From IMG/VR virus record IMGVR_UViG_3300029870_000003, positions 1 through 64,000 of that record: DNA of 64,000 nt; one strand, written 5' to 3'. Below the pieces are notes generated by a model. It did not search any database. It was not told where the DNA came from and saw nothing but the letters and a program-made list of their open reading frames with translations. Source of the stretch: a virus. Below, in pieces: positions 1-64,000 of the stretch. Numbering within the stretch: the stretch's first letter is position 1; each line of letters begins with the position of its first letter. The position numbers were made by a program, and so were the translations under genes.

Positions 1-24
1 ATCATCTGATGGGGAAATAGAAAG

Positions 25-62
25 GGAGGGTGTGGCATAAACTTAAGCCACACCCTCTCTCT
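25..62. terminator. Stem-loop gagggtgtggc-(10 nt)-gccacaccctc followed by tctgttttt; intrinsic terminator, possibly bidirectional
   Basis: Perfect 11-bp inverted repeat followed by a T-tract on the plus strand, downstream of the stop of the minus-strand gene at 79. Confidence 0.5.
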
Positions 63-78
63 GTTTTTCCTTTGTCGG

Positions 79-1047
79 CTAGGATAAAATTTCCTGTATT
101 TTCTCTTCATCAACATTCAGGGTCTTTGCTATCATTTCTGCAGTCATGCCAGAGTTTGATAATGCCAAGACGGCAGCACGCAAGGCAGTCTTCTGCTCTT
201 CAAGCACCGCTTTCTGCTCTTCAAGCGCTTTAAGCATTGCATCCTGCTTTTCAAGCATCGCTTTCTGCTCTTCAAGTGCTTTTTTCTGCGTCATGATTAT
301 AGTATCCCTGTCTTCCAGGGCCTGGAAGAACTCATCCTCTGCATTCATCCTGTTTCTGATGTCAGGATTTGCCGCAGCCGACTGGAGACGATGTAGAATA
401 TGAGTCATTTCTGCATCATCCCCATATTTGTTCTCATCCAACTCGAGCATTCGCTGGTCGTCCGGATAAATCTGCGACTGGTCGAAGACACTCAATATCT
501 TCTCCAGGCGATTGTTTACCCTTCCTCTCAGCAGCGGAATCTGGACTATGATGCTGTCGTGCTGCAGACTCTCTACAAATGGGTCTGGCTCCTCCTGGTG
601 TACCTCATTTCCCTCGTAGTCATATATCTTATGCTTGGCATAGATTACGGGTTCCGTAAACTTACCCACGCAATGTCCCAGCAGATACACCGCCACGGTA
701 GGCAGGGCATACTTGCCCTTGGTCTCCTTGCGCATGTTCTCCTTGTTGTTATACTGCACGGCCAGGTATTGGCGGAAGCGCAAGGTCTCCGTCTCCAGCC
801 ATGTTTTCTGCAATTCTATCAGAATCAGCTTCTTGGTTCCATCATCCTCCAATATGGTTGCTGCAAAATCTACACGAAACATGGAGATGGTGTCACGGGA
901 AGTGTTAGGATACTCGTGACGTCGCATTTCTACGGCAATCACCGTTTTCTGCAAGAGTGCAGAAAGCAGGGTCTTGGCTATTCGCTCGTCTTCCATCATA
1001 TATTTGAAGACGGCGTCATAAAGTGGGTTGGCTACGTATATAACCAT
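79..1047 (-). CDS. Rpn-family recombination-promoting nuclease / PD-(D/E)XK transposase-like protein (322 aa)
   Basis: N-terminal hallmark YDAVFKYMMED (compare RpnA HDAVFKQFL); acidic core; C-terminal coiled coil with repeated KALEEQKAxLE; length typical of Bacteroidales Rpn/Transposase_31 proteins. Confidence 0.75.
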   Translation of the reverse strand: MVIYVANPLYDAVFKYMMEDERIAKTLLSALLQKTVIAVEMRRHEYPNTSRDTISMFRVDFAATILEDDGTKKLILIELQKTWLETETLRFRQYLAVQYNNKENMRKETKGKYALPTVAVYLLGHCVGKFTEPVIYAKHKIYDYEGNEVHQEEPDPFVESLQHDSIIVQIPLLRGRVNNRLEKILSVFDQSQIYPDDQRMLELDENKYGDDAEMTHILHRLQSAAANPDIRNRMNAEDEFFQALEDRDTIIMTQKKALEEQKAMLEKQDAMLKALEEQKAVLEEQKTALRAAVLALSNSGMTAEMIAKTLNVDEEKIQEILS

Positions 1048-1159
1048 ATCTTATCCTCCAGATTAATTAAACGTTATGCTATCAAATCTTATGCAAAGAT
1101 TTAGCCAGCGAGCGCAATGAAAGCTTGCTTTCAAATTGCCGAGCGCAGCAAATCTTATG

Positions 1160-1167
1160 CAAAGATA
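1160..1167 (-). promoter_or_regulatory. Bacteroidetes -7 box TAtcTTTG (read on minus strand) upstream of the Rpn gene
   Basis: Plus-strand caaagata is the reverse complement of TATCTTTG; about 110 nt upstream of the ATG at 1047; a related copy lies at 1091-1100. Confidence 0.35.
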
Positions 1168-1529
1168 CGCTGAATAATTGTAACTTCCAAATTTTCAGGA
1201 AGTTTTTTTCGAAAAACATTGATTTAACAATCATGCATAAAAGAAAGAGCGTCTCCGAAATAAATCGGAAACGCTCTTCTTGATGTACACCCTTAGGGGT
1301 CGTACTTGAAATATCCTAACATAGTAAGTTTCAGCGACTTCATTCTATCATGCAAAGATAATGATAACTTTTTTATAACGCAAATTTTTTGGTACTTTTC
1401 TTTGATATTTATACGATTTAAAAATAAGGAAGGCGATTTAATAAGCTGAAAACCAATTAGTTATAAACTTTGTTGTCTTATTCTTAGTTAAAGAGTGTAT
1501 AAAAGCTTGGATATTTGTCCATGATTGTG

Positions 1530-1537
1530 TACTTTTG
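1530..1537 (+). promoter_or_regulatory. -7 box TAcTTTTG inside a 20-nt copy of the Cro-type promoter (TGTGTAyyTTTGCATCCGT)
   Basis: tgtgtacttttgcatccgtcaa at 1526-1547 closely matches tgtgtatctttgcatccgtaaa at 5515-5536, which sits in front of the Cro-like gene. Confidence 0.4.
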
Positions 1538-1543
1538 CATCCG

Positions 1544-1662
1544 TCAATGTGACGATTGATGCAAGAGCTTCGATATTTAACCTGTACTCAATAGGTTCAA
1601 TATATAAATCACGAAATCCCTAGGTCGGCGTCACACGACTTGGGGATTTTTATTTTCCCCGA
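1544..1662 (+). ncRNA. Candidate small RNA: predicted start site downstream of the 1530 promoter, ending at a GU-wobble hairpin plus U-tract (ccctaggtcg...cgacttgggg atttttatttt)
   Basis: No ORF; promoter-like box; 10-bp stem with G-U pairs at 1617-1644 followed by a T-tract; lies in a 970-bp ORF-poor gap. Confidence 0.2.
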
Positions 1663-2018
1663 GTTTTTATTGGCGGTCATGGTAGTTTGTCGGTTAACTC
1701 CACTCGGCTATGCTGACTTAAAACCCAAGCCACAAGAGGAGCATGGTGGCAACGCAGGAACTGATAGCAGAAGGCGTGCAAGGCGGTAACTACACCGAAA
1801 GCTGCTTAGACTAACTGATGTAGATTTATCAAGTAGTCAGATGATGGGGGATGATGGAACTCATCCATGCTCGGAGTCTTAGGTTTTCTTGTCGTTCACG
1901 TACGTGTGCGATAAGGGGAAACCTAGAATCCAAAGGAATCCAAAATCTATCCATTTTTTGATAATTATTTAGATTATTATTAAAACAGAATAATGAACAT
2001 GAACTAAAAATATAGGTT

Positions 2019-2228
2019 ATGAAGAAAATCAAGTGGAAGGTTGTAGCGTTTGTGAGTTGGGTGCTCATGACGTTTCTTGTGATAGATGCTTGCTTTGAAG
2101 CAGTCAACAAGGCTAATACGATAGTGAACATTATGGGCATTCTCGGCATTAACCTTTGGATATTGATTTCAGTTGCAACAAATTGTTTAACATTCAAAAA
2201 TAAGAAAGAGAATGAAAAGAAAGATTAA
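2019..2228 (+). CDS. Small two-TM membrane protein (69 aa), possible NfeD-like partner of the downstream SPFH protein
   Basis: Hydrophobic helices; overlaps the start of the SPFH gene by 17 nt (operon-like). Confidence 0.3.
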   Translation: MKKIKWKVVAFVSWVLMTFLVIDACFEAVNKANTIVNIMGILGINLWILISVATNCLTFKNKKENEKKD

Positions 2229-3018
2229 TCATTTGTGTGTGTTTATGCTGCTCGGTGCAGCGTTGTTTTCGACTACCTCTTGTAGTGAGCGTGTAGATGC
2301 AGGCTCTGAGGGCATCTTGGTGAACCTCTATGGTTCCGACAAGGGAGTAGATGATGTGAGTCTCGTTACGGGTCGTGTGTGGTACAATCCTTTCACCGAG
2401 GAGGTGTACGAGTACCCTACCTATGTTCAGACTATCGACTATCCTGCATTCACAATCAACGCCAAGGATGGCTCGGAGTTCACCGTGGATCCTACCGTAT
2501 CATTGAAGATGGTTGACGGCAATGCTCCAAGAGTATTCAAGAAGTACCGCAAGGGGCTGGACGATATTGTGAATGGTACTTTGTTCAACTACGTGAAGGA
2601 TGCTTTCCGCATTCAGCTGAACAAATACACAACCGACCAAATCGTGAGCAATCGTGATTTGGTGGAGAAAGCCATTGAAGCCCAACTTAGCAAGGCTCTC
2701 GCCAAGGAACATTTCCACCTAGAGCAGCTTACTTCTGGATTGAAATATCCAAGCTCGATTGTTGAAGCTGTCAATCAGAAGAATAAAGCCATTCAGGAAG
2801 CGCAGCGTGCTCTCAACGAGGTAGCCGTGAAGAAAGCAGAAGCAGAGAAGATGCTTGTGCAGGCAAAGGCTGAGCGTGAAGCGAATGAGTTGAAGACTGC
2901 TTCTCTTACCCCTGCTATCTTGCAGAAGATGTGGATTGAGAAGTGGAATGGTGAAATTCCACAAGTTATAACTAGTGGTAATAGTAGTACATTTTTGGAT
3001 ATTAGCAAGCTAAAGTAG
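2212..3018 (+). CDS. SPFH/band-7 (prohibitin-like) domain lipoprotein (268 aa)
   Basis: Signal peptide with lipobox (LFSTTSC); Ala/Glu/Gln-rich coiled C-terminal region typical of SPFH proteins. Confidence 0.5.
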   Translation: MKRKINHLCVFMLLGAALFSTTSCSERVDAGSEGILVNLYGSDKGVDDVSLVTGRVWYNPFTEEVYEYPTYVQTIDYPAFTINAKDGSEFTVDPTVSLKMVDGNAPRVFKKYRKGLDDIVNGTLFNYVKDAFRIQLNKYTTDQIVSNRDLVEKAIEAQLSKALAKEHFHLEQLTSGLKYPSSIVEAVNQKNKAIQEAQRALNEVAVKKAEAEKMLVQAKAEREANELKTASLTPAILQKMWIEKWNGEIPQVITSGNSSTFLDISKLK

Positions 3019-3019
3019 A

Positions 3020-3544
3020 ATGAAGAATAGAGCGATAGAAATAGATGGAGAAACTATAGCCTTGGTTATTCGATACAAAGGTAACGAGATATTTTGCTAT
3101 ATTGATAAGCAAGATTTAGATATTGTTTCCTCTATAAAGGGAACTTGGAATCTTGCGGTCAATCGTAGTGGACATATTGATGGTGTGAAGACCAAAGTGC
3201 AAAAATTGTTGGAGCGCAAACAAGTGTGGTTGCATAATGTTGTTTTTAAAAAGACAAATCCAAGCAATGTTGTAGATCACATAGACCATAATACACTCAA
3301 TAATAGAAAGTGTAATCTTAGAGAGGTTACTCGAAAAGAAAATGCTCAGAATATTTCTACCGCTCTAGCTTCTACAACGAAGCACAGAAATGTGACCATT
3401 GAAGGTAAACGATATAGAGTTAGAATAAATGGTGTTTCTTTTAAGTCATACGATACTTTGGAAGAAGCGATTTCTGTAGCCGATAGAGAAAGAGTAAAGA
3501 TGTTTCCAAAGAGCAATTTGCTTAATCAAAAAATACAATTATAA
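3020..3544 (+). CDS. HNH (HNH_3) homing endonuclease with a C-terminal AP2-like DNA-binding domain (174 aa)
   Basis: Motif VVDHIDHNTLNNRKCNLREVTRKENAQN (H-N-H); C-terminal KRYRVRINGVSFKSYDTLEEAISVADRER resembles an AP2 domain; starts 2 nt after the SPFH stop. Confidence 0.7.
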   Translation: MKNRAIEIDGETIALVIRYKGNEIFCYIDKQDLDIVSSIKGTWNLAVNRSGHIDGVKTKVQKLLERKQVWLHNVVFKKTNPSNVVDHIDHNTLNNRKCNLREVTRKENAQNISTALASTTKHRNVTIEGKRYRVRINGVSFKSYDTLEEAISVADRERVKMFPKSNLLNQKIQL

Positions 3545-3552
3545 CTAATAGC

Positions 3553-3580
3553 CCTCTCTTCGGAGGGGGCTTTTAAATAT
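3553..3580 (+). terminator. Intrinsic terminator gccctctc-UUCG-gagggggc followed by ttttaaatat
   Basis: 8-bp GC-rich stem, UUCG tetraloop, T-tract, immediately after the HNH stop. Confidence 0.6.
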
Positions 3581-4142
3581 ATGCTTATGGCTAGTAGAAG
3601 AGAAGTTCGTAAGAATGGTGCTTGCCATGAATCCTGCTACGTGTTTATATGCATGTATGGCAAGAAGCGTGAGAAGCTATGTGATTTCGGTTGTGTAAAG
3701 ACTGGCAAGCCATGCCGGAACTACATCAACGTGTATTGGAAGATAAGCCGATTCAGACATTATAGCAAGAGAAAGCCGAAATTTCCAACTACGCTTGCTT
3801 GATGCTTGGAAAAAAAGAGTAATGGATTTTTTAAGATATAGTACATGGAAAAAGTATTTAAACAGATAGACAAGATTATTATCATCATAAAAGTCTTGTG
3901 CATGGAGGGTAAAATCCAAAAGAACACGTATGATGAGATTAGATTATCCCTTGTGGATATGGAAGATGAGCTAAACAAGTTAATCAGAAAGGAGGGCTAG
4001 CGTATGACAGAAATGGAAGAAGTCAAGCTTGCGGCATACAATAGCTACAAGCGACACATGAGAGTGTTCGGCAAGGGCAAGGATATTCTTTCCTTTGCCG
4101 AGTGGGAGAAGAAAGCGTGTGAACAATTAAAATAATAGTGTT

Positions 4143-4772
4143 ATGGCAATAGTAAACGTAGATTTGAGTGAGTACGATGCAATACGCAAGCGTAACTCAG
4201 ACTTGGAAGAGCAGGTCAAGGAGTTGAAGAAGCTGAATGATTCCTTGAAGCAGGGTGCAAAGGTTATTCTTCGCAAGGAGACGGTTGTTGTAGAACGAGC
4301 CTTACGTAGAAGAAGTTTCTTTGAGGAAATGAACAATCTGCCACAAGAAAATGATGGGTTTGATGAGAACAGACGCACCATCAAGTCTTCTGAGTCTTAT
4401 GTTAACTTCGAGGACGTTCGTTTGAAGGTTGAGAACGCTATGGAGGATGAGGTTAAGCGTAGTATCTACGACAGAGATTGCGAAAGACGAGCTTATGAAG
4501 ACTTGCAAAATAAGCTTATAAACAAGCAAATCGGAATGAAAGCTGATCTCCAAAAAGAGTACGAAAAGAAGGAGAAGGACCTGGAAGAGAAGTACGCCCG
4601 CATGACCGGCGACTTTGAAGCCGAGAGAATCCGTGTTCGCAACAAGCTTCCGAATATCGCTTCTATGGCTACTGACTTGCGTGATGAGTTGGTTAAGATT
4701 CGCTTCTTCAAGCCAAAGCTAGCAATAAAGCTAGCGAATGATATTATTTCGTATTCTAGCAAAAATGACTAG
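4143..4772 (+). CDS. Coiled-coil hypothetical protein (209 aa)
   Basis: Intact ORF; heptad-like charged sequence (LEEQVKELKKLNDSLKQ...). Confidence 0.45.
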   Translation: MAIVNVDLSEYDAIRKRNSDLEEQVKELKKLNDSLKQGAKVILRKETVVVERALRRRSFFEEMNNLPQENDGFDENRRTIKSSESYVNFEDVRLKVENAMEDEVKRSIYDRDCERRAYEDLQNKLINKQIGMKADLQKEYEKKEKDLEEKYARMTGDFEAERIRVRNKLPNIASMATDLRDELVKIRFFKPKLAIKLANDIISYSSKND

Positions 4773-4842
4773 CAGCGCATGGACAGACTGATAAAGGCAA
4801 TGGATAAGTATTTGTCCGAAGCAAGAAGAAAGCGAGGTAAGT

Positions 4843-5034
4843 ATGAAGGTTAGATTGGCTAAGAAGATTATCAAGAAGCAATGCCGCTATTGGAGAGACA
4901 GACGCATTGACTACGGATTCTCTCTGCTGTTCCCTCATATTGAGGGGCTGAAAAGAGACCATCGCTTCATGAAGGCGAATATCGTAACGAAATGGAGATA
5001 CGCTAAGATAGCAAACAAAAAAAGCAGAGCCTAG
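4843..5034 (+). CDS. Small basic hypothetical protein (63 aa)
   Basis: ORF followed directly by a terminator hairpin. Confidence 0.3.
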   Translation: MKVRLAKKIIKKQCRYWRDRRIDYGFSLLFPHIEGLKRDHRFMKANIVTKWRYAKIANKKSRA

Positions 5035-5057
5035 TGCCCTGCTTTTTTCGTATCTAT
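5028..5057. terminator. Bidirectional terminator aaaaagcag-(loop)-ctgctttttt between convergent genes
   Basis: 9-bp stem flanked by an A-tract and a T-tract; lies between 4843..5034 (+) and 5063..5434 (-). Confidence 0.5.
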
Positions 5058-5062
5058 AGGTA

Positions 5063-5434
5063 TCATCCTACAAGACTCTTGCGCTCTTCTGCAATCTTGC
5101 CGTTGTTCTTCTCCAGGAGCATGTCACGCAACTCCTTGGTGATTCCTTCTTGCACGAGCAGTTTGACCTTCGCTTCCGCCAGTTCCTTCAGCAAAGCATC
5201 ATCGGTTGGCTTGTCTTCCTTGAACATCGAGCCTACACCACGTAAAAGCCATTCTGCTGATACGTCTACGTATGTGGACAATATCTTGTCTACAAATTCA
5301 AGCGATGGCTCCTTTGTGCCATTCAGATAGTTGTTTGTAGCAGCAGGTTTAGCGCCTATAGCTTCTGCAAACCCTCTGTTAGACAATCGGTAATGGTCTC
5401 TTACCTCGTTTATTCTATCTCTAAGTCCCTCCAT
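5063..5434 (-). CDS. XRE-family HTH repressor, cI-like (123 aa)
   Basis: HTH_3 signature ...YRLSNRGFAEAIGAKPAATNNYLNGTKEPSLEFVDKIL...AEWLLRG; divergent from the Cro-like gene. Confidence 0.65.
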   Translation of the reverse strand: MEGLRDRINEVRDHYRLSNRGFAEAIGAKPAATNNYLNGTKEPSLEFVDKILSTYVDVSAEWLLRGVGSMFKEDKPTDDALLKELAEAKVKLLVQEGITKELRDMLLEKNNGKIAEERKSLVG

Positions 5435-5568
5435 TTTATCTAGTGTTTATAAATGTGTAAATAATTAAATTAACTATAAATTAATGTCTACACTCTTGGT
5501 AGTTTGTCTACAAATGTGTATCTTTGCATCCGTAAACGAGAACAAATCTCGTCTTAAAATGTTTTACG
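5435..5568. promoter_or_regulatory. Divergent switch region: operator-like repeats tttATAAATGTGTAaat and tctACAAATGTGTAtct, gtctaca x2, and -7 box TAtcTTTG at 5519-5526
   Basis: Direct repeats of the ACAAATGTGTA core between the cI-like and Cro-like genes; a Bacteroidetes -7 box is oriented toward the Cro-like gene. Confidence 0.4.
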
Positions 5569-5796
5569 TTGCAAATATACAAAATAAATATGAAAAAGGT
5601 TGTAAAAAAAGAAAAAATTCTCATGGACGTGGATAAAATTCCTAATCTGATAGAGAAGTTTGGCTGCGGAAGGTCTACGGTCTACAATGCGCTAGCCTTC
5701 CGATGCAACAGCAAACAGGCTGCTGAAATCCGTTCTTATGCACTGAACTTCTGCGGTGCTGAGAAGGTGAAGGAGTCTAGGATGATTCGACAATAA
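5569..5796 (+). CDS. Cro-like small HTH protein (probable start at the MKKVV methionine, about 5590)
   Basis: HTH-like IEKFGCGRSTVYNAL; divergent from the repressor. Confidence 0.4.
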   Translation: MQIYKINMKKVVKKEKILMDVDKIPNLIEKFGCGRSTVYNALAFRCNSKQAAEIRSYALNFCGAEKVKESRMIRQ

Positions 5797-6006
5797 AGAC
5801 AAGCCGCTAGGCTTTTAGATAAAAGTTGTTAAAGCGTTCAGCCTTCACTCTGCGTGAGTAGGGTGGAGGTTCTTAGAAAAGAGTTAGGTTCTTAGTTTCA
5901 TAATATGCTTTTAGATTATATGATTCATAGACGTTAAGTTTTTAAAAAACAAAGTTTAGTAAGTATGTATTCGAGCACTCCGGTTCGTGAGGATAGGAGT
6001 GTACAT

Positions 6007-6080
6007 GGCATCTTAGCTCAGTTGGCAGAGCGCTGCAAGGATGCTTGCAGAGGTCGGTGGTTCGAGTCCACTGGGTGCCT
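6007..6080 (+). tRNA. tRNA gene with an atypical 8-nt anticodon loop (AGGAUGCU); isotype not assignable by eye
   Basis: Acceptor ggcatct/gggtgcc (two G-U pairs); D-arm gctc-agttggca-gagc; anticodon stem ctgca/tgcag enclosing 8 nt; variable aggtc; T-arm ggtgg-ttcgagt-ccact; discriminator t; no encoded CCA. Confidence 0.55.
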
Positions 6081-6581
6081 CATTCGTTGCGTGAAATTGT
6101 TATTATTATATATAGCAACCGCAACAAGGTCATTGCCATCAAAGAAGGCATAAGCTCTTTGACATATTGGAAAAGTAAAGCCGAGAAAATTCGTTCTAAA
6201 AATAGGGGTGCAGGCGCACTTTTTGTATTTAAAGACAGTTGGATGTGATTAGCCATAATTGCAATAATGCTGCATCCCAACAGCGGTGAGCATGGCTCTC
6301 AAATTCGTGGTAGCGCACGATGCCGCTTCATCCGCCTATGGTGTAACGGAAGCACGCCCGAAAGGAAACAGATGTGTAAATCCTTAACTATTCTTATCAA
6401 ATCGGGAAGATAGGTTCGACTCCTAGATGGTGGACAACGCTTCATATAAATTTATTATATTTTTTAAATGTACATGTTGCAGCGGCAACGATTGTTCATA
6501 GGATAGAAGTATTAAATAAGCAAAGCTCTGCTCGTCCGTGAGGATGGGCAGGGTTATCTTAAACTTAAAAAAAAATAGCGT

Positions 6582-6800
6582 ATGCTTAGATTATTCTCAA
6601 CTCGCTCATATCAAGACCGAGTGAACGATATATACAGACAATTAGAGCGTAACGCTTGGTGTCCCCTTGAGATATTCGAGCGAAAAATACGCAAGATAAA
6701 TATGCTGAACTCCCGAATCAAGAATCTGGCAGCAGACCTTGGACGAGAGGAAGGCGAGTACGAAACTTTAAATACGAAACTTTATGATGAAGAGATATAA
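6582..6800 (+). CDS. Hypothetical small protein (72 aa)
   Basis: ORF at the head of the early plus-strand block. Confidence 0.3.
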   Translation: MLRLFSTRSYQDRVNDIYRQLERNAWCPLEIFERKIRKINMLNSRIKNLAADLGREEGEYETLNTKLYDEEI

Positions 6801-7290
6801 ACCCCTAAAGAGAACTCCAATCAAGAGAACTCCATGGGATAAGGCAAAGAAGGAACAGGAAAAGAAAAAGGCAAAGGCTGGACTCAGTAAAAGCAAGCTG
6901 AGAGACAAGCTTGATGCCGTCTTTTCTAAATATATCCGGCTGAAATACTCAGACGATAGAGGTAATTGCCGCTGTATCAGTTGTGGCAAGGTATTCTATT
7001 GGAAGGATATTCAAAATGGGCATTATATGTCAAGGCGATATATGTCTACCCGATTCAGCGAAGATAACTGCCGACCGCAATGTGTAGCCTGCAATATCTT
7101 CAACCAAGGCAATATTCAGATGTATCGCCGTGCGCTTATCAAGCAGATTGGCGAGCAAAGAGTTGACTTGATAGAGGTTCGGGCAAGGCAAGAAACCAAG
7201 AACTGGAGCCTTTTCGAGTATCAAGCCATGATAGATTTCTATCAGAAAGAAGTAAATAAGCTTCTCGGAGAGAAACATTTAACAATATAA
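6784..7290 (+). CDS. ninG: NinG/Rap-like recombination protein (168 aa)
   Basis: CISCGKVFYWKDIQNGHY...RFSEDNCRPQCVACNIFNQGN matches the lambda NinG pattern CISCG...W.AGHY...RF.E.N...QCV.CN. Confidence 0.75.
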   Translation: MMKRYKPLKRTPIKRTPWDKAKKEQEKKKAKAGLSKSKLRDKLDAVFSKYIRLKYSDDRGNCRCISCGKVFYWKDIQNGHYMSRRYMSTRFSEDNCRPQCVACNIFNQGNIQMYRRALIKQIGEQRVDLIEVRARQETKNWSLFEYQAMIDFYQKEVNKLLGEKHLTI

Positions 7291-7296
7291 TATATA

Positions 7297-7827
7297 ATGA
7301 GTAGTAAATTCGGTACAAAGATTAACGTAGATGCGGTTATCGGATGCCTGCCAAAGAAGGCACATGAGAACGATGCAGCCTACGATTTATTTGTGAAAGA
7401 GAGAACGGAGATTTCTCCAAATCAACGTTGCTATATTTCACTTGGTTTCAGAATACAGCTTCCGCCTAACATGAAGCTTCAGATCCTGCCACGCAGCGGT
7501 CAGTCAGGCAAGGGAATGATACTGAATGTAGATTACCCTTCTTGGTTAGGTGGCGGATTTATGGGTAAGGTAAGAGAGAATTGTGATTCTCTTGTCGGAT
7601 TGATTGATTGCGGCTACGGCAAAGACGTAAAGGCAATAGTCAAGTGTGGCAGTTTCAAGTGGAAGCATCGCCTTTTGCGACTGATTGGATTTAAGTTCTA
7701 TCTTGCTTCCGGAGACCGCATTTGTCAAGGAGCCTTCACATACGTCCCAAGCATCAATCTGGTTGAAGGACCAGTAAACGGCACAAGGGAAGGTCTAGGC
7801 TCGACAGACAAGGATAAGGCTATTTAA
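7297..7827 (+). CDS. dut: dUTP diphosphatase (176 aa)
   Basis: All five dUTPase motifs: ENDAAYDL, PRSGQSGK, GLIDCGYGKD, RICQGAF, REGLGSTDK. Confidence 0.8.
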   Translation: MSSKFGTKINVDAVIGCLPKKAHENDAAYDLFVKERTEISPNQRCYISLGFRIQLPPNMKLQILPRSGQSGKGMILNVDYPSWLGGGFMGKVRENCDSLVGLIDCGYGKDVKAIVKCGSFKWKHRLLRLIGFKFYLASGDRICQGAFTYVPSINLVEGPVNGTREGLGSTDKDKAI

Positions 7828-7894
7828 CTGTTTTCATTTTTCCCTGCCCATTTCTTGGGTAACCCGAGTGTGGGCAGGTTTTTAAAGCACAATC

Positions 7895-8218
7895 ATGAGC
7901 AAAAAGAATATCAGACAGAATTATTTCAACAAAATCAGAAAAGTTACTGAGGACGTTGACAAGGCAGGAGAGCAAGGAAAGCATTTCCGCTGCATCATCC
8001 TCATGGGTGATGCCAACACAAAGCAAGGCTTCTCCTTCATCCACGCATCAGATGCAGACCTGCAGCAGCTTCTCCTTCATGCCATGCGCCATAGCAATGC
8101 GTTCACCTACGCAGCCGCATGCGCTTTCGAGGCATACGACAAGGAGTTAAGAGGTAAAGACAAACAAGAACAAAATAACGAGAATACAGATGAAACAGAT
8201 TCAGTTCAAGAAGCTTAG
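7895..8218 (+). CDS. Hypothetical protein (107 aa)
   Basis: ORF between dUTPase and the ATPase; 3' end overlaps the next gene. Confidence 0.3.
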   Translation: MSKKNIRQNYFNKIRKVTEDVDKAGEQGKHFRCIILMGDANTKQGFSFIHASDADLQQLLLHAMRHSNAFTYAAACAFEAYDKELRGKDKQEQNNENTDETDSVQEA

Positions 8219-10217
8219 ACTTCTCAATTTTTGCGGCATCCGCAATGCAGAGTACGAGTTTGGTGATGAACTCACCATCATCAAGGGAAAGAACGGATTG
8301 GGCAAGAGTACCATCGCAAATGCCATCCTCTACACCCTCTTCGGCAAGGACATCAACGGCAATTCGCTCGACATCAAGACGTTCGATAAAGACCACAACA
8401 TCATCAAGGAGATTCCTCATGAGGTGGAGCTTACGGTTAGAATGCTCTACACAGGTACGGAACCAGCGTTTATGAGCGAAATCGTCTTGAAGCGCACGCT
8501 GACAGATTCGTGGAAGGGCGAAGAATGCAGAAACACTTTCAAGTACTTCGTGAATGGCGAGATTTCCACCGCAAGCGATTTCAAGGACGTAGTGGATTCC
8601 ATCTGCCCAGAAGACGTTTTCCGTCTCTGCTCATCAACCCGAGATTTCGTTTGCCGCCCTTGGCAGGAGCAGCGCAACAAGTTGCAGGCACTCGTCGGCA
8701 ATATCACCACCGATGATATTGCGCAGGGCGACGAGAAGTTTGATTTCGTGGTCGAAGCCCTTAAGCAGCAGGACATCGATAAGTACGTTCATCACCTCAA
8801 GTACTCTCGCAAGGAAGTGCAGGATCAGCTTGATTCCGTGCCTATCCGCCTTGAAGAGTTGAATAAGTCACTGCCCGAAGCGCAGGATTGGGAAGCCTTG
8901 ACTACCGAGAAGGCTCAACTCAACGATAAACTTGTGTGGTATGCCAACAAGATTCAGGAGATTCGTACTGGCGGTGCCGACAAGGTGCGCCTTGATGCCA
9001 TCCGCAAGAAGATAGACTTTGCTGAGAAGCGCAAGCGTAACATGGAGCAGGGCGCATTGAACCTCTTTACCGAGGTTACAACCAAGCATCAGAGCGATGT
9101 TATTAACGCCAATACAGCCGTATTGGTCGCTCAGCGCCTTGTAGATGATTTGAAGGCAGAAATGAAGGGTCTCAACGATACCAAGATTCATGCCGGAAAG
9201 CAGAAGGAGGAGTGCGAGAAGCAGGCAAACGAAATCAATCAGAAGACGGATGAAGCGAATGCCAGCACTTGGGAGTGGAATGCTGAGGATGGCATCTGCC
9301 CGCATTGCGGTCAGCCGCTTCCTGCCGAAGACGTGGAGCGCATCAAGAAGGAATCTGAGCAGAACTTCAACAACCGCAAGGCTAACACATTGAAGAAGCT
9401 TGATGAAGACTTTGACAAGTTGCAGGAAACATACACCAACTTGAAGAAGATTCTCGAAGATGCCGACAAGGACATGCAGGACAACATGAACAACATGACT
9501 GCAGCGCAGAAGCAGTTGAAGGAAGCCGAGTTCAAGAAGCTGGAGGTGGATGCAGACAAGCCGAAGACCTACGAGCAGATTCTTGCCGAGAAGGAAGAGT
9601 ATCAGCAAGTAGTGAAGGAACTTGCCGACTTGCAGGCTGAACTCGACAAGCCATCCGAGACCAGTTCGGAAGAGACCGCCAAGATGCTCACTGAACTCGA
9701 AAAGAAGCGTGAGCCTATCGGAATCCGATACAATGAGGTGCTCGAATTGCTTGGCAAAAAGGAAGCCTTCGACCGCATCACCGCTCGCATTGCAGAGATT
9801 AATGAGGATAAGTTGACCTATCAGACTCAGCTCGATGAACTTGACGAGCAGCTTGATGTGGCAAGAGAGTACAACCAGAAGGCAGGTCAGCTTCTCGAAG
9901 ACCGAGTAAACGAGCATTTCCGCTTCGTGAAGTGGTCTATGTTCAAGACCAATCTCAAAGGCGAGCGTGAAGCCACATGCGAGTGCTATCACGATGGTGT
10001 GCCATATCGCCGACTCAACACGGCTGCAAAGGTGAATGCAGGAATCGACATTGCCTACACCTTCGCCAAGTACAACGAGATTGAGGTGCCAATGCTGCTC
10101 GACGAGTGCGAGAGTGTGAACCACCCAATTTGTCGTGGAGGTCAGCAGATCAGAATGGTAGTAACCACCGATGATGAGTTGAAGTTTGAATATCCAGCCC
10201 CTACGGTTATGGAGTAA
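8190..10217 (+). CDS. Rad50/SbcC-like SMC ATPase with CxxC zinc hook (675 aa)
   Basis: N-terminal Walker A GKNGLGKST (AAA_23-like); long coiled coil; central CPHCGQPLP hook; C-terminal Walker B/D-loop PMLLDECES. Confidence 0.7.
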   Translation: MKQIQFKKLRLLNFCGIRNAEYEFGDELTIIKGKNGLGKSTIANAILYTLFGKDINGNSLDIKTFDKDHNIIKEIPHEVELTVRMLYTGTEPAFMSEIVLKRTLTDSWKGEECRNTFKYFVNGEISTASDFKDVVDSICPEDVFRLCSSTRDFVCRPWQEQRNKLQALVGNITTDDIAQGDEKFDFVVEALKQQDIDKYVHHLKYSRKEVQDQLDSVPIRLEELNKSLPEAQDWEALTTEKAQLNDKLVWYANKIQEIRTGGADKVRLDAIRKKIDFAEKRKRNMEQGALNLFTEVTTKHQSDVINANTAVLVAQRLVDDLKAEMKGLNDTKIHAGKQKEECEKQANEINQKTDEANASTWEWNAEDGICPHCGQPLPAEDVERIKKESEQNFNNRKANTLKKLDEDFDKLQETYTNLKKILEDADKDMQDNMNNMTAAQKQLKEAEFKKLEVDADKPKTYEQILAEKEEYQQVVKELADLQAELDKPSETSSEETAKMLTELEKKREPIGIRYNEVLELLGKKEAFDRITARIAEINEDKLTYQTQLDELDEQLDVAREYNQKAGQLLEDRVNEHFRFVKWSMFKTNLKGEREATCECYHDGVPYRRLNTAAKVNAGIDIAYTFAKYNEIEVPMLLDECESVNHPICRGGQQIRMVVTTDDELKFEYPAPTVME

Positions 10218-10247
10218 ATGAAGCAGAATTTATCAAAAATATAAATC

Positions 10248-11198
10248 ATGGCAGAAACAGCAGTAGCAAAGCAGCCATCGCAGAAAGCGTTGGCGGTTAA
10301 GAATTTCCAGGCGGTAATGAACAATAGCTATTACCAAAGCCTGTTGCAGAACACTTTGAAGGACAACAAAGGCGCCTTCACCACCAGTTTGATGGAGTTG
10401 TTCACTTCCGACCCTCAGCTGATGCAGTGCAACCCTAATGCGCTCATGGGCGAGGCAGTAAAGGCAGCAGGATTGCGATTGCCTATCAACAAGCAGTTGG
10501 GGCAGGCATACATCGTGGTTTTCAAGAACAAAGATAAGGCAACCGGTCAGCTCGTTCCTACACCAACCCTTATCATCGGAACAAAAGGCTATATCAACCT
10601 TGCTCTTCGCACCAATAAGTATATCAACATCAACAAGGGAACCGTCTATGAAGGCGAGTTCCAAGGTTTCGATAAGGTGACAGGTTCACTTGACATCAGC
10701 GGAGAGAAGATTTCCGATGTTCCAGTAGGATATTTCGCATATTTCAAGCAGAAGTCTGGCTTCGAGAAGATTATGTACATGACTATTGATGATGTATGTA
10801 AGTTTGCCAAGACCTACGCTCCAACCGTCAAGTTCTCAAAGATTACTTGGCAGGAATTGAAAGAACTGGCTATCAAGCAATCCGTGGAAGGCGAAGGTGG
10901 AGGTCTAGGATGGTTTGCTGGTTTTCAGGACATGGCAGAAAAGACCGTCCTTCGTCAGCTTCTTTCCTCATGGGGCGAGCTTTCTGTTGATGCAGCGCAG
11001 GTTATCAATGCCGATGAGCGACCTTCTGCCATTCAGCAGCGTGACGAGGAGTTTGCCGAGGATAAGAAGGTAATCGTGGTTGATGCCGAGACTGGAGAGG
11101 TTAAGGAGCCAGCAAATACAGAAGGTACTCTGTCTGCAACCGCTTCCGCAGCATCCATGCCAGCCGCACCAGCATCATCACATCGTAAATTGAACTAG
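10248..11198 (+). CDS. recT: RecT-family single-strand annealing protein (316 aa)
   Basis: NPNALMGEAVKAAGLRLPINKQLGQAYIVVFKNK core, compare RecT ...MQAAQLGLEPG...AYLLPFGNK. Confidence 0.7.
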   Translation: MAETAVAKQPSQKALAVKNFQAVMNNSYYQSLLQNTLKDNKGAFTTSLMELFTSDPQLMQCNPNALMGEAVKAAGLRLPINKQLGQAYIVVFKNKDKATGQLVPTPTLIIGTKGYINLALRTNKYININKGTVYEGEFQGFDKVTGSLDISGEKISDVPVGYFAYFKQKSGFEKIMYMTIDDVCKFAKTYAPTVKFSKITWQELKELAIKQSVEGEGGGLGWFAGFQDMAEKTVLRQLLSSWGELSVDAAQVINADERPSAIQQRDEEFAEDKKVIVVDAETGEVKEPANTEGTLSATASAASMPAAPASSHRKLN

Positions 11199-11199
11199 T

Positions 11200-11925
11200 A
11201 TGAAGCTAATCATCATTGGTTCTTCATCAAAAGGCAATTCGTATGCCCTTCAATCGGATTCAGGAGAAATCCTGCTGATTGAAGCAGGCATACCCTTGAA
11301 AGAGGTGAAGAGAGCTATCGGTTACAAGACGAGTAAGGTAGAGGCATGCTTGTGTTCTCATCGACATTCAGACCATGCCAAGTATATCAAGGAGTATGAC
11401 AAGGCTGGAATTGTAGTTTATTCTAACGCCAACGTATCGCAGCATTTCCCTAATTGTGTAAGAACTTTGGGTTGCGAGTGTACTCATTGTTTTGGTGAAT
11501 TTAGTGCCACACCTTTTTTTGTAAAGCATGATGAGGATGCACCAAATTACGGCTATCTGATTCGTCATAAGGAAATCGGCACCATCTTCTTTGCCACGGA
11601 TTGTTACAATCTGAATTTCGTTATCCAAGGTTGCAATACCTATCTTGCAGAGTGTAACTATTCGGATGAACTCCTAGACAAGGCAGTGGCAGAAGGCAAG
11701 ACTCCACGAAGTCAGGCTGATCGTATTCGCTTATCCCACATGAGTCTCGAACATGCCGTTTCGTGGTTGCAGGATTGCAAGGCAGAGCATTCAGCCCACC
11801 AAATCATCCTCATTCATGGTTCCGCCCGTCACCTCAACCCGACCAAGGCAGTAAATAAATTCCAACAGGTCTTTGGCATACCAGTATATTATGCTCAGAA
11901 AGGACTTGAAATCAATCTAAAGTAA
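11200..11925 (+). CDS. MBL-fold metallo-hydrolase (241 aa), likely the nuclease partner of the recombination module
   Basis: HxHxDH motif SHRHSDH plus downstream His/Asp ligands (ATDCY, LIHGS); starts 1 nt after the RecT stop. Confidence 0.65.
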   Translation: MKLIIIGSSSKGNSYALQSDSGEILLIEAGIPLKEVKRAIGYKTSKVEACLCSHRHSDHAKYIKEYDKAGIVVYSNANVSQHFPNCVRTLGCECTHCFGEFSATPFFVKHDEDAPNYGYLIRHKEIGTIFFATDCYNLNFVIQGCNTYLAECNYSDELLDKAVAEGKTPRSQADRIRLSHMSLEHAVSWLQDCKAEHSAHQIILIHGSARHLNPTKAVNKFQQVFGIPVYYAQKGLEINLK

Positions 11926-11931
11926 TCAGAT

Positions 11932-12363
11932 ATGGCAGTATTCGCAAATTTGAAGGATTCGCCTACCTACATGGAGGCATTGAAAGAGATAGAAACGGCA
12001 AAGGAGGCAGGCTATAGCTTGGAGATTAAGAAGTTCCATCCCATCGCCACCAACCAGCAGAAAGCCTATCTCAACTTCATCATCACCTATCTATCCGGCA
12101 AGATAGGGCAGACGTTCTACCAGACTCTCAGCGAGATTCAGAAGAACGTAGCTCCCCACGTCTTCATGACCGGTGAATACGACAAGCACGGTTATCCAAA
12201 GTTCAAATCACTGGGCTTGCTCAATACCGCAGAAGCATCATCCGTAATCAGAAACATCATAGACTATGCACTAAGCATAGACATCATGCTTCCCGAGCAG
12301 AATGATGAACTGGCAATGAAGTATTGTCAGCGAGACATTGACTCAAACAAGGGGTGGGTGTAA
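11932..12363 (+). CDS. Hypothetical protein (143 aa)
   Basis: ORF in the early operon. Confidence 0.35.
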   Translation: MAVFANLKDSPTYMEALKEIETAKEAGYSLEIKKFHPIATNQQKAYLNFIITYLSGKIGQTFYQTLSEIQKNVAPHVFMTGEYDKHGYPKFKSLGLLNTAEASSVIRNIIDYALSIDIMLPEQNDELAMKYCQRDIDSNKGWV

Positions 12364-12387
12364 CAATAACTTAAAACAAAAAAGCTT

Positions 12388-12903
12388 ATGAAAACATTAA
12401 AGGAAGTCATTGCCGAGGCAAACAGATATGCCCCCGACAACGAAGCCTTGCGTGAAGCCTTTGTGCAAGGCGCAAGATTCATGGCAACTGGCAGGTATTA
12501 CAAGGAGAAGCCGATGTTCCCGAAAGAGGACGAGGTGGAGACCGTGGATTTGCAGGTAACGGTGCCAATAGAAGACGGCATGATTATTCCAACCTTCGAT
12601 GAGTTCTGGAATGCCTATGCCTACAAGAAGGGGCGCAAGAAAGCCGAAGAGAAATGGAATAGGCTAAAGCCGAAAGAGAAGGTAGCCTGCATGAAGGCGG
12701 TTCCTGCCTATGTTAAGAACACCATGATTCCAGGCTCGGCATCCACTGGCATCAAGAAGCAATTCAGAATGCACCCCCTTACTTACCTCAATGGGGCAAG
12801 ATGGGAAGATGAAATTTATCCAGTACAGAGTTATGAGCAACAAAGAGCTATCGACCTCACCGCAAAGGCAGCAAGAATCCTTGGTTCCGATTATCAAGGA
12901 TAA
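12388..12903 (+). CDS. Hypothetical protein (171 aa) carrying motif FDEFWNAYAYKKGRKKAEEKWNRL
   Basis: This conserved-looking motif occurs in small phage replication-associated proteins; function unassigned. Confidence 0.35.
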   Translation: MKTLKEVIAEANRYAPDNEALREAFVQGARFMATGRYYKEKPMFPKEDEVETVDLQVTVPIEDGMIIPTFDEFWNAYAYKKGRKKAEEKWNRLKPKEKVACMKAVPAYVKNTMIPGSASTGIKKQFRMHPLTYLNGARWEDEIYPVQSYEQQRAIDLTAKAARILGSDYQG

Positions 12904-13525
12904 GCCCGATTACGTCCGCCCTGTCTCCTTCTCGGATGCCATTTGCAAGAGCAACACCACCTTGCTCACCATTCAGAAGCAGGGTGGGCTACGCTCGCTA
13001 GTAGGATGGGTCAAAGGCAGACTGATAGAACTCTTCACCTTCCTCGGAGTCTTCGACATCGTTACCGAGTTCCAGATTCAGATGCTCGCCACAAGAATCT
13101 GTGCCAAATACTTCTATTGGACTACCGCCGAACTTGACTATGCATTTATCTCTTTCATAGATGGAAAGTATGGCAAGCTATATCAGCATAAGCATGGAGA
13201 AAACAATACTACCATCAATCCGCAGGAACTGATGAGAGCATTCAGCGCATACGAGAAAAACCTGCTGAAAGAACGTGGAAGGATAGAGGACGAGCGCAAG
13301 AAGCAGGAAGAGGCAAGGAAGGCAGCCGAAGACTCCAAGAAGCCGCATGGCATGGAAGCTTGGAAAATTTATTGCGAGAAGAATAATCTTGACCCATCCA
13401 CTCATCGCATTCATACCGTGGATATGAGCAAGCATGATGTTAATCAGGTGCTCTACAAGGATGAAGAAGAGAGAAAGATGGCAGAGAAGAAGTTCTATCG
13501 CAAAGACCTACGTAAACAACAATAG
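12791..13525 (+). CDS. Hypothetical protein (up to 244 aa; true start uncertain, overlaps the previous gene in another frame)
   Basis: Long ORF with a Lys/Glu-rich C-terminus; 113-nt out-of-frame overlap with 12388..12903. Confidence 0.3.
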   Translation: MGQDGKMKFIQYRVMSNKELSTSPQRQQESLVPIIKDKPDYVRPVSFSDAICKSNTTLLTIQKQGGLRSLVGWVKGRLIELFTFLGVFDIVTEFQIQMLATRICAKYFYWTTAELDYAFISFIDGKYGKLYQHKHGENNTTINPQELMRAFSAYEKNLLKERGRIEDERKKQEEARKAAEDSKKPHGMEAWKIYCEKNNLDPSTHRIHTVDMSKHDVNQVLYKDEEERKMAEKKFYRKDLRKQQ

Positions 13526-13550
13526 AATAGTTAAACAGAAAAACAAAGAA

Positions 13551-13949
13551 ATGATGAATCTAATTCAATTTGACACGATGATCGTGTTGGCATTTTTGTG
13601 GATAGCAGCAATAGCTATCATAGTCTACGACCGCATCAAGTATCGCAAGTACTACGCATCCCAAGGCAAGATGATAGTGCTTCGTATGAACAATAACTAT
13701 GTAAGAGGCATACTAGCCAACAAAGGCATCAATCTTTGCCAGTGTGCCTACTACAACACCAACAATTATCTCTACACCATTGATGGCGAAAGAGTATGCG
13801 GTTTCACCGAAGGCTGCACCCATCTGATTGAAGATGCTACCAAGCATCACCAACAAGTGATAGATTGCGGCATCAACATCAACCGCTTCGTGTATGAGAT
13901 TCAGAAGCTGCAGAAAGAGTTTGGGACTACGAATAACGTGGAGGTCTAA
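13551..13949 (+). CDS. Membrane protein (about 132 aa from the MMNLIQ start)
   Basis: N-terminal TM helix IVLAFLWIAAIAIIVY; cysteine-rich C-terminus. Confidence 0.35.
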   Translation: MMNLIQFDTMIVLAFLWIAAIAIIVYDRIKYRKYYASQGKMIVLRMNNNYVRGILANKGINLCQCAYYNTNNYLYTIDGERVCGFTEGCTHLIEDATKHHQQVIDCGININRFVYEIQKLQKEFGTTNNVEV

Positions 13950-14072
13950 TTATGGGTAATGAAGATTTAACGAATTGCATACCTTGGTATTGCCCACCAC
14001 ACTTTAAGAAGATGGTAAGGCGCAAAGAAGAATGCGTAGAAAGAATCAACTTAGAAAAAGAAAGGGTAGATT

Positions 14073-14387
14073 ATGATTGGAAACAAAAAAATCGAAGAAG
14101 CTGCAAGGCTTGACGATAAAGAATACTACGATAGATTATCTGATAATGATAAATGTTTCTTTGAGTATGGATTTAGACGTGGATATAATCGGGCTTTGAA
14201 GGACTTGTGGCATCCAAATTCAGAAGAGCCGAAGCATCATAGTTATATAATATATAAAACCGCTAACAATAATGGATTCGGAACAGAATACATAGATTGT
14301 AGTTGGAAAATGCTAACTAGATGCTTTCAAATTACGCATTGGCTTTATGTTGATGATTTACTGCCAAAGGAAGGAGGTGAACAATGA
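14073..14387 (+). CDS. Hypothetical protein (104 aa)
   Basis: ORF; stop overlaps the next start (ATGA). Confidence 0.35.
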   Translation: MIGNKKIEEAARLDDKEYYDRLSDNDKCFFEYGFRRGYNRALKDLWHPNSEEPKHHSYIIYKTANNNGFGTEYIDCSWKMLTRCFQITHWLYVDDLLPKEGGEQ

Positions 14388-14572
14388 AAGAGTTTAAAGA
14401 GCTTAAAGTAGGCGAAAGAATTACTGTTACTCTTGAAGTCGTTGAATGGGAAGGCGATTGTAAAGCTTGCTTCTTTGGCAGATCCCGTTGTTTTGTACCA
14501 TCAGGTCCTGAATGCAGTCGTAGAAATCGTTCAGACAGAAAAGATATAATCTTTAAAGAAGTTAAGAAGTAA
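14384..14572 (+). CDS. Hypothetical small Cys-containing protein (62 aa)
   Basis: ATGA-overlap coupled to the upstream ORF. Confidence 0.3.
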   Translation: MKEFKELKVGERITVTLEVVEWEGDCKACFFGRSRCFVPSGPECSRRNRSDRKDIIFKEVKK

Positions 14573-14757
14573 AGCGTATGAAACAGAAGTTGAAAATGAT
14601 ATGGCGAATCCTTCGTGACAGACAGGTTGTAGTAATAACCGAAAGTTACGGAAGATTATATTGTAATTGGGATGCAAGAAGTCTTGAAGATGTTTGCCAA
14701 ATGTGTTGTGAGACATTTGATAAAGCTAAAGAAATGTTGGATAAAAAGTAAAGAGAT

Positions 14758-15300
14758 ATGTTATACGAAGCAAAACAGGGAAGTAAGGCTTACGAATACA
14801 TTAAGGGTATTCTCGATGCCGAATTTGAAGAGTATCAAGCCTACATGAAACGAGTAGAAGAAGCCGTAGGATTTGAGTTTGAAAAATATCAGGGCTATCA
14901 GCCTAACAGAACCCTCACAAGAGTGTATGAGATTACTGCTATATGGGTTCATTCTGAGCGTTACGATACGCTAGATAAGAAGGTGTGGAAGAAGATAGAC
15001 GGTGTAAAATTGGAGGATGGTTACTATGTAGCTATTGCTCCTAATAAACGATATAAGCAAGGCAAGGCAATAGCCTCCGCTCTTCTCTCCTATAAATCAG
15101 TTACTAACCATTTCAAGGTAATGAAGGAACTGAATATAGAAGTCTCTCAAGTTAGCCGTTTCTCTATTACTCAGCTCCTCCGTCACAAAGACCGCATTTT
15201 CGTTTACTTTGATGACAGCATCCGAGCTGAGAAGTACAATCCTGATTTCAAGGAAATCACGATAGGTGAGTATGAGGATTTCATTAATAGCAAAGATTAA
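14758..15300 (+). CDS. Hypothetical protein (180 aa)
   Basis: ORF. Confidence 0.4.
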   Translation: MLYEAKQGSKAYEYIKGILDAEFEEYQAYMKRVEEAVGFEFEKYQGYQPNRTLTRVYEITAIWVHSERYDTLDKKVWKKIDGVKLEDGYYVAIAPNKRYKQGKAIASALLSYKSVTNHFKVMKELNIEVSQVSRFSITQLLRHKDRIFVYFDDSIRAEKYNPDFKEITIGEYEDFINSKD

Positions 15301-15305
15301 AGTGT

Positions 15306-15728
15306 ATGGCACACAAAGAATTTAGAAAGCCACCTCGTTATATGGTGGGCGATATAGTTTATAGTCACGGATTTATCTGTATTATCTGTAGCATCTATCC
15401 GTTCAATATAGATTATTCTTACGACTTGAAAGTTATTGATGGGCAAAGCTTGGGCAAAATTTGTCAAAATGATATTATGCACGTTCATATTTGGGAAGAG
15501 TTTCTTAAAAAGAATGGATGGACATGCTATCGCTCTGAAGGAGAATGTCTTAGATATACGTGGTATAAACACCAAGAATGCCCTTTCACTTTGCGATATA
15601 ATAATTTCTTGGGAATTTGCGGAGTATCTTTCAATGACGGAAAAGACGATACTGTTATGATAAAAGGTGTAGATGAACTCCAACATATTCTTTATGGCTT
15701 ACAATTAGATAGCAATTTAAAAATATAA
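15306..15728 (+). CDS. Hypothetical protein (140 aa), paralog A of a tandem pair
   Basis: Shares LKKNGW ... LQ.LL(Y/F)GL motifs with the next gene. Confidence 0.4.
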   Translation: MAHKEFRKPPRYMVGDIVYSHGFICIICSIYPFNIDYSYDLKVIDGQSLGKICQNDIMHVHIWEEFLKKNGWTCYRSEGECLRYTWYKHQECPFTLRYNNFLGICGVSFNDGKDDTVMIKGVDELQHILYGLQLDSNLKI

Positions 15729-15732
15729 GCGT

Positions 15733-16134
15733 ATGAATAATTTTGAATACATTCCGTTAGATTTAGTAATGACAAAAACAGAACCAAACAACTTTGTTCC
15801 AAATGGTGTTGTCTGTGAGTTTGTTTCGTATTGTAACAGAAATAAGGTATTTGTAAGAGTTGCTAAAGGCATTGATACCTTTTTCTTGGGAAAAGAGCAG
15901 ATTACTCATATACCTCTTACTTCTGAGATTCTAAAGAAGAATGGATGGAAGAAATTCAAACGTCCTTATAGCAGAGATTATTGCTACAGACGTAATGGCT
16001 ATCCAACTTTGAATATATGTTCGGAGAATGAAGTGTATTTCCATTGGGGAGACCACAATAAATACATAACTACCATGCACCAACTTCAGAACCTTCTCTT
16101 CGGTCTAGGTATTAATCACGAAATGGAGGTGTAG
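15733..16134 (+). CDS. Hypothetical protein (133 aa), paralog B of a tandem pair
   Basis: EILKKNGWKKFKR ... QLQNLLFGLGI parallels EEFLKKNGWTCYR ... LQHILYGLQL. Confidence 0.4.
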   Translation: MNNFEYIPLDLVMTKTEPNNFVPNGVVCEFVSYCNRNKVFVRVAKGIDTFFLGKEQITHIPLTSEILKKNGWKKFKRPYSRDYCYRRNGYPTLNICSENEVYFHWGDHNKYITTMHQLQNLLFGLGINHEMEV

Positions 16135-16529
16135 GTATGGAAAAGCATATTACATTATCTGACGAAGAGTTAGAATTACTCATAACAGGTTTACATTGTA
16201 TTGATGAATGTGGCTATAACGTTTATAGAAGAACATGTACACCTTGGAGTGAAGCCAAAGAGATGAAAGAAACTTTAAGAGTGAAGCTGATAAGAGCGCA
16301 ACTTAATGTTTAACGCCTTCGGGCATAAATAGAAGTAATATGAAACATAAGTTTACGGTTGTCATTGAATCTAATGATGATTCAGAGGACAGAGAAGTAG
16401 TTAAGGATTGTCTGCAAGACTGGCTTGAAATGAATTGTGGACAAGAGAAGGACTTGGGCGGCTATCCAGACTGGAAGTCAGCAGAAGTTGAGTAACTGAC
16501 ATCCTGTAAAGGATATAAATATAAGTAAT

Positions 16530-17018
16530 ATGGAACAAATTTCATTAGAAGACAAAGTTAGTAATACTTTGAAATGGCTCGCAAATCAAATTGCGTGTAT
16601 CCAAGTATATAAAAAGTGGGACGAAGAATTTAAAAAGGAAAGTCTCAATGATGCTTGGCAAAAAGTTCAAGAACAGTTTAAGAAAGATATTGATTGGAAT
16701 GCTCTTACGGAAAGTCAGTGTAAGGCTTTACATTTTGGAAGTTGGCAATCCGAAGAAGATATTGAGGAAGAAATTTCTTGTTTACAATCTGAATTAGATA
16801 AGGGGAATCTTACAAAGGAGCAATTTGACAAGAAGGTTGCCAATGAGAAAAATACTCTTGGACTTCGTTTGATTCCGCTATATCTCTATCCTTCATTGCC
16901 TATAGGTATTACCCTAACGTCTATTGGTGGAGAAGAGAGAGTTTTTGATGGCTCAAACATTAGTACAGACATTAGATTTGGATATCTTGCATGGGGTATT
17001 AAGCCGAAAAAAGATTAA
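16530..17018 (+). CDS. Hypothetical protein (162 aa)
   Basis: ORF followed by a terminator hairpin. Confidence 0.4.
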   Translation: MEQISLEDKVSNTLKWLANQIACIQVYKKWDEEFKKESLNDAWQKVQEQFKKDIDWNALTESQCKALHFGSWQSEEDIEEEISCLQSELDKGNLTKEQFDKKVANEKNTLGLRLIPLYLYPSLPIGITLTSIGGEERVFDGSNISTDIRFGYLAWGIKPKKD

Positions 17019-17026
17019 CTAACCAT

Positions 17027-17050
17027 CCTCTCCTTGACAACAGGGAGAGG
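17027..17050 (+). terminator. Hairpin cctctcc-ttgacaaca-gggagagg
   Basis: 7-bp GC stem directly after the stop at 17018. Confidence 0.4.
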
Positions 17051-17066
17051 GTAAAAAGAAGAGAAT

Positions 17067-17315
17067 ATGAGATTAAGTGAATTTAAGGCAGGAACTATCT
17101 TAGTTGATGGTGATGGCAAAGTGTTTATCCATGATGGCTTTGTTAACGCTGATGGATATGGTGTAATTATCGGTGAGGATTCTGATGGAATGATTCAGAA
17201 GTCAAATGGTATTGGTAACTGGATGAAGGAAGGCTGCTGGAGAGAAGCAACTTCACAAGAAATCATTGATTTCTTTGCCAAGGTTCGCAAGACACAGAAG
17301 ATTATCAATTACTAA
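17067..17315 (+). CDS. Hypothetical protein (82 aa)
   Basis: ORF preceded by the conserved 22-nt leader gagggtaaaaagaagagaatATG. Confidence 0.35.
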   Translation: MRLSEFKAGTILVDGDGKVFIHDGFVNADGYGVIIGEDSDGMIQKSNGIGNWMKEGCWREATSQEIIDFFAKVRKTQKIINY

Positions 17316-17490
17316 GGAGGGTAAAAAGAAGAGAATATGAAAGCAGCAGAAGCAAAAAGAAAGTTGTGTGAGATTAGAAGCAATCTTACAGACGATGAAC
17401 AGAAGCAAGCGATTTGGATAGCAATTAGAGCTATTGACACTTGCACTGAAAATGGGTTTATTGTAGAAGATTAATATAAATGTAAGTAAT

Positions 17491-17823
17491 ATGATAACGG
17501 AGAAGATATTAAAAGAGCTTGGATTTAAAGAGCATCCATCCCTTAATATTCCAGAATATTGGGATTTATGGTTATCTACAAATACCTATAATGAGAAAGA
17601 GCGTAAATTTAATAGGGTTCTTTATATTAAGATAGATTTTTCTGATACTGATAATTCTTGGTATGCTAGTAGAGATAACTATATTAAAGATGGTAGTTGT
17701 AATGTTAGATTAGGATTAGGACCAGGTGGTCCTCATGATTGTTCTGAAGAATTTCCTCTTCTTAGGAGATTAAAAGATGCAAAGAAATTAAAAGCATTAA
17801 TAGAAATTTTAAAAGGAGGATAA
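17491..17823 (+). CDS. Hypothetical protein (110 aa)
   Basis: ORF. Confidence 0.35.
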   Translation: MITEKILKELGFKEHPSLNIPEYWDLWLSTNTYNEKERKFNRVLYIKIDFSDTDNSWYASRDNYIKDGSCNVRLGLGPGGPHDCSEEFPLLRRLKDAKKLKALIEILKGG

Positions 17824-17989
17824 GCGATGAGTAAAATTAAGGAAATATTAAGTCAAGCATACAATCAGCTTGACGAGTACAATAAAGGTGGTGCTACTCA
17901 GCATATCCTTCTTTGGAAGGCTATGGGTAATATTGAGGATGCACTTAAAGAGTTGGAGGATGAATAAGAAACAATTTAAGTAAGTAACT

Positions 17990-18295
17990 ATGGATAAGAA
18001 AGAGAAATCAATCAAACTTCATCTAGATAAGGCTATTGGTTATTCAGACAAGGCTCATGACGAGTTGCAAATTGCTCTGGATATAGCTTTGGATGGAAAA
18101 GGACTTAGTTATGAAGAAAAGCGGCTTCTAAGTGTTGATTTTGCAACTGGACAAGAAGAAGCCGTAGAGCGTGTTGCTGATGGTAGTTGTAATGATGAAC
18201 CTACCAGTGCATGGGATAGCTCAATTAGAGACTGCCGAATATCTGAGGTATATTACATGACAGGTGAGCAGATACGTGAATATTTTAATTTATAA
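17990..18295 (+). CDS. Hypothetical protein (101 aa)
   Basis: ORF beginning MDKKEK. Confidence 0.35.
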   Translation: MDKKEKSIKLHLDKAIGYSDKAHDELQIALDIALDGKGLSYEEKRLLSVDFATGQEEAVERVADGSCNDEPTSAWDSSIRDCRISEVYYMTGEQIREYFNL

Positions 18296-18297
18296 CT

Positions 18298-18648
18298 ATG
18301 GATAAGAAGAAAGTTGAAGAGCTGATACAAGAAGTTATCAGCAACAATGTTGATAGCTTGGAGTTTGGAAACGATAAGCATAATGCTCCTTTGAGAAAAG
18401 CGAATAGCTTATTGCATGATGCTTTGATAGAGTTAGGAAAGTCAGACTGGGTATCTGTTGAGGATGGGTTGCCTCCTTACGGAGAAGAAGTCTTTGTAAC
18501 AAGCAAGATGGCTCCTGATAATGTTTTCAAAAACAGAAGAGTGGAATGCGCAACTGTCCCAAAAGATAGTAATGGCTTCATTATCTTATGGAAAGGAAGA
18601 ATGGCTTCTATCACTCATTGGAAACCTATTGAAAAGTTGGAGGAATAG
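18298..18648 (+). CDS. Hypothetical protein (116 aa) ending ...KLEE
   Basis: Terminal TTGGAGGAATAG doubles as an SD-like GGAGGA for the next gene. Confidence 0.4.
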   Translation: MDKKKVEELIQEVISNNVDSLEFGNDKHNAPLRKANSLLHDALIELGKSDWVSVEDGLPPYGEEVFVTSKMAPDNVFKNRRVECATVPKDSNGFIILWKGRMASITHWKPIEKLEE

Positions 18649-18650
18649 TT

Positions 18651-18893
18651 ATGGAAATTAATGAAAAAATAAATGAAATAATTCAACAAGCAAAAGAAGA
18701 AGGAGCTTATAAGGAAGATTTTGACGCATTTGAACAAGAGATATATGACCAAGGTTTTCGTAATGCAATTTCTTTTATGCTGTGGAATCCAAGCGAGCGA
18801 AGTTGTTCTAATTGTCAATATAAGAACAGTAGACAGCTATGTAGGGAAGATTACTGTGGGACAAAATACTGGAGACCAAAATTGGAGGAGTAA
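18651..18893 (+). CDS. Hypothetical Cys-rich protein (80 aa) ending ...KLEE
   Basis: Same junction architecture. Confidence 0.4.
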   Translation: MEINEKINEIIQQAKEEGAYKEDFDAFEQEIYDQGFRNAISFMLWNPSERSCSNCQYKNSRQLCREDYCGTKYWRPKLEE

Positions 18894-18895
18894 GT

Positions 18896-19135
18896 ATGGG
18901 TATAGAAGATATAATTAACGAAAAGTGTGTAACCTTTGAGACTGAGGAGTCTATGGATAATATCCAATCTGCTGAGTACTTCAAGGAGAATATCCTACCA
19001 AATGAGGTAGAGATTACACACGATGATGGTAACTATTTTGAGGTTTCCGTTAATGGAAAATTATATAGTTGTGACGTATATGGCAATGGCGATTTTTATC
19101 ACTCTATTGCCGAGTTTAAATTATTGGAGGAATAA
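18896..19135 (+). CDS. Hypothetical protein (79 aa) ending ...LLEE
   Basis: Same junction architecture. Confidence 0.4.
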   Translation: MGIEDIINEKCVTFETEESMDNIQSAEYFKENILPNEVEITHDDGNYFEVSVNGKLYSCDVYGNGDFYHSIAEFKLLEE

Positions 19136-19138
19136 GTT

Positions 19139-19540
19139 ATGACAAGAGAAGAAGTTAAAAAGTTATTGCCTATCTTTAAGGCATTCAGTGAAGGCGAAAC
19201 AATTCAACATCTAGACATAATAAATGACAAGTGGGAAGATGTTGATGAGTTCGTTTATCACGGAAGTGTAAAAAGCTATCGCATCAAGTCAGATAGTCAG
19301 CCCAAAGCAAAGTACCGTCCATTTGTAAACACAGAAGAATGTTGGCAGGAGATGTTAAAGCATCAGCCTTTTGGATGGGTGAAGAACAATAACCTCTATC
19401 GGAATATCTTAGAAACAAGCGATGAAGCTATTTTATTACCATCATTTCCTGGGGAGATGTTTGTGTTTTCTTTTAATAAGGCTAAGGAAAAATTCACCTT
19501 TGCTGATGGGACTCCGTTTGGGGTAAAAGTGGAGGAATAG
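19139..19540 (+). CDS. Hypothetical protein (133 aa) ending ...KVEE
   Basis: Same junction architecture. Confidence 0.4.
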   Translation: MTREEVKKLLPIFKAFSEGETIQHLDIINDKWEDVDEFVYHGSVKSYRIKSDSQPKAKYRPFVNTEECWQEMLKHQPFGWVKNNNLYRNILETSDEAILLPSFPGEMFVFSFNKAKEKFTFADGTPFGVKVEE

Positions 19541-19542
19541 TT

Positions 19543-19752
19543 ATGGCGGCATGGTTAGCATGTGATAAAGATGGTACAGAATGTATCTATGCAGACAAGA
19601 AGCCTCTTCGAGGTAAAGACAAGTGGGGTCCAGATTCATGGGACTATCGCTCTGATGAAGCTTTCTATGATTTCGTTGAACTCCCCAAAGGCAGCATTAA
19701 GAAACTCATCGGAAGAGAACTGAAATGGAGTGATTCGCCTGTTAAAATTTAG
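19543..19752 (+). CDS. Hypothetical protein (69 aa)
   Basis: ORF. Confidence 0.35.
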   Translation: MAAWLACDKDGTECIYADKKPLRGKDKWGPDSWDYRSDEAFYDFVELPKGSIKKLIGRELKWSDSPVKI

Positions 19753-19759
19753 AAAGACT

Positions 19760-19969
19760 ATGAGTAAAGTAGAAATGAAAAGAACACAACTATCAGAAAA
19801 GTTTGGTCTATATACAACTTGTGATTTTTTCTGTATGTTTGCACGTGGAAGAAGAAAAATTCCGCCAGAAGCTTGCTATGACCCAAGAAGAGACAGAGAG
19901 ATAAGGGCACATTGCAGAGAAGCGGAAAACGCACTCGCTGCTTATTACAATATAAAATTGATAGATTAA
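19760..19969 (+). CDS. Small HTH-like regulator (about 69 aa from MSKVEMK)
   Basis: MKRTQLSEKFGLYTTCDFFCMFARGRRKIP resembles a short XRE-type HTH. Confidence 0.3.
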   Translation: MSKVEMKRTQLSEKFGLYTTCDFFCMFARGRRKIPPEACYDPRRDREIRAHCREAENALAAYYNIKLID

Positions 19970-20079
19970 TAGTTATGGTTGGATTTTATGTTATTCTTAC
20001 CCTAGCTATTCTATATATAGCTTTTATGGGTGGAGTTATCGGTTATTTAATTTGTAAATATTGGAAAAAGGATTAGCGT

Positions 20080-20358
20080 ATGAAGAAGATTATATTATTT
20101 GTAGCGGTTATATTCCTGCTCGTTTCTTGCAAAGAGAACAAAGGAATTAATATTCCAACATCAGACTCTATTAATGAAATTAAGGTAGAGAAGCTATTTG
20201 TTGTGGATGGTATAACCGTATATCGTTTCTATGATGGTGGCAGAGTGGTTTATTTTACCAATAAAAAAGGTGTGGCAAAGGCTATTCATGACGAATATGA
20301 CCCTGCAACAAAAACCACAAGAACAAAGGTAGTAGAAACTTTATGTAACGAAGAATAG
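20080..20358 (+). CDS. Lipoprotein (92 aa)
   Basis: Signal peptide plus lipobox LLVSC. Confidence 0.45.
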   Translation: MKKIILFVAVIFLLVSCKENKGINIPTSDSINEIKVEKLFVVDGITVYRFYDGGRVVYFTNKKGVAKAIHDEYDPATKTTRTKVVETLCNEE

Positions 20359-20360
20359 TT

Positions 20361-20702
20361 ATGGATAAAACAGATTTACATTCATCATTACTCTTCCTGA
20401 TGCTTAAGCTGGAAGAGGCAAAGAGCAACCCGATGCAAGACAAGAACTTTGTCGTTGCATTAACGGAAGTGCTCAGATATTTCAGTGATAACGGAGAGTT
20501 AAAGAAAGCCTATGAAATCAAAAAGGATTCATTGGCAAACATGGCTAATAGCCCTTGGATGAAACTTGTAATGGGTATGCTTACCTCAAAAATGCAAGCA
20601 GACAAGGTAGATGCAGAACTTCCAGATGTTGATGCTCTGATAAAGGAAAGCACATCTGATGAGTACATCGAAAAGAAAATCAAAGATGTTCTTGGCGAGT
20701 AA
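20361..20702 (+). CDS. Hypothetical protein (113 aa)
   Basis: ORF followed by a GC hairpin. Confidence 0.4.
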   Translation: MDKTDLHSSLLFLMLKLEEAKSNPMQDKNFVVALTEVLRYFSDNGELKKAYEIKKDSLANMANSPWMKLVMGMLTSKMQADKVDAELPDVDALIKESTSDEYIEKKIKDVLGE

Positions 20703-20709
20703 CTACAAT

Positions 20710-20736
20710 CCCCACCCAGTTCACAACCGGGTGGGG
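20710..20736. terminator. Palindromic hairpin ccccaccc-agttcacaac-cgggtgggg; inverted copy of the element at 28059-28092
   Basis: 8 to 9-bp G/C stem; its reverse complement is nearly identical to the 28059-28092 element. Confidence 0.5.
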
Positions 20737-20762
20737 CAGTACAAACAAATAATTAATTAAAC

Positions 20763-23546
20763 ATGGAATTAAATTGTGAAACAACAACTTTGAGTTTCAG
20801 CAAGGGTATGACCAACATACCAAGTGACATGATTTCGGAAGACGGAGAGTTGATGGAATCAGTAGGATTCGTTTACCGCAATGGCGAAATGGTACCTATC
20901 CAGAAGCCAGTCTGCATCACTGGCGACAATCCTGTAGAGGGAAAGCTCGTATATTGCCACAAGCAGGCTGACTACAGAAACCTCGTAACCTACATCGAGG
21001 ATGAGAAGAGCGGAAGCTACACTTTGAAGCTATATCCTGGCTTCAAGAGTGGCAACGTAGCAGACAGATTGGTTCAGACTGTTGAACTCGGAGCCAAGCT
21101 TCTCGATGTTAAGAGCATCGGTAACACTCTGGTATGCGCAACCGATAAGGGATTGCACTATATTCTTTGTAAGGGCAAATCTTACAAGGACTTGGGAACT
21201 GAACTGCCAATTCCAAAAGTAGAGTTTTACACCGACGGAACGGTTGATAACTGGCAGAAGGATCAGGATGATTTGAAGAAAGATTCGTTCATGTGCAACA
21301 TCAAGAGCTTTGTTGATGAGAATAATCGTTATGCCTATTATGAGCCATTTACCAGAGATGACGTTGAAGCTTACGAGCTGCACAGTACAGGACTTGGCGC
21401 TGATCCAGATTACTATATTACAGAGTTGTATACTACCCATACTGTAAAGCAGGACAAAGAGACCGATTTCAAAAATGCTATTGTCGGTCATGTTGAGCAG
21501 ATGATTAACTGGGTGAAAGACAAGAACAAATTCGCCTTTCCGTTCTTTGTGAGATTCGCCTTGAAGATGTTTGACGGAAGCTACACTCGCATTTCTAATC
21601 CTATCATCTGCTACCCTTCAATCATCCGCAACTGCAAGTTCGTTCAGATGTACAAGGGGGATAAGAGCTACTACAAGGAAGAAGATAGCCCAAATGGTAG
21701 CGGTATGTATATGTATCACATCGCATATAGTGGACTTTTCTTCAAGGCATCCATCGAAAACAAGGAAAACTGGTCGGATATTATAAAGGAAATTGTGATT
21801 TTCGCAACAGACGATGTTAAGTCTTTCGAGTTGAATGGGGATTGGAAGTTCAAGGACCCTATGGATGTTAACAAGACCATATTCTACAATGGAGGTGGAA
21901 CTTATCATGAAAACGTGGTAGATTTCAGACATTACAATTACAGAGGTGATGGCTATCATCCTCTTGCATCAGAATGGATTATGCCTGTTTTCAAGACAGA
22001 GGATAAGATGATAAAGGAACTGCTTGAAAAGACCCAGTTCTACAAGTTGTTCTCCTTGGATATGAACTCCAAATACCTTGATGGCGAGTGGCATGATTCG
22101 TCAGTAAAAAACGAATCAGCATCAGACGTTAACATTATTGAGGATGGAACGGTCTCCAATCTAACCGAACAGGAGCAGCTTAAAGTGGATGATTACTATG
22201 GATGGACCAGACTGGTGGCAGATAAGTTATTTACATACAATAGCAGAATCAATGCCATCGGCGTGAAGCGTTATCCTTTTAAGGGATTCAACTTCTTTAC
22301 GGAGAATAAAACTCCTGGACATTTCAGCTATGAGTACTACGTGCATATCGTGAACAGATACATGGACACATGGGTGAAGTCTGAACCAAACAATAATGCT
22401 GACCCTATGTTCTTCACAGGATGGCTATATTACCCAGATGTAAACGCCAAGGAAATGATTATTCGTAGAGTTGGCGATTCGTTGGGCTGGAGAGTGACTT
22501 TAAATCAGCATAAAATGCTAAATGGAGCTTATAGCTTTGTGAACCTTCCACGTACGAGCAAGAATATTTCTATCTCAAATATAGAGGTGCCAGTCGTTGC
22601 TACAGATGGGTATGAAGATTTGAACTCACAGATATTTACGTCTGTCGTCAACAACCCATTCGTTTTCGAGGCATCGGGCGATAACACCGTGGGCGCAGGC
22701 AAGATTTATGGCATCGTTTCAAATACCGAAGCCGTAAGTACAGGACAGTTCGGTCAATATCCGTTGCTCGTTTTCACAAGCGAAGGCATCTATGGCATGA
22801 GCGTCAACGCCGAAGGATTGTACTCTGCTTCTTATCCTATCTCCAGAGAGGTATGTAACGAGAACTCTCCATTCGTCCCTACAGGAAATATGGTATTCTT
22901 CACAGGTATGAAGGGATTGATGGCAACAACTGGAGGCAGCGTTGCTTTTATGAGCAATAAAATGAGTGGCTACCAGCCAAGCGAGTTGAGAACCCTTGAT
23001 GATGGAGCGTTTAGCATCTTTCTCGAAGATTGTATGATTGCCTACGATTATAATCAGTCGTTGCTTCGCATCTATGCAAAGGGAAAGTCGTACCAGTACA
23101 TATACAATACGGTTGACCAGACCTTTGCAATGGACAATAGCGGAATGGAGGCACAGGCTATTGTGAACGATTACCCAGACAACTTGATTCAGGACACAGA
23201 AGGCAATGTGTATTCTCTAACCGACAAGCCGGTTCCATTGAAAGATAAGAATCTCTACAGTGGTTATCTCATCACAAGACCATTGAAGTTCACTGGCTCA
23301 AAGATATTGAAGAGTCTCAGACAGATTAGTCACCTCAAAAAGTCGGCAGATGGCAAGCTTAGTCTGGAGGTATGGGCTAGCAACAATGCCGTTAACTGGT
23401 GCAAGCTGGAGAGCTTGAAAGGGAAACCGTGGGCTTATTTCACGTTCAAGTACAACTTGTCAAACTTCAAGGCATCCGATGCCTTCACAGGTTCCTTAGT
23501 AAGAGTGCAAAACAGAAGATCACTCATGCACGATATGGAATTTTAA
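20763..23546 (+). CDS. Large hypothetical protein (927 aa), possibly virion or host-interaction related
   Basis: Long intact ORF with no recognisable motifs; Gly/Asn/Tyr-rich, beta-rich composition. Confidence 0.45.
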   Translation: MELNCETTTLSFSKGMTNIPSDMISEDGELMESVGFVYRNGEMVPIQKPVCITGDNPVEGKLVYCHKQADYRNLVTYIEDEKSGSYTLKLYPGFKSGNVADRLVQTVELGAKLLDVKSIGNTLVCATDKGLHYILCKGKSYKDLGTELPIPKVEFYTDGTVDNWQKDQDDLKKDSFMCNIKSFVDENNRYAYYEPFTRDDVEAYELHSTGLGADPDYYITELYTTHTVKQDKETDFKNAIVGHVEQMINWVKDKNKFAFPFFVRFALKMFDGSYTRISNPIICYPSIIRNCKFVQMYKGDKSYYKEEDSPNGSGMYMYHIAYSGLFFKASIENKENWSDIIKEIVIFATDDVKSFELNGDWKFKDPMDVNKTIFYNGGGTYHENVVDFRHYNYRGDGYHPLASEWIMPVFKTEDKMIKELLEKTQFYKLFSLDMNSKYLDGEWHDSSVKNESASDVNIIEDGTVSNLTEQEQLKVDDYYGWTRLVADKLFTYNSRINAIGVKRYPFKGFNFFTENKTPGHFSYEYYVHIVNRYMDTWVKSEPNNNADPMFFTGWLYYPDVNAKEMIIRRVGDSLGWRVTLNQHKMLNGAYSFVNLPRTSKNISISNIEVPVVATDGYEDLNSQIFTSVVNNPFVFEASGDNTVGAGKIYGIVSNTEAVSTGQFGQYPLLVFTSEGIYGMSVNAEGLYSASYPISREVCNENSPFVPTGNMVFFTGMKGLMATTGGSVAFMSNKMSGYQPSELRTLDDGAFSIFLEDCMIAYDYNQSLLRIYAKGKSYQYIYNTVDQTFAMDNSGMEAQAIVNDYPDNLIQDTEGNVYSLTDKPVPLKDKNLYSGYLITRPLKFTGSKILKSLRQISHLKKSADGKLSLEVWASNNAVNWCKLESLKGKPWAYFTFKYNLSNFKASDAFTGSLVRVQNRRSLMHDMEF

Positions 23547-23555
23547 TGATTTCAA

Positions 23556-23705
23556 GGCTTTATAATATAATAAGGTGGTGTGCGTATAGCATTCCACCTT
23601 ATTTTGTCTCTGTCTAAACTATGAAGAAAAATACACTTTGGTGATACAACCTATGGATATTTTCCCTACTTTTGCACTCAAAATAACGCTTTAACAATTT
23701 TATTT
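23556..23705 (+). promoter_or_regulatory. Copy A of the terminator-miniORF-promoter cassette: hairpin aaggtgg...ccacctt, 7-codon ORF MKKNTLW-stop (23621-23644), -7 box TActTTTG (23651-23658)
   Basis: About 85 percent identical over 150 bp to 49474-49623; ends at the ATG of a lipoprotein gene. Confidence 0.55.
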
Positions 23706-24197
23706 ATGAAGAAATTATTATTCATTTTAGTGGCTATTGTGTCACTGTGCGCATGTAGTAGCGACGATGAGAGCCGAAGTAGTTCAACAAATCAAATCCT
23801 TTATAACGGAAAGGCTTATCGTATTGATAGTGTAACTTTGGGATATGGAAGGAAGATATGTATGTATAGTGGTTATTATCATCTAGTAGTACAAGACTAC
23901 CAAAGTCGTTTTAGTACAGAAAAGAATTGTTTCGTTCAGAATTTAGGTAGTTCTTTTTTCGATGATACAACAAATAGCAGATTATGCGACGAGTGGTCGG
24001 GCGTAGGAAACAATTATCACTTCACGCATGATGATGGAACCGAGAGCTGGGGTGTAGTAATGGGTGAATCGTCGTACGTAGATATTCAAAAGATAGGTAA
24101 TCAATATTCAATATCTATTTTATTGACTGATAATGAAAAATCAAAGCGACATACATTGAAAGCAACTTATTTAGGTCCGTTAAAAGTGGTGAAGTAG
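23706..24197 (+). CDS. Lipoprotein (163 aa), moron-like
   Basis: Signal peptide plus lipobox IVSLCAC; own promoter cassette and downstream terminator. Confidence 0.5.
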   Translation: MKKLLFILVAIVSLCACSSDDESRSSSTNQILYNGKAYRIDSVTLGYGRKICMYSGYYHLVVQDYQSRFSTEKNCFVQNLGSSFFDDTTNSRLCDEWSGVGNNYHFTHDDGTESWGVVMGESSYVDIQKIGNQYSISILLTDNEKSKRHTLKATYLGPLKVVK

Positions 24198-24215
24198 TTT
24201 ATAAGCCGAAGGCGG

Positions 24216-24698
24216 CTACGCTCTACGAGCTGCCGCCTTCTTGGAAAGATATTCAATTATATAGCCAATGGAAAATGCGTATAGATGAAGCAAGCCGTTC
24301 ACGTTGCTCAGCAGCATCGTGAAGAGAATGAACGGCATCGCTTTCTTGATCGCCTCCTTCCATCGCCCCGTCCGTCCCCAAAGGATTCCGAACTGGGCGA
24401 AGAGAAAACCAGACAAGCCCATCGTCGGCTCGCCGACGTACATAGGCAGAAAACTGGCAGCCACGGCTACCATGAAAGCCTTCACAGGTGTGAGTCTGTT
24501 CTTAATCTGCCAAAGAACCAGCAGATTCACGGCAAGATGAAACACGTTGACGTGAAAGAAACTGTAGATGATATGGTACTCCATGGGAAGTGCCGGACCG
24601 AAACCTACATGCCATGGCAACAGAATGATGCAGAGGATGGAGATTGCAGCCTTCAATCCAAAGTCTGGCTTACTTGTTATCTCTGAAATCCTTACCAT
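24216..24698 (-). CDS. Rhomboid-family intramembrane serine protease (160 aa)
   Basis: Multi-TM protein with GLSGF (GxSG catalytic Ser) and a downstream His in LLHLYAFSIGY; short 6-TM rhomboid architecture. Confidence 0.55.
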   Translation of the reverse strand: MVRISEITSKPDFGLKAAISILCIILLPWHVGFGPALPMEYHIIYSFFHVNVFHLAVNLLVLWQIKNRLTPVKAFMVAVAASFLPMYVGEPTMGLSGFLFAQFGILWGRTGRWKEAIKKAMPFILFTMLLSNVNGLLHLYAFSIGYIIEYLSKKAAARRA

Positions 24699-25095
24699 AA
24701 CGCTTGCATTTATTGAAGATATACTGCACAGATACCGGTGAAAGAAAGAACTCTGGAGCAGGCTCGCTGACCAGAAACTGGCAGATGAAATGAAGCGACT
24801 GCCCGATGAACTCCTTCCGCTGAGATACCTTCTTTAGCTTCTCGAAAAGAGAATAGTACATTCGTCTTCTCGGTTCCGTCATGGCATCCACCACGGTGAA
24901 ATCACCTACCACCATCCTTCTCAGCCGCTCGAACGCCTGCTTCGGACTGACGTAGTATCTCGGGGCAGGATGAGAGGCTACCTTGATGTATGCCTCCTGC
25001 TGCGAGTGACAGGTAAGGGCTATCTCGCCGTAAACCTTCATGATGTCCTCCCTCTGCCTTGCAGTTAAGCTAAAGTTTGTCTTTGTCATACGCAC
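24670..25095 (-). CDS. Hypothetical protein (141 aa), co-transcribed upstream of the rhomboid (29-nt overlap)
   Basis: Basic protein; minus-strand promoter at 25131-25138. Confidence 0.4.
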   Translation of the reverse strand: MRMTKTNFSLTARQREDIMKVYGEIALTCHSQQEAYIKVASHPAPRYYVSPKQAFERLRRMVVGDFTVVDAMTEPRRRMYYSLFEKLKKVSQRKEFIGQSLHFICQFLVSEPAPEFFLSPVSVQYIFNKCKRYGKDFRDNK

Positions 25096-25130
25096 ACCTG
25101 TTTAATGTTTATGTTGTTGAAATACAGGTG

Positions 25131-25138
25131 CAAAGATA
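25131..25138 (-). promoter_or_regulatory. -7 box TAtcTTTG (minus strand) for the 141-aa/rhomboid operon
   Basis: Plus-strand caaagata lies about 36 nt upstream of the ATG at 25095. Confidence 0.35.
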
Positions 25139-25219
25139 CTACTTATCTAGAAAATATCCAAATTAACAACATATTTTAAGTTTTTGCACATTTTTCATTG
25201 TTTTGTGCGAGATTTTTCT

Positions 25220-25227
25220 TAACTTTG
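25220..25227 (+). promoter_or_regulatory. -7 box TAacTTTG for the plus-strand operon starting at 25307
   Basis: cttaactttgcacc matches Bacteroidetes promoter boxes seen elsewhere in the window. Confidence 0.35.
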
Positions 25228-25306
25228 CACCGATTTATAAGATTTAGCATACTATTTCTAAGAAACAGCAACTAAATTCAGGTGTTTAACATAAAATTTT
25301 ATTTGT

Positions 25307-25789
25307 ATGAAACAAAAAGAAGACGATGCTCTCTCAGATGAGGAGCGAAAAATGGTTTTAAACGGCTTGGTAAGCCGCAAGATTTGGAAGTTCTACGAAC
25401 TACTTTCAAAGTGGGCACCGATACCACTGATGTTGTGGCATTGGTATGGCGTATGGGACTATGGGCATTACCCTAGACCTGCAATACTTGATACAGCCAA
25501 CAACGGAGGCTGTATCATCTGGATTTACTTTCTGGCATATATTTATATGCCTCTCTGCATGCTTCCAGTTAGTTTCTTCTTTAAGTACTGCTGGATATTC
25601 CGCATTCCATTCTTCTATTTCTTTGGCATCAATGCCATCCGATTGTACTATCAGCACTGGCTCATCACTCCCGAACAGCTAGAGATGCACCATGTGTTTA
25701 TCATATTCACTTTAATGCTTTACGCCTATGGATTTATCAAAATCGCTTTTACACGTGGCAGATGTTGCTTACCGCATGTTGCAAAATGA
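25307..25789 (+). CDS. Multi-TM membrane protein (160 aa)
   Basis: Trp/Phe/Tyr-rich hydrophobic helices. Confidence 0.4.
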   Translation: MKQKEDDALSDEERKMVLNGLVSRKIWKFYELLSKWAPIPLMLWHWYGVWDYGHYPRPAILDTANNGGCIIWIYFLAYIYMPLCMLPVSFFFKYCWIFRIPFFYFFGINAIRLYYQHWLITPEQLEMHHVFIIFTLMLYAYGFIKIAFTRGRCCLPHVAK

Positions 25790-26189
25790 TGAGTGCGGCT
25801 TCTCGGAAGAGGAGGAGCAGATTGTTCAGAGAAACATCATCTACTGGATGGAGAGAAGACACCACTTCGATGAGAAGCTGGGCAGAGCTTGCATCGCCAA
25901 CATCTACTACTTCAAGGATGATGTTACCAAGGAGTATGCGCCTTTCTTCGATTACGAGGAAATGAAGGAAGAGTACAAGAAACAGGCATTGATGATTCCC
26001 GACTACACGATGTGGGACTTTGCCGTAACTATGAATAAGATGTTTGCCGAGAACTACGATGTGCTTGGCAAATGGTCGAGAAGTAAGGAAACCATGAAGA
26101 AAAGGGCATCAGAACTGGCTGTTAGCTTCCTCTGCGACGAGTCTACGAGCCACCCGACGGATAAAATTTGGTGGTATATGAACAGTTAG
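25728..26189 (+). CDS. Hypothetical protein (153 aa; start uncertain)
   Basis: ORF overlapping the previous gene. Confidence 0.35.
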   Translation: MDLSKSLLHVADVAYRMLQNDECGFSEEEEQIVQRNIIYWMERRHHFDEKLGRACIANIYYFKDDVTKEYAPFFDYEEMKEEYKKQALMIPDYTMWDFAVTMNKMFAENYDVLGKWSRSKETMKKRASELAVSFLCDESTSHPTDKIWWYMNS

Positions 26190-26257
26190 ATGGAAACACG
26201 GAAGAATGTTTTGAAAAAGCCCCTATCTTTGTAGCCATTAATCAATATTAATGGTAT

Positions 26258-26707
26258 ATGACAGAAATTATTCATACATTTTTACAAGAGCACCTGTACA
26301 GATCGGCATTGGTTATTGCCATCTGCATGGGTGCTCTTATCATTTCTATGGGCGTGGACCTATTCTTCGGAATCAAAAAAGCGAAGGAGAACGGACTGGC
26401 TACGACAAGTACAGGATTCAAGAAGACCTGCGACAAGGCAAGGAAATACTTCTCTCCCTTCATGGTAACGGTCTGCATAGACCTGATAGCCTGTCCGATT
26501 TTCCCATTCCCTGTCTTCTCTATGATATGGACAGGATATTGCGTGTTCTGTGAATTTATAAGCGTAAGGGAAAAGAGTTGGCAGAAGGCTGAAATCCGAA
26601 AGCAGGAGAAGACGGTAAGCATTCTTCTTGAGAACAAAGAAGATTTGGCTAGGGCTTTTGCCGAGATTATGAAGGAACAGGAAAAAGAGAAGGAGGGCAA
26701 GGCATGA
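26258..26707 (+). CDS. Holin-like membrane protein (149 aa)
   Basis: Three or more TM helices and a charged C-terminus; overlaps the endolysin start (ATGA). Confidence 0.35.
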   Translation: MTEIIHTFLQEHLYRSALVIAICMGALIISMGVDLFFGIKKAKENGLATTSTGFKKTCDKARKYFSPFMVTVCIDLIACPIFPFPVFSMIWTGYCVFCEFISVREKSWQKAEIRKQEKTVSILLENKEDLARAFAEIMKEQEKEKEGKA

Positions 26708-27246
26708 AGGTAACAAGAAAACAGATGCTGGAGATTCTGCCAGATGCAGGAAGAGTAGACAGATACCTGCACTACATCAATGCCTGGGCTGATACCTTCG
26801 AGATTAATACTCCTTTAAGAATGTGCCACTTCCTAGCTCAGGTTCTTCACGAAACCGCTGGCTTCAAGTTTATGAAGGAGCAGGGAAAGGTAAGCTATTT
26901 CTCCAAGTACGACAAGGGCAGTTTGGCTAAAATGCTTGGAAACACCAAGAAGGGTGATGGCTGGAAATATCGGGGTCGCGGCTTTCTCATGCTTACCGGT
27001 AGACACAATTACCAGAGCTATCAGGATAGCGAGTATTGCAAGGGCGACATCATGAGCAATCCAGAACTGCTGGAAGGGCAGAATGGTTCCGTGAAAAGCG
27101 GCATGTGGTGGTGGTTTGTCCATGGGCTGAATGAACTCGCCGACAAGGATGATATTGTAAAAATCACCAAGAAAGTCAATGGCGGCTTGAACGGCATTGA
27201 TGATAGAAAGAACTGGTTTCAAATATGTAAAAAGGTATTATTATGA
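26704..27246 (+). CDS. Endolysin, glycoside hydrolase family 19 (chitinase-like lysozyme) (180 aa)
   Basis: HETAGFKFMKE (catalytic Glu residues) and YRGRGFLMLTGRHNYQ, compare GH19 YGRGPIQLTGRYNY. Confidence 0.7.
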   Translation: MKVTRKQMLEILPDAGRVDRYLHYINAWADTFEINTPLRMCHFLAQVLHETAGFKFMKEQGKVSYFSKYDKGSLAKMLGNTKKGDGWKYRGRGFLMLTGRHNYQSYQDSEYCKGDIMSNPELLEGQNGSVKSGMWWWFVHGLNELADKDDIVKITKKVNGGLNGIDDRKNWFQICKKVLL

Positions 27247-27686
27247 AATGGTATAACAAAGAGGCTTGGATAAGTACGATTCTGACGATCATCGTCGGTT
27301 TTCTGATTGTTCTTCTTTTGGGCGGTTGCAAGACCAAGGAGTACATCAAGGTTCCCGAATATCATACGGAGTATGTGGTTCGGAAAGATACCGTAGCCAA
27401 GACGGATAGCGTATATGTGAAGGATTCCGTATATGTTTTCCAAAAGGGCGATACGGTGGTGATAAGCAAGATTGCCTATCGTGACCGATACAGAAACATG
27501 TATAAGGTGAAGCTTGATACCATCTTCAAGCATGATTCTATTGAGGTTCCTGTGCCATGTGAGCGGGCGCTTACGAAAGGCGAGCAGCGGCTTATGACAC
27601 TGGGAAGATGCTATATCGCCTTTCTCTTCATGGTGGTGGTCTGCGGAATCGGTTTCACCCTTTGGTATCACAATAAAAAGTGCTAG
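27243..27686 (+). CDS. Unimolecular spanin candidate (147 aa)
   Basis: N-terminal lipoprotein signal (lipobox LLGGC) and C-terminal TM helix IAFLFMVVVCGIGFTLW; sits after the endolysin. Confidence 0.45.
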   Translation: MKWYNKEAWISTILTIIVGFLIVLLLGGCKTKEYIKVPEYHTEYVVRKDTVAKTDSVYVKDSVYVFQKGDTVVISKIAYRDRYRNMYKVKLDTIFKHDSIEVPVPCERALTKGEQRLMTLGRCYIAFLFMVVVCGIGFTLWYHNKKC

Positions 27687-27689
27687 CGT

Positions 27690-28001
27690 ATGGGAAAGAT
27701 TAGCGAAGAACTACAGATGATTGACTCCATCTTGATGGAGTTCCATGAGCGCATTCAGTCGGGGCGGTGCTTGACAAACAAGCAGCAGAACTCGATGATG
27801 TTGAAGTTCCTTCACCAAATCGCCAACAAGGATGAGCCTATCAACAAAACGGCTGCATGCGAGTACGTACAGGTTTCAAGGGCTACATTTGATAGACTGG
27901 TGAAGGCTGGCAAACTTCCGAAAGGAAAGAAGCGGAAGGGTAGTACTGAACTAGTCTGGTACGAAAAGGATTTAGATAAATACATTGATAAGTTAATCTG
28001 A
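27690..28001 (+). CDS. AlpA/Xis-family HTH DNA-binding protein (103 aa)
   Basis: ACEYVQVSRATFDRLVKAGKLPKGKK...VWYEKDLDKYI resembles excisionase/AlpA winged HTH. Confidence 0.45.
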   Translation: MGKISEELQMIDSILMEFHERIQSGRCLTNKQQNSMMLKFLHQIANKDEPINKTAACEYVQVSRATFDRLVKAGKLPKGKKRKGSTELVWYEKDLDKYIDKLI

Positions 28002-28058
28002 TTTTACTGTTTAATTGTTAGTTATAGTAGGTTTTAGTTAGATTTATGTTGATTTAAA

Positions 28059-28092
28059 AATCCCCACTCGGTTGTGAAACTGGGTGGGGATT
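28059..28092. terminator. Bidirectional palindromic hairpin aatccccac-tcggttgtgaaactg-ggtggggatt; inverted copy of 20710-20736
   Basis: Lies between convergent genes (27690..28001 plus, TerL minus). Confidence 0.5.
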
Positions 28093-28096
28093 GCTT

Positions 28097-30211
28097 TTAT
28101 ATCTTAGCAACGGAATGCACGCCGTCGCCTCCGCTATCTCTTCTTTCCTTCTGTTTCCACTTAGGCTTCTCCATGTCGTTGGCACTCACCCAAAGACCAA
28201 TCGCCGTACTCATAAGCACATCATCATGGTTTCCGTTACCCACGATATTACCAAGACTGCCATCATCATGACGCTCGTAGATTCTCAGCTCATGATACAT
28301 TTCCTTGTCTGGCTCATCCCAGAGCATATCATCCACAAACTGCTCCAGATTATCAATCACCCAACCCTTCGTCAGCTTGTTAGTCTGGAATCCGTATTTG
28401 GCAAGCACATCATCGCTCACGTCTTCCGGGCTTGTGGTGCGTTGATACAGGTTATCATAGTAATCAGCAATCTCATTCAAGATACTTCCAAAGTGGTCGC
28501 CTTCCGTGTTGTTGTTCTTCTCTCGGTCGGCGGTGTTGCTCTCTATCACCAGCAGGGCATCATCATAGTAATGCGCCAATGCTGCTGCCATCCATGCCAG
28601 CTTATCGTGTCGCACATGTCCACGCCATCTTGCCACCACTCTTGGTTTACCCTTGATGGTTGGAATCATGCCAAATCTGTCTATCACGGTCATGACGGTA
28701 TAGTCAGATGTAGTACTCTTACCGCCAATATCTACACTCACCAAATATCTGTTCTCAACCTGCAGAATATTCGGAACCGCCCAAATCTTCAAGTCACCAT
28801 CGCCATCTGTTCTGATGCTAATCTTCGATTTGCTGATGGTCCCTTCGTTCTTGTTTCCGTCAATGATGATGTCAGCCGTATAGAGTGGGTCGCACTTGTA
28901 TTTCTTCTGCAAATCGTCTATGCTATATGGATTGAAGACCAGATTACCAGAGTTTCGGAAGGCATCCTCCTCATCCACTGGAGCCTCGGTAGCACAGAAG
29001 GAATGCGTGGTAAACTTGTTTCTAAAGTTTCTGTACCACTCGATAGCCTGAAAGCAGGCTCCCTTCTCCCACATGCGCCAAAAGAACTTGCCAGTCTCTC
29101 GGTAGCCCTTCGGATTGGTGCTCTTGTCTCTGTTCTCCAATAGCCATCGGGCAAAGGCACGCTCATTCTTCACCTCCTCCATGTCATGCTCAATAAAGAA
29201 ACAAGGAATAAAGAGGAAGGCGTAAGCATCGTTATTCTTCGGGTCCATTGCCAGCTGGCACTTGTCATAGAAGAATCCCGAATTACCCTTACCGGTACTC
29301 TCAAACACCTCCAAGTTGTCCTCCTGATTTCTGATACCACCCGAAATAGATGAAATCACGCCCTCTGGATCATGCTCAGGGGTCTTTTTCCAGTATGCCA
29401 CCTCCGAATAGTGGGCACAGTGGAAGTTGCTACCACGCACGGAATCGAAGTTCTCGAAAGATGCCACGGTCAGTGTACTTCTTCTGATAGCCCTTATGCC
29501 GTCTGTAACCTGGAAATCATCTGGTGAGTTCTCGTAAGGCGAGAATCGCAACTTGACACCGGGGCATCCGATGGTCCAGCCCGGCTGAAGTTCCAAGGCT
29601 TTTCGGTACATCGCCTTAATCTTCTTAGACGTATTCTTCTGTTGGGCAAGCACAATGGCATTCCAGCCATCTCTGCGGAAATCCTGTAGCCATTTTATAT
29701 AGAGCTGAGTTAAAGTAGAGCCTCCCCACTGGCGGGCTTTCAAGATAACAACTCGGATAGCCTTCCTGTTGGTTCGCAAATCCTCAAATATCTTCAGAAG
29801 CAATCTTTGTGGATAGTTCAGCTTAAATGGAATCATGTTACCCGTCACCTTATCCTCAATATTGTCGGTCATGTACAGTGCAAATTCTGGGTCTTCCATA
29901 AATCTGGTTCTACAGATGGCAAAGGTTAGTGTCTTGAAATGTTGGGCATCATCCTTCTTGTGTAGAACATATTTATTGTAATCCTTCAAACTACCCATCT
30001 TTCTCAGTCCCCTGTACAGAACAGACTTGGCAGTCTTCTTGGGAACCCACATCTTGGGAATGAAGAAATCGTCCAACTCTATCAGAACACGATTTTCGAA
30101 GTTATAACACCCTTCGCCAGTAATAGGGTCATAGGTGCCATAAATTTCATCGTATCGCTTCTGATTCTCAGTTACGAGATTATCTATTTCCTTTTCTGTC
30201 ACTTGAGCCAT
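28097..30211 (-). CDS. terL: Terminase large subunit (704 aa)
   Basis: N-terminal ATPase region (LKARQWGGSTL, DFFIPKMW...); C-terminal RNase-H-like nuclease with conserved acidic residues (VSVDIGG...DYTVMTVIDRF...VIESN). Confidence 0.65.
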   Translation of the reverse strand: MAQVTEKEIDNLVTENQKRYDEIYGTYDPITGEGCYNFENRVLIELDDFFIPKMWVPKKTAKSVLYRGLRKMGSLKDYNKYVLHKKDDAQHFKTLTFAICRTRFMEDPEFALYMTDNIEDKVTGNMIPFKLNYPQRLLLKIFEDLRTNRKAIRVVILKARQWGGSTLTQLYIKWLQDFRRDGWNAIVLAQQKNTSKKIKAMYRKALELQPGWTIGCPGVKLRFSPYENSPDDFQVTDGIRAIRRSTLTVASFENFDSVRGSNFHCAHYSEVAYWKKTPEHDPEGVISSISGGIRNQEDNLEVFESTGKGNSGFFYDKCQLAMDPKNNDAYAFLFIPCFFIEHDMEEVKNERAFARWLLENRDKSTNPKGYRETGKFFWRMWEKGACFQAIEWYRNFRNKFTTHSFCATEAPVDEEDAFRNSGNLVFNPYSIDDLQKKYKCDPLYTADIIIDGNKNEGTISKSKISIRTDGDGDLKIWAVPNILQVENRYLVSVDIGGKSTTSDYTVMTVIDRFGMIPTIKGKPRVVARWRGHVRHDKLAWMAAALAHYYDDALLVIESNTADREKNNNTEGDHFGSILNEIADYYDNLYQRTTSPEDVSDDVLAKYGFQTNKLTKGWVIDNLEQFVDDMLWDEPDKEMYHELRIYERHDDGSLGNIVGNGNHDDVLMSTAIGLWVSANDMEKPKWKQKERRDSGGDGVHSVAKI

Positions 30212-30602
30212 CTACCCAGTCGTTTAGTTCTTCAAATTCCGCATCCTGTATCTCGGGTGCTTTTCTTATATCTAGTACATTTACTTCATCTTCGTCCTCT
30301 ACGGTTGTCATGCCCAATGCCATGAGCTGCTTGAAGTCATCGTCAAGTCCGTGGGTCACGCTCATCTCGCTCTGCTTAGGTATCATGTGCTTGGTAAGCT
30401 GGGCATAGATGGTAACGTATGTTTTTGGATCGTATTCCGCCAACTCGTTCATGCACTTCTCAAACTTCTCCTGATTCCTTGCAAGGAAGTCACGTATGTA
30501 TTCTTTCTGTGCACTTTTGCTCACTGGCAGAATCTTCTTCGCCTTCTCACGCTTTTCGTGCATAATCTCCGATACGGTCTTGATATTGTCAAATTCTCCC
30601 AT
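30180..30602 (-). CDS. Putative terminase small subunit (140 aa)
   Basis: Immediately upstream of and overlapping TerL; small acidic protein. Confidence 0.3.
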   Translation of the reverse strand: MGEFDNIKTVSEIMHEKREKAKKILPVSKSAQKEYIRDFLARNQEKFEKCMNELAEYDPKTYVTIYAQLTKHMIPKQSEMSVTHGLDDDFKQLMALGMTTVEDEDEVNVLDIRKAPEIQDAEFEELNDWVDGSSDRKGNR

Positions 30603-30614
30603 AATTCAGCCTCC

Positions 30615-31223
30615 TTATCCAAATGGTTTAGGCGAACGAATCAGGCTCCCTGGCTTGGTTGCGTTCGCTGCATCAATAATCTCTAGCTCCTCGTCCTCCA
30701 GCTGCTGCGCCTTATCCACGGTCAGTTGGTCCTTGCTCGTCAAGGTAATCTTAAAGTACTCATAGAGTGCCCCGGTCGATATGTAGCTGTGGATAGCCTG
30801 CACCAGCCCTTCATATCGGGCATCATCCCAACTGTCGGGCATTCTCAGCAATATTTCCTTCTCTTCCCATTCCTTCAAGGCGTTGTCTCTTACCACGCAC
30901 CTTGGTTTCATCACGTAGGCAGACAGGATTCCTTCCACCTTTTTCAGATAACTGTCGAACCATCTATAGAACAGCGGTCGCTCCTGATCGTTCTCGCTGG
31001 TCGGGATGATTTCCTCCTGATTGGTCTGGTTGCCTCGTCTTGCCCTGCCAAGCATGTTGGTGGTTGCATCAATGTCGTACCAGAGTTGGTTGGCATAGAT
31101 GAAGATGTGCTTATCCACAAAGTAGGTGGCTGGTCGTGGCGGACGGGGCAGGAAAGGATTTGGCTCTGGCTTCCATCCTCTCTCACGGAGAATATACGTA
31201 GGGTGTAATGCATTGAATTCCAT
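30615..31223 (-). CDS. Hypothetical protein (202 aa), packaging/head module
   Basis: ORF in the operon. Confidence 0.4.
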   Translation of the reverse strand: MEFNALHPTYILRERGWKPEPNPFLPRPPRPATYFVDKHIFIYANQLWYDIDATTNMLGRARRGNQTNQEEIIPTSENDQERPLFYRWFDSYLKKVEGILSAYVMKPRCVVRDNALKEWEEKEILLRMPDSWDDARYEGLVQAIHSYISTGALYEYFKITLTSKDQLTVDKAQQLEDEELEIIDAANATKPGSLIRSPKPFG

Positions 31224-31224
31224 C

Positions 31225-32016
31225 TTACACCTCCTTTGCTACGGTTACTTCCACTTCTACCTTCAACTTGTCGCTATGCCGTGAGAAGAGGGTGACAATA
31301 GCCACGCCTGTATTCACTGGGTTCAGCGAGAAGGTATAAGGCTCTGGGCTGCGGTGAATCTCCAATACGCTCGGATCGTCGCTCCGTGCCTCAATATCAT
31401 CAATGGCTCCGTTGTCGATGGAGTAGGAAATGGTCTCCTCCTTATTCTCCAGTGCAATGGTAACCGCTCCGTCTTCCTCGCTGCCATCCACCTTTGCGGT
31501 CAGATGTTGGGTATAAGGGATGGTCGGAAGGGTGGGACCACTCAACACAAAACATCTTCTGATGCTCTTCTCGTCAACAGCGAGTGATGCCTGATAGATT
31601 TCTGCCTGCTTCAAGTTGGTGGTCTTCGTCCACCACTGGAAAATCATGTAGTCTTCCACATACTTTGCCACCAGTCGGGCGAGCGTATCGGTCAGGGTTC
31701 CGTTGCATCTGCGAGAGGCATTCAGCACGAACTCCACAATATCATCATCCTTGTCGTTATAATAGATGATGTTGTCGCCCACGCTCTGAGCCGTAGGCAC
31801 AAGATACTCGGCAAGAAGGGTCTTAACCATTTCCAATGCCGTCTGGAAATCATGGGTCAGCAGGTTCTCGTGTACCTCATCGTCGCCTGCCGCCTCGTTG
31901 AAGCCCACCTTCACGGCGTTCTCGTCGGCTGCACTGTCTACCTTAGCCTTCAGATAGGTTGTTGACTTAACAGCCTCAATCACTACCGATTTGATAATCT
32001 GGAATTTTATAATCAT
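31225..32016 (-). CDS. Hypothetical structural protein (263 aa), possible Ig-like C-terminal domain
   Basis: ORF in the operon; beta-rich C-terminus. Confidence 0.4.
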   Translation of the reverse strand: MIIKFQIIKSVVIEAVKSTTYLKAKVDSAADENAVKVGFNEAAGDDEVHENLLTHDFQTALEMVKTLLAEYLVPTAQSVGDNIIYYNDKDDDIVEFVLNASRRCNGTLTDTLARLVAKYVEDYMIFQWWTKTTNLKQAEIYQASLAVDEKSIRRCFVLSGPTLPTIPYTQHLTAKVDGSEEDGAVTIALENKEETISYSIDNGAIDDIEARSDDPSVLEIHRSPEPYTFSLNPVNTGVAIVTLFSRHSDKLKVEVEVTVAKEV

Positions 32017-32019
32017 AGC

Positions 32020-32538
32020 TTATTCTTGTTTAATGGTTTCTAACTGTGGTTCATGTTCTACCGAACCTGTCATGTCCTTCAATGTCTTCGGGGTATGCGA
32101 AGGTGGAGTCTTGTCAAACACCAGTTTGATGGCTGCCTTCATGTGCATGCTCATTTCGTCTGAGTATACCTTTGCCTGTTCCGTACTGCTCAATGTCAGA
32201 ATCATGTAGGTGGTATAGGCGTTCACATATCCCCTAAAGCAACTCTCAAAGGCTTTCTTGTGACCTTCGTTCAATCGGGTAACGTTAAAGGTAACTGATA
32301 CCGGCAAAGAATAATCAATGTATGTCTTCACGATAGGGGCTACCTCACCTGCAAAGCTATGCGCCGCCGCAACAATGTATCGGTTCAGCACCGTCTTCTC
32401 AGCGTTTGATAAGGTAGTGCTTCCAAACAGAGAGTTTCCTGCCTTGTCGTTCTGTCTCTTGGCAATAGCTGAAACCTGCTTCATTACGTCGCCTTCCACC
32501 GAGGCAAGACTGATTGTAATTAATTTTGTTTCTTCCAT
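32020..32538 (-). CDS. Hypothetical protein (172 aa)
   Basis: ORF in the operon. Confidence 0.4.
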   Translation of the reverse strand: MEETKLITISLASVEGDVMKQVSAIAKRQNDKAGNSLFGSTTLSNAEKTVLNRYIVAAAHSFAGEVAPIVKTYIDYSLPVSVTFNVTRLNEGHKKAFESCFRGYVNAYTTYMILTLSSTEQAKVYSDEMSMHMKAAIKLVFDKTPPSHTPKTLKDMTGSVEHEPQLETIKQE

Positions 32539-32541
32539 AAC

Positions 32542-34569
32542 TTATGCTGATTGATAATAATTATTGTTCAAACTCATAGCCTGTGCCACGGCGTTCTGGT
32601 CTGCTCCCTGCACGATTCCGTTTTCAACCATTCCGCCGCCCTGCTGCTGGGCAATAGCCTGCTGCTGCTGATACATCTGTTCAAGCTGCTCCTGCTGCTG
32701 CTGAACGCTGGCAAGAAGCTTGTCGGCGTATGGCTTGTTTACATTCTGCAGATATTGAATCAGGTTGATGGCACCCATTCCGAGCAACTCCTTCAAATCG
32801 TCATTCTGAATGGTGTTGTATGCCGCCGTAGCCGCTGCATTCTTGATGCTGATCTTAAAGTGAATGTCTCTTGCAGAAAGTCGGTCGTAACTGTAGTTGG
32901 TCAAACCGTCCTTGTTGAATATCTTCCTGCCGTCCTCGTAATACTGCTGAATGATGGAACACTTCTTCATAGCCAGCTTCTCCGTGAATATCTCCATGTC
33001 AGATAAGATGGTATATAAAGATGTAGTGGCATTCTGGCTTTCCTGTGCGTATCTTGCTGCCGAAGTTCCTGCCGAAGGAGTCTTGCCCTGCAAGGCACCG
33101 CTCACGTTGGTAACCTCCCGAATCAGATTCAGCTCTATCTGCAAGAGTTCGTTGGTTCCGATATTCACGGCGTTCGATGTAATAACCTCTGGCTTCACGT
33201 TCGGCATACTGCGCTTAGGCGTATAGAAAATCCATCCGTCGTATTCGATGGCTTCCTCCATGAACTCCCTTGGACTCTTGCCGCCCAATACCGTGGTTGG
33301 AATCATCTTGAATCCCTTGAAACTGCTTCTGATGCTCATGTCGTTCATCACAATCAGGCGGTTGATGTATCTCTGCTGGTCTATTACGTTCGTCATAAAC
33401 GGATGAATCTCTCCGTTGATGTACGGATAGAGCTTCACGGTAAATGGGTGACTCTTGAAATCGTAGGGTGATTCTCCCTGACTCAGAATTGTTCCGTCGG
33501 GAGCCATGAAGGTATAGTACCAGTACTTATCGGCTACCTCTTCCGATGTAATGTAGGCTCGCTCGTCTTCCGGTATGCCCAGTTCGTCATACTGCTGCTT
33601 GCGCTTCTCGTTCTTCTTTCTCAGGTCGGCAATCATCGCTGTATCTTCCAAGTCAACCCTGAAATACGCATCATTGGTATTTTGGGCAATTGGGTCGAAG
33701 CACTGCAAGCGTGGCTTGGTCTCCGTGGTCCACACTTCAATCACTCTATGGTAGTGCTTGCCCTTGTTGGAGAAATCAAAGCTGAGGTTATCCAAATCCT
33801 TCTCCTCGTTAAACTCATAGCCGTAACCGCCATCGTCCATTTCATCATTGATGCCGAATATCGCATTCAGGTCGGTAACGCTCAGTCCGTATTCCCTTCG
33901 GGCAAACTTCTGGTACAAATCTTCTCTGCTCACATCATGCAGACAGCCTATCAGACTGATGTCGTTGTGGCGTGGGTCGCTTCCGCACTCAAAAAACATG
34001 TGGTCGGGTTCCATCATATCCGTCCACGCATCGGGCATTTCCAGTTCCCTGTCTTCCCAACTCTCTCTGGCATACATCTGTCCGCCTTGCAGATAGTCCT
34101 TGATAAAGTGGTTCAGCAAATCCTGCATGCCGGTAGTCTGCCAGTTGCATTGCATCGTGGCACTCATCATGTCGCTCAGTTGTCGGGAGTCATTATCTCT
34201 TGCAAAGCAAACTGGTTCCGTGCCCTGCTTGGCATAGAGACCAGTGATAGACTCCAAGATGCTTACCATGATGTTGTTGCTCATCGGGGTCTGGTTGCGC
34301 TTCTCCATATAGGTTCGCTCGCTCATCTCCTCCCAGTAGCCATGATGATACACCCTGATGGTGTCGCTCCATTGATCGCCTGTGCAATAGCGCATGGTTC
34401 TCGCTCTTGTCTCACGCACTCCGCTCAGATTATTCCAGGCGTTCCTGCATCGGGTCTGCAATTCCAAATCCTTGTTATGCTCCTGCCGTCTCTTTCGAGC
34501 CTTCACCGAGTCATACTTGCTATGGCTTGGCATCACCTTGCTAAGTGTTAATATTCTCGCTTTTGCCAT
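32542..34569 (-). CDS. Portal protein (675 aa) with poly-Q C-terminal tail
   Basis: Size, position at the head of the packaging operon, and Gln-rich C-terminus (QQQQEQLEQMYQQQQAIAQQQGGG). Confidence 0.5.
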   Translation of the reverse strand: MAKARILTLSKVMPSHSKYDSVKARKRRQEHNKDLELQTRCRNAWNNLSGVRETRARTMRYCTGDQWSDTIRVYHHGYWEEMSERTYMEKRNQTPMSNNIMVSILESITGLYAKQGTEPVCFARDNDSRQLSDMMSATMQCNWQTTGMQDLLNHFIKDYLQGGQMYARESWEDRELEMPDAWTDMMEPDHMFFECGSDPRHNDISLIGCLHDVSREDLYQKFARREYGLSVTDLNAIFGINDEMDDGGYGYEFNEEKDLDNLSFDFSNKGKHYHRVIEVWTTETKPRLQCFDPIAQNTNDAYFRVDLEDTAMIADLRKKNEKRKQQYDELGIPEDERAYITSEEVADKYWYYTFMAPDGTILSQGESPYDFKSHPFTVKLYPYINGEIHPFMTNVIDQQRYINRLIVMNDMSIRSSFKGFKMIPTTVLGGKSPREFMEEAIEYDGWIFYTPKRSMPNVKPEVITSNAVNIGTNELLQIELNLIREVTNVSGALQGKTPSAGTSAARYAQESQNATTSLYTILSDMEIFTEKLAMKKCSIIQQYYEDGRKIFNKDGLTNYSYDRLSARDIHFKISIKNAAATAAYNTIQNDDLKELLGMGAINLIQYLQNVNKPYADKLLASVQQQQEQLEQMYQQQQAIAQQQGGGMVENGIVQGADQNAVAQAMSLNNNYYQSA

Positions 34570-34600
34570 ATATTCTTACACATTATTATAATATAGGCGC

Positions 34601-34608
34601 AAAAATAC
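34601..34608 (-). promoter_or_regulatory. -7 box TAttTTTG (minus strand) for the portal operon
   Basis: Plus-strand caaaaata lies about 32 nt upstream of the ATG at 34569. Confidence 0.35.
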
Positions 34609-34631
34609 CCTTAAATCCCATTTTTTTTGCC

Positions 34632-34671
34632 GTGTTTCCACCCATTCAGACAACACGATGGAAACACGGAA
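34632..34671. promoter_or_regulatory. Perfect 11-bp inverted repeat ccgtgtttcca-(18 nt)-tggaaacacgg in the divergent portal/scaffold promoter region
   Basis: No flanking U-tract in either orientation, so operator-like rather than a terminator. Confidence 0.4.
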
Positions 34672-34723
34672 ATATTTTTGCATTATTTTCGCATCTTTGC
34701 CGAAAAGTTTTAAAAGTTACAAT

Positions 34724-35530
34724 ATGACAAAAGAAGAATTAGAACAGATGAATGCAGAAGGTGGCGGCGGACAGCAGTCACAGTCAATGGAATCTGCTGA
34801 GGCTGAAACTCCACCTGTGGAGGACCGCCCTAATCGCAAGGCTTTCTCTGACCGATTCAAGCAGCGTCATGCCGACATCGACTTCGAGGATAAGGAATCC
34901 CGATATGCGGCACTCAGTGATGATGCTGATTTGCTCGAACGATACGAGGAAAGCGGTAAGGCGTTGTCTAAGGTGTTTGATAAGCACAAGTGGCTTGCTG
35001 CTCTGGCGATGGACATGGAAAAGAATCCGGATGATAATCCGTTTGATGCGATGGCTCGCTTGGGTATTGACGTGAAGACCTTGCTTGATGATCCCGAAGG
35101 CGGCAAGAAACTCGCTGAGATTCTCGCCAAGCACAACGAGGACGTGGCTGAACAGAACGCCGCTGCCGATAGAGTTTTTGCAAATATGCAAAAGTCTTAT
35201 GAACGCTTAATGAATCTCTACCCTGATGAGGTGGACGATATGTGGCAGCAGCTTTATGAGATTCACGACAAGGTAGTGAGTGGCGATATTTCAGATGATA
35301 TTTGGAAGATGCTCCACAATGCCAACAACTACGAATCTGATATTTCTTCCGCTCGTGATGAGGCTGCTATGCAGGCAAGAAACGAGAAGATTCAGAATAA
35401 GGTTCGTTCATCCGCAAGCGAAGGCATTCCTCCTTCACTGTCTAGTTCGGGTGCTGGCAACAAACCTGCAGAGAAGAAGAAAGCGGCTCCTAAGAGTGGC
35501 TTCTTCGAAGGTATCACATACAATAATTAA
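34724..35530 (+). CDS. Putative scaffolding protein (about 268 aa from MTKEELEQ)
   Basis: Acidic, helical, Gln/Glu-rich protein immediately upstream of the putative capsid gene. Confidence 0.4.
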   Translation: MTKEELEQMNAEGGGGQQSQSMESAEAETPPVEDRPNRKAFSDRFKQRHADIDFEDKESRYAALSDDADLLERYEESGKALSKVFDKHKWLAALAMDMEKNPDDNPFDAMARLGIDVKTLLDDPEGGKKLAEILAKHNEDVAEQNAAADRVFANMQKSYERLMNLYPDEVDDMWQQLYEIHDKVVSGDISDDIWKMLHNANNYESDISSARDEAAMQARNEKIQNKVRSSASEGIPPSLSSSGAGNKPAEKKKAAPKSGFFEGITYNN

Positions 35531-35542
35531 TCAAATAAATAT

Positions 35543-37246
35543 ATGTATAAAATGAAGAAAGATTGTTTTAAGAATTTTACGAGCGGTCAGTTCATCTTCA
35601 AGATGATTCTGATGCTTCTTGCCGTTGTTACAGGCGGTGGTATTCTTGCCATGGCTGATACCGCAGAGCCAACTACCCAGATTGGCGACGAGGGTCATGA
35701 GCCATCAACCAAGGCTGATGCTGCAACCGAACCAGTTGACCCAGAAAAGTCAGACCGATTGGCTCCAGGCGGTAAGGTGGAAGGTCAGGACTTGACCGGC
35801 ACGCAGGCTTCTGCAACCCAGATTCGAAAAGGTGGACTTGCCGAAGAGGATTGGGACGCCGAGGTAGAGAAGTATCGTCCTTTCCGCACTCCATTACTGC
35901 AGATTATCCGAAAGGTTACAAGGACGGTTCCTAGTGCGGGCTATGAAAAGAAGCACTCCCGTGTGGGTGGTGATACCCTTGACGGCAAGATTACCAAGGC
36001 GATTGATGCGGTTGAGGCTGGTGGTACTATCAAGTTTTCAAAAGCAAACTTCTCTGGTTCACTTCTTCCTCTCTACAAAGGTAGTACAGTTATTGTTCCT
36101 TCTGTTCCTGGTTACGAGCCTGGTTCCAAGACCAAGGTTAGCGGTCGCTTGAATCTGTTGGTTATCGAGAAGACAAAGGATGAAGTTACCTTGCAGGCTC
36201 TCAATGGTCCTGCCGAGACAGAGGGTACTGTAGGCGAAACGCTTGATACCATGGGTTGCCCAGCTATTCCAGCCAACAGTCGCATTCTCTGTGCTTCTAC
36301 CATTCTCTCCGAGAGCCAGATGAACGTTCCGCCAGAGAACTATCAGCCTCGCAATGCGGAGGTTTACTTGCAGAAGCGTGCGTTCTCCATCATCTTTACC
36401 GAGGAGTTTGAGAAGATCAAGAAGAAGGCTCCTCATACCGTTGCCGACATGAAGGAAGATGCTCTCACTAAGTTCTTGCTTCGTCAGGAACGCAGTTACC
36501 TATATGGTACCAAGCGAAAGTTCCTTATGGAGACCAAGGACGGTGCTCAGGAGTACGCTTACTCTGCTGAGGGTATCATCAATCAGTTGACTAACGCTTA
36601 TGGCATCGGCGAGGTCTATACTTTCGCTGACCTCATCGCCATCGCCAAGCTGATGTTCACCGACTTCGCCGAGTCTGATGAAATGTATATCTTCTGTGGC
36701 AAGAATGCCATCGAGCGACTGATGAAGATTGAGCTTCCTAAGGGTCGTGATGTAATGTTCTCTACTGTCAAGGAGTTCGATATTACCTTCAGTAGCTTCA
36801 AGTGTAACTATGGTACACTCAACTTCGCTTGGGATAGCACACTCGACTACATGGATTTGGAAGACTGCATGATTGGTGCCGACTTCAAGGGTGCTCGTCA
36901 CTACGTCAAGGAGAAAAGCAAAGAGCGCACCAACGACTTGTCGAAGGATGCTTACGACCCACGTCTGGCTAAGCGATACATGCACTGGGAGGCTGATTGC
37001 GTTGCTCTCCGTGGTTACAACAGCATCATCGCTGGTCCAGAGGATAAGATTTCTGCTCTCGGCGCATCGGGCGTTATCAACAACATCATCTCGCTGAGCA
37101 CTCTGCCAGAGACTCCTCGTGATGGTATGATTGTCGCATTGACTGCCGATTATGAGTCAGGCGGCATCAAGTACGAGAAGGAGAATGTTTACATCTGGAA
37201 GGGCAGTAAATGGGAAATCTTCTCAGGTCAGATTGTTGCAGCCTAA
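35543..37246 (+). CDS. Putative major capsid protein (567 aa; start may be internal)
   Basis: Position after the scaffold; size and composition consistent with an HK97-fold capsid protein; no motif-level proof. Confidence 0.4.
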   Translation: MYKMKKDCFKNFTSGQFIFKMILMLLAVVTGGGILAMADTAEPTTQIGDEGHEPSTKADAATEPVDPEKSDRLAPGGKVEGQDLTGTQASATQIRKGGLAEEDWDAEVEKYRPFRTPLLQIIRKVTRTVPSAGYEKKHSRVGGDTLDGKITKAIDAVEAGGTIKFSKANFSGSLLPLYKGSTVIVPSVPGYEPGSKTKVSGRLNLLVIEKTKDEVTLQALNGPAETEGTVGETLDTMGCPAIPANSRILCASTILSESQMNVPPENYQPRNAEVYLQKRAFSIIFTEEFEKIKKKAPHTVADMKEDALTKFLLRQERSYLYGTKRKFLMETKDGAQEYAYSAEGIINQLTNAYGIGEVYTFADLIAIAKLMFTDFAESDEMYIFCGKNAIERLMKIELPKGRDVMFSTVKEFDITFSSFKCNYGTLNFAWDSTLDYMDLEDCMIGADFKGARHYVKEKSKERTNDLSKDAYDPRLAKRYMHWEADCVALRGYNSIIAGPEDKISALGASGVINNIISLSTLPETPRDGMIVALTADYESGGIKYEKENVYIWKGSKWEIFSGQIVAA

Positions 37247-37317
37247 GTAAATAACTGAATAACAAGTGACTGGTTCACACTGGTCACATGTTATTCAAAC
37301 TATAAAGAATTAGAGAT

Positions 37318-37764
37318 ATGATTAAGATATATAGATATAATGCAAACCGAAACACGGTCAGTCACATTCTTCCGGGAAAGAACGGCGTAACCGTCCGTTA
37401 CAACTTCGAGCGAGGCAACGTTATCACCAAGCAGAAGCCTGAACTTATCTTGAAGAATGAGTATGCCCAGAATCTGCTTGAAAGCAGCGAACTGTTCAAA
37501 CAGGGGCTTGTTACGCTTATTCACTCAGAGGAAACCTTGGAGGATAAGTTGAAGAAGGCTGCTGAGCTGGAGAAGAAACCAGCTACAGAAACAAAAAGGG
37601 CTTCTGTCATTGAGGTAGGTTCGGTAGTAACCGCTTCCGACCTGATTGATTTTGTGAACGAGGAAGACAAACGTGAAGGTTCCCGAATGTTCAAGTCCGC
37701 AAGCAGCGCATTGGATTGGGCAACCAAGCACAACTTTGCATTCCCTAATTACAAACCAGAGTAA
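37318..37764 (+). CDS. Hypothetical structural protein (148 aa)
   Basis: ORF in the structural operon. Confidence 0.4.
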   Translation: MIKIYRYNANRNTVSHILPGKNGVTVRYNFERGNVITKQKPELILKNEYAQNLLESSELFKQGLVTLIHSEETLEDKLKKAAELEKKPATETKRASVIEVGSVVTASDLIDFVNEEDKREGSRMFKSASSALDWATKHNFAFPNYKPE

Positions 37765-37778
37765 TATAATAAGGTGAA

Positions 37779-38438
37779 ATGAAGGTAGAAGACATCATAA
37801 AGCAGGTACGTTGGTGCGTAGACGAGGAATCCAACAATACATCGGAAATCACCGATGAGAAGGATGATACGTATATGGACAACATCATCAAGTCGAAGAT
37901 AAACGATGCTTTGCATTGGATCGCCATTAGTGCTGCATCTTCTCCTGTCTTATCCGACTCCAAGAAGGTAGATGCAACAACCACTTCAACCATTAAGGTA
38001 GAGGAATATGTTGCTGAAAAAGGTATCGGAGTAATTACGATGCCTAGCGATACCGAGATTATCAATATCTCCCGAGTTCGTGGCAAAGGCTGGTTCAAGG
38101 CAGTAACGCCTGTAGAAGATACCGACGATGAGGCTCTAATGATGTTCGATGAAAGTGCAATGGGAACCGCCGACCGACCGCAGGCTGCCATCATGCGAGA
38201 GAATCCTATCAAAATCCTCTTGCAGCCAAAGCCAGAAGAAGCAGTTATTTCCTTTGTAGGCGTTCCAAAGAATGTGGACGTATCATCGGAAACCACCGAT
38301 GTAGCCATCACCGACAAGCTAAAGAATGCCTTCATCTACTATCTCGCCTTCCTGTTACTCTCAGCCTACAATGACAACAAGGCTACCCACATGTACACGA
38401 TAGCCTTGCAGCAGCTAGGCGTGAACTCAAAGCAGTAG
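37779..38438 (+). CDS. Hypothetical structural protein (219 aa)
   Basis: ORF in the structural operon. Confidence 0.4.
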   Translation: MKVEDIIKQVRWCVDEESNNTSEITDEKDDTYMDNIIKSKINDALHWIAISAASSPVLSDSKKVDATTTSTIKVEEYVAEKGIGVITMPSDTEIINISRVRGKGWFKAVTPVEDTDDEALMMFDESAMGTADRPQAAIMRENPIKILLQPKPEEAVISFVGVPKNVDVSSETTDVAITDKLKNAFIYYLAFLLLSAYNDNKATHMYTIALQQLGVNSKQ

Positions 38439-38485
38439 GATAGGGAATCTGTTAATTATAAACTTTAAATTATTAACTGTACAAA

Positions 38486-38764
38486 ATGGAGTATGTATCA
38501 ACGAATTATAATGAGGAAGAACTTGCATGGGTATCACCAGAGATTACCTTGCAGCGAGACATCTATTTGATGATTAAGCTCAAACGCCCCGGGAAACTTC
38601 TGATTAGGCAGGATAAGGGCGACGGAAAGAAGCCTCGTGTTCCCATCCGTGCCCACAAGAACACAGATAAGTTCTATCTCCGCCTCCAGGTTATCCCAGA
38701 GACCGTAAAGATTCAGATATTCACTTCATCAGAACCAAAAGAAATCAAATATGCCTACATTTAG
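38486..38764 (+). CDS. Hypothetical protein (92 aa)
   Basis: ORF overlapping the next start. Confidence 0.35.
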
Positions 38765-39995
38765 ACAAGATACAAAAATTGGTGGTATGGTGCCGATGAT
38801 GAAAACAGACGACATCAACGACCAAGCCATCACGAAAGACAAGATTCGTGACGGCAATGTTACGACCGAGAAGTTGGCAGAAGGTGCGGTAAGTACAGAC
38901 AAGCTTCCCGATGGAGCCGTCAAGACCGAGAAGATTGCTGACGAGAACGTCACGACAAGCAAGCTCGCCGATGGAGCCGTATCAACTTCAAAAATTGCTG
39001 ATCAGAATGTAACCAAGGAGAAAATCGCCGACCAGTCTGTAGATAACTCCAAACTTTCCCCTGAGGCTGTCACATACGATAAGGTCAAGAATAAGGCAAT
39101 CATCACCGAGAAGCTGAACGATAGAGCCGTAACAACAGAGAAGGTAGAGGAAAAGGCTATAACCAACCCAAAGCTTGGAGATCAGTCTGTAGATGGCAGG
39201 GTAGTCCGTGAGGCATCCTTGGAATCCAAGCATTTCGCCAACGAGTCTGTAACAACGGAAAAGGTAGCAAGAAAGTCTATCACCAACGATAAGATTGCTG
39301 ACGGAACGTTGAAAAAGGATAAACTAGACCCAGAACTTCGCAAGGCGATAGAATCTGCAACTGGTCTTCCTGATGAACTTGTAGAAATGATTCAGAACGT
39401 TGACGAGAATCTAGCCAAGCTGAATGATACGGTATATCCAATCATCTTGGACTTCACCATCACCCCGAATGTAGGTACGATGCAGACAGAGATTCGCTAT
39501 TCTGTTTCAAGCGACAATAAGCCCCTTGTACCTGATACTTCCATCATCAGTAAGCAGATTAACGACAATGCCGCAAAGAATATCTCAACCACTCCATCAT
39601 CTGGTGGAACTCTATCCACCCCAATCGAAGGAGCAAGAGAAATCTTCAAGTTTGCAGTAACCAAAAAAGGCAGAACTGGCAAGAGTACATCTCAGACTCG
39701 CTATCTCTGCTACTTTGGAGGGAACGCAGCAGCCACCATGACCGCAGAAATTCTCAATACGCTCAACAAGGTATCAGCAACAGGAGTATCATTCAATCCA
39801 AAGGTAACAACCAAGGATAATGATTACATCTGGCTAGTAGTACCTAGTTATCTCTCTATCAGCCGTGCAACAAGTGCAGGATTTGATGTAACCCTTGCCG
39901 CTCCTCAGACCATCACCAATAGTCTAGGCAGTTTCAAGGCATACCGCACAGCCAATCCTCTCACCGCAGCTACATGGAATTTGGTAATATCATAA
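38751..39995 (+). CDS. Repeat protein (414 aa) with about 14 tandem decapeptides (AVTTEKLADG-like)
   Basis: 30-bp periodic coding repeats at 38826-39300; C-terminal Thr/Ser-rich domain; probable fibre or decoration protein. Confidence 0.5.
38826..39300 (+). repeat. 30-bp degenerate tandem coding repeats (decapeptide array)
   Basis: In-frame periodicity xVT(T/K)(E/S)K(L/I)AD(G/Q). Confidence 0.5.
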
Positions 39996-40015
39996 ACGTA
40001 TAAAGATTATATAAT

Positions 40016-43000
40016 ATGAGTATAAATTTAACAGACGAGCTTCTAGCCAGGACCAAGAAGGGTAAGATTGCCTCTGCAAAGCAAGTATTTCTTAATGGAG
40101 ACCAAGAGAACTTGCAGCAGATAGGTGAAAAGACCCATCAGTTGGAGGATGCTATCAAAGACATCACCGTCTCAGGTGGAGCATCTACTGCCAATGCTGT
40201 CTCTTATAACAATGAGACTAGTGGTATGACTGCTATTACCGCACAAGGAGCAATAGATGAACTTGCTGCAAAGAACCAAGAGCAAGATACTGCTATTGGT
40301 ACTAAGGCAGAGAAGTCAGAGGTAGCTACAGAACTTGATAAGAAGTTCGACAATGAGAACATAGCCCAAGAGTTTGGTGATTCAAAGGATAAAGTAGTCT
40401 CTCAGTTTGCCCTTCCATTCCGTGAAATTGAGTCTCCAGAGTTCATCAAGGCAATTGTAGATGCAGAAGACCACTTCCTTTTTGGTATTCAACTTGATGG
40501 CTCCGTTGAATGGGGCAAGGGTGTTCCTGCACCAATCAGACAGAGAATCCAAGAAGTCATGAATTATGTAGGTGATGAGTTTGCTAGTTTATCAGACAAG
40601 ATAGAATCTATCAAACTTGAATTGTCTGGCTCTTTACAAACTTATCAGCAAACAACAGATGCTACTCTTGCCAACCTCAAAGAAACCAAGGTTAATAAGG
40701 AGGAAGGCAAGTCTCTCATTGAAGATGAAGTAAAAGAGTGCTTTAGAATAATTGAGAACGAAGAGTTCCTAAAAGCTATAGTGGATTCAGATGATAAGGT
40801 TCTGTTTGGTTTTTACAGAGCATCTGGCGAGCCATATTATCCTCTCAATGAAATGTATCATGTCATTCAGAATGAGGAATACTTTGCTGCTTGGGTTACT
40901 ACTGACGATAAAGTAGTTCTTGGTATCAGAAGAGACGGAGAAATCATTGGTGAAATCCACGCAGTCAATGCCTTGAAGAAAGTTATCTCTCAGCTTCAAT
41001 CAGATGTAGCTTCTTTACAGGAAAAGGTAGCTACAATAGATACCAATCTCAAAGAACTTCTTGACGTTTTCTCTTTACAGGAGAATCCTGAGTATCTTGC
41101 AGTAGAGAAAGATGCAGAAGGAAAGATTCTTTCTTCCACAAATCCCGATGGCAGTCACTATATCCATAATGCCAAGTCCGAGACTATCCCAGAAGAGTTT
41201 TCTCATATTGAAGACCATGAGGGAAGGACTGAGATTACAACTGATGCAGATGATAGGATTCTTGCATATAGAGATTCTGAAGGTAAGAAGCATGAGCATA
41301 GTATGGAAACCAAGAATCTTGAAGTATCAAATCTCAATCTCAAAGGCAATAGTGTGAACAATATCCAAGATGCTCTCAAAGCAAATGGCTTTGATGTTAA
41401 AACTCCTATAGATTGGAGTGATAGTAGCTTTATTCAAATTCCAGAGCCACGCTTTGCTATCATCAATATTACAAACATAGATTCCATGCCAACAACTAAG
41501 AAAGATAACAAGAAGGCATTCTTGGAGTTTTGGGATATGCAGGGTAACTACTTTAAAAAGTATGCTATTCTTAATGCACAAGGTAGCTCCTCTTTGGCTT
41601 TTCGCAAGAAGAGTGTAGCTATTGACTTTTGTGATGATGAGTGGGTAGGTGATGATACACCTAAAATAAGAATTGGAAATTGGGTTCCACAAGACAGCTT
41701 CCACATGAAGGCTTACTACACTGACTTCTTCCGTGGTGTAGGTGCAGTGTCCTACAAACTCTATGACCAGATTGTACGTACAAGGGGTAACATGTATGAC
41801 CGTCCTTGGAAGAAGGCTCTTATCGACATGTCTAAAATAGGAGTTACTACCAAGAGCCTCGGCAATCCTTATGTAGGTAACTACTCTCTACTTACAGATA
41901 CAGGAGCAAGATGTTTCCCTGACGGTTTCCCTGTTGCTGTTTACTTTAAGGGTGAGTTCTACGGTATCTTCTCTTTCCAGTTGAAGAAACACCGTGACAA
42001 CTATCACTTGGACAAAGGTACTGCTGAGAATGTACATCTTGATGGTATTATCCATTATGACACTCTTTGGAATGGCACGATAAACTGGGGCACTGGTGAG
42101 AATAGTTTTGAGATACGCAATCCAAAGAATCTATATGCCATTGGAGGCAACAAGTATGATGCTGACATCAAACAGGAGGAGATAGCAGGACAGACAGAAG
42201 TGGATGCTTGGATAACGGCAGGACAACTTCCTGATGGCACTGCCATATCATCCAAAATCAAGAAAAACCTACAAATGACTGCCAAGGTTAAGAAGTATAT
42301 CCAAGACTTTGCCAATTCCCTCAATATCATTAAAGATGCTGCAACAATTTATGAATCATCAAGCAAGACAGAGGACGATTTGAAGGCATTCAAGCAAGTG
42401 TTTGAAAAGTATTATGATGCAGATAATCTTATTGATTATCTTATCATTATTGATATTTTGAGAGATGGAGACTCTACTAGAAAGAATTGGCAGTGGTTTA
42501 CCTATGATGGTATTAAATGGTGGGTAGGATTATACGATTGTGATTGTGTCTTTGGAGCTTCGTTCTCAGGAATGAATATAATGCCACCAGTTAATTATCA
42601 TCAAGGTTCAAATGGTAATCTTCCATTAACGTTTATACTAAAGTACTATATGGATGCCTTAAATAATCGGTATAAAATCTTAGCAGATATGGGTATAATT
42701 TCTGCTGACCACATCATAGGACTTCTTCAAGACTGGTGTATGCGTATAGGTACAGACTTCTTTAAGGAAGAATACAAGAAATGGTCTGATTCTCCATGTA
42801 TAGCAGATAGTGTTGTAAGAGACAACTATTGGGAAGCTGTTCTTGATGATAGCGGAAATCTACAGACAGATACATCTGAAACCTACAATGCAACCAAAGC
42901 ATACAATGTTGGTGATGTTGTGTCATTTGGACTTAATGCTGATATGGGCTACTTCAAATACAAGTGTATCAAGGCTACTGTAGCTTTATCAGAAAACATT

Positions 43001-43132
43001 CCCCATAATGTTAGTGCTTATTCTCCAATTAAAGTATTTAAGCACTGTGATAACATATACAGGGTACAGAAATGGATTGAGCAAAATATTGCCATCATGG
43101 ATAAGTTGTATCATTATACAAGAAACAATTAA
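40016..43132 (+). CDS. Tail fibre / host-interaction protein (1038 aa) with five repeats of about 33 aa and a CotH-like C-terminal domain
   Basis: Repeats E(N/S)(P/E)E(F/Y)(I/L)KAIVD..D..LFGI..DG at residues 140-430; C-terminal NWQWFTYDGIKWWVGLYDCDCVFG resembles the CotH kinase-family signature. Confidence 0.5.
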   Translation: MSINLTDELLARTKKGKIASAKQVFLNGDQENLQQIGEKTHQLEDAIKDITVSGGASTANAVSYNNETSGMTAITAQGAIDELAAKNQEQDTAIGTKAEKSEVATELDKKFDNENIAQEFGDSKDKVVSQFALPFREIESPEFIKAIVDAEDHFLFGIQLDGSVEWGKGVPAPIRQRIQEVMNYVGDEFASLSDKIESIKLELSGSLQTYQQTTDATLANLKETKVNKEEGKSLIEDEVKECFRIIENEEFLKAIVDSDDKVLFGFYRASGEPYYPLNEMYHVIQNEEYFAAWVTTDDKVVLGIRRDGEIIGEIHAVNALKKVISQLQSDVASLQEKVATIDTNLKELLDVFSLQENPEYLAVEKDAEGKILSSTNPDGSHYIHNAKSETIPEEFSHIEDHEGRTEITTDADDRILAYRDSEGKKHEHSMETKNLEVSNLNLKGNSVNNIQDALKANGFDVKTPIDWSDSSFIQIPEPRFAIINITNIDSMPTTKKDNKKAFLEFWDMQGNYFKKYAILNAQGSSSLAFRKKSVAIDFCDDEWVGDDTPKIRIGNWVPQDSFHMKAYYTDFFRGVGAVSYKLYDQIVRTRGNMYDRPWKKALIDMSKIGVTTKSLGNPYVGNYSLLTDTGARCFPDGFPVAVYFKGEFYGIFSFQLKKHRDNYHLDKGTAENVHLDGIIHYDTLWNGTINWGTGENSFEIRNPKNLYAIGGNKYDADIKQEEIAGQTEVDAWITAGQLPDGTAISSKIKKNLQMTAKVKKYIQDFANSLNIIKDAATIYESSSKTEDDLKAFKQVFEKYYDADNLIDYLIIIDILRDGDSTRKNWQWFTYDGIKWWVGLYDCDCVFGASFSGMNIMPPVNYHQGSNGNLPLTFILKYYMDALNNRYKILADMGIISADHIIGLLQDWCMRIGTDFFKEEYKKWSDSPCIADSVVRDNYWEAVLDDSGNLQTDTSETYNATKAYNVGDVVSFGLNADMGYFKYKCIKATVALSENIPHNVSAYSPIKVFKHCDNIYRVQKWIEQNIAIMDKLYHYTRNN

Positions 43133-43155
43133 TAATAATTTAAATATTACAGATT

Positions 43156-44229
43156 ATGAATAGATGTTTAGTAACAAAATTAACTGGTAGTGTTGACAAC
43201 ACATCACTGCTGCGACTGGGAGAAATGCGTATTGGTATCAGTAAGATAGATTCTCCTAATCACTGGACACAGGGTTTTAACATCAAAGTCAACAAGTTAA
43301 CCGTATTGGAAATTATTGGTGACGGTTACTTCACTGATGTAAACCTTACTGCAAACAATGGCAAGAAGATTACTCTGAATCCTAATGTCTTCGAGAAAGT
43401 ATATGTAAGCAATGGCAATTTTGAAGTTGCTATTCTTGATAAGTATGCCCTCGTTACTATATTTGACTATGATACTTATAGCGCAGGTAATTCTACTTAT
43501 TCTCAAAAGAATAAATCAATATCTGATATAGGTTTCTTTAAATATAGCACTGCTCTGACTTCCTTGGGTCTCAGCAACACAAACATTAGTGGTGATATTG
43601 CTAATTTGAAGAATCTTACAGCTCTGACCCGTATTGGGTTGACTGACGCAAACATTAGTGGTGATATTGCTAATTTGAAGAATCTTACAGCTCTGACTAT
43701 TCTAAAATTGTCTAACACACATGTCAGTGGTGATATTGCTAATTTGAAGAATCTTACAGCTCTGACCGATATGGAGTTGTCTAACACACATATCAGTGGT
43801 GATATTGCTAATTTGAAGAATCTTACAGCTCTGACCGATATGCTGTTGTCTAACACACAGATTCCCCTGACAGGAGAAATAAGTGCTCTGAGTACTCTGT
43901 CTAAGTGTAACACTATAAGTTTACAATACAGCAAACTTACTGGTGACTTGGCTATTCTTCCTAATGCTTGTTGTGAAGTTTATCTATATTACAATAAAGG
44001 TTCAGTATTTACATGGAGTACACGTCCTTCCTCCGCCTATATTATTTCTTTGGGAGGCGCTTCACTGTATAGCAATGTTGACAAGATGCTGCAAGACCAA
44101 GCACAGTGTCAGGTTGGACCAACAGCAAATAAGACTATCTCAGCTACTGGTACTCGCACCTCGGCATCAGATGCAGCAGTAACAACCTTGCAGCAGAAGG
44201 GATACACGGTGTCAATCACTCCTGCATAA
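43156..44229 (+). CDS. Leucine-rich-repeat protein (357 aa), probable receptor-binding or host-interaction protein
   Basis: Four near-identical 23-aa LRR units SNT.ISGDIANLKNLTALT...L. Confidence 0.55.
   Translation: MNRCLVTKLTGSVDNTSLLRLGEMRIGISKIDSPNHWTQGFNIKVNKLTVLEIIGDGYFTDVNLTANNGKKITLNPNVFEKVYVSNGNFEVAILDKYALVTIFDYDTYSAGNSTYSQKNKSISDIGFFKYSTALTSLGLSNTNISGDIANLKNLTALTRIGLTDANISGDIANLKNLTALTILKLSNTHVSGDIANLKNLTALTDMELSNTHISGDIANLKNLTALTDMLLSNTQIPLTGEISALSTLSKCNTISLQYSKLTGDLAILPNACCEVYLYYNKGSVFTWSTRPSSAYIISLGGASLYSNVDKMLQDQAQCQVGPTANKTISATGTRTSASDAAVTTLQQKGYTVSITPA
43561..43866 (+). repeat. 69-bp tandem repeats (4 copies; 38-bp identical core ggtgatattgctaatttgaagaatcttacagctctgac)
   Basis: Core starts at 43591, 43660, 43729 and 43798. 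Confidence 0.7.
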
Positions 44230-44272
44230 GCTATCATAAGTTTAACATTAAAGCAAAGAAAGGAAACAAGAT

Positions 44273-44470
44273 ATGAATAAGTTAACAAAGAAGTATAAGG
44301 TAGTACATGAGGGAACCAAGATGGTGTTCCCTCTCACAGAGGAAGGTGACAATGCTGAGGTATTTCCAGCAGTGAATGCCACCGCAGTAGAGTTTGACAC
44401 ATACCCAGAAGCCAAGGCTTACGTAGATAAGCATAACTTGGTGTATGAGGAACCAAAGTATGTGGAGTAA
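44273..44470 (+). CDS. Hypothetical small protein (65 aa)
   Basis: Last plus-strand ORF of the structural block, followed by a terminator. Confidence 0.35.
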   Translation: MNKLTKKYKVVHEGTKMVFPLTEEGDNAEVFPAVNATAVEFDTYPEAKAYVDKHNLVYEEPKYVE

Positions 44471-44493
44471 GCCATAAAGATAAAGAAGAAGGG

Positions 44494-44520
44494 AGTGTTG
44501 CTTAGCACTCCCTTTTCTTG
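44494..44520. terminator. Bidirectional hairpin agggagtg-ttgcttag-cactccct followed by tttcttg
   Basis: Lies between convergent genes. Confidence 0.5.
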
Positions 44521-44546
44521 TATTTCCTTTTCAATTTTTTCTGTTC

Positions 44547-44798
44547 CTATTTTAACTTAAGCAGTTCATCATCATCTACTACACCGGGTAATTGGATAAC
44601 CAAACACTCATTTCCTGGCTTCTTTAAGCATAAACTACCAAAAGCTAGAAACGCAACATCAACAATAGGCAGGAATATACCCATAAGTATATAATCTGAA
44701 ACTGGTGCTTCGTTATGGATTGCTATTGCAACAAATCCTGCATCAATGATAATGCAACCAAGCACTCCTATAATATAAGATATAATTTTCTTCTTCAT
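44547..44798 (-). CDS. Small two-TM membrane protein (83 aa)
   Basis: Hydrophobic helices; own -7 box at 44821-44828 (caaagata). Confidence 0.4.
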   Translation of the reverse strand: MKKKIISYIIGVLGCIIIDAGFVAIAIHNEAPVSDYILMGIFLPIVDVAFLAFGSLCLKKPGNECLVIQLPGVVDDDELLKLK

Positions 44799-44834
44799 AA
44801 ATTTGAATGTTTAATTGGTGCAAAGATACAATAA

Positions 44835-45233
44835 TTATTCAAGACTTGCTCCTTTTTGGGTGTTAAAAAATGTAGCCTGCACCAACCCACCAAGCAAATA
44901 GCAAGCCTCCTCCCCATACATATTAACCATAAACACCTCCGAAATATGCTGAACCACATGCAGCATTTCGTGGCTGAGGCTATTCATATACTCCGCCCTC
45001 GAACTAGTCCACCCAATTACTACCACCGTTTTTCTTATATCAACATTAGAATAGGTTATCCCTTTATTGGCTTCACCTTCGAGCACGAGATTACAGGCAT
45101 CTTCGAGAGGAATGCCGCTGCATCCCAAATCCCGAAGATACCTTCTAACCTTCATGGCATCCTTAGAATGAACATCGTACATCACATGTACCGTCCAGTC
45201 ATACCTTTCCAAGTAAATCTCCTGCTCAGTCAA
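44835..45233 (-). CDS. Small zinc metallopeptidase-like protein (132 aa) with HExxH
   Basis: SLSHEMLHVVQHI motif; size and context resemble ImmA/IrrE- or SprT-like minimal zincins. Confidence 0.45.
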   Translation of the reverse strand: MTEQEIYLERYDWTVHVMYDVHSKDAMKVRRYLRDLGCSGIPLEDACNLVLEGEANKGITYSNVDIRKTVVVIGWTSSRAEYMNSLSHEMLHVVQHISEVFMVNMYGEEACYLLGGLVQATFFNTQKGASLE

Positions 45234-45263
45234 AACTATAAACTTTAAATTATCAACTATAAA

Positions 45264-45677
45264 CTACAATATCTCTTCCCAAGGAATGCCTACGCCATTG
45301 AATGACGTATCTGCATAGAAGCGGTTGAAGATGAAACCATCCTGCTGATCCTCATCATCCACGTAGTCTTTGATGAACTGAGCCATCTGTTTCTCCTCCG
45401 TGATAGACGAGCCATAGAAATCAGCCAAGCACATGTGTGCGATGTAAACTGCATCATAGCCCACATTATTCTCCAGCACAATATTGTTCTTCTTCAAGAT
45501 GTCCTCAATATCATCCTTGCTCATCATGCGGATAGGCTTACCGTTCTTCCGCATCTGCTTCACTGCCCACTCACACATCTTCTTATTGAAGTGCCAGCCG
45601 TTGTATCTCAGGTAAGCCCTCATTTCTTCCGGCTGATAATCGTAGGCGTTCAAAGATTGTCTGTATTTTGTTCCCAT
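45264..45677 (-). CDS. Hypothetical protein (137 aa)
   Basis: ORF in the minus-strand accessory operon. Confidence 0.4.
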   Translation of the reverse strand: MGTKYRQSLNAYDYQPEEMRAYLRYNGWHFNKKMCEWAVKQMRKNGKPIRMMSKDDIEDILKKNNIVLENNVGYDAVYIAHMCLADFYGSSITEEKQMAQFIKDYVDDEDQQDGFIFNRFYADTSFNGVGIPWEEIL

Positions 45678-45758
45678 AATCTTAATCGTTTAAAATGAAA
45701 AGAGTGAAGAGGAAAAGCAAATGAATTTTTCACTCTTCGTTCTTCACTCTTCACTTAA

Positions 45759-46034
45759 TTAGTAATCTTCTCCGTAATCACTTCTGTAATCACGTCCACG
45801 GTCTTCACGTTGGCGCATGTCGTCGTACTCCTCATGCTCTCGCATACCACTTCTGCCTCCACGACCTCTATAATCGGGCATGCGGTTGCGCTCGCCGTAT
45901 CGGTCACGTCTGCCATCACGCTTCATTTCGCCCAGGCAGTTCATAGCCTTATCCAAGTAGCGCAAGCCCTTCTCCACGTTCTCATACAAGCCATCAAACT
46001 TGTCTTCTGTAATCTCAACCATTATCATAATCAT
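45759..46034 (-). CDS. RG/RD-rich low-complexity protein (91 aa)
   Basis: RDGRRDRYGERNRMPDYRGRGGRSGMREHEEYDDMRQREDRGRDYRSDYGEDY. Confidence 0.35.
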   Translation of the reverse strand: MIMIMVEITEDKFDGLYENVEKGLRYLDKAMNCLGEMKRDGRRDRYGERNRMPDYRGRGGRSGMREHEEYDDMRQREDRGRDYRSDYGEDY

Positions 46035-46067
46035 AAGATTTTTAAAGTGAATAGATAGGGTAGGAGA

Positions 46068-46568
46068 TTACTTGCTTGCCACCTGTTCGAGCAATCCCAT
46101 CATCCTGTCAAGCTTGCCCTCCATGCCCGAAACCTTGCCTTCCAGCTTGGAAATCTTCTCAGCCTGTTCCTTCTCCTTGGCTATCTGGGGGTTGAGTTGC
46201 AGTAGCATTCCCTCACAAGAATCAACGACCCTCTTGTGGTAATCTACGCTCTCCAGTATCGCCTTGGATTGTCTCAGCATTGTATCGACCTCCGCACTCA
46301 TGGCTTCCTTGTTGTCGCTCACCACAAGATTCTTGTCGTTCGCTATCTGTCCGTTGGCAGGTAGCTGCTTGAAATCCACCTCCTCATCGTTCAGCTTCAC
46401 TTTCACATCAACCACAGTCTCCATAGGCTGAGGCGTGAAGCCATTGTTAAAGGTAGGGTATTTCGTCTGAGGGTTGCTCACCGAAACAACCTGACCGATC
46501 TTCAAGTTCGGGTTCTCGCCCTTGTCGAGCACGTAGAATAAAGAATTTGTTCGTAGTCCTTGAAACAT
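46068..46568 (-). CDS. Hypothetical protein (166 aa) with C-terminal coiled coil
   Basis: ORF; KEKEQAEKISKLEGKVSGMEGKLDRMMGLLEQ. Confidence 0.4.
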   Translation of the reverse strand: MFQGLRTNSLFYVLDKGENPNLKIGQVVSVSNPQTKYPTFNNGFTPQPMETVVDVKVKLNDEEVDFKQLPANGQIANDKNLVVSDNKEAMSAEVDTMLRQSKAILESVDYHKRVVDSCEGMLLQLNPQIAKEKEQAEKISKLEGKVSGMEGKLDRMMGLLEQVASK

Positions 46569-46597
46569 AATGTAATCTCCTATTATCTATTCTGTTG

Positions 46598-46942
46598 TTA
46601 AACAATACCCGTCATCAGCTGAAGGGTGTTAGTATCTCGCTCGAACCAGAGCTGAACGACTCCAGTTCCCGGCACGTCTGCAACCGTCAATGCTTCACCA
46701 TTGAATTTGGTTACAGTCTGTGTTACTCCGTTGGTCTCGAAAAGGATAGGCAGCGTACCAGTCGTTCCAGTCGGAATAGCCTGCATCAGATTCACGAAAA
46801 TCGTTCCCCTGTAGTTGGCATTCACGAAGGCGTGGTTTTTAAAGGTGAACACCACATTGGCAGTATTCACCTTCACGCCTGTTGAAGCGATAGCCGCCGA
46901 ACCGTTACGATTCACCCAAGTAAAAGGTCTTAACCATAACAT
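46598..46942 (-). CDS. Hypothetical beta-rich protein (114 aa)
   Basis: ORF. Confidence 0.4.
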   Translation of the reverse strand: MLWLRPFTWVNRNGSAAIASTGVKVNTANVVFTFKNHAFVNANYRGTIFVNLMQAIPTGTTGTLPILFETNGVTQTVTKFNGEALTVADVPGTGVVQLWFERDTNTLQLMTGIV

Positions 46943-46957
46943 AGCAGCCTCCTTTCT

Positions 46958-47962
46958 TTAACCCCAGAATCCTGCACCGTTGGCAGCATTCAAACCATAC
47001 AAGCCAGCCTGATAAGCCACGCAGTTAGGAACCGCAGTAAATGGGCTGTAAGGAGTAGTCACAGTCTCAGGCAACTTACACTTGATGCTAGCCACCTCGT
47101 TCTGCAAGCCAGCCAATACCTGATTGATAGGTGCTACAGCCTGACCCACGATTTGTGAAGTCATAGCAGATGCCTTGAAGGTACTGTTCTCCTCACGCAG
47201 AGCATCAATCTTATTCTGCATTTCACGCATCTCCTGCTGCTTCTGACCGTTGACGATGGTAAGAGTGCTTTCCTTGATGGCATTTTTTAACTCACAAGAC
47301 TGGTCCTTGGTAGCATAGGCAAGGGAAGAAGCCGCACGCTCCTGACCTACTGCCACGTTGTTGATGGCATTCTGCAAGGTTCCAGTCTGCTGACACATCG
47401 CCAACTTGATATTGCCGTCCATGGCGGTAATGTTGTTGTTGGTCTTGCAGCAGCATTCTGCCAACTGGGTAGCGATTGCGTTGTTACCCTGCATGATGGC
47501 GGTCAATACCTGATTTGCAGTCATGCCCATCTGGTTGCCGACACCGCAAATCTCCTTGCTTACACCATTGATGGCAGCGATAACGTTACCAGTAGTAGTG
47601 TTGAGAGCAGTAGCGAGCGACTGAACATCGAAGCCATTGCGCTGAACAGCCTGCATGATAACAGCCGTATTGGCATCGTTGTTAATCATAGGAGCAACAC
47701 CGCCCTGTCCGTTAGGCATGAAGCCACCACAGTTGGAACCGCCGAAGAAGTTGCCTCTACCCATGATGATGAAGAGAAGCAAGATGGCAAACAAATCATT
47801 GCCCCAACCGCCACCATTGCCCTTGCCGTTGCAGAGAGCAAACAGACTTGGATCTACACCCTGTCGCTGCATAAGTGCTGGGAGCATAGCGAGAATGCTA
47901 TTGAAACCGCCGCCCTGGCTGGTTCCGTTCTCCCCGAATACGTAAGTTTTTGACTCACTCAT
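46958..47962 (-). CDS. Gly/Asn/Gln-rich single-TM protein (334 aa)
   Basis: GGGFNS...GKGNGGGWGN...TM LFAILLLFIIMG...GNFFGGSNCGGF; Cys cluster ECCCK; promoter box TAacTTTG at 48005-48012 (minus). Confidence 0.45.
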   Translation of the reverse strand: MSESKTYVFGENGTSQGGGFNSILAMLPALMQRQGVDPSLFALCNGKGNGGGWGNDLFAILLLFIIMGRGNFFGGSNCGGFMPNGQGGVAPMINNDANTAVIMQAVQRNGFDVQSLATALNTTTGNVIAAINGVSKEICGVGNQMGMTANQVLTAIMQGNNAIATQLAECCCKTNNNITAMDGNIKLAMCQQTGTLQNAINNVAVGQERAASSLAYATKDQSCELKNAIKESTLTIVNGQKQQEMREMQNKIDALREENSTFKASAMTSQIVGQAVAPINQVLAGLQNEVASIKCKLPETVTTPYSPFTAVPNCVAYQAGLYGLNAANGAGFWG

Positions 47963-48212
47963 AATAAAATAATTTATCCGTTTCGTCCACTATTGAACTT
48001 GGTGCAAAGTTACAAAGAAGTTGATGCCCTGCCTAACTATGCTCAAATATTATTTTTGGAGAGGTAAGTTATTGATTAACAGAGCGATATGCTGAGTAAT
48101 CTGCTGCTCATAGCATCAGTCCAGTTACCTCATGGTTAAAAACTCGATTTTTGAAAACTGTTAAATGATGTAAAGTGCCGATAAACAAAGGGGATTCCGC
48201 CGATAATTCGTA

Positions 48213-48262
48213 AACCAGTTTTAAACTAGTTTACGACTGGTTTACATATTACAAATTTATTA
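48213..48262. promoter_or_regulatory. Operator-like cluster of three GTAAAC/GTTTAC half-sites (cGTAAACcag-ttttaaaCTAGTTTAC-gaCTGGTTTACat)
   Basis: 9-bp perfect inverted repeat gtaaaccag/ctggtttac flanking the palindrome aaactagttt; in the divergent region upstream of the Rha block; -7 box TAtcTTTG at 48298-48305. Confidence 0.4.
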
Positions 48263-48462
48263 ACTTTAAAAATTGTGCTTATTCCGAAAATTCGTGCTAT
48301 CTTTGCACTCGTAAGTTCGTGAGGTGAGAGGCACAAACAGACAAAGAATTAATGGATTTTATCATACAATATATAATGCCCTGTCTGCACCTCTCACACT
48401 AGCGGATGGGGCATTTCTTATGCCCTTTCATTTGAAGTTAAATTTTAAAATATATATTATTA

Positions 48463-48734
48463 TGGCAAAGGATTTTAAAAATGTAAATGAGGCGTTTAAG
48501 TCAGAAGAGTTATTTACCTGCTCAGACGTACAGGTTCAGGTAGAAACTTCCACCATGTTTTCAGTAGATGAAGATGGGAATCCAGTAAAGGCTACCGAGG
48601 ATGTTGTTGCTGTCAGCATGTACGACAACGCTAACGAAGGCGAGTTCTTTATGCAGCTTAACAAGCAACATGCACTAAAGTTAATTGAGGCTATTGCGAA
48701 AGCAGCATCTTTGTTGAGAGATAACGTAAATTAG
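48463..48734 (+). CDS. Hypothetical protein (about 90 aa from MAKDFKN)
   Basis: ORF; listed longer in the track, but the upstream part overlaps the promoter. Confidence 0.35.
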
Positions 48735-48739
48735 TCGGC

Positions 48740-49483
48740 ATGAATGATTTGGTCTTCAAAGGTGCAAACAACCTGGTTCTGACAAATAGTTTGTTGGTAG
48801 CCCAAAAGTTTGGAAAGCGTCATAGTGATGTGATAAGAAGTATTGAGAAACTTCTTAATGTTGAAGACAAATCACTGAACGCAAAAATGCGTTTAGCCTT
48901 TGAATCAACAAGTTACAATGATGTTACTGGAAAAAGCAACCCTATGTACATAATGAACGAAAAAGGTTTTTCTATACTTGTTATGGGTTGGAATGGAGTC
49001 AATGCCTTAAAATTCAAAGATGAATTTTATGATGCTTTCGACAACATGAGAAGAGTTCTGGTAAATGAGCAACCAAAACAGATGTCTCAGTTGGAGATTC
49101 TCCAAATGTCCATCAACCAACTTGTTTCACAAGAACGAAGAATCGCCATGATCGAGGAAAAGGTTGCCAATATGGAGAAGGAGAGAATAGAGAATAGACA
49201 AAAGCTTCTTGAAGCAGAGACCTCTACTAATTCTGTTCCGGAAATCAAGCTCCGTGACAAAGTCCGCCAGTTAGTAAATCAATATTCTGCAGCAACAGAT
49301 ATTAAGCAGCAAGATGTCTGGAGAAAGATTTATCAGAATTTGTATTATGGATTTGGTATATCTATAAATGATTATAAGAAAAAAGCTAAGCAAAACAAGT
49401 TGGATATAGCAGAAGAACATGGCTTCCTCGGGAAAATGTACGATGTAATATCAAACATGATTAAAGAGTTGAAGGCTATATAA
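48740..49483 (+). CDS. Rha-family phage regulatory protein (247 aa)
   Basis: N-terminal NNLVLTNSLLVAQKFGKRHSDVIRSIEKLL matches the Rha family signature (..VTTSL.VAE.FGKRH.NVLR.IE). Confidence 0.6.
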   Translation: MNDLVFKGANNLVLTNSLLVAQKFGKRHSDVIRSIEKLLNVEDKSLNAKMRLAFESTSYNDVTGKSNPMYIMNEKGFSILVMGWNGVNALKFKDEFYDAFDNMRRVLVNEQPKQMSQLEILQMSINQLVSQERRIAMIEEKVANMEKERIENRQKLLEAETSTNSVPEIKLRDKVRQLVNQYSAATDIKQQDVWRKIYQNLYYGFGISINDYKKKAKQNKLDIAEEHGFLGKMYDVISNMIKELKAI

Positions 49484-49623
49484 TATAATAAGGTGGAGTG
49501 CGAAATGTACCACACCTTATTTTGCTTCTGTCTAAACTATGAAGAAAAATGCACTTAGGTGATACAACCTATTGATATTTTTAGTAAATTTGCGCAAAAA
49601 TTAACGCTTTAACAATTACGATT
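49474..49623 (+). promoter_or_regulatory. Copy B of the terminator-miniORF-promoter cassette: hairpin, mini-ORF MKKNALR-stop (49539-49562), -7 box TAaaTTTG (49590-49597)
   Basis: About 85 percent identical to 23556-23705; ends at the ATG of the next gene. Confidence 0.55.
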
Positions 49624-49926
49624 ATGAAGAAATGGCTTTTATGTTTTTATGTGTTCTTGGGATGTTTTGTTCTGAGATTGATTAGTGACGCCACTAGTAT
49701 CTTTCATGACACATCAGAGATTGACGATGGATTGTATCATCCCACTCCATTTGTGAAAAGACTCACAGAATCTTTTACGGTTTTGCTGGATATGATTATT
49801 ATGATACCGATTGCATTACTTATATATCATTTTCTTGGCGAAAAGAACCAATATAGAGTATTGATTACCCTACTAAGTTCTTGGGCTATCTATGACATTA
49901 TTTTCCATGTAGTAAAAATGCTTTAA
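49624..49926 (+). CDS. Membrane protein (100 aa), moron-like
   Basis: Signal/TM at the N-terminus and a second TM helix; own promoter cassette; terminator at 49940-49975. Confidence 0.45.
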   Translation: MKKWLLCFYVFLGCFVLRLISDATSIFHDTSEIDDGLYHPTPFVKRLTESFTVLLDMIIMIPIALLIYHFLGEKNQYRVLITLLSSWAIYDIIFHVVKML

Positions 49927-49982
49927 TTTGCTATAGTGTAAAAGAGAGGAGTGAGCCTTGTACCCACTCCTTTTTCTCTATA

Positions 49983-52900
49983 TTAATTCAACTTATCCAA
50001 ATCATCCACCGCTTCCATCATGATTCTATCAATATTCTGATTGGCAAAATTAATGGATTCCGTATCAGAAGATTTATCTCTAAGCTTCTTCCACTGCTTC
50101 ATCTGCTTCTCAGCCAGTTCTATCACCCTAACCTTGGCAGCATCCTTGGAGTTCTGGAATCTGTAGTAATCAGAATAGTTACTGATTCTCTTCTCAATCG
50201 GAACGTTCTTCGATTTCAGTCTATCCACGTTCGCAATCATCTTCTCCATTTCATCCTTGTAGTTGTACCACTTACTCTTGGTTCGCTGCAAGCTACTCTG
50301 CTCGTTCGGCGTATAGAGAAGAGAGCGAATGAAAGGAATATCCTTGGTTTCCGTATCTTTGCCGTTCTTCACCAAACCGCCAACTCGCTCTACGAATGTA
50401 GCAGCACCGCCCAAATAACTTCCGTAGAAATGGTGCAGGGCAGAAGGATTCGTAACAGCATCAAGGAAATCATTACCCTTCATATCCTCGTTGCCAGCAG
50501 CAACATCGTTCGACCAGGCATTTGCCTTCTTATTCATGTTTATCATCCATTCAGGCGTTCCTCTATATGCAAGCATCCATGATGGCTGATTCTCGTCATA
50601 CTTATCGTCACGCTGAATAGGAGCACCCTTCCAGTCGCTATTGTACACCCACTCCAAGAAAGGAGCCGTAGGAGAAGGTGCCACCGCCTTGATGGTTTCC
50701 TGAGCAGGATGCTTACCAAACGAAGAATTACCGAGATAATCAGCCACAGGAACCAGCTGAGACATGCAGCCTACAGCGTCCATGAACGGATTCAGATACT
50801 TGTCAATATCCTTATTCTCCGTAAGGTTTGGCATCTTCTGGCTTGAAATATTCTTCGAGAAGGTCATGCCGGCAGCAAAGTCACCCAAGCCATAGAAAGC
50901 TCTCTCCTCAATCGCAAGCGGAATAGTAACGAACTCGCCACCACCAATATATACACATAGGTTATTTCTTCTGATATAATCAGGAAGCTCTGCGTATGGG
51001 TCCTGCACGCCCTTTCTGTCCTTCTCATCCTCATGGCTGATGACGAAGTTATTGAGGAGAGCCATAGCCATACCGCTGATAAATGGAGCACTGGCTATAT
51101 AGCCGATGGTGCCAGCTTTGTTGTTCTTGAAGTTCTTAATCAGAAGATTGGTACTCTGAATACCTGCATTGAAGAACATGGAACCATTTCTGAACCAAGC
51201 AGCAGAGAAGCCGTAGATATTCCTTCTTGCAGTCTTGCCTGTTCCCATTTCCCCATTCTTGAAAGAGTAAACGGCGTTACCCGAACCATGACGGTTAAAA
51301 TTGGTTGATACTTCCTTCGCATCATACACCGAACGGATGATAGAGCGGTTACTGTCACGACTAGCGCAATAGGTAGCGAAGCGAGCCAAATTCTCGGCAA
51401 TCTCATTGACGTTCTCCAAGTTCTTGAAGATAGCGTCATAAAAGCCCTTGCCAACCTTTTGAGTCTTCTTTCGTTCGCCTTCGATGTGCATCTTGTATCT
51501 GTCTGTCCAGTCCTTCATGTTCATAATCTGAACCCAACCAGTCTCGCCGCCGTTCTCCATAAACTCCTTGAAGTATTTCTGAACCCTGTCAGAAGTATCA
51601 AGTGTTCCGTTGCGGTATTTGGCAAACAGACCGAAGCCGCCTGTATCTCCAAAATCTTTCAGCTTGGAATTTCTGATACCTTCGATAAGACCCACCTTAG
51701 CGTAGTACTTTTCAAATCTCTTGGTATATGCAAAACCTTCCTTTGCCAAAAGGTTAGTTGATGCAAACTCAAAGTCCTTGATCATGTTTCGCATCACGAA
51801 CTCTGGGTTGAAGGAAGTGCAGAGCTGAGCCATAGCTCTTGAAATCTTGGCAGTAACTCGTCCTGCCAGAGAATCGTTCTTATGCTCCAGCAACCCATTC
51901 AACGCCTGCGCCGCTCTAGGATTTCCATTGATAATGAACGCATGGGTCCTTCCGGCAATCTTCACGTCCACGATGTGCTGCGATTTGTTCTCCGCTCTCT
52001 GGAACTTATAGCCAATCGTGCCTCTGCGGTAAACCTTCGATGCTAAGTTCTGCAATGCCTTCGCCTTCATGTCCTTGTTGAAATCAGAAACAATCTGGTT
52101 GATTTCGTCAGCAGTAGCATCCTCAGGAATATCAGGATAACGCTCATATACGATACCGGTCATAGGGTCCTTCTCATACCATACACTCGTTTCAGTAATC
52201 AGATTATTGTTCGAGTTGTTTCTTGCGAATCTCGCAAACGCCTGTCTGATGGCATTCATACCGCCGTTCTTGATAGCCCTGTTGCCCATCGCACCAATCT
52301 GCGCCAGTACGTTAGTCTCACTCAGATACTTGTGTCCTCTCGCTCTCATGATCGTGCTTCCGATGTAGCTCTTAGGGTCGCCCACCTCCGTGATATAACC
52401 ATACACATCTTCCGCCGTAGCCTCATCATACTTTCTCAAAGGCACATACCAGTTGAACATATTGGAAACATGACCGTAGAGTTCACTGCTGATGATACCA
52501 TTCTTATAGTCGCTGTCAATCGAATACTGGGTAGCAGCCTTCACCTTATCCCAATAGTCCTTCACAGCTCCCTTCTTGATGCTCTCCATCTTTGCTTCCG
52601 AATCCATCACACTCTGAATAGCCTCAGCATCATCGTAAGGGTCAGAAGATTTCGCTACCTCCTGAATAGCGTGAATACCCGAATAGTCGTGCTCGCCAGC
52701 CTCGAAGTCGGCATCAAAGTGGTTTCTGATACTCTCGTCCAACTGTCTGTAGTACTCCTTCAGGTCGATGTTGCCAGCCTTCAACTCATTGTCAAGATAC
52801 TCCTTATCGCTATAATAACTGTTTTCCAGGAAGTCAGCATCCTGCTTCTTCTTCTCGTCCCTTCTCATCTTCTTCAGGAAGTCACGAACAAAGAACACTC

Positions 52901-55900
52901 TGTTTCGCTCCAAGCCATGCTTGGTAATCATGTAGAGATTGAAGTTGCGAATCTTCTCATCATCCTTCTTTCCGTCGAAGGCATCCAGTACGTCAGCCAT
53001 CGCCTTATCCAGCGGCTTCATCACGTTGCGCTCAAACATCTGAGCCGCATCGCTCATCGCACCCTGCATGGTGTTCTGCAGCATATAAGGATTCTCAGAA
53101 GAAGCAATATCCTCAATCTTCTTGTCAGGCACAATCGCATTCATCAGTTTCTTCAATGAAAGCATATTGTCCATATAGCTCTCGGTGAACATATAACCGT
53201 GCTCATCCAGCGAACGGTGGTATCTGTCAAGTGCCGTGCCGGCAGATGGGGTGGTGCGAAGGTGAATATCACCATCTGTAGCTTCATTCCACTCACTCTT
53301 GGTAAGACTGTCCATACTGCGAACCTTGCCATCGTTGCCGTAGAACATGCCATCATGCGCCACGACAGCAGGCATACGGTCATTGTCGAGACGGTATTTC
53401 ACCGCCTCGGCTCTCATTTTCCAATAAGGATCATTCTGATTCTTCTGCAAGTTCTTGCTCAACCAGAGCAGATACTTCACATCTTTAGTATTAGGAGCAA
53501 TACGATAACCGATTTCATGAAGGAAATCAGATACCTTATTCTTGATACCATTCCAGAAGCCCGGTTCACCCTTGCCATCCTCGGCGAGTCGGGCGATACC
53601 TTCCTCAATGGCATCGTAGATATTCAGAGGATTGTACTTTCTCTCCTCATCCACCAGCTTCTTCAAAGCCGCATTCTCAGGCTTATCCAAGTCATACCAC
53701 ACATCACGAAGGAACTTGTCGAATCGTTCATCACCAAACAACTCTCTCATGCCCTTGTGTCCAACCACCTCATGCCAGATAGTCTTCTCGGCAGTATATC
53801 TATCGTGGATATTAGGCATGTAAAGATGCACATCGCCAGTCTTCTCATCATACCAACCGGTTATCTTTCTGCCTTCCTCAATAGCAGCCCTAGCCGCCTT
53901 GTTGGTGATTTCATCAACCGATGAAACCATCTTCACCTTGCCGCCAGTCTTCTGAGCCACCTTCTCCACATGGCTCTCAACCGATGAAGCAGGGTAGTTG
54001 CCATCACCGTGGTCCGTGCGGAACTTGGTGCCGCCGTCCTTGCCCCATACCTTAAAGGCATCCTTTGTCATTTTCACGTCAACGAACTTAGCCTGAGGGA
54101 ACTCCTGTTCCAGTTCAGCCATCTGCTGCAAGAACTTCTCCTTGGTTTCAGGAGCCTGTCTTCCCGATTCAACGGTAGTGATAGGAACGCCCAGTTTAGC
54201 CAACTCCCTAACCTGATTAGGAGTAACCACATTCCAAGGGATAGCCAAGCCAGTGCCCTTCAACTGCTCTGCGATACTCTCAGCCACCTCTGAATCAGGA
54301 ACCACTCTCACCGCCTTTCTCCATCGTGAAAGCATCACCTGTCTCTGTCTGTCCTTTGGCAGAAGACTGTTCACGGAACCAGAGTGCCATGGCACAAGAC
54401 CCACGGCATCCTTAGCACCTTCAGCGTGATAGCCGCTAGTCTTCTCGCTCTCAGGAATCTCCCATTCCACAACCTTGATGTTGCCTCTAGCGTAAGCACC
54501 GGTAAACTGGTCGTTCATCATAGAAGTGGAAGTGTGCATGTAAGGATTGTAGGCAGCGAGAATATCACGCTCACCAATACCTTTATTCTTGTCTGTTTTT
54601 ACGAGATTAAACTTGCCGTTCTTTACAAGGTCTGGTCGCTCGTCTGCGCCCATCCAAGCACCAATCTCGGTAGCATCGGTACGCTTTCCGTCAATGATAG
54701 CAGCCATAGGGGAGTACAACTTTCCGTCCACCTCCTGCATTCCGCTATACATTCTGAAAGTCTTCTCCTTGTTGAGGCGGTCCAGCTCGTCCTTGTCAGT
54801 AACCTTGTAGCCCTGATACTCATCCTTGAAAAGCTCATTATCGTTCTGGGAAGCAAAGTCAAACTGTTCCTTTCCGAAGTTGTCAAGAAGCTTGGTAAGA
54901 GTTCTTTCCATTTCCCCAAGCTTGTTATATTTAGGGTCTTTGCCAATCATTCGGCAGATAGCATTTATCAACTTCTGATACCACTTCTTGGCAGCAGGTA
55001 TCTTTCTCAAAGCACTACGCCATTCAGGTGAAGCAAGTTCGGTAATCATTTCTCTAGGATTCTCCAATCCGTAGTAGTCTCCCAGCTTGCCGTCTTTCTG
55101 CATCTTGATCAACTCATTGTAGATGTCAACCGCATCCTTGGCAGCCTCGATCTGCGAAGGAGAAAGCTTGTCTGTATGCCCCTTCTGATACATGGCAATA
55201 ATGTCAGAAGTAAGAGGATGCAGCATTTCGTGGCAAAGAGTAGATGCAAGATTCTGTTTTGCATAACCAGCTGCGCTGAGTCTGTCAACATTCAGCTTGA
55301 TGAAATTCTCTGAGTGTTTGTAGTAGCCCTTGGTTCTTGCCAGTTCAATGCTACCCATATAGAACTCTGTTCCAAGGCTTCGCAAACTGTTTACGATACT
55401 GTCATAGAGTTCCTTTATTTCTGGGTCAGAATTGTAGTCGTTGAAGATTCTGTCAATCGTTTCGTAAGAAACAGGCTCATCCCTCTTTAGCCCATAAGTT
55501 TCCTGAAGAGATTTCGACCTTGCGAGAATATACGCCTTAGCCCTTTCTGCTGCGGCTTTTCTGATAGAGAGTGCTTTGTAGTCGTTGAGAACATCAAGTG
55601 CTCTTCTTTCTCCGCCTCCTCCTGGCAGAGTCTTAGCTTCTCCTCCAGTTCCTTCTTGTTGTCCTTTATCTGAGGTATTGCGTCCACTACCACTTCCCTC
55701 AGAATTGATTTTTCTGAGGATGGAGTTAACAAGCTCTCCGATGTTGGCATCTTTTCTGATTCCGTACTTTGTTTCATACTCATTAATCTTCTTGGTTAAA
55801 TCGTCAATAACAGTGTTAAGACCTTCTGATAGTGTAAAGTTTTTGTTTTCATCTACTTCCCAACTATTCAGTGTCTGGTCTTTTGAATACAAGTCGATGG

Positions 55901-64000: not shown

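Follow-up and report, generated by a model that had tools for sequence, protein, structure and literature searches.

Why does a gut phage carry the same stretch of about 150 nt twice, each time in front of a gene for an envelope protein? The question is raised by the 64,000-nt window analysed here, by which we mean the whole stretch of DNA (positions 1 to 64,000 of IMG/VR record IMGVR_UViG_3300029870_000003), from a phage group whose host is probably Prevotella/Segatella; some 12-16 kb of the genome lie outside it. A first-pass annotation had described the stretch as a portable terminator, mini-ORF and promoter unit on which moron genes are mounted. Comparison with about 90 related phage contigs leads us to think it likely that the repeat is a two-part cassette, in which a predicted terminator is followed by a host-type promoter for a single envelope-protein gene, in the layout of a moron. 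Our verdict on its sequence is a moron-type regulatory cassette resembling the promoter-early stem-loop (PeSL) elements, an arrangement whose kind is already known and which is now seen in a further, new group of phages.

Anatomy of the repeat

Copy A (23556-23705) and copy B (49474-49623) are 82% identical in an ungapped alignment, and a repeat search widens the pair to 23543-23715 and 49461-49633, again ungapped, with 83% identity. The repeat is therefore real, but its identity is a little below the 85% or so first given for it. On the right, the likeness continues for 9-10 nt into both ORFs (ATGAAGAAA), contrary to the proposal that the cassette ends exactly at the ATG. On the left, it enters the coding 3′ end of the gene preceding copy B and, if two gaps are allowed, may extend over some 75 nt as far as the CAGAAGA near 23512. 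The flanks, which had been said to differ, are thus not wholly unrelated, given that copy A retains a remnant of the end of the gene before copy B. Only two full-length copies were found in the 64-kb window by nhmmer; a weak match at 19790-19849 (E 0.03), considered as a third copy, lies within a plausible coding frame and was treated as chance. Blastn of copy A against GenBank phages and PLSDB plasmids gave no match. The features of the two loci are as follows.

20763..23546, + strand: p927, a 927-aa gene (phrog_32516) upstream of copy A
23512..23568, + strand: left junction of the insertion that holds copy A, a relic of the gene preceding copy B (its 3′ coding end)
23569..23607, + strand: copy A hairpin (hairpin 23569-23603), AATAAGGTGG-U-GUGC-loop-GCAU-U-CCACCUUAUU, of intrinsic-terminator shape
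23612..23629, + strand: copy A promoter blocks I (GTCTAAACT) and II (AAGAAA), about 55 and 43 nt upstream of the -7 box
23621..23644, + strand: mini-ORF MKKNTLW-stop, incidental
23643..23676, + strand: copy A promoter core, with block III (GATACAACCTATGGATATTTT), 3 nt and the -7 box TACTTTTGCA (23667-23676)
23677..23705, + strand: predicted 5′ leader of copy A, holding the conserved ATAACGCTTTAACAATT
23706..24197, + strand: cargo A, predicted lipoprotein of 163 aa, GC 35.8%
24206..24244, no strand assigned: hairpin after cargo A, -23.2 kcal/mol, z -3.6
46958..47962, - strand: p334, a 334-aa gene (phrog_16490), which bounds the variable slot on the left in about 50 related contigs
48740..49483, + strand: rha, gene of a Rha-family regulator, whose 3′ end, together with its terminator, makes up the left part of copy B
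49487..49525, + strand: copy B hairpin (hairpin 49487-49521), predicted terminator of rha, with the run UUAUUUUG overlapping its 3′ arm
49530..49594, + strand: copy B promoter, with blocks I and II, block III (49561-49581) and the -7 box TAAATTTGCG (49585-49594)
49539..49562, + strand: mini-ORF MKKNALR-stop, incidental
49595..49623, + strand: predicted 5′ leader of copy B (ATTAACGCTTTAACAATT...)
49624..49926, + strand: cargo B, small membrane protein of 100 aa, GC 33.3%, three hydrophobic segments by hydropathy count
49943..49975, no strand assigned: hairpin between cargo B and the convergent giant gene, of terminator shape on both strands
49983..63977, - strand: giant polyvalent gene (ddrB-ParB, methyltransferase, Sno-type helicase, LPD38), whose 3′ end is the right border of the slot

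Both copies have a stable stem with a T-run, in the shape of an intrinsic terminator, as the first-pass annotation had it, and the hairpin half is the predicted terminator of the upstream gene. The hairpin starts 23 nt past the upstream stop codon in copy A and 4 nt past it in copy B, with folding energies of -21.1 kcal/mol (z -5.5 against shuffles) and -16.1 kcal/mol (z -3.05), respectively. The run UUAUUUUG, at 23600-23607 in copy A, overlaps and follows the 3′ arm in both copies and is interrupted by one A. Neither hairpin was flagged by a simple terminator scan with a loop limit of 8 nt, because both loops are longer than that. Across eight variants, 96.7% of the cells of the 15-pair helix are paired and two pairs show compensatory changes, a thin covariation whose level is often reached by shuffles. 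The hairpin occurs on its own in L193 and L197, and the promoter without the hairpin in most relatives, where only weak hairpins precede it; the terminator half is therefore not constant in the family. In metagenomes, the composite of hairpin and promoter was found after at least four different gene ends and before at least six cargo types. The proposed 150-bp unit does hold both a predicted terminator and a predicted promoter, but as a composite whose halves occur separately in relatives.

A conserved predicted promoter ahead of variable cargo

The promoter half covers about 100 nt after the hairpin, and its -7 box, TAnnTTTGCA, starts 39 nt upstream of the cargo ATG in both copies. The Bacteroidota primary-sigma consensus is TAnnTTTG at -7 and TTTG at -33. 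Both -7 boxes, TACTTTTG at 23667 in copy A and TAAATTTG at 49585 in copy B, fit this consensus and are those that had been annotated, and transcription is predicted to start a few nt past them. Neither copy has a -33 TTTG where one would be expected, some 19-21 nt before the -7 box: the sole upstream TTTG of copy A is 26 nt from the box, copy B has none, and the -33/-35 region is occupied by the fixed 21-nt block III (GATACAACCTATCAATATTTT) of the phage family. The canonical -33 box of S. copri, AAAnnTTTGG, is likewise absent from the window copies at the expected spacing. In S. copri itself, dRNA-seq placed a -7 box upstream of more than 70% of primary start sites and the -33 box at only 15% of starts (10.1101/2024.04.05.588293).

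The promoter belongs to a family of 74 instances, 53 of them distinct in sequence, with four blocks at fixed spacing. The alignment is near gap-free over some 80 nt and column identity in blocks I-IV is 80-100%, while the 12-13 nt between blocks II and III vary freely. Every member used in the conservation analysis has the -7 box 25-53 nt from a start codon, and the element is always oriented toward the ORF that begins at this distance. Mean identity was 85% for the promoter versus 62% for the adjacent p334 coding DNA, and the approximately 100-nt promoter stayed nearly unchanged while neighbouring genes diverged to 45-60% protein identity. A search with the core pattern recovered 67 viral loci, with fewer than one match expected by chance on our own estimate; scans of IMG/VR with short 14-15-mers gave mostly chance matches, which were sorted afterwards by nhmmer. 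A representative member (L295) had no blastn match among GenBank phages, and a search of the first 50 kb of a Bacteroides phage, a distant relative, did not find the family. The core pattern also precedes host genes in Prevotellaceae, including sigma-70 (rpoD-like) and trpS, but the search forced 19.5 of the 33 positions and the free ones are only mildly biased, so that host promoter mimicry is kept as a hint.

The seven-codon mini-ORF, which had been taken for a conserved leader peptide, is present in both window copies, but its ATG is found in only 11 of the 53 distinct sequences; elsewhere the start is replaced by ATA, GTA, ACA or GTGTAG (the last in L006), and one variant that keeps the ATG lacks the stop. 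The mini-ORF stop codon is also the start of a conserved promoter block. As neither its presence nor its stop is kept among relatives, a role as leader peptide was rejected. More generally, it seems extremely improbable that an RNA element, either an attenuator built on the mini-ORF or a small RNA, explains the conservation of the repeat. The ORF in both copies and a conserved length of some 150 nt, more than a minimal promoter requires, speak for such an element. However, a mini-ORF placed between the terminator and the -7 box would seldom be transcribed, there is no conserved pairing outside the hairpin, and the variable spacer lacks compensating changes in most members. With Rfam 15, the sole match at the gathering threshold in the window was a tRNA elsewhere and none fell on the repeat, where all scores were below every gathering threshold (best relaxed matches 20.7 and 19.6 bits versus gathering scores of 58.7 and 45).

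Cargo B fills a variable slot bounded by p334 and the giant gene, and the slot between the orthologues of these two genes is syntenic in about 50 contigs. The giant-gene counterparts of distant isolated relatives are annotated as DarB-like antirestriction proteins; a crAss-like phage with its own virion RNA polymerase was considered and rejected, the giant ORF being a polyvalent antirestriction-type protein. The slot promoter precedes about 11 unrelated cargo families, nearly all of which have a signal peptide, a lipobox or membrane segments, as expected of secreted proteins, lipoproteins and membrane proteins. The element thus stands before many unrelated cargo genes in related phages. Such variety of cargo does not necessarily imply a mobile promoter, as the promoter copies are for the most part orthologues in a single slot. 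Judging from these alignments, a variable slot has the promoter as its fixed left edge, and cargo is apparently exchanged downstream of this element.

The two window cargoes agree with the envelope proteins first annotated, as cargo A begins with MKKLLFILVAIVSLCACSSDDE, which resembles a lipoprotein signal, and cargo B has its three hydrophobic segments. Cargo A matched no known family and has six unnamed homologues; its structure model, of moderate quality (pLDDT 73.7), is all-beta, and fold searches of PDB and BFVD gave no match with E <= 0.001. The GC content of the cargo genes (33-36%) compares with 42.9% for p927, 49.1% for the rhomboid-like gene convergent with it, 46.5% for the giant gene and 43.6% for the window. 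The cargo would most likely serve in cell-surface modification or in the exclusion of other phages.

Copy A lies in an insertion missing from most orthologous sites

Copy A is part of an insertion of about 690 nt. Among 44 p927 loci, 11 have the cassette and cargo and about 30 are empty, with p927 directly followed by a shared terminator and then by the convergent gene. The hairpin at 24206-24244 is homologous to this ancestral two-way terminator, which in empty sites stands between p927 and the convergent rhomboid-like gene. In the alignment, the homology of p927 to its empty-site orthologues stops at about 23518, with the break at CAGAAGA, and the cassette-less relatives have no alignable counterpart of the sequence that holds its last nine or so codons and its stop. 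The last 24 nt of the left junction match the gene end preceding copy B at 19 of 24 positions. Since the insertion bears this 3′-end relic, it derived from a copy-B-type locus, and it was probably joined at the short shared CAGAAGA. The donor locus itself, in the order rha, terminator, promoter and lipoprotein gene, was not found in the metagenome scan. A MITE-like element was rejected, given that the insertion (23512-24205) has neither terminal inverted repeats nor a target-site duplication: its two 60-nt ends share no inverted match longer than 6 nt, and no direct repeat flanks it.

The non-functional gene-end relic indicates that copy A arose by copying, and the similarity could be the mere trace of one past duplication, with copy A having no present function. 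We hold this to be very improbable, given that copy A and its ten orthologues have kept all four promoter blocks as well as the hairpin pairing, with most differences in the spacers, that the cargo A ORF is intact in three allelic forms (153, 163 and 174 aa), which argues against a functionless duplicate, and that the promoter family is more conserved than adjacent coding DNA. As to a deletion between the two direct copies, recombination would remove the terminase, portal and capsid genes and would thus yield only defective genomes.

Proposed mechanism, rival readings and known systems

In the reading that we favour, the intrinsic terminator would stop the upstream transcript, and the promoter of about 100 nt would be read by the host RNA polymerase with its primary sigma factor, the two blocks upstream of the 21-nt block either making UP-like contacts or serving as the site of a regulator. 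From this promoter a single low-GC gene, which codes for a lipoprotein or a small membrane protein, would be transcribed via a leader of 25-40 nt, and the cargo gene's own downstream hairpin would close the unit, giving an insulated, self-expressed accessory gene. Copy A would be a secondary copy, for which a copy-B-type segment (gene tail, terminator, promoter and lipoprotein gene) would have been inserted between the 927-aa gene and its old terminator. Promoter and terminator activity, as well as the timing of expression, are predicted here from the DNA sequence. Of the modular moron unit proposed in the first-pass annotation, the self-contained layout and the reuse with different cargo hold at the sequence level and the leader peptide does not. 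Nor did its suggestion of lysogenic conversion find a counterpart, as there was no sign of lysogeny and Pfam found no integrase domain in 29 window ORFs, including most of the larger ones.

Blocks I and II have a more specific sequence than a generic AT-rich UP element, which could mean control by a regulator rather than constitutive strength. If they were the operator or activator site of a phage regulator, the family would be a timed class of accessory-gene promoters, a reading that we consider unlikely. It would account for the conserved G/C positions in both blocks and for their exact spacing to the core throughout the 53 distinct sequences, and GATACA is surrounded in some variants by a 9-bp inverted repeat, in which changes in one arm are matched in the other (GCGATAGGT/ACCTATCGC in L193; GTGATAG..GGT/ACCTATCAC in L237). 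Candidate regulators are the Rha-family protein, whose gene is directly upstream in the window and in L292, the adjoining 136-aa protein and an HTH protein at 27690-28001. However, rha is not near most family members, the inverted repeat is missing from the window copies and from most others, other window promoters lack blocks I and II, so that no regulon is visible, and the presence of the core block before Prevotellaceae host genes points to contacts with the host polymerase.

A rival reading that we hold to be less likely than not is that the repeats are chiefly PeSL-like recombination handles by which co-infecting relatives swap, insert, invert or delete cargo, with the promoter role being secondary. 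The conserved promoter, together with the hairpin, offers 50-150 bp of homology, cargo differs behind a near-identical promoter in about 50 syntenic loci, and a homologue of the copy A lipoprotein is found in the slot of another phage (L284, 27% identity). Units of promoter and cargo are found in either orientation, with convergent pairs in L197, L263 and L282, a stray fragment of the 3′ end of the giant gene adjoins a promoter copy in L197, and the window phage encodes RecT and an SbcC-like nuclease. Against this, the insertion of copy A appears to have been joined at a 7-nt microhomology in a coding region and not at a promoter copy, and there are only two copies in 64 kb, compared with the dozens of PeSLs that T4-type genomes reportedly hold. 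Moreover, the right border of the slot is a gene end and not a second cassette. The arrangement of the cassettes is mixed: one slot is clearly hypervariable, and cargo has a cassette on one side only, with two convergent copies in the three contigs named above. We keep to the expression cassette as the main reading, in which the conserved promoter may be used as a recombination handle.

PeSLs are mobile regulatory cassettes of T4-type phages (Arbiol et al. 2010, PMC2839356; Comeau et al. 2014, PMC4122927). Like them, the repeat is small and conserved, combines a terminator stem-loop with a host-type promoter whose upstream region is conserved as well, lies in the variable part of the genome beside orphan accessory genes, and marks insertions, deletions and replacements between close relatives. 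It differs in having a Bacteroidota -7 box, whereas PeSLs have sigma-70 -35/-10 elements, and the phages are unrelated, those studied here having a P22-like portal and the DarB-like giant gene. Furthermore, there are two copies per genome and mainly one slot, the cargo is almost always an envelope protein, and the one datable insertion used a microhomology outside the cassette.

Morons were reportedly described in lambdoid and other phages by Juhala et al. and by Hendrix et al. in 2000. As with morons, an extra gene is found in some relatives and is absent at the same site in others, with its own predicted promoter and terminator and a differing base composition, and often codes for a membrane protein or lipoprotein. 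Classical morons were defined in temperate phages and are expressed from the prophage, whereas no integrase was found in the ORFs scanned here, and in the present family one promoter recurs before many different morons. Putative mobile promoters, said to have been put forward by Matus-Garcia, Nijveen and van Passel in Nucleic Acids Research in 2012, share with the repeat a homologous intergenic promoter sequence upstream of non-homologous genes. That concept comes from bacterial chromosomes, often with transposable elements, whereas here most copies are orthologous at one phage slot and it is the cargo that changes. The strong Bacteroides phage promoter P_BfP1E6 (Whitaker, Shepherd and Sonnenburg 2017, Cell) is a widely used tool (PMC11554821; 10.1101/2025.03.18.644028). 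By description only, it resembles the present element as a phage-derived Bacteroidales promoter with a -7 element, and it has UP elements.

For annotation, the seven-codon ORF should not be called a gene. The fragment of about 100 nt is a candidate strong promoter for Prevotella/Segatella, which are still short of good expression tools; the analogous P_BfP1E6 is now a standard part. As a tentative possibility, this gut-phage clade might carry a dedicated plug-in socket of about 100 nt that both expresses envelope-protein genes and, as a PeSL-like handle, exchanges them among co-infecting phages, with a core that resembles the promoters of the host's own sigma-70 (rpoD-like) genes and with copy A as a socket caught seeding a second site. 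If true, a PeSL-like system would for the first time be known from phages other than the T4 type, in a version specialised for cell-surface cargo. Abundant uncultured gut phages would then have one conserved expression socket through which small envelope proteins are rotated. Superinfection exclusion or receptor masking is most likely the work of such envelope proteins, so the slot would be a good place to look for new surface interactions between phage and host.

The two copies of the repeat and their promoter family

Copies A and B of the hairpin-plus-promoter repeat (23556-23705 and 49474-49623) are 82% identical in an ungapped alignment, a correction of the ~85% first claimed, and a repeat finder carries the match out to 23543-23715 and 49461-49633, at 83%. 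On the left the similarity begins within the 3′ part of a coding sequence that precedes copy B and, contrary to the claim that the cassette ends exactly at an ATG, it takes in the first 9-10 nt of the ORFs on the right (ATGAAGAAA). The hairpin and the Bacteroidetes -7 box announced for each copy are both present, the former with a stable computed fold and followed by UUAUUUUG in both copies. A profile search of the 64-kb window with the element gave no further full copy.

Features of the two copies
23569-23603: copy A hairpin, -21.1 kcal/mol, z -5.5
23667: copy A Bacteroidota -7 box, 39 nt upstream of an ATG
48740-49483: rha, Rha-family regulator gene, just upstream of copy B
49487-49521: copy B hairpin, -16.1 kcal/mol, z -3.05
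49585: copy B Bacteroidota -7 box, 39 nt upstream of an ATG

IMG/VR was scanned with conserved stretches, yielding orthologues of both copies, and with the core pattern GATACAAY-N8-ATTTT-N3-TAnnTTTGC, which occurred at 67 loci, nearly all on human-gut viral contigs of 37-80 kb (by our estimate, less than one match is expected by chance). Including the window, the family counts 74 instances and 53 distinct sequences, which align essentially gap-free over ~80 nt.

Conserved blocks of the promoter family, counted upstream from the first base of the -7 box and not from a transcription start
Block I: GTCTAAACT, starting ~55 nt upstream
Block II: AAGAAA, starting ~43 nt upstream
Spacer, block II to III: 12-13 nt, variable sequence
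Block III: GATACAACCTATCAATATTTT, starting 24 nt upstream
Spacer, block III to IV: 3 nt
Block IV: TAnnTTTGCA (-7 box), position 0

Many members share a leader (ATAACGCTTAAC) after the -7 box, and the promoter always points at an ORF starting 25-53 nt past that box. Phage pairs with 62% identity in the adjacent coding DNA of p334 (334-aa gene) reach 85% in the promoter, which is therefore under constraint or being homogenised. In a dRNA-seq preprint on S. copri, the -7 box is reported upstream of >70% of primary start sites and the -33 box at only 15% (10.1101/2024.04.05.588293); the -7 box is common to these promoters and our family, whereas the -33 box is not in the family. The unusual length and rigid spacing of the promoter are one of two features that set the cassette apart, and the Bacteroides phage promoter P_BfP1E6 may be related to it.

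The first-pass annotation had also proposed a conserved mini-ORF, and each window copy does have one 7-codon ORF. However, the ATG is found in 11 of the 53 distinct sequences, being replaced elsewhere by ATA, GTA, GTG, ACA and others (GTGTAG in contig L006), and the stop, lost in one variant, consists of a T ahead of block III plus the first two bases of that block. We regard the mini-ORF as incidental, since its ATG is not kept and its stop is the promoter block start; lying between terminator and promoter, it would also be expected to see little RNA. No Rfam family matches the element.

In some members (contigs L193, 3517-3546, and L237, ~7740-7770, -) an inverted repeat of 9 bp surrounds GATACA (GCGATAGGT...ACCTATCGC), and in another lineage its two arms have changed in step (GTGATAG..GGT...ACCTATCAC); it is missing from copies A and B, and could be an operator in the lineages carrying it. 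Two relatives of this phage, L037 (~6000-6060) and L082, have the leader 15-mer AACGCTTTAACAATT at another locus as well, just past a hairpin (CACCCTACTCACGCAGGGTG), and the window has a 14/16 match (5824-5839, minus strand). A weak likeness to the family at 19790-19849 (+; E 0.03; TATACAAC...TATGTTTGCA), within what we read as a plausible coding frame (ATG ~19761), is probably chance or a decayed copy, and two further promoter-like repeats (1496-1552 and 5485-5541, +; 72% identity, each closing with TGTGTAyyTTTGCATCCGT) probably represent another promoter class of this phage.

A composite unit and its arrival at site A

Of the portable unit first proposed, the constant part is the promoter, which precedes ~11 unrelated cargo families (single-linkage clustering, E < 1e-5), and the hairpin is not constant, most relatives having only weak hairpins ahead of the promoter. 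The 150-bp unit is a composite, in which the AAGGTGG...CCACCTT hairpin is the predicted terminator of the gene preceding copy B. Both the window and L292 have rha in this place; L193 and L197 have the hairpin closing rha with no promoter behind it, and the promoter lies elsewhere without the hairpin. Across IMG/VR and 19 metagenome contigs, the composite has at least four different gene ends upstream and at least six cargo types downstream. Eight hairpin variants have 96.7% of cells paired, and two inner pairs are altered on both sides (GUGC/GCAU, GUGA/UCAU, AGUAC/GUACU), suggesting modest covariation support.

We compared 44 loci with a relative of p927, the 927-aa protein encoded upstream of copy A. 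In ~30 of them a two-way terminator (AAAGGCGGCU...GCCGCCUUU) lies no more than ~60 nt past the p927 stop, ahead of a convergent rhomboid-like gene; the window's clade (11 loci) is alone in having ~690 extra bases there, comprising a gene-tail relic, the hairpin, the promoter and the lipoprotein gene (cargo A), which the old two-way terminator now ends. Homology of the window p927 to the empty-site orthologues stops at ~23518, past which the copy A flank can be aligned to the tail of the gene preceding copy B (19 of the last 24 nt and, with two gaps, possibly ~75 nt, back to a shared CAGAAGA). By this alignment, the direction was from a copy-B-type locus to site A. The insertion has neither terminal inverted repeats nor a target duplication, and was probably joined by microhomology. 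The flanks had been said to differ, yet they are partly related, copy A having on its left a relic of the gene tail that precedes copy B.

Another phage, L284, has distant homologues of the copy-A lipoprotein (27% identity) in its main slot, and site A holds lipoprotein alleles of 153, 163 and 174 aa. In L353 (5857-6462), L354 and L366 the same intergenic region holds instead a 201-aa minus-strand ORF, whose N-terminus (GYEGLYxVSxxG, recognised by eye) we take to be typical of HNH homing endonucleases. The site seems to take in insertions repeatedly.

The cargo slot

The gene content is that of a tailed phage, which also has a terminase-like gene, an endolysin gene, RecT and an SbcC-like nuclease.

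Phage genes of the window
32542-34569: P22-like portal
35543-37246: SU10-like capsid protein
49983-63977 (-): giant ORF of at least 4664 aa, running off the window, with ddrB-ParB, methyltransferase, Sno-type helicase and LPD38 domains

Deletion between the direct copies, suggested at first, would remove 26 kb including the terminase, portal and capsid genes; from this gene content, we infer that recombination between A and B cannot be productive.

In ~50 contigs the promoter lies between the p334 orthologue (window 46958-47962, -) and the giant gene 3′ end, a slot whose content varies from contig to contig. Its cargo includes an 82-aa lipoprotein, a 152-aa protein with two membrane segments, membrane proteins of 215, 309 and 458 aa, several signal-peptide proteins of 145-179 aa and the window's own 100-aa membrane protein (cargo B). 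A hydrophobic N-terminus is missing in only two small families, and the strong bias to predicted envelope proteins is the second distinguishing feature. Cargo A and cargo B have a GC content of 35.8% and 33.3% (43.6% for the window), each with its own hairpin downstream, which is the layout of a moron. The cargo A model is all-beta at moderate confidence (pLDDT 73.7), and a fold search gave no match with E <= 0.001. Right behind the lipid-anchor cysteine of cargo A comes an acidic run (CSSDDE) that is similar to the surface-export signal of Bacteroidota. The most likely role of the cargo is surface modification or exclusion, by analogy with Llp of T5 and Cor of T1-like phages, which are exclusion lipoproteins.

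A separate 284-aa ORF lies beside a promoter copy in L197 (5736-6590, +), L263 and L282, and matches the giant-protein C-terminus at 69-81% identity; these contigs also have a second giant-type gene, only 36% identical. The fragments look like rearrangement traces around the slot. Adjoining p334, ~110 nt (47963-48075) with its divergent promoter (TAACTTTGCA, minus strand) plus CTGCCTAACTATGCTCAAA are conserved in ~35 relatives, above the flanking genes. Elsewhere in the window, a leucine-rich-repeat protein gene (43156-44229) contains 4-5 tandem 69-nt units (43507-43851, +), equal to 23-residue protein repeats, and a tRNA gene (6007-6081, +; Rfam 45.6 bits), read by ARAGORN with a four-base anticodon 'gatg' and no amino-acid assignment, could be frameshift-suppressor-like or otherwise odd.

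Host, mechanism and significance

A crAss-like phage with its own RNA polymerase was rejected because the giant protein belongs to the polyvalent, antirestriction class, and transcription by the host polymerase is therefore expected. Bacteroides phages BKO1-TP3, BS-TP4 and BF1-TP2 are the closest isolates (portal identity 32-35%); BKO1-TP3, only distantly related, has a giant gene annotated as DarB-like antirestriction, and the promoter family was not found in its first 50 kb. Lysogenic conversion, as first proposed, is not supported, because nothing points to lysogeny: Pfam gave no integrase domain in the 29 window ORFs scanned.

L304 and L322, two phage-type contigs, fall in bins of Segatella copri and Candidatus Segatella violae, and among cellular genomes the core pattern comes mostly from Prevotellaceae, where GATACAAC-N8-ATTTT-N3-TAnnTTTGC precedes sigma-70 (rpoD-like) and trpS genes (L318, L312, L339, L297); in L318, GTATAAAT lies 31 nt upstream of GATACAAC, the spacing of phage block I. 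The phage promoter may have been copied from a strong host promoter, and Prevotella/Segatella may be the host; we keep both as hints, since the search pattern fixed most positions and the free ones show mild bias only.

We consider it probable that the predicted terminator would shield the cargo unit from upstream transcription, that host primary-sigma polymerase would read the promoter and express a single envelope-protein gene, and that the hairpin downstream of the cargo would stop the transcript. For blocks I-III, UP-like contacts with the polymerase are one reading; a regulator site is another, rather unlikely one. PeSLs in T4-type phages act as homology patches for cargo swapping (PMC2839356, PMC4122927), and a like role for our promoter, compatible with insulated host-driven expression, is a tentative possibility, in keeping with promoter-cargo units in either orientation, convergent promoter-cargo pairs and the stray giant-gene piece next to a promoter copy in L197.

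The cassette acts as a moron would, its terminator-promoter unit being PeSL-like, and fits the notion of a mobile promoter. Its evolutionary logic is familiar; what is new is the uncultured gut-phage clade carrying it. The element is well delimited and widespread in gut viromes, and could be of use as a promoter part.
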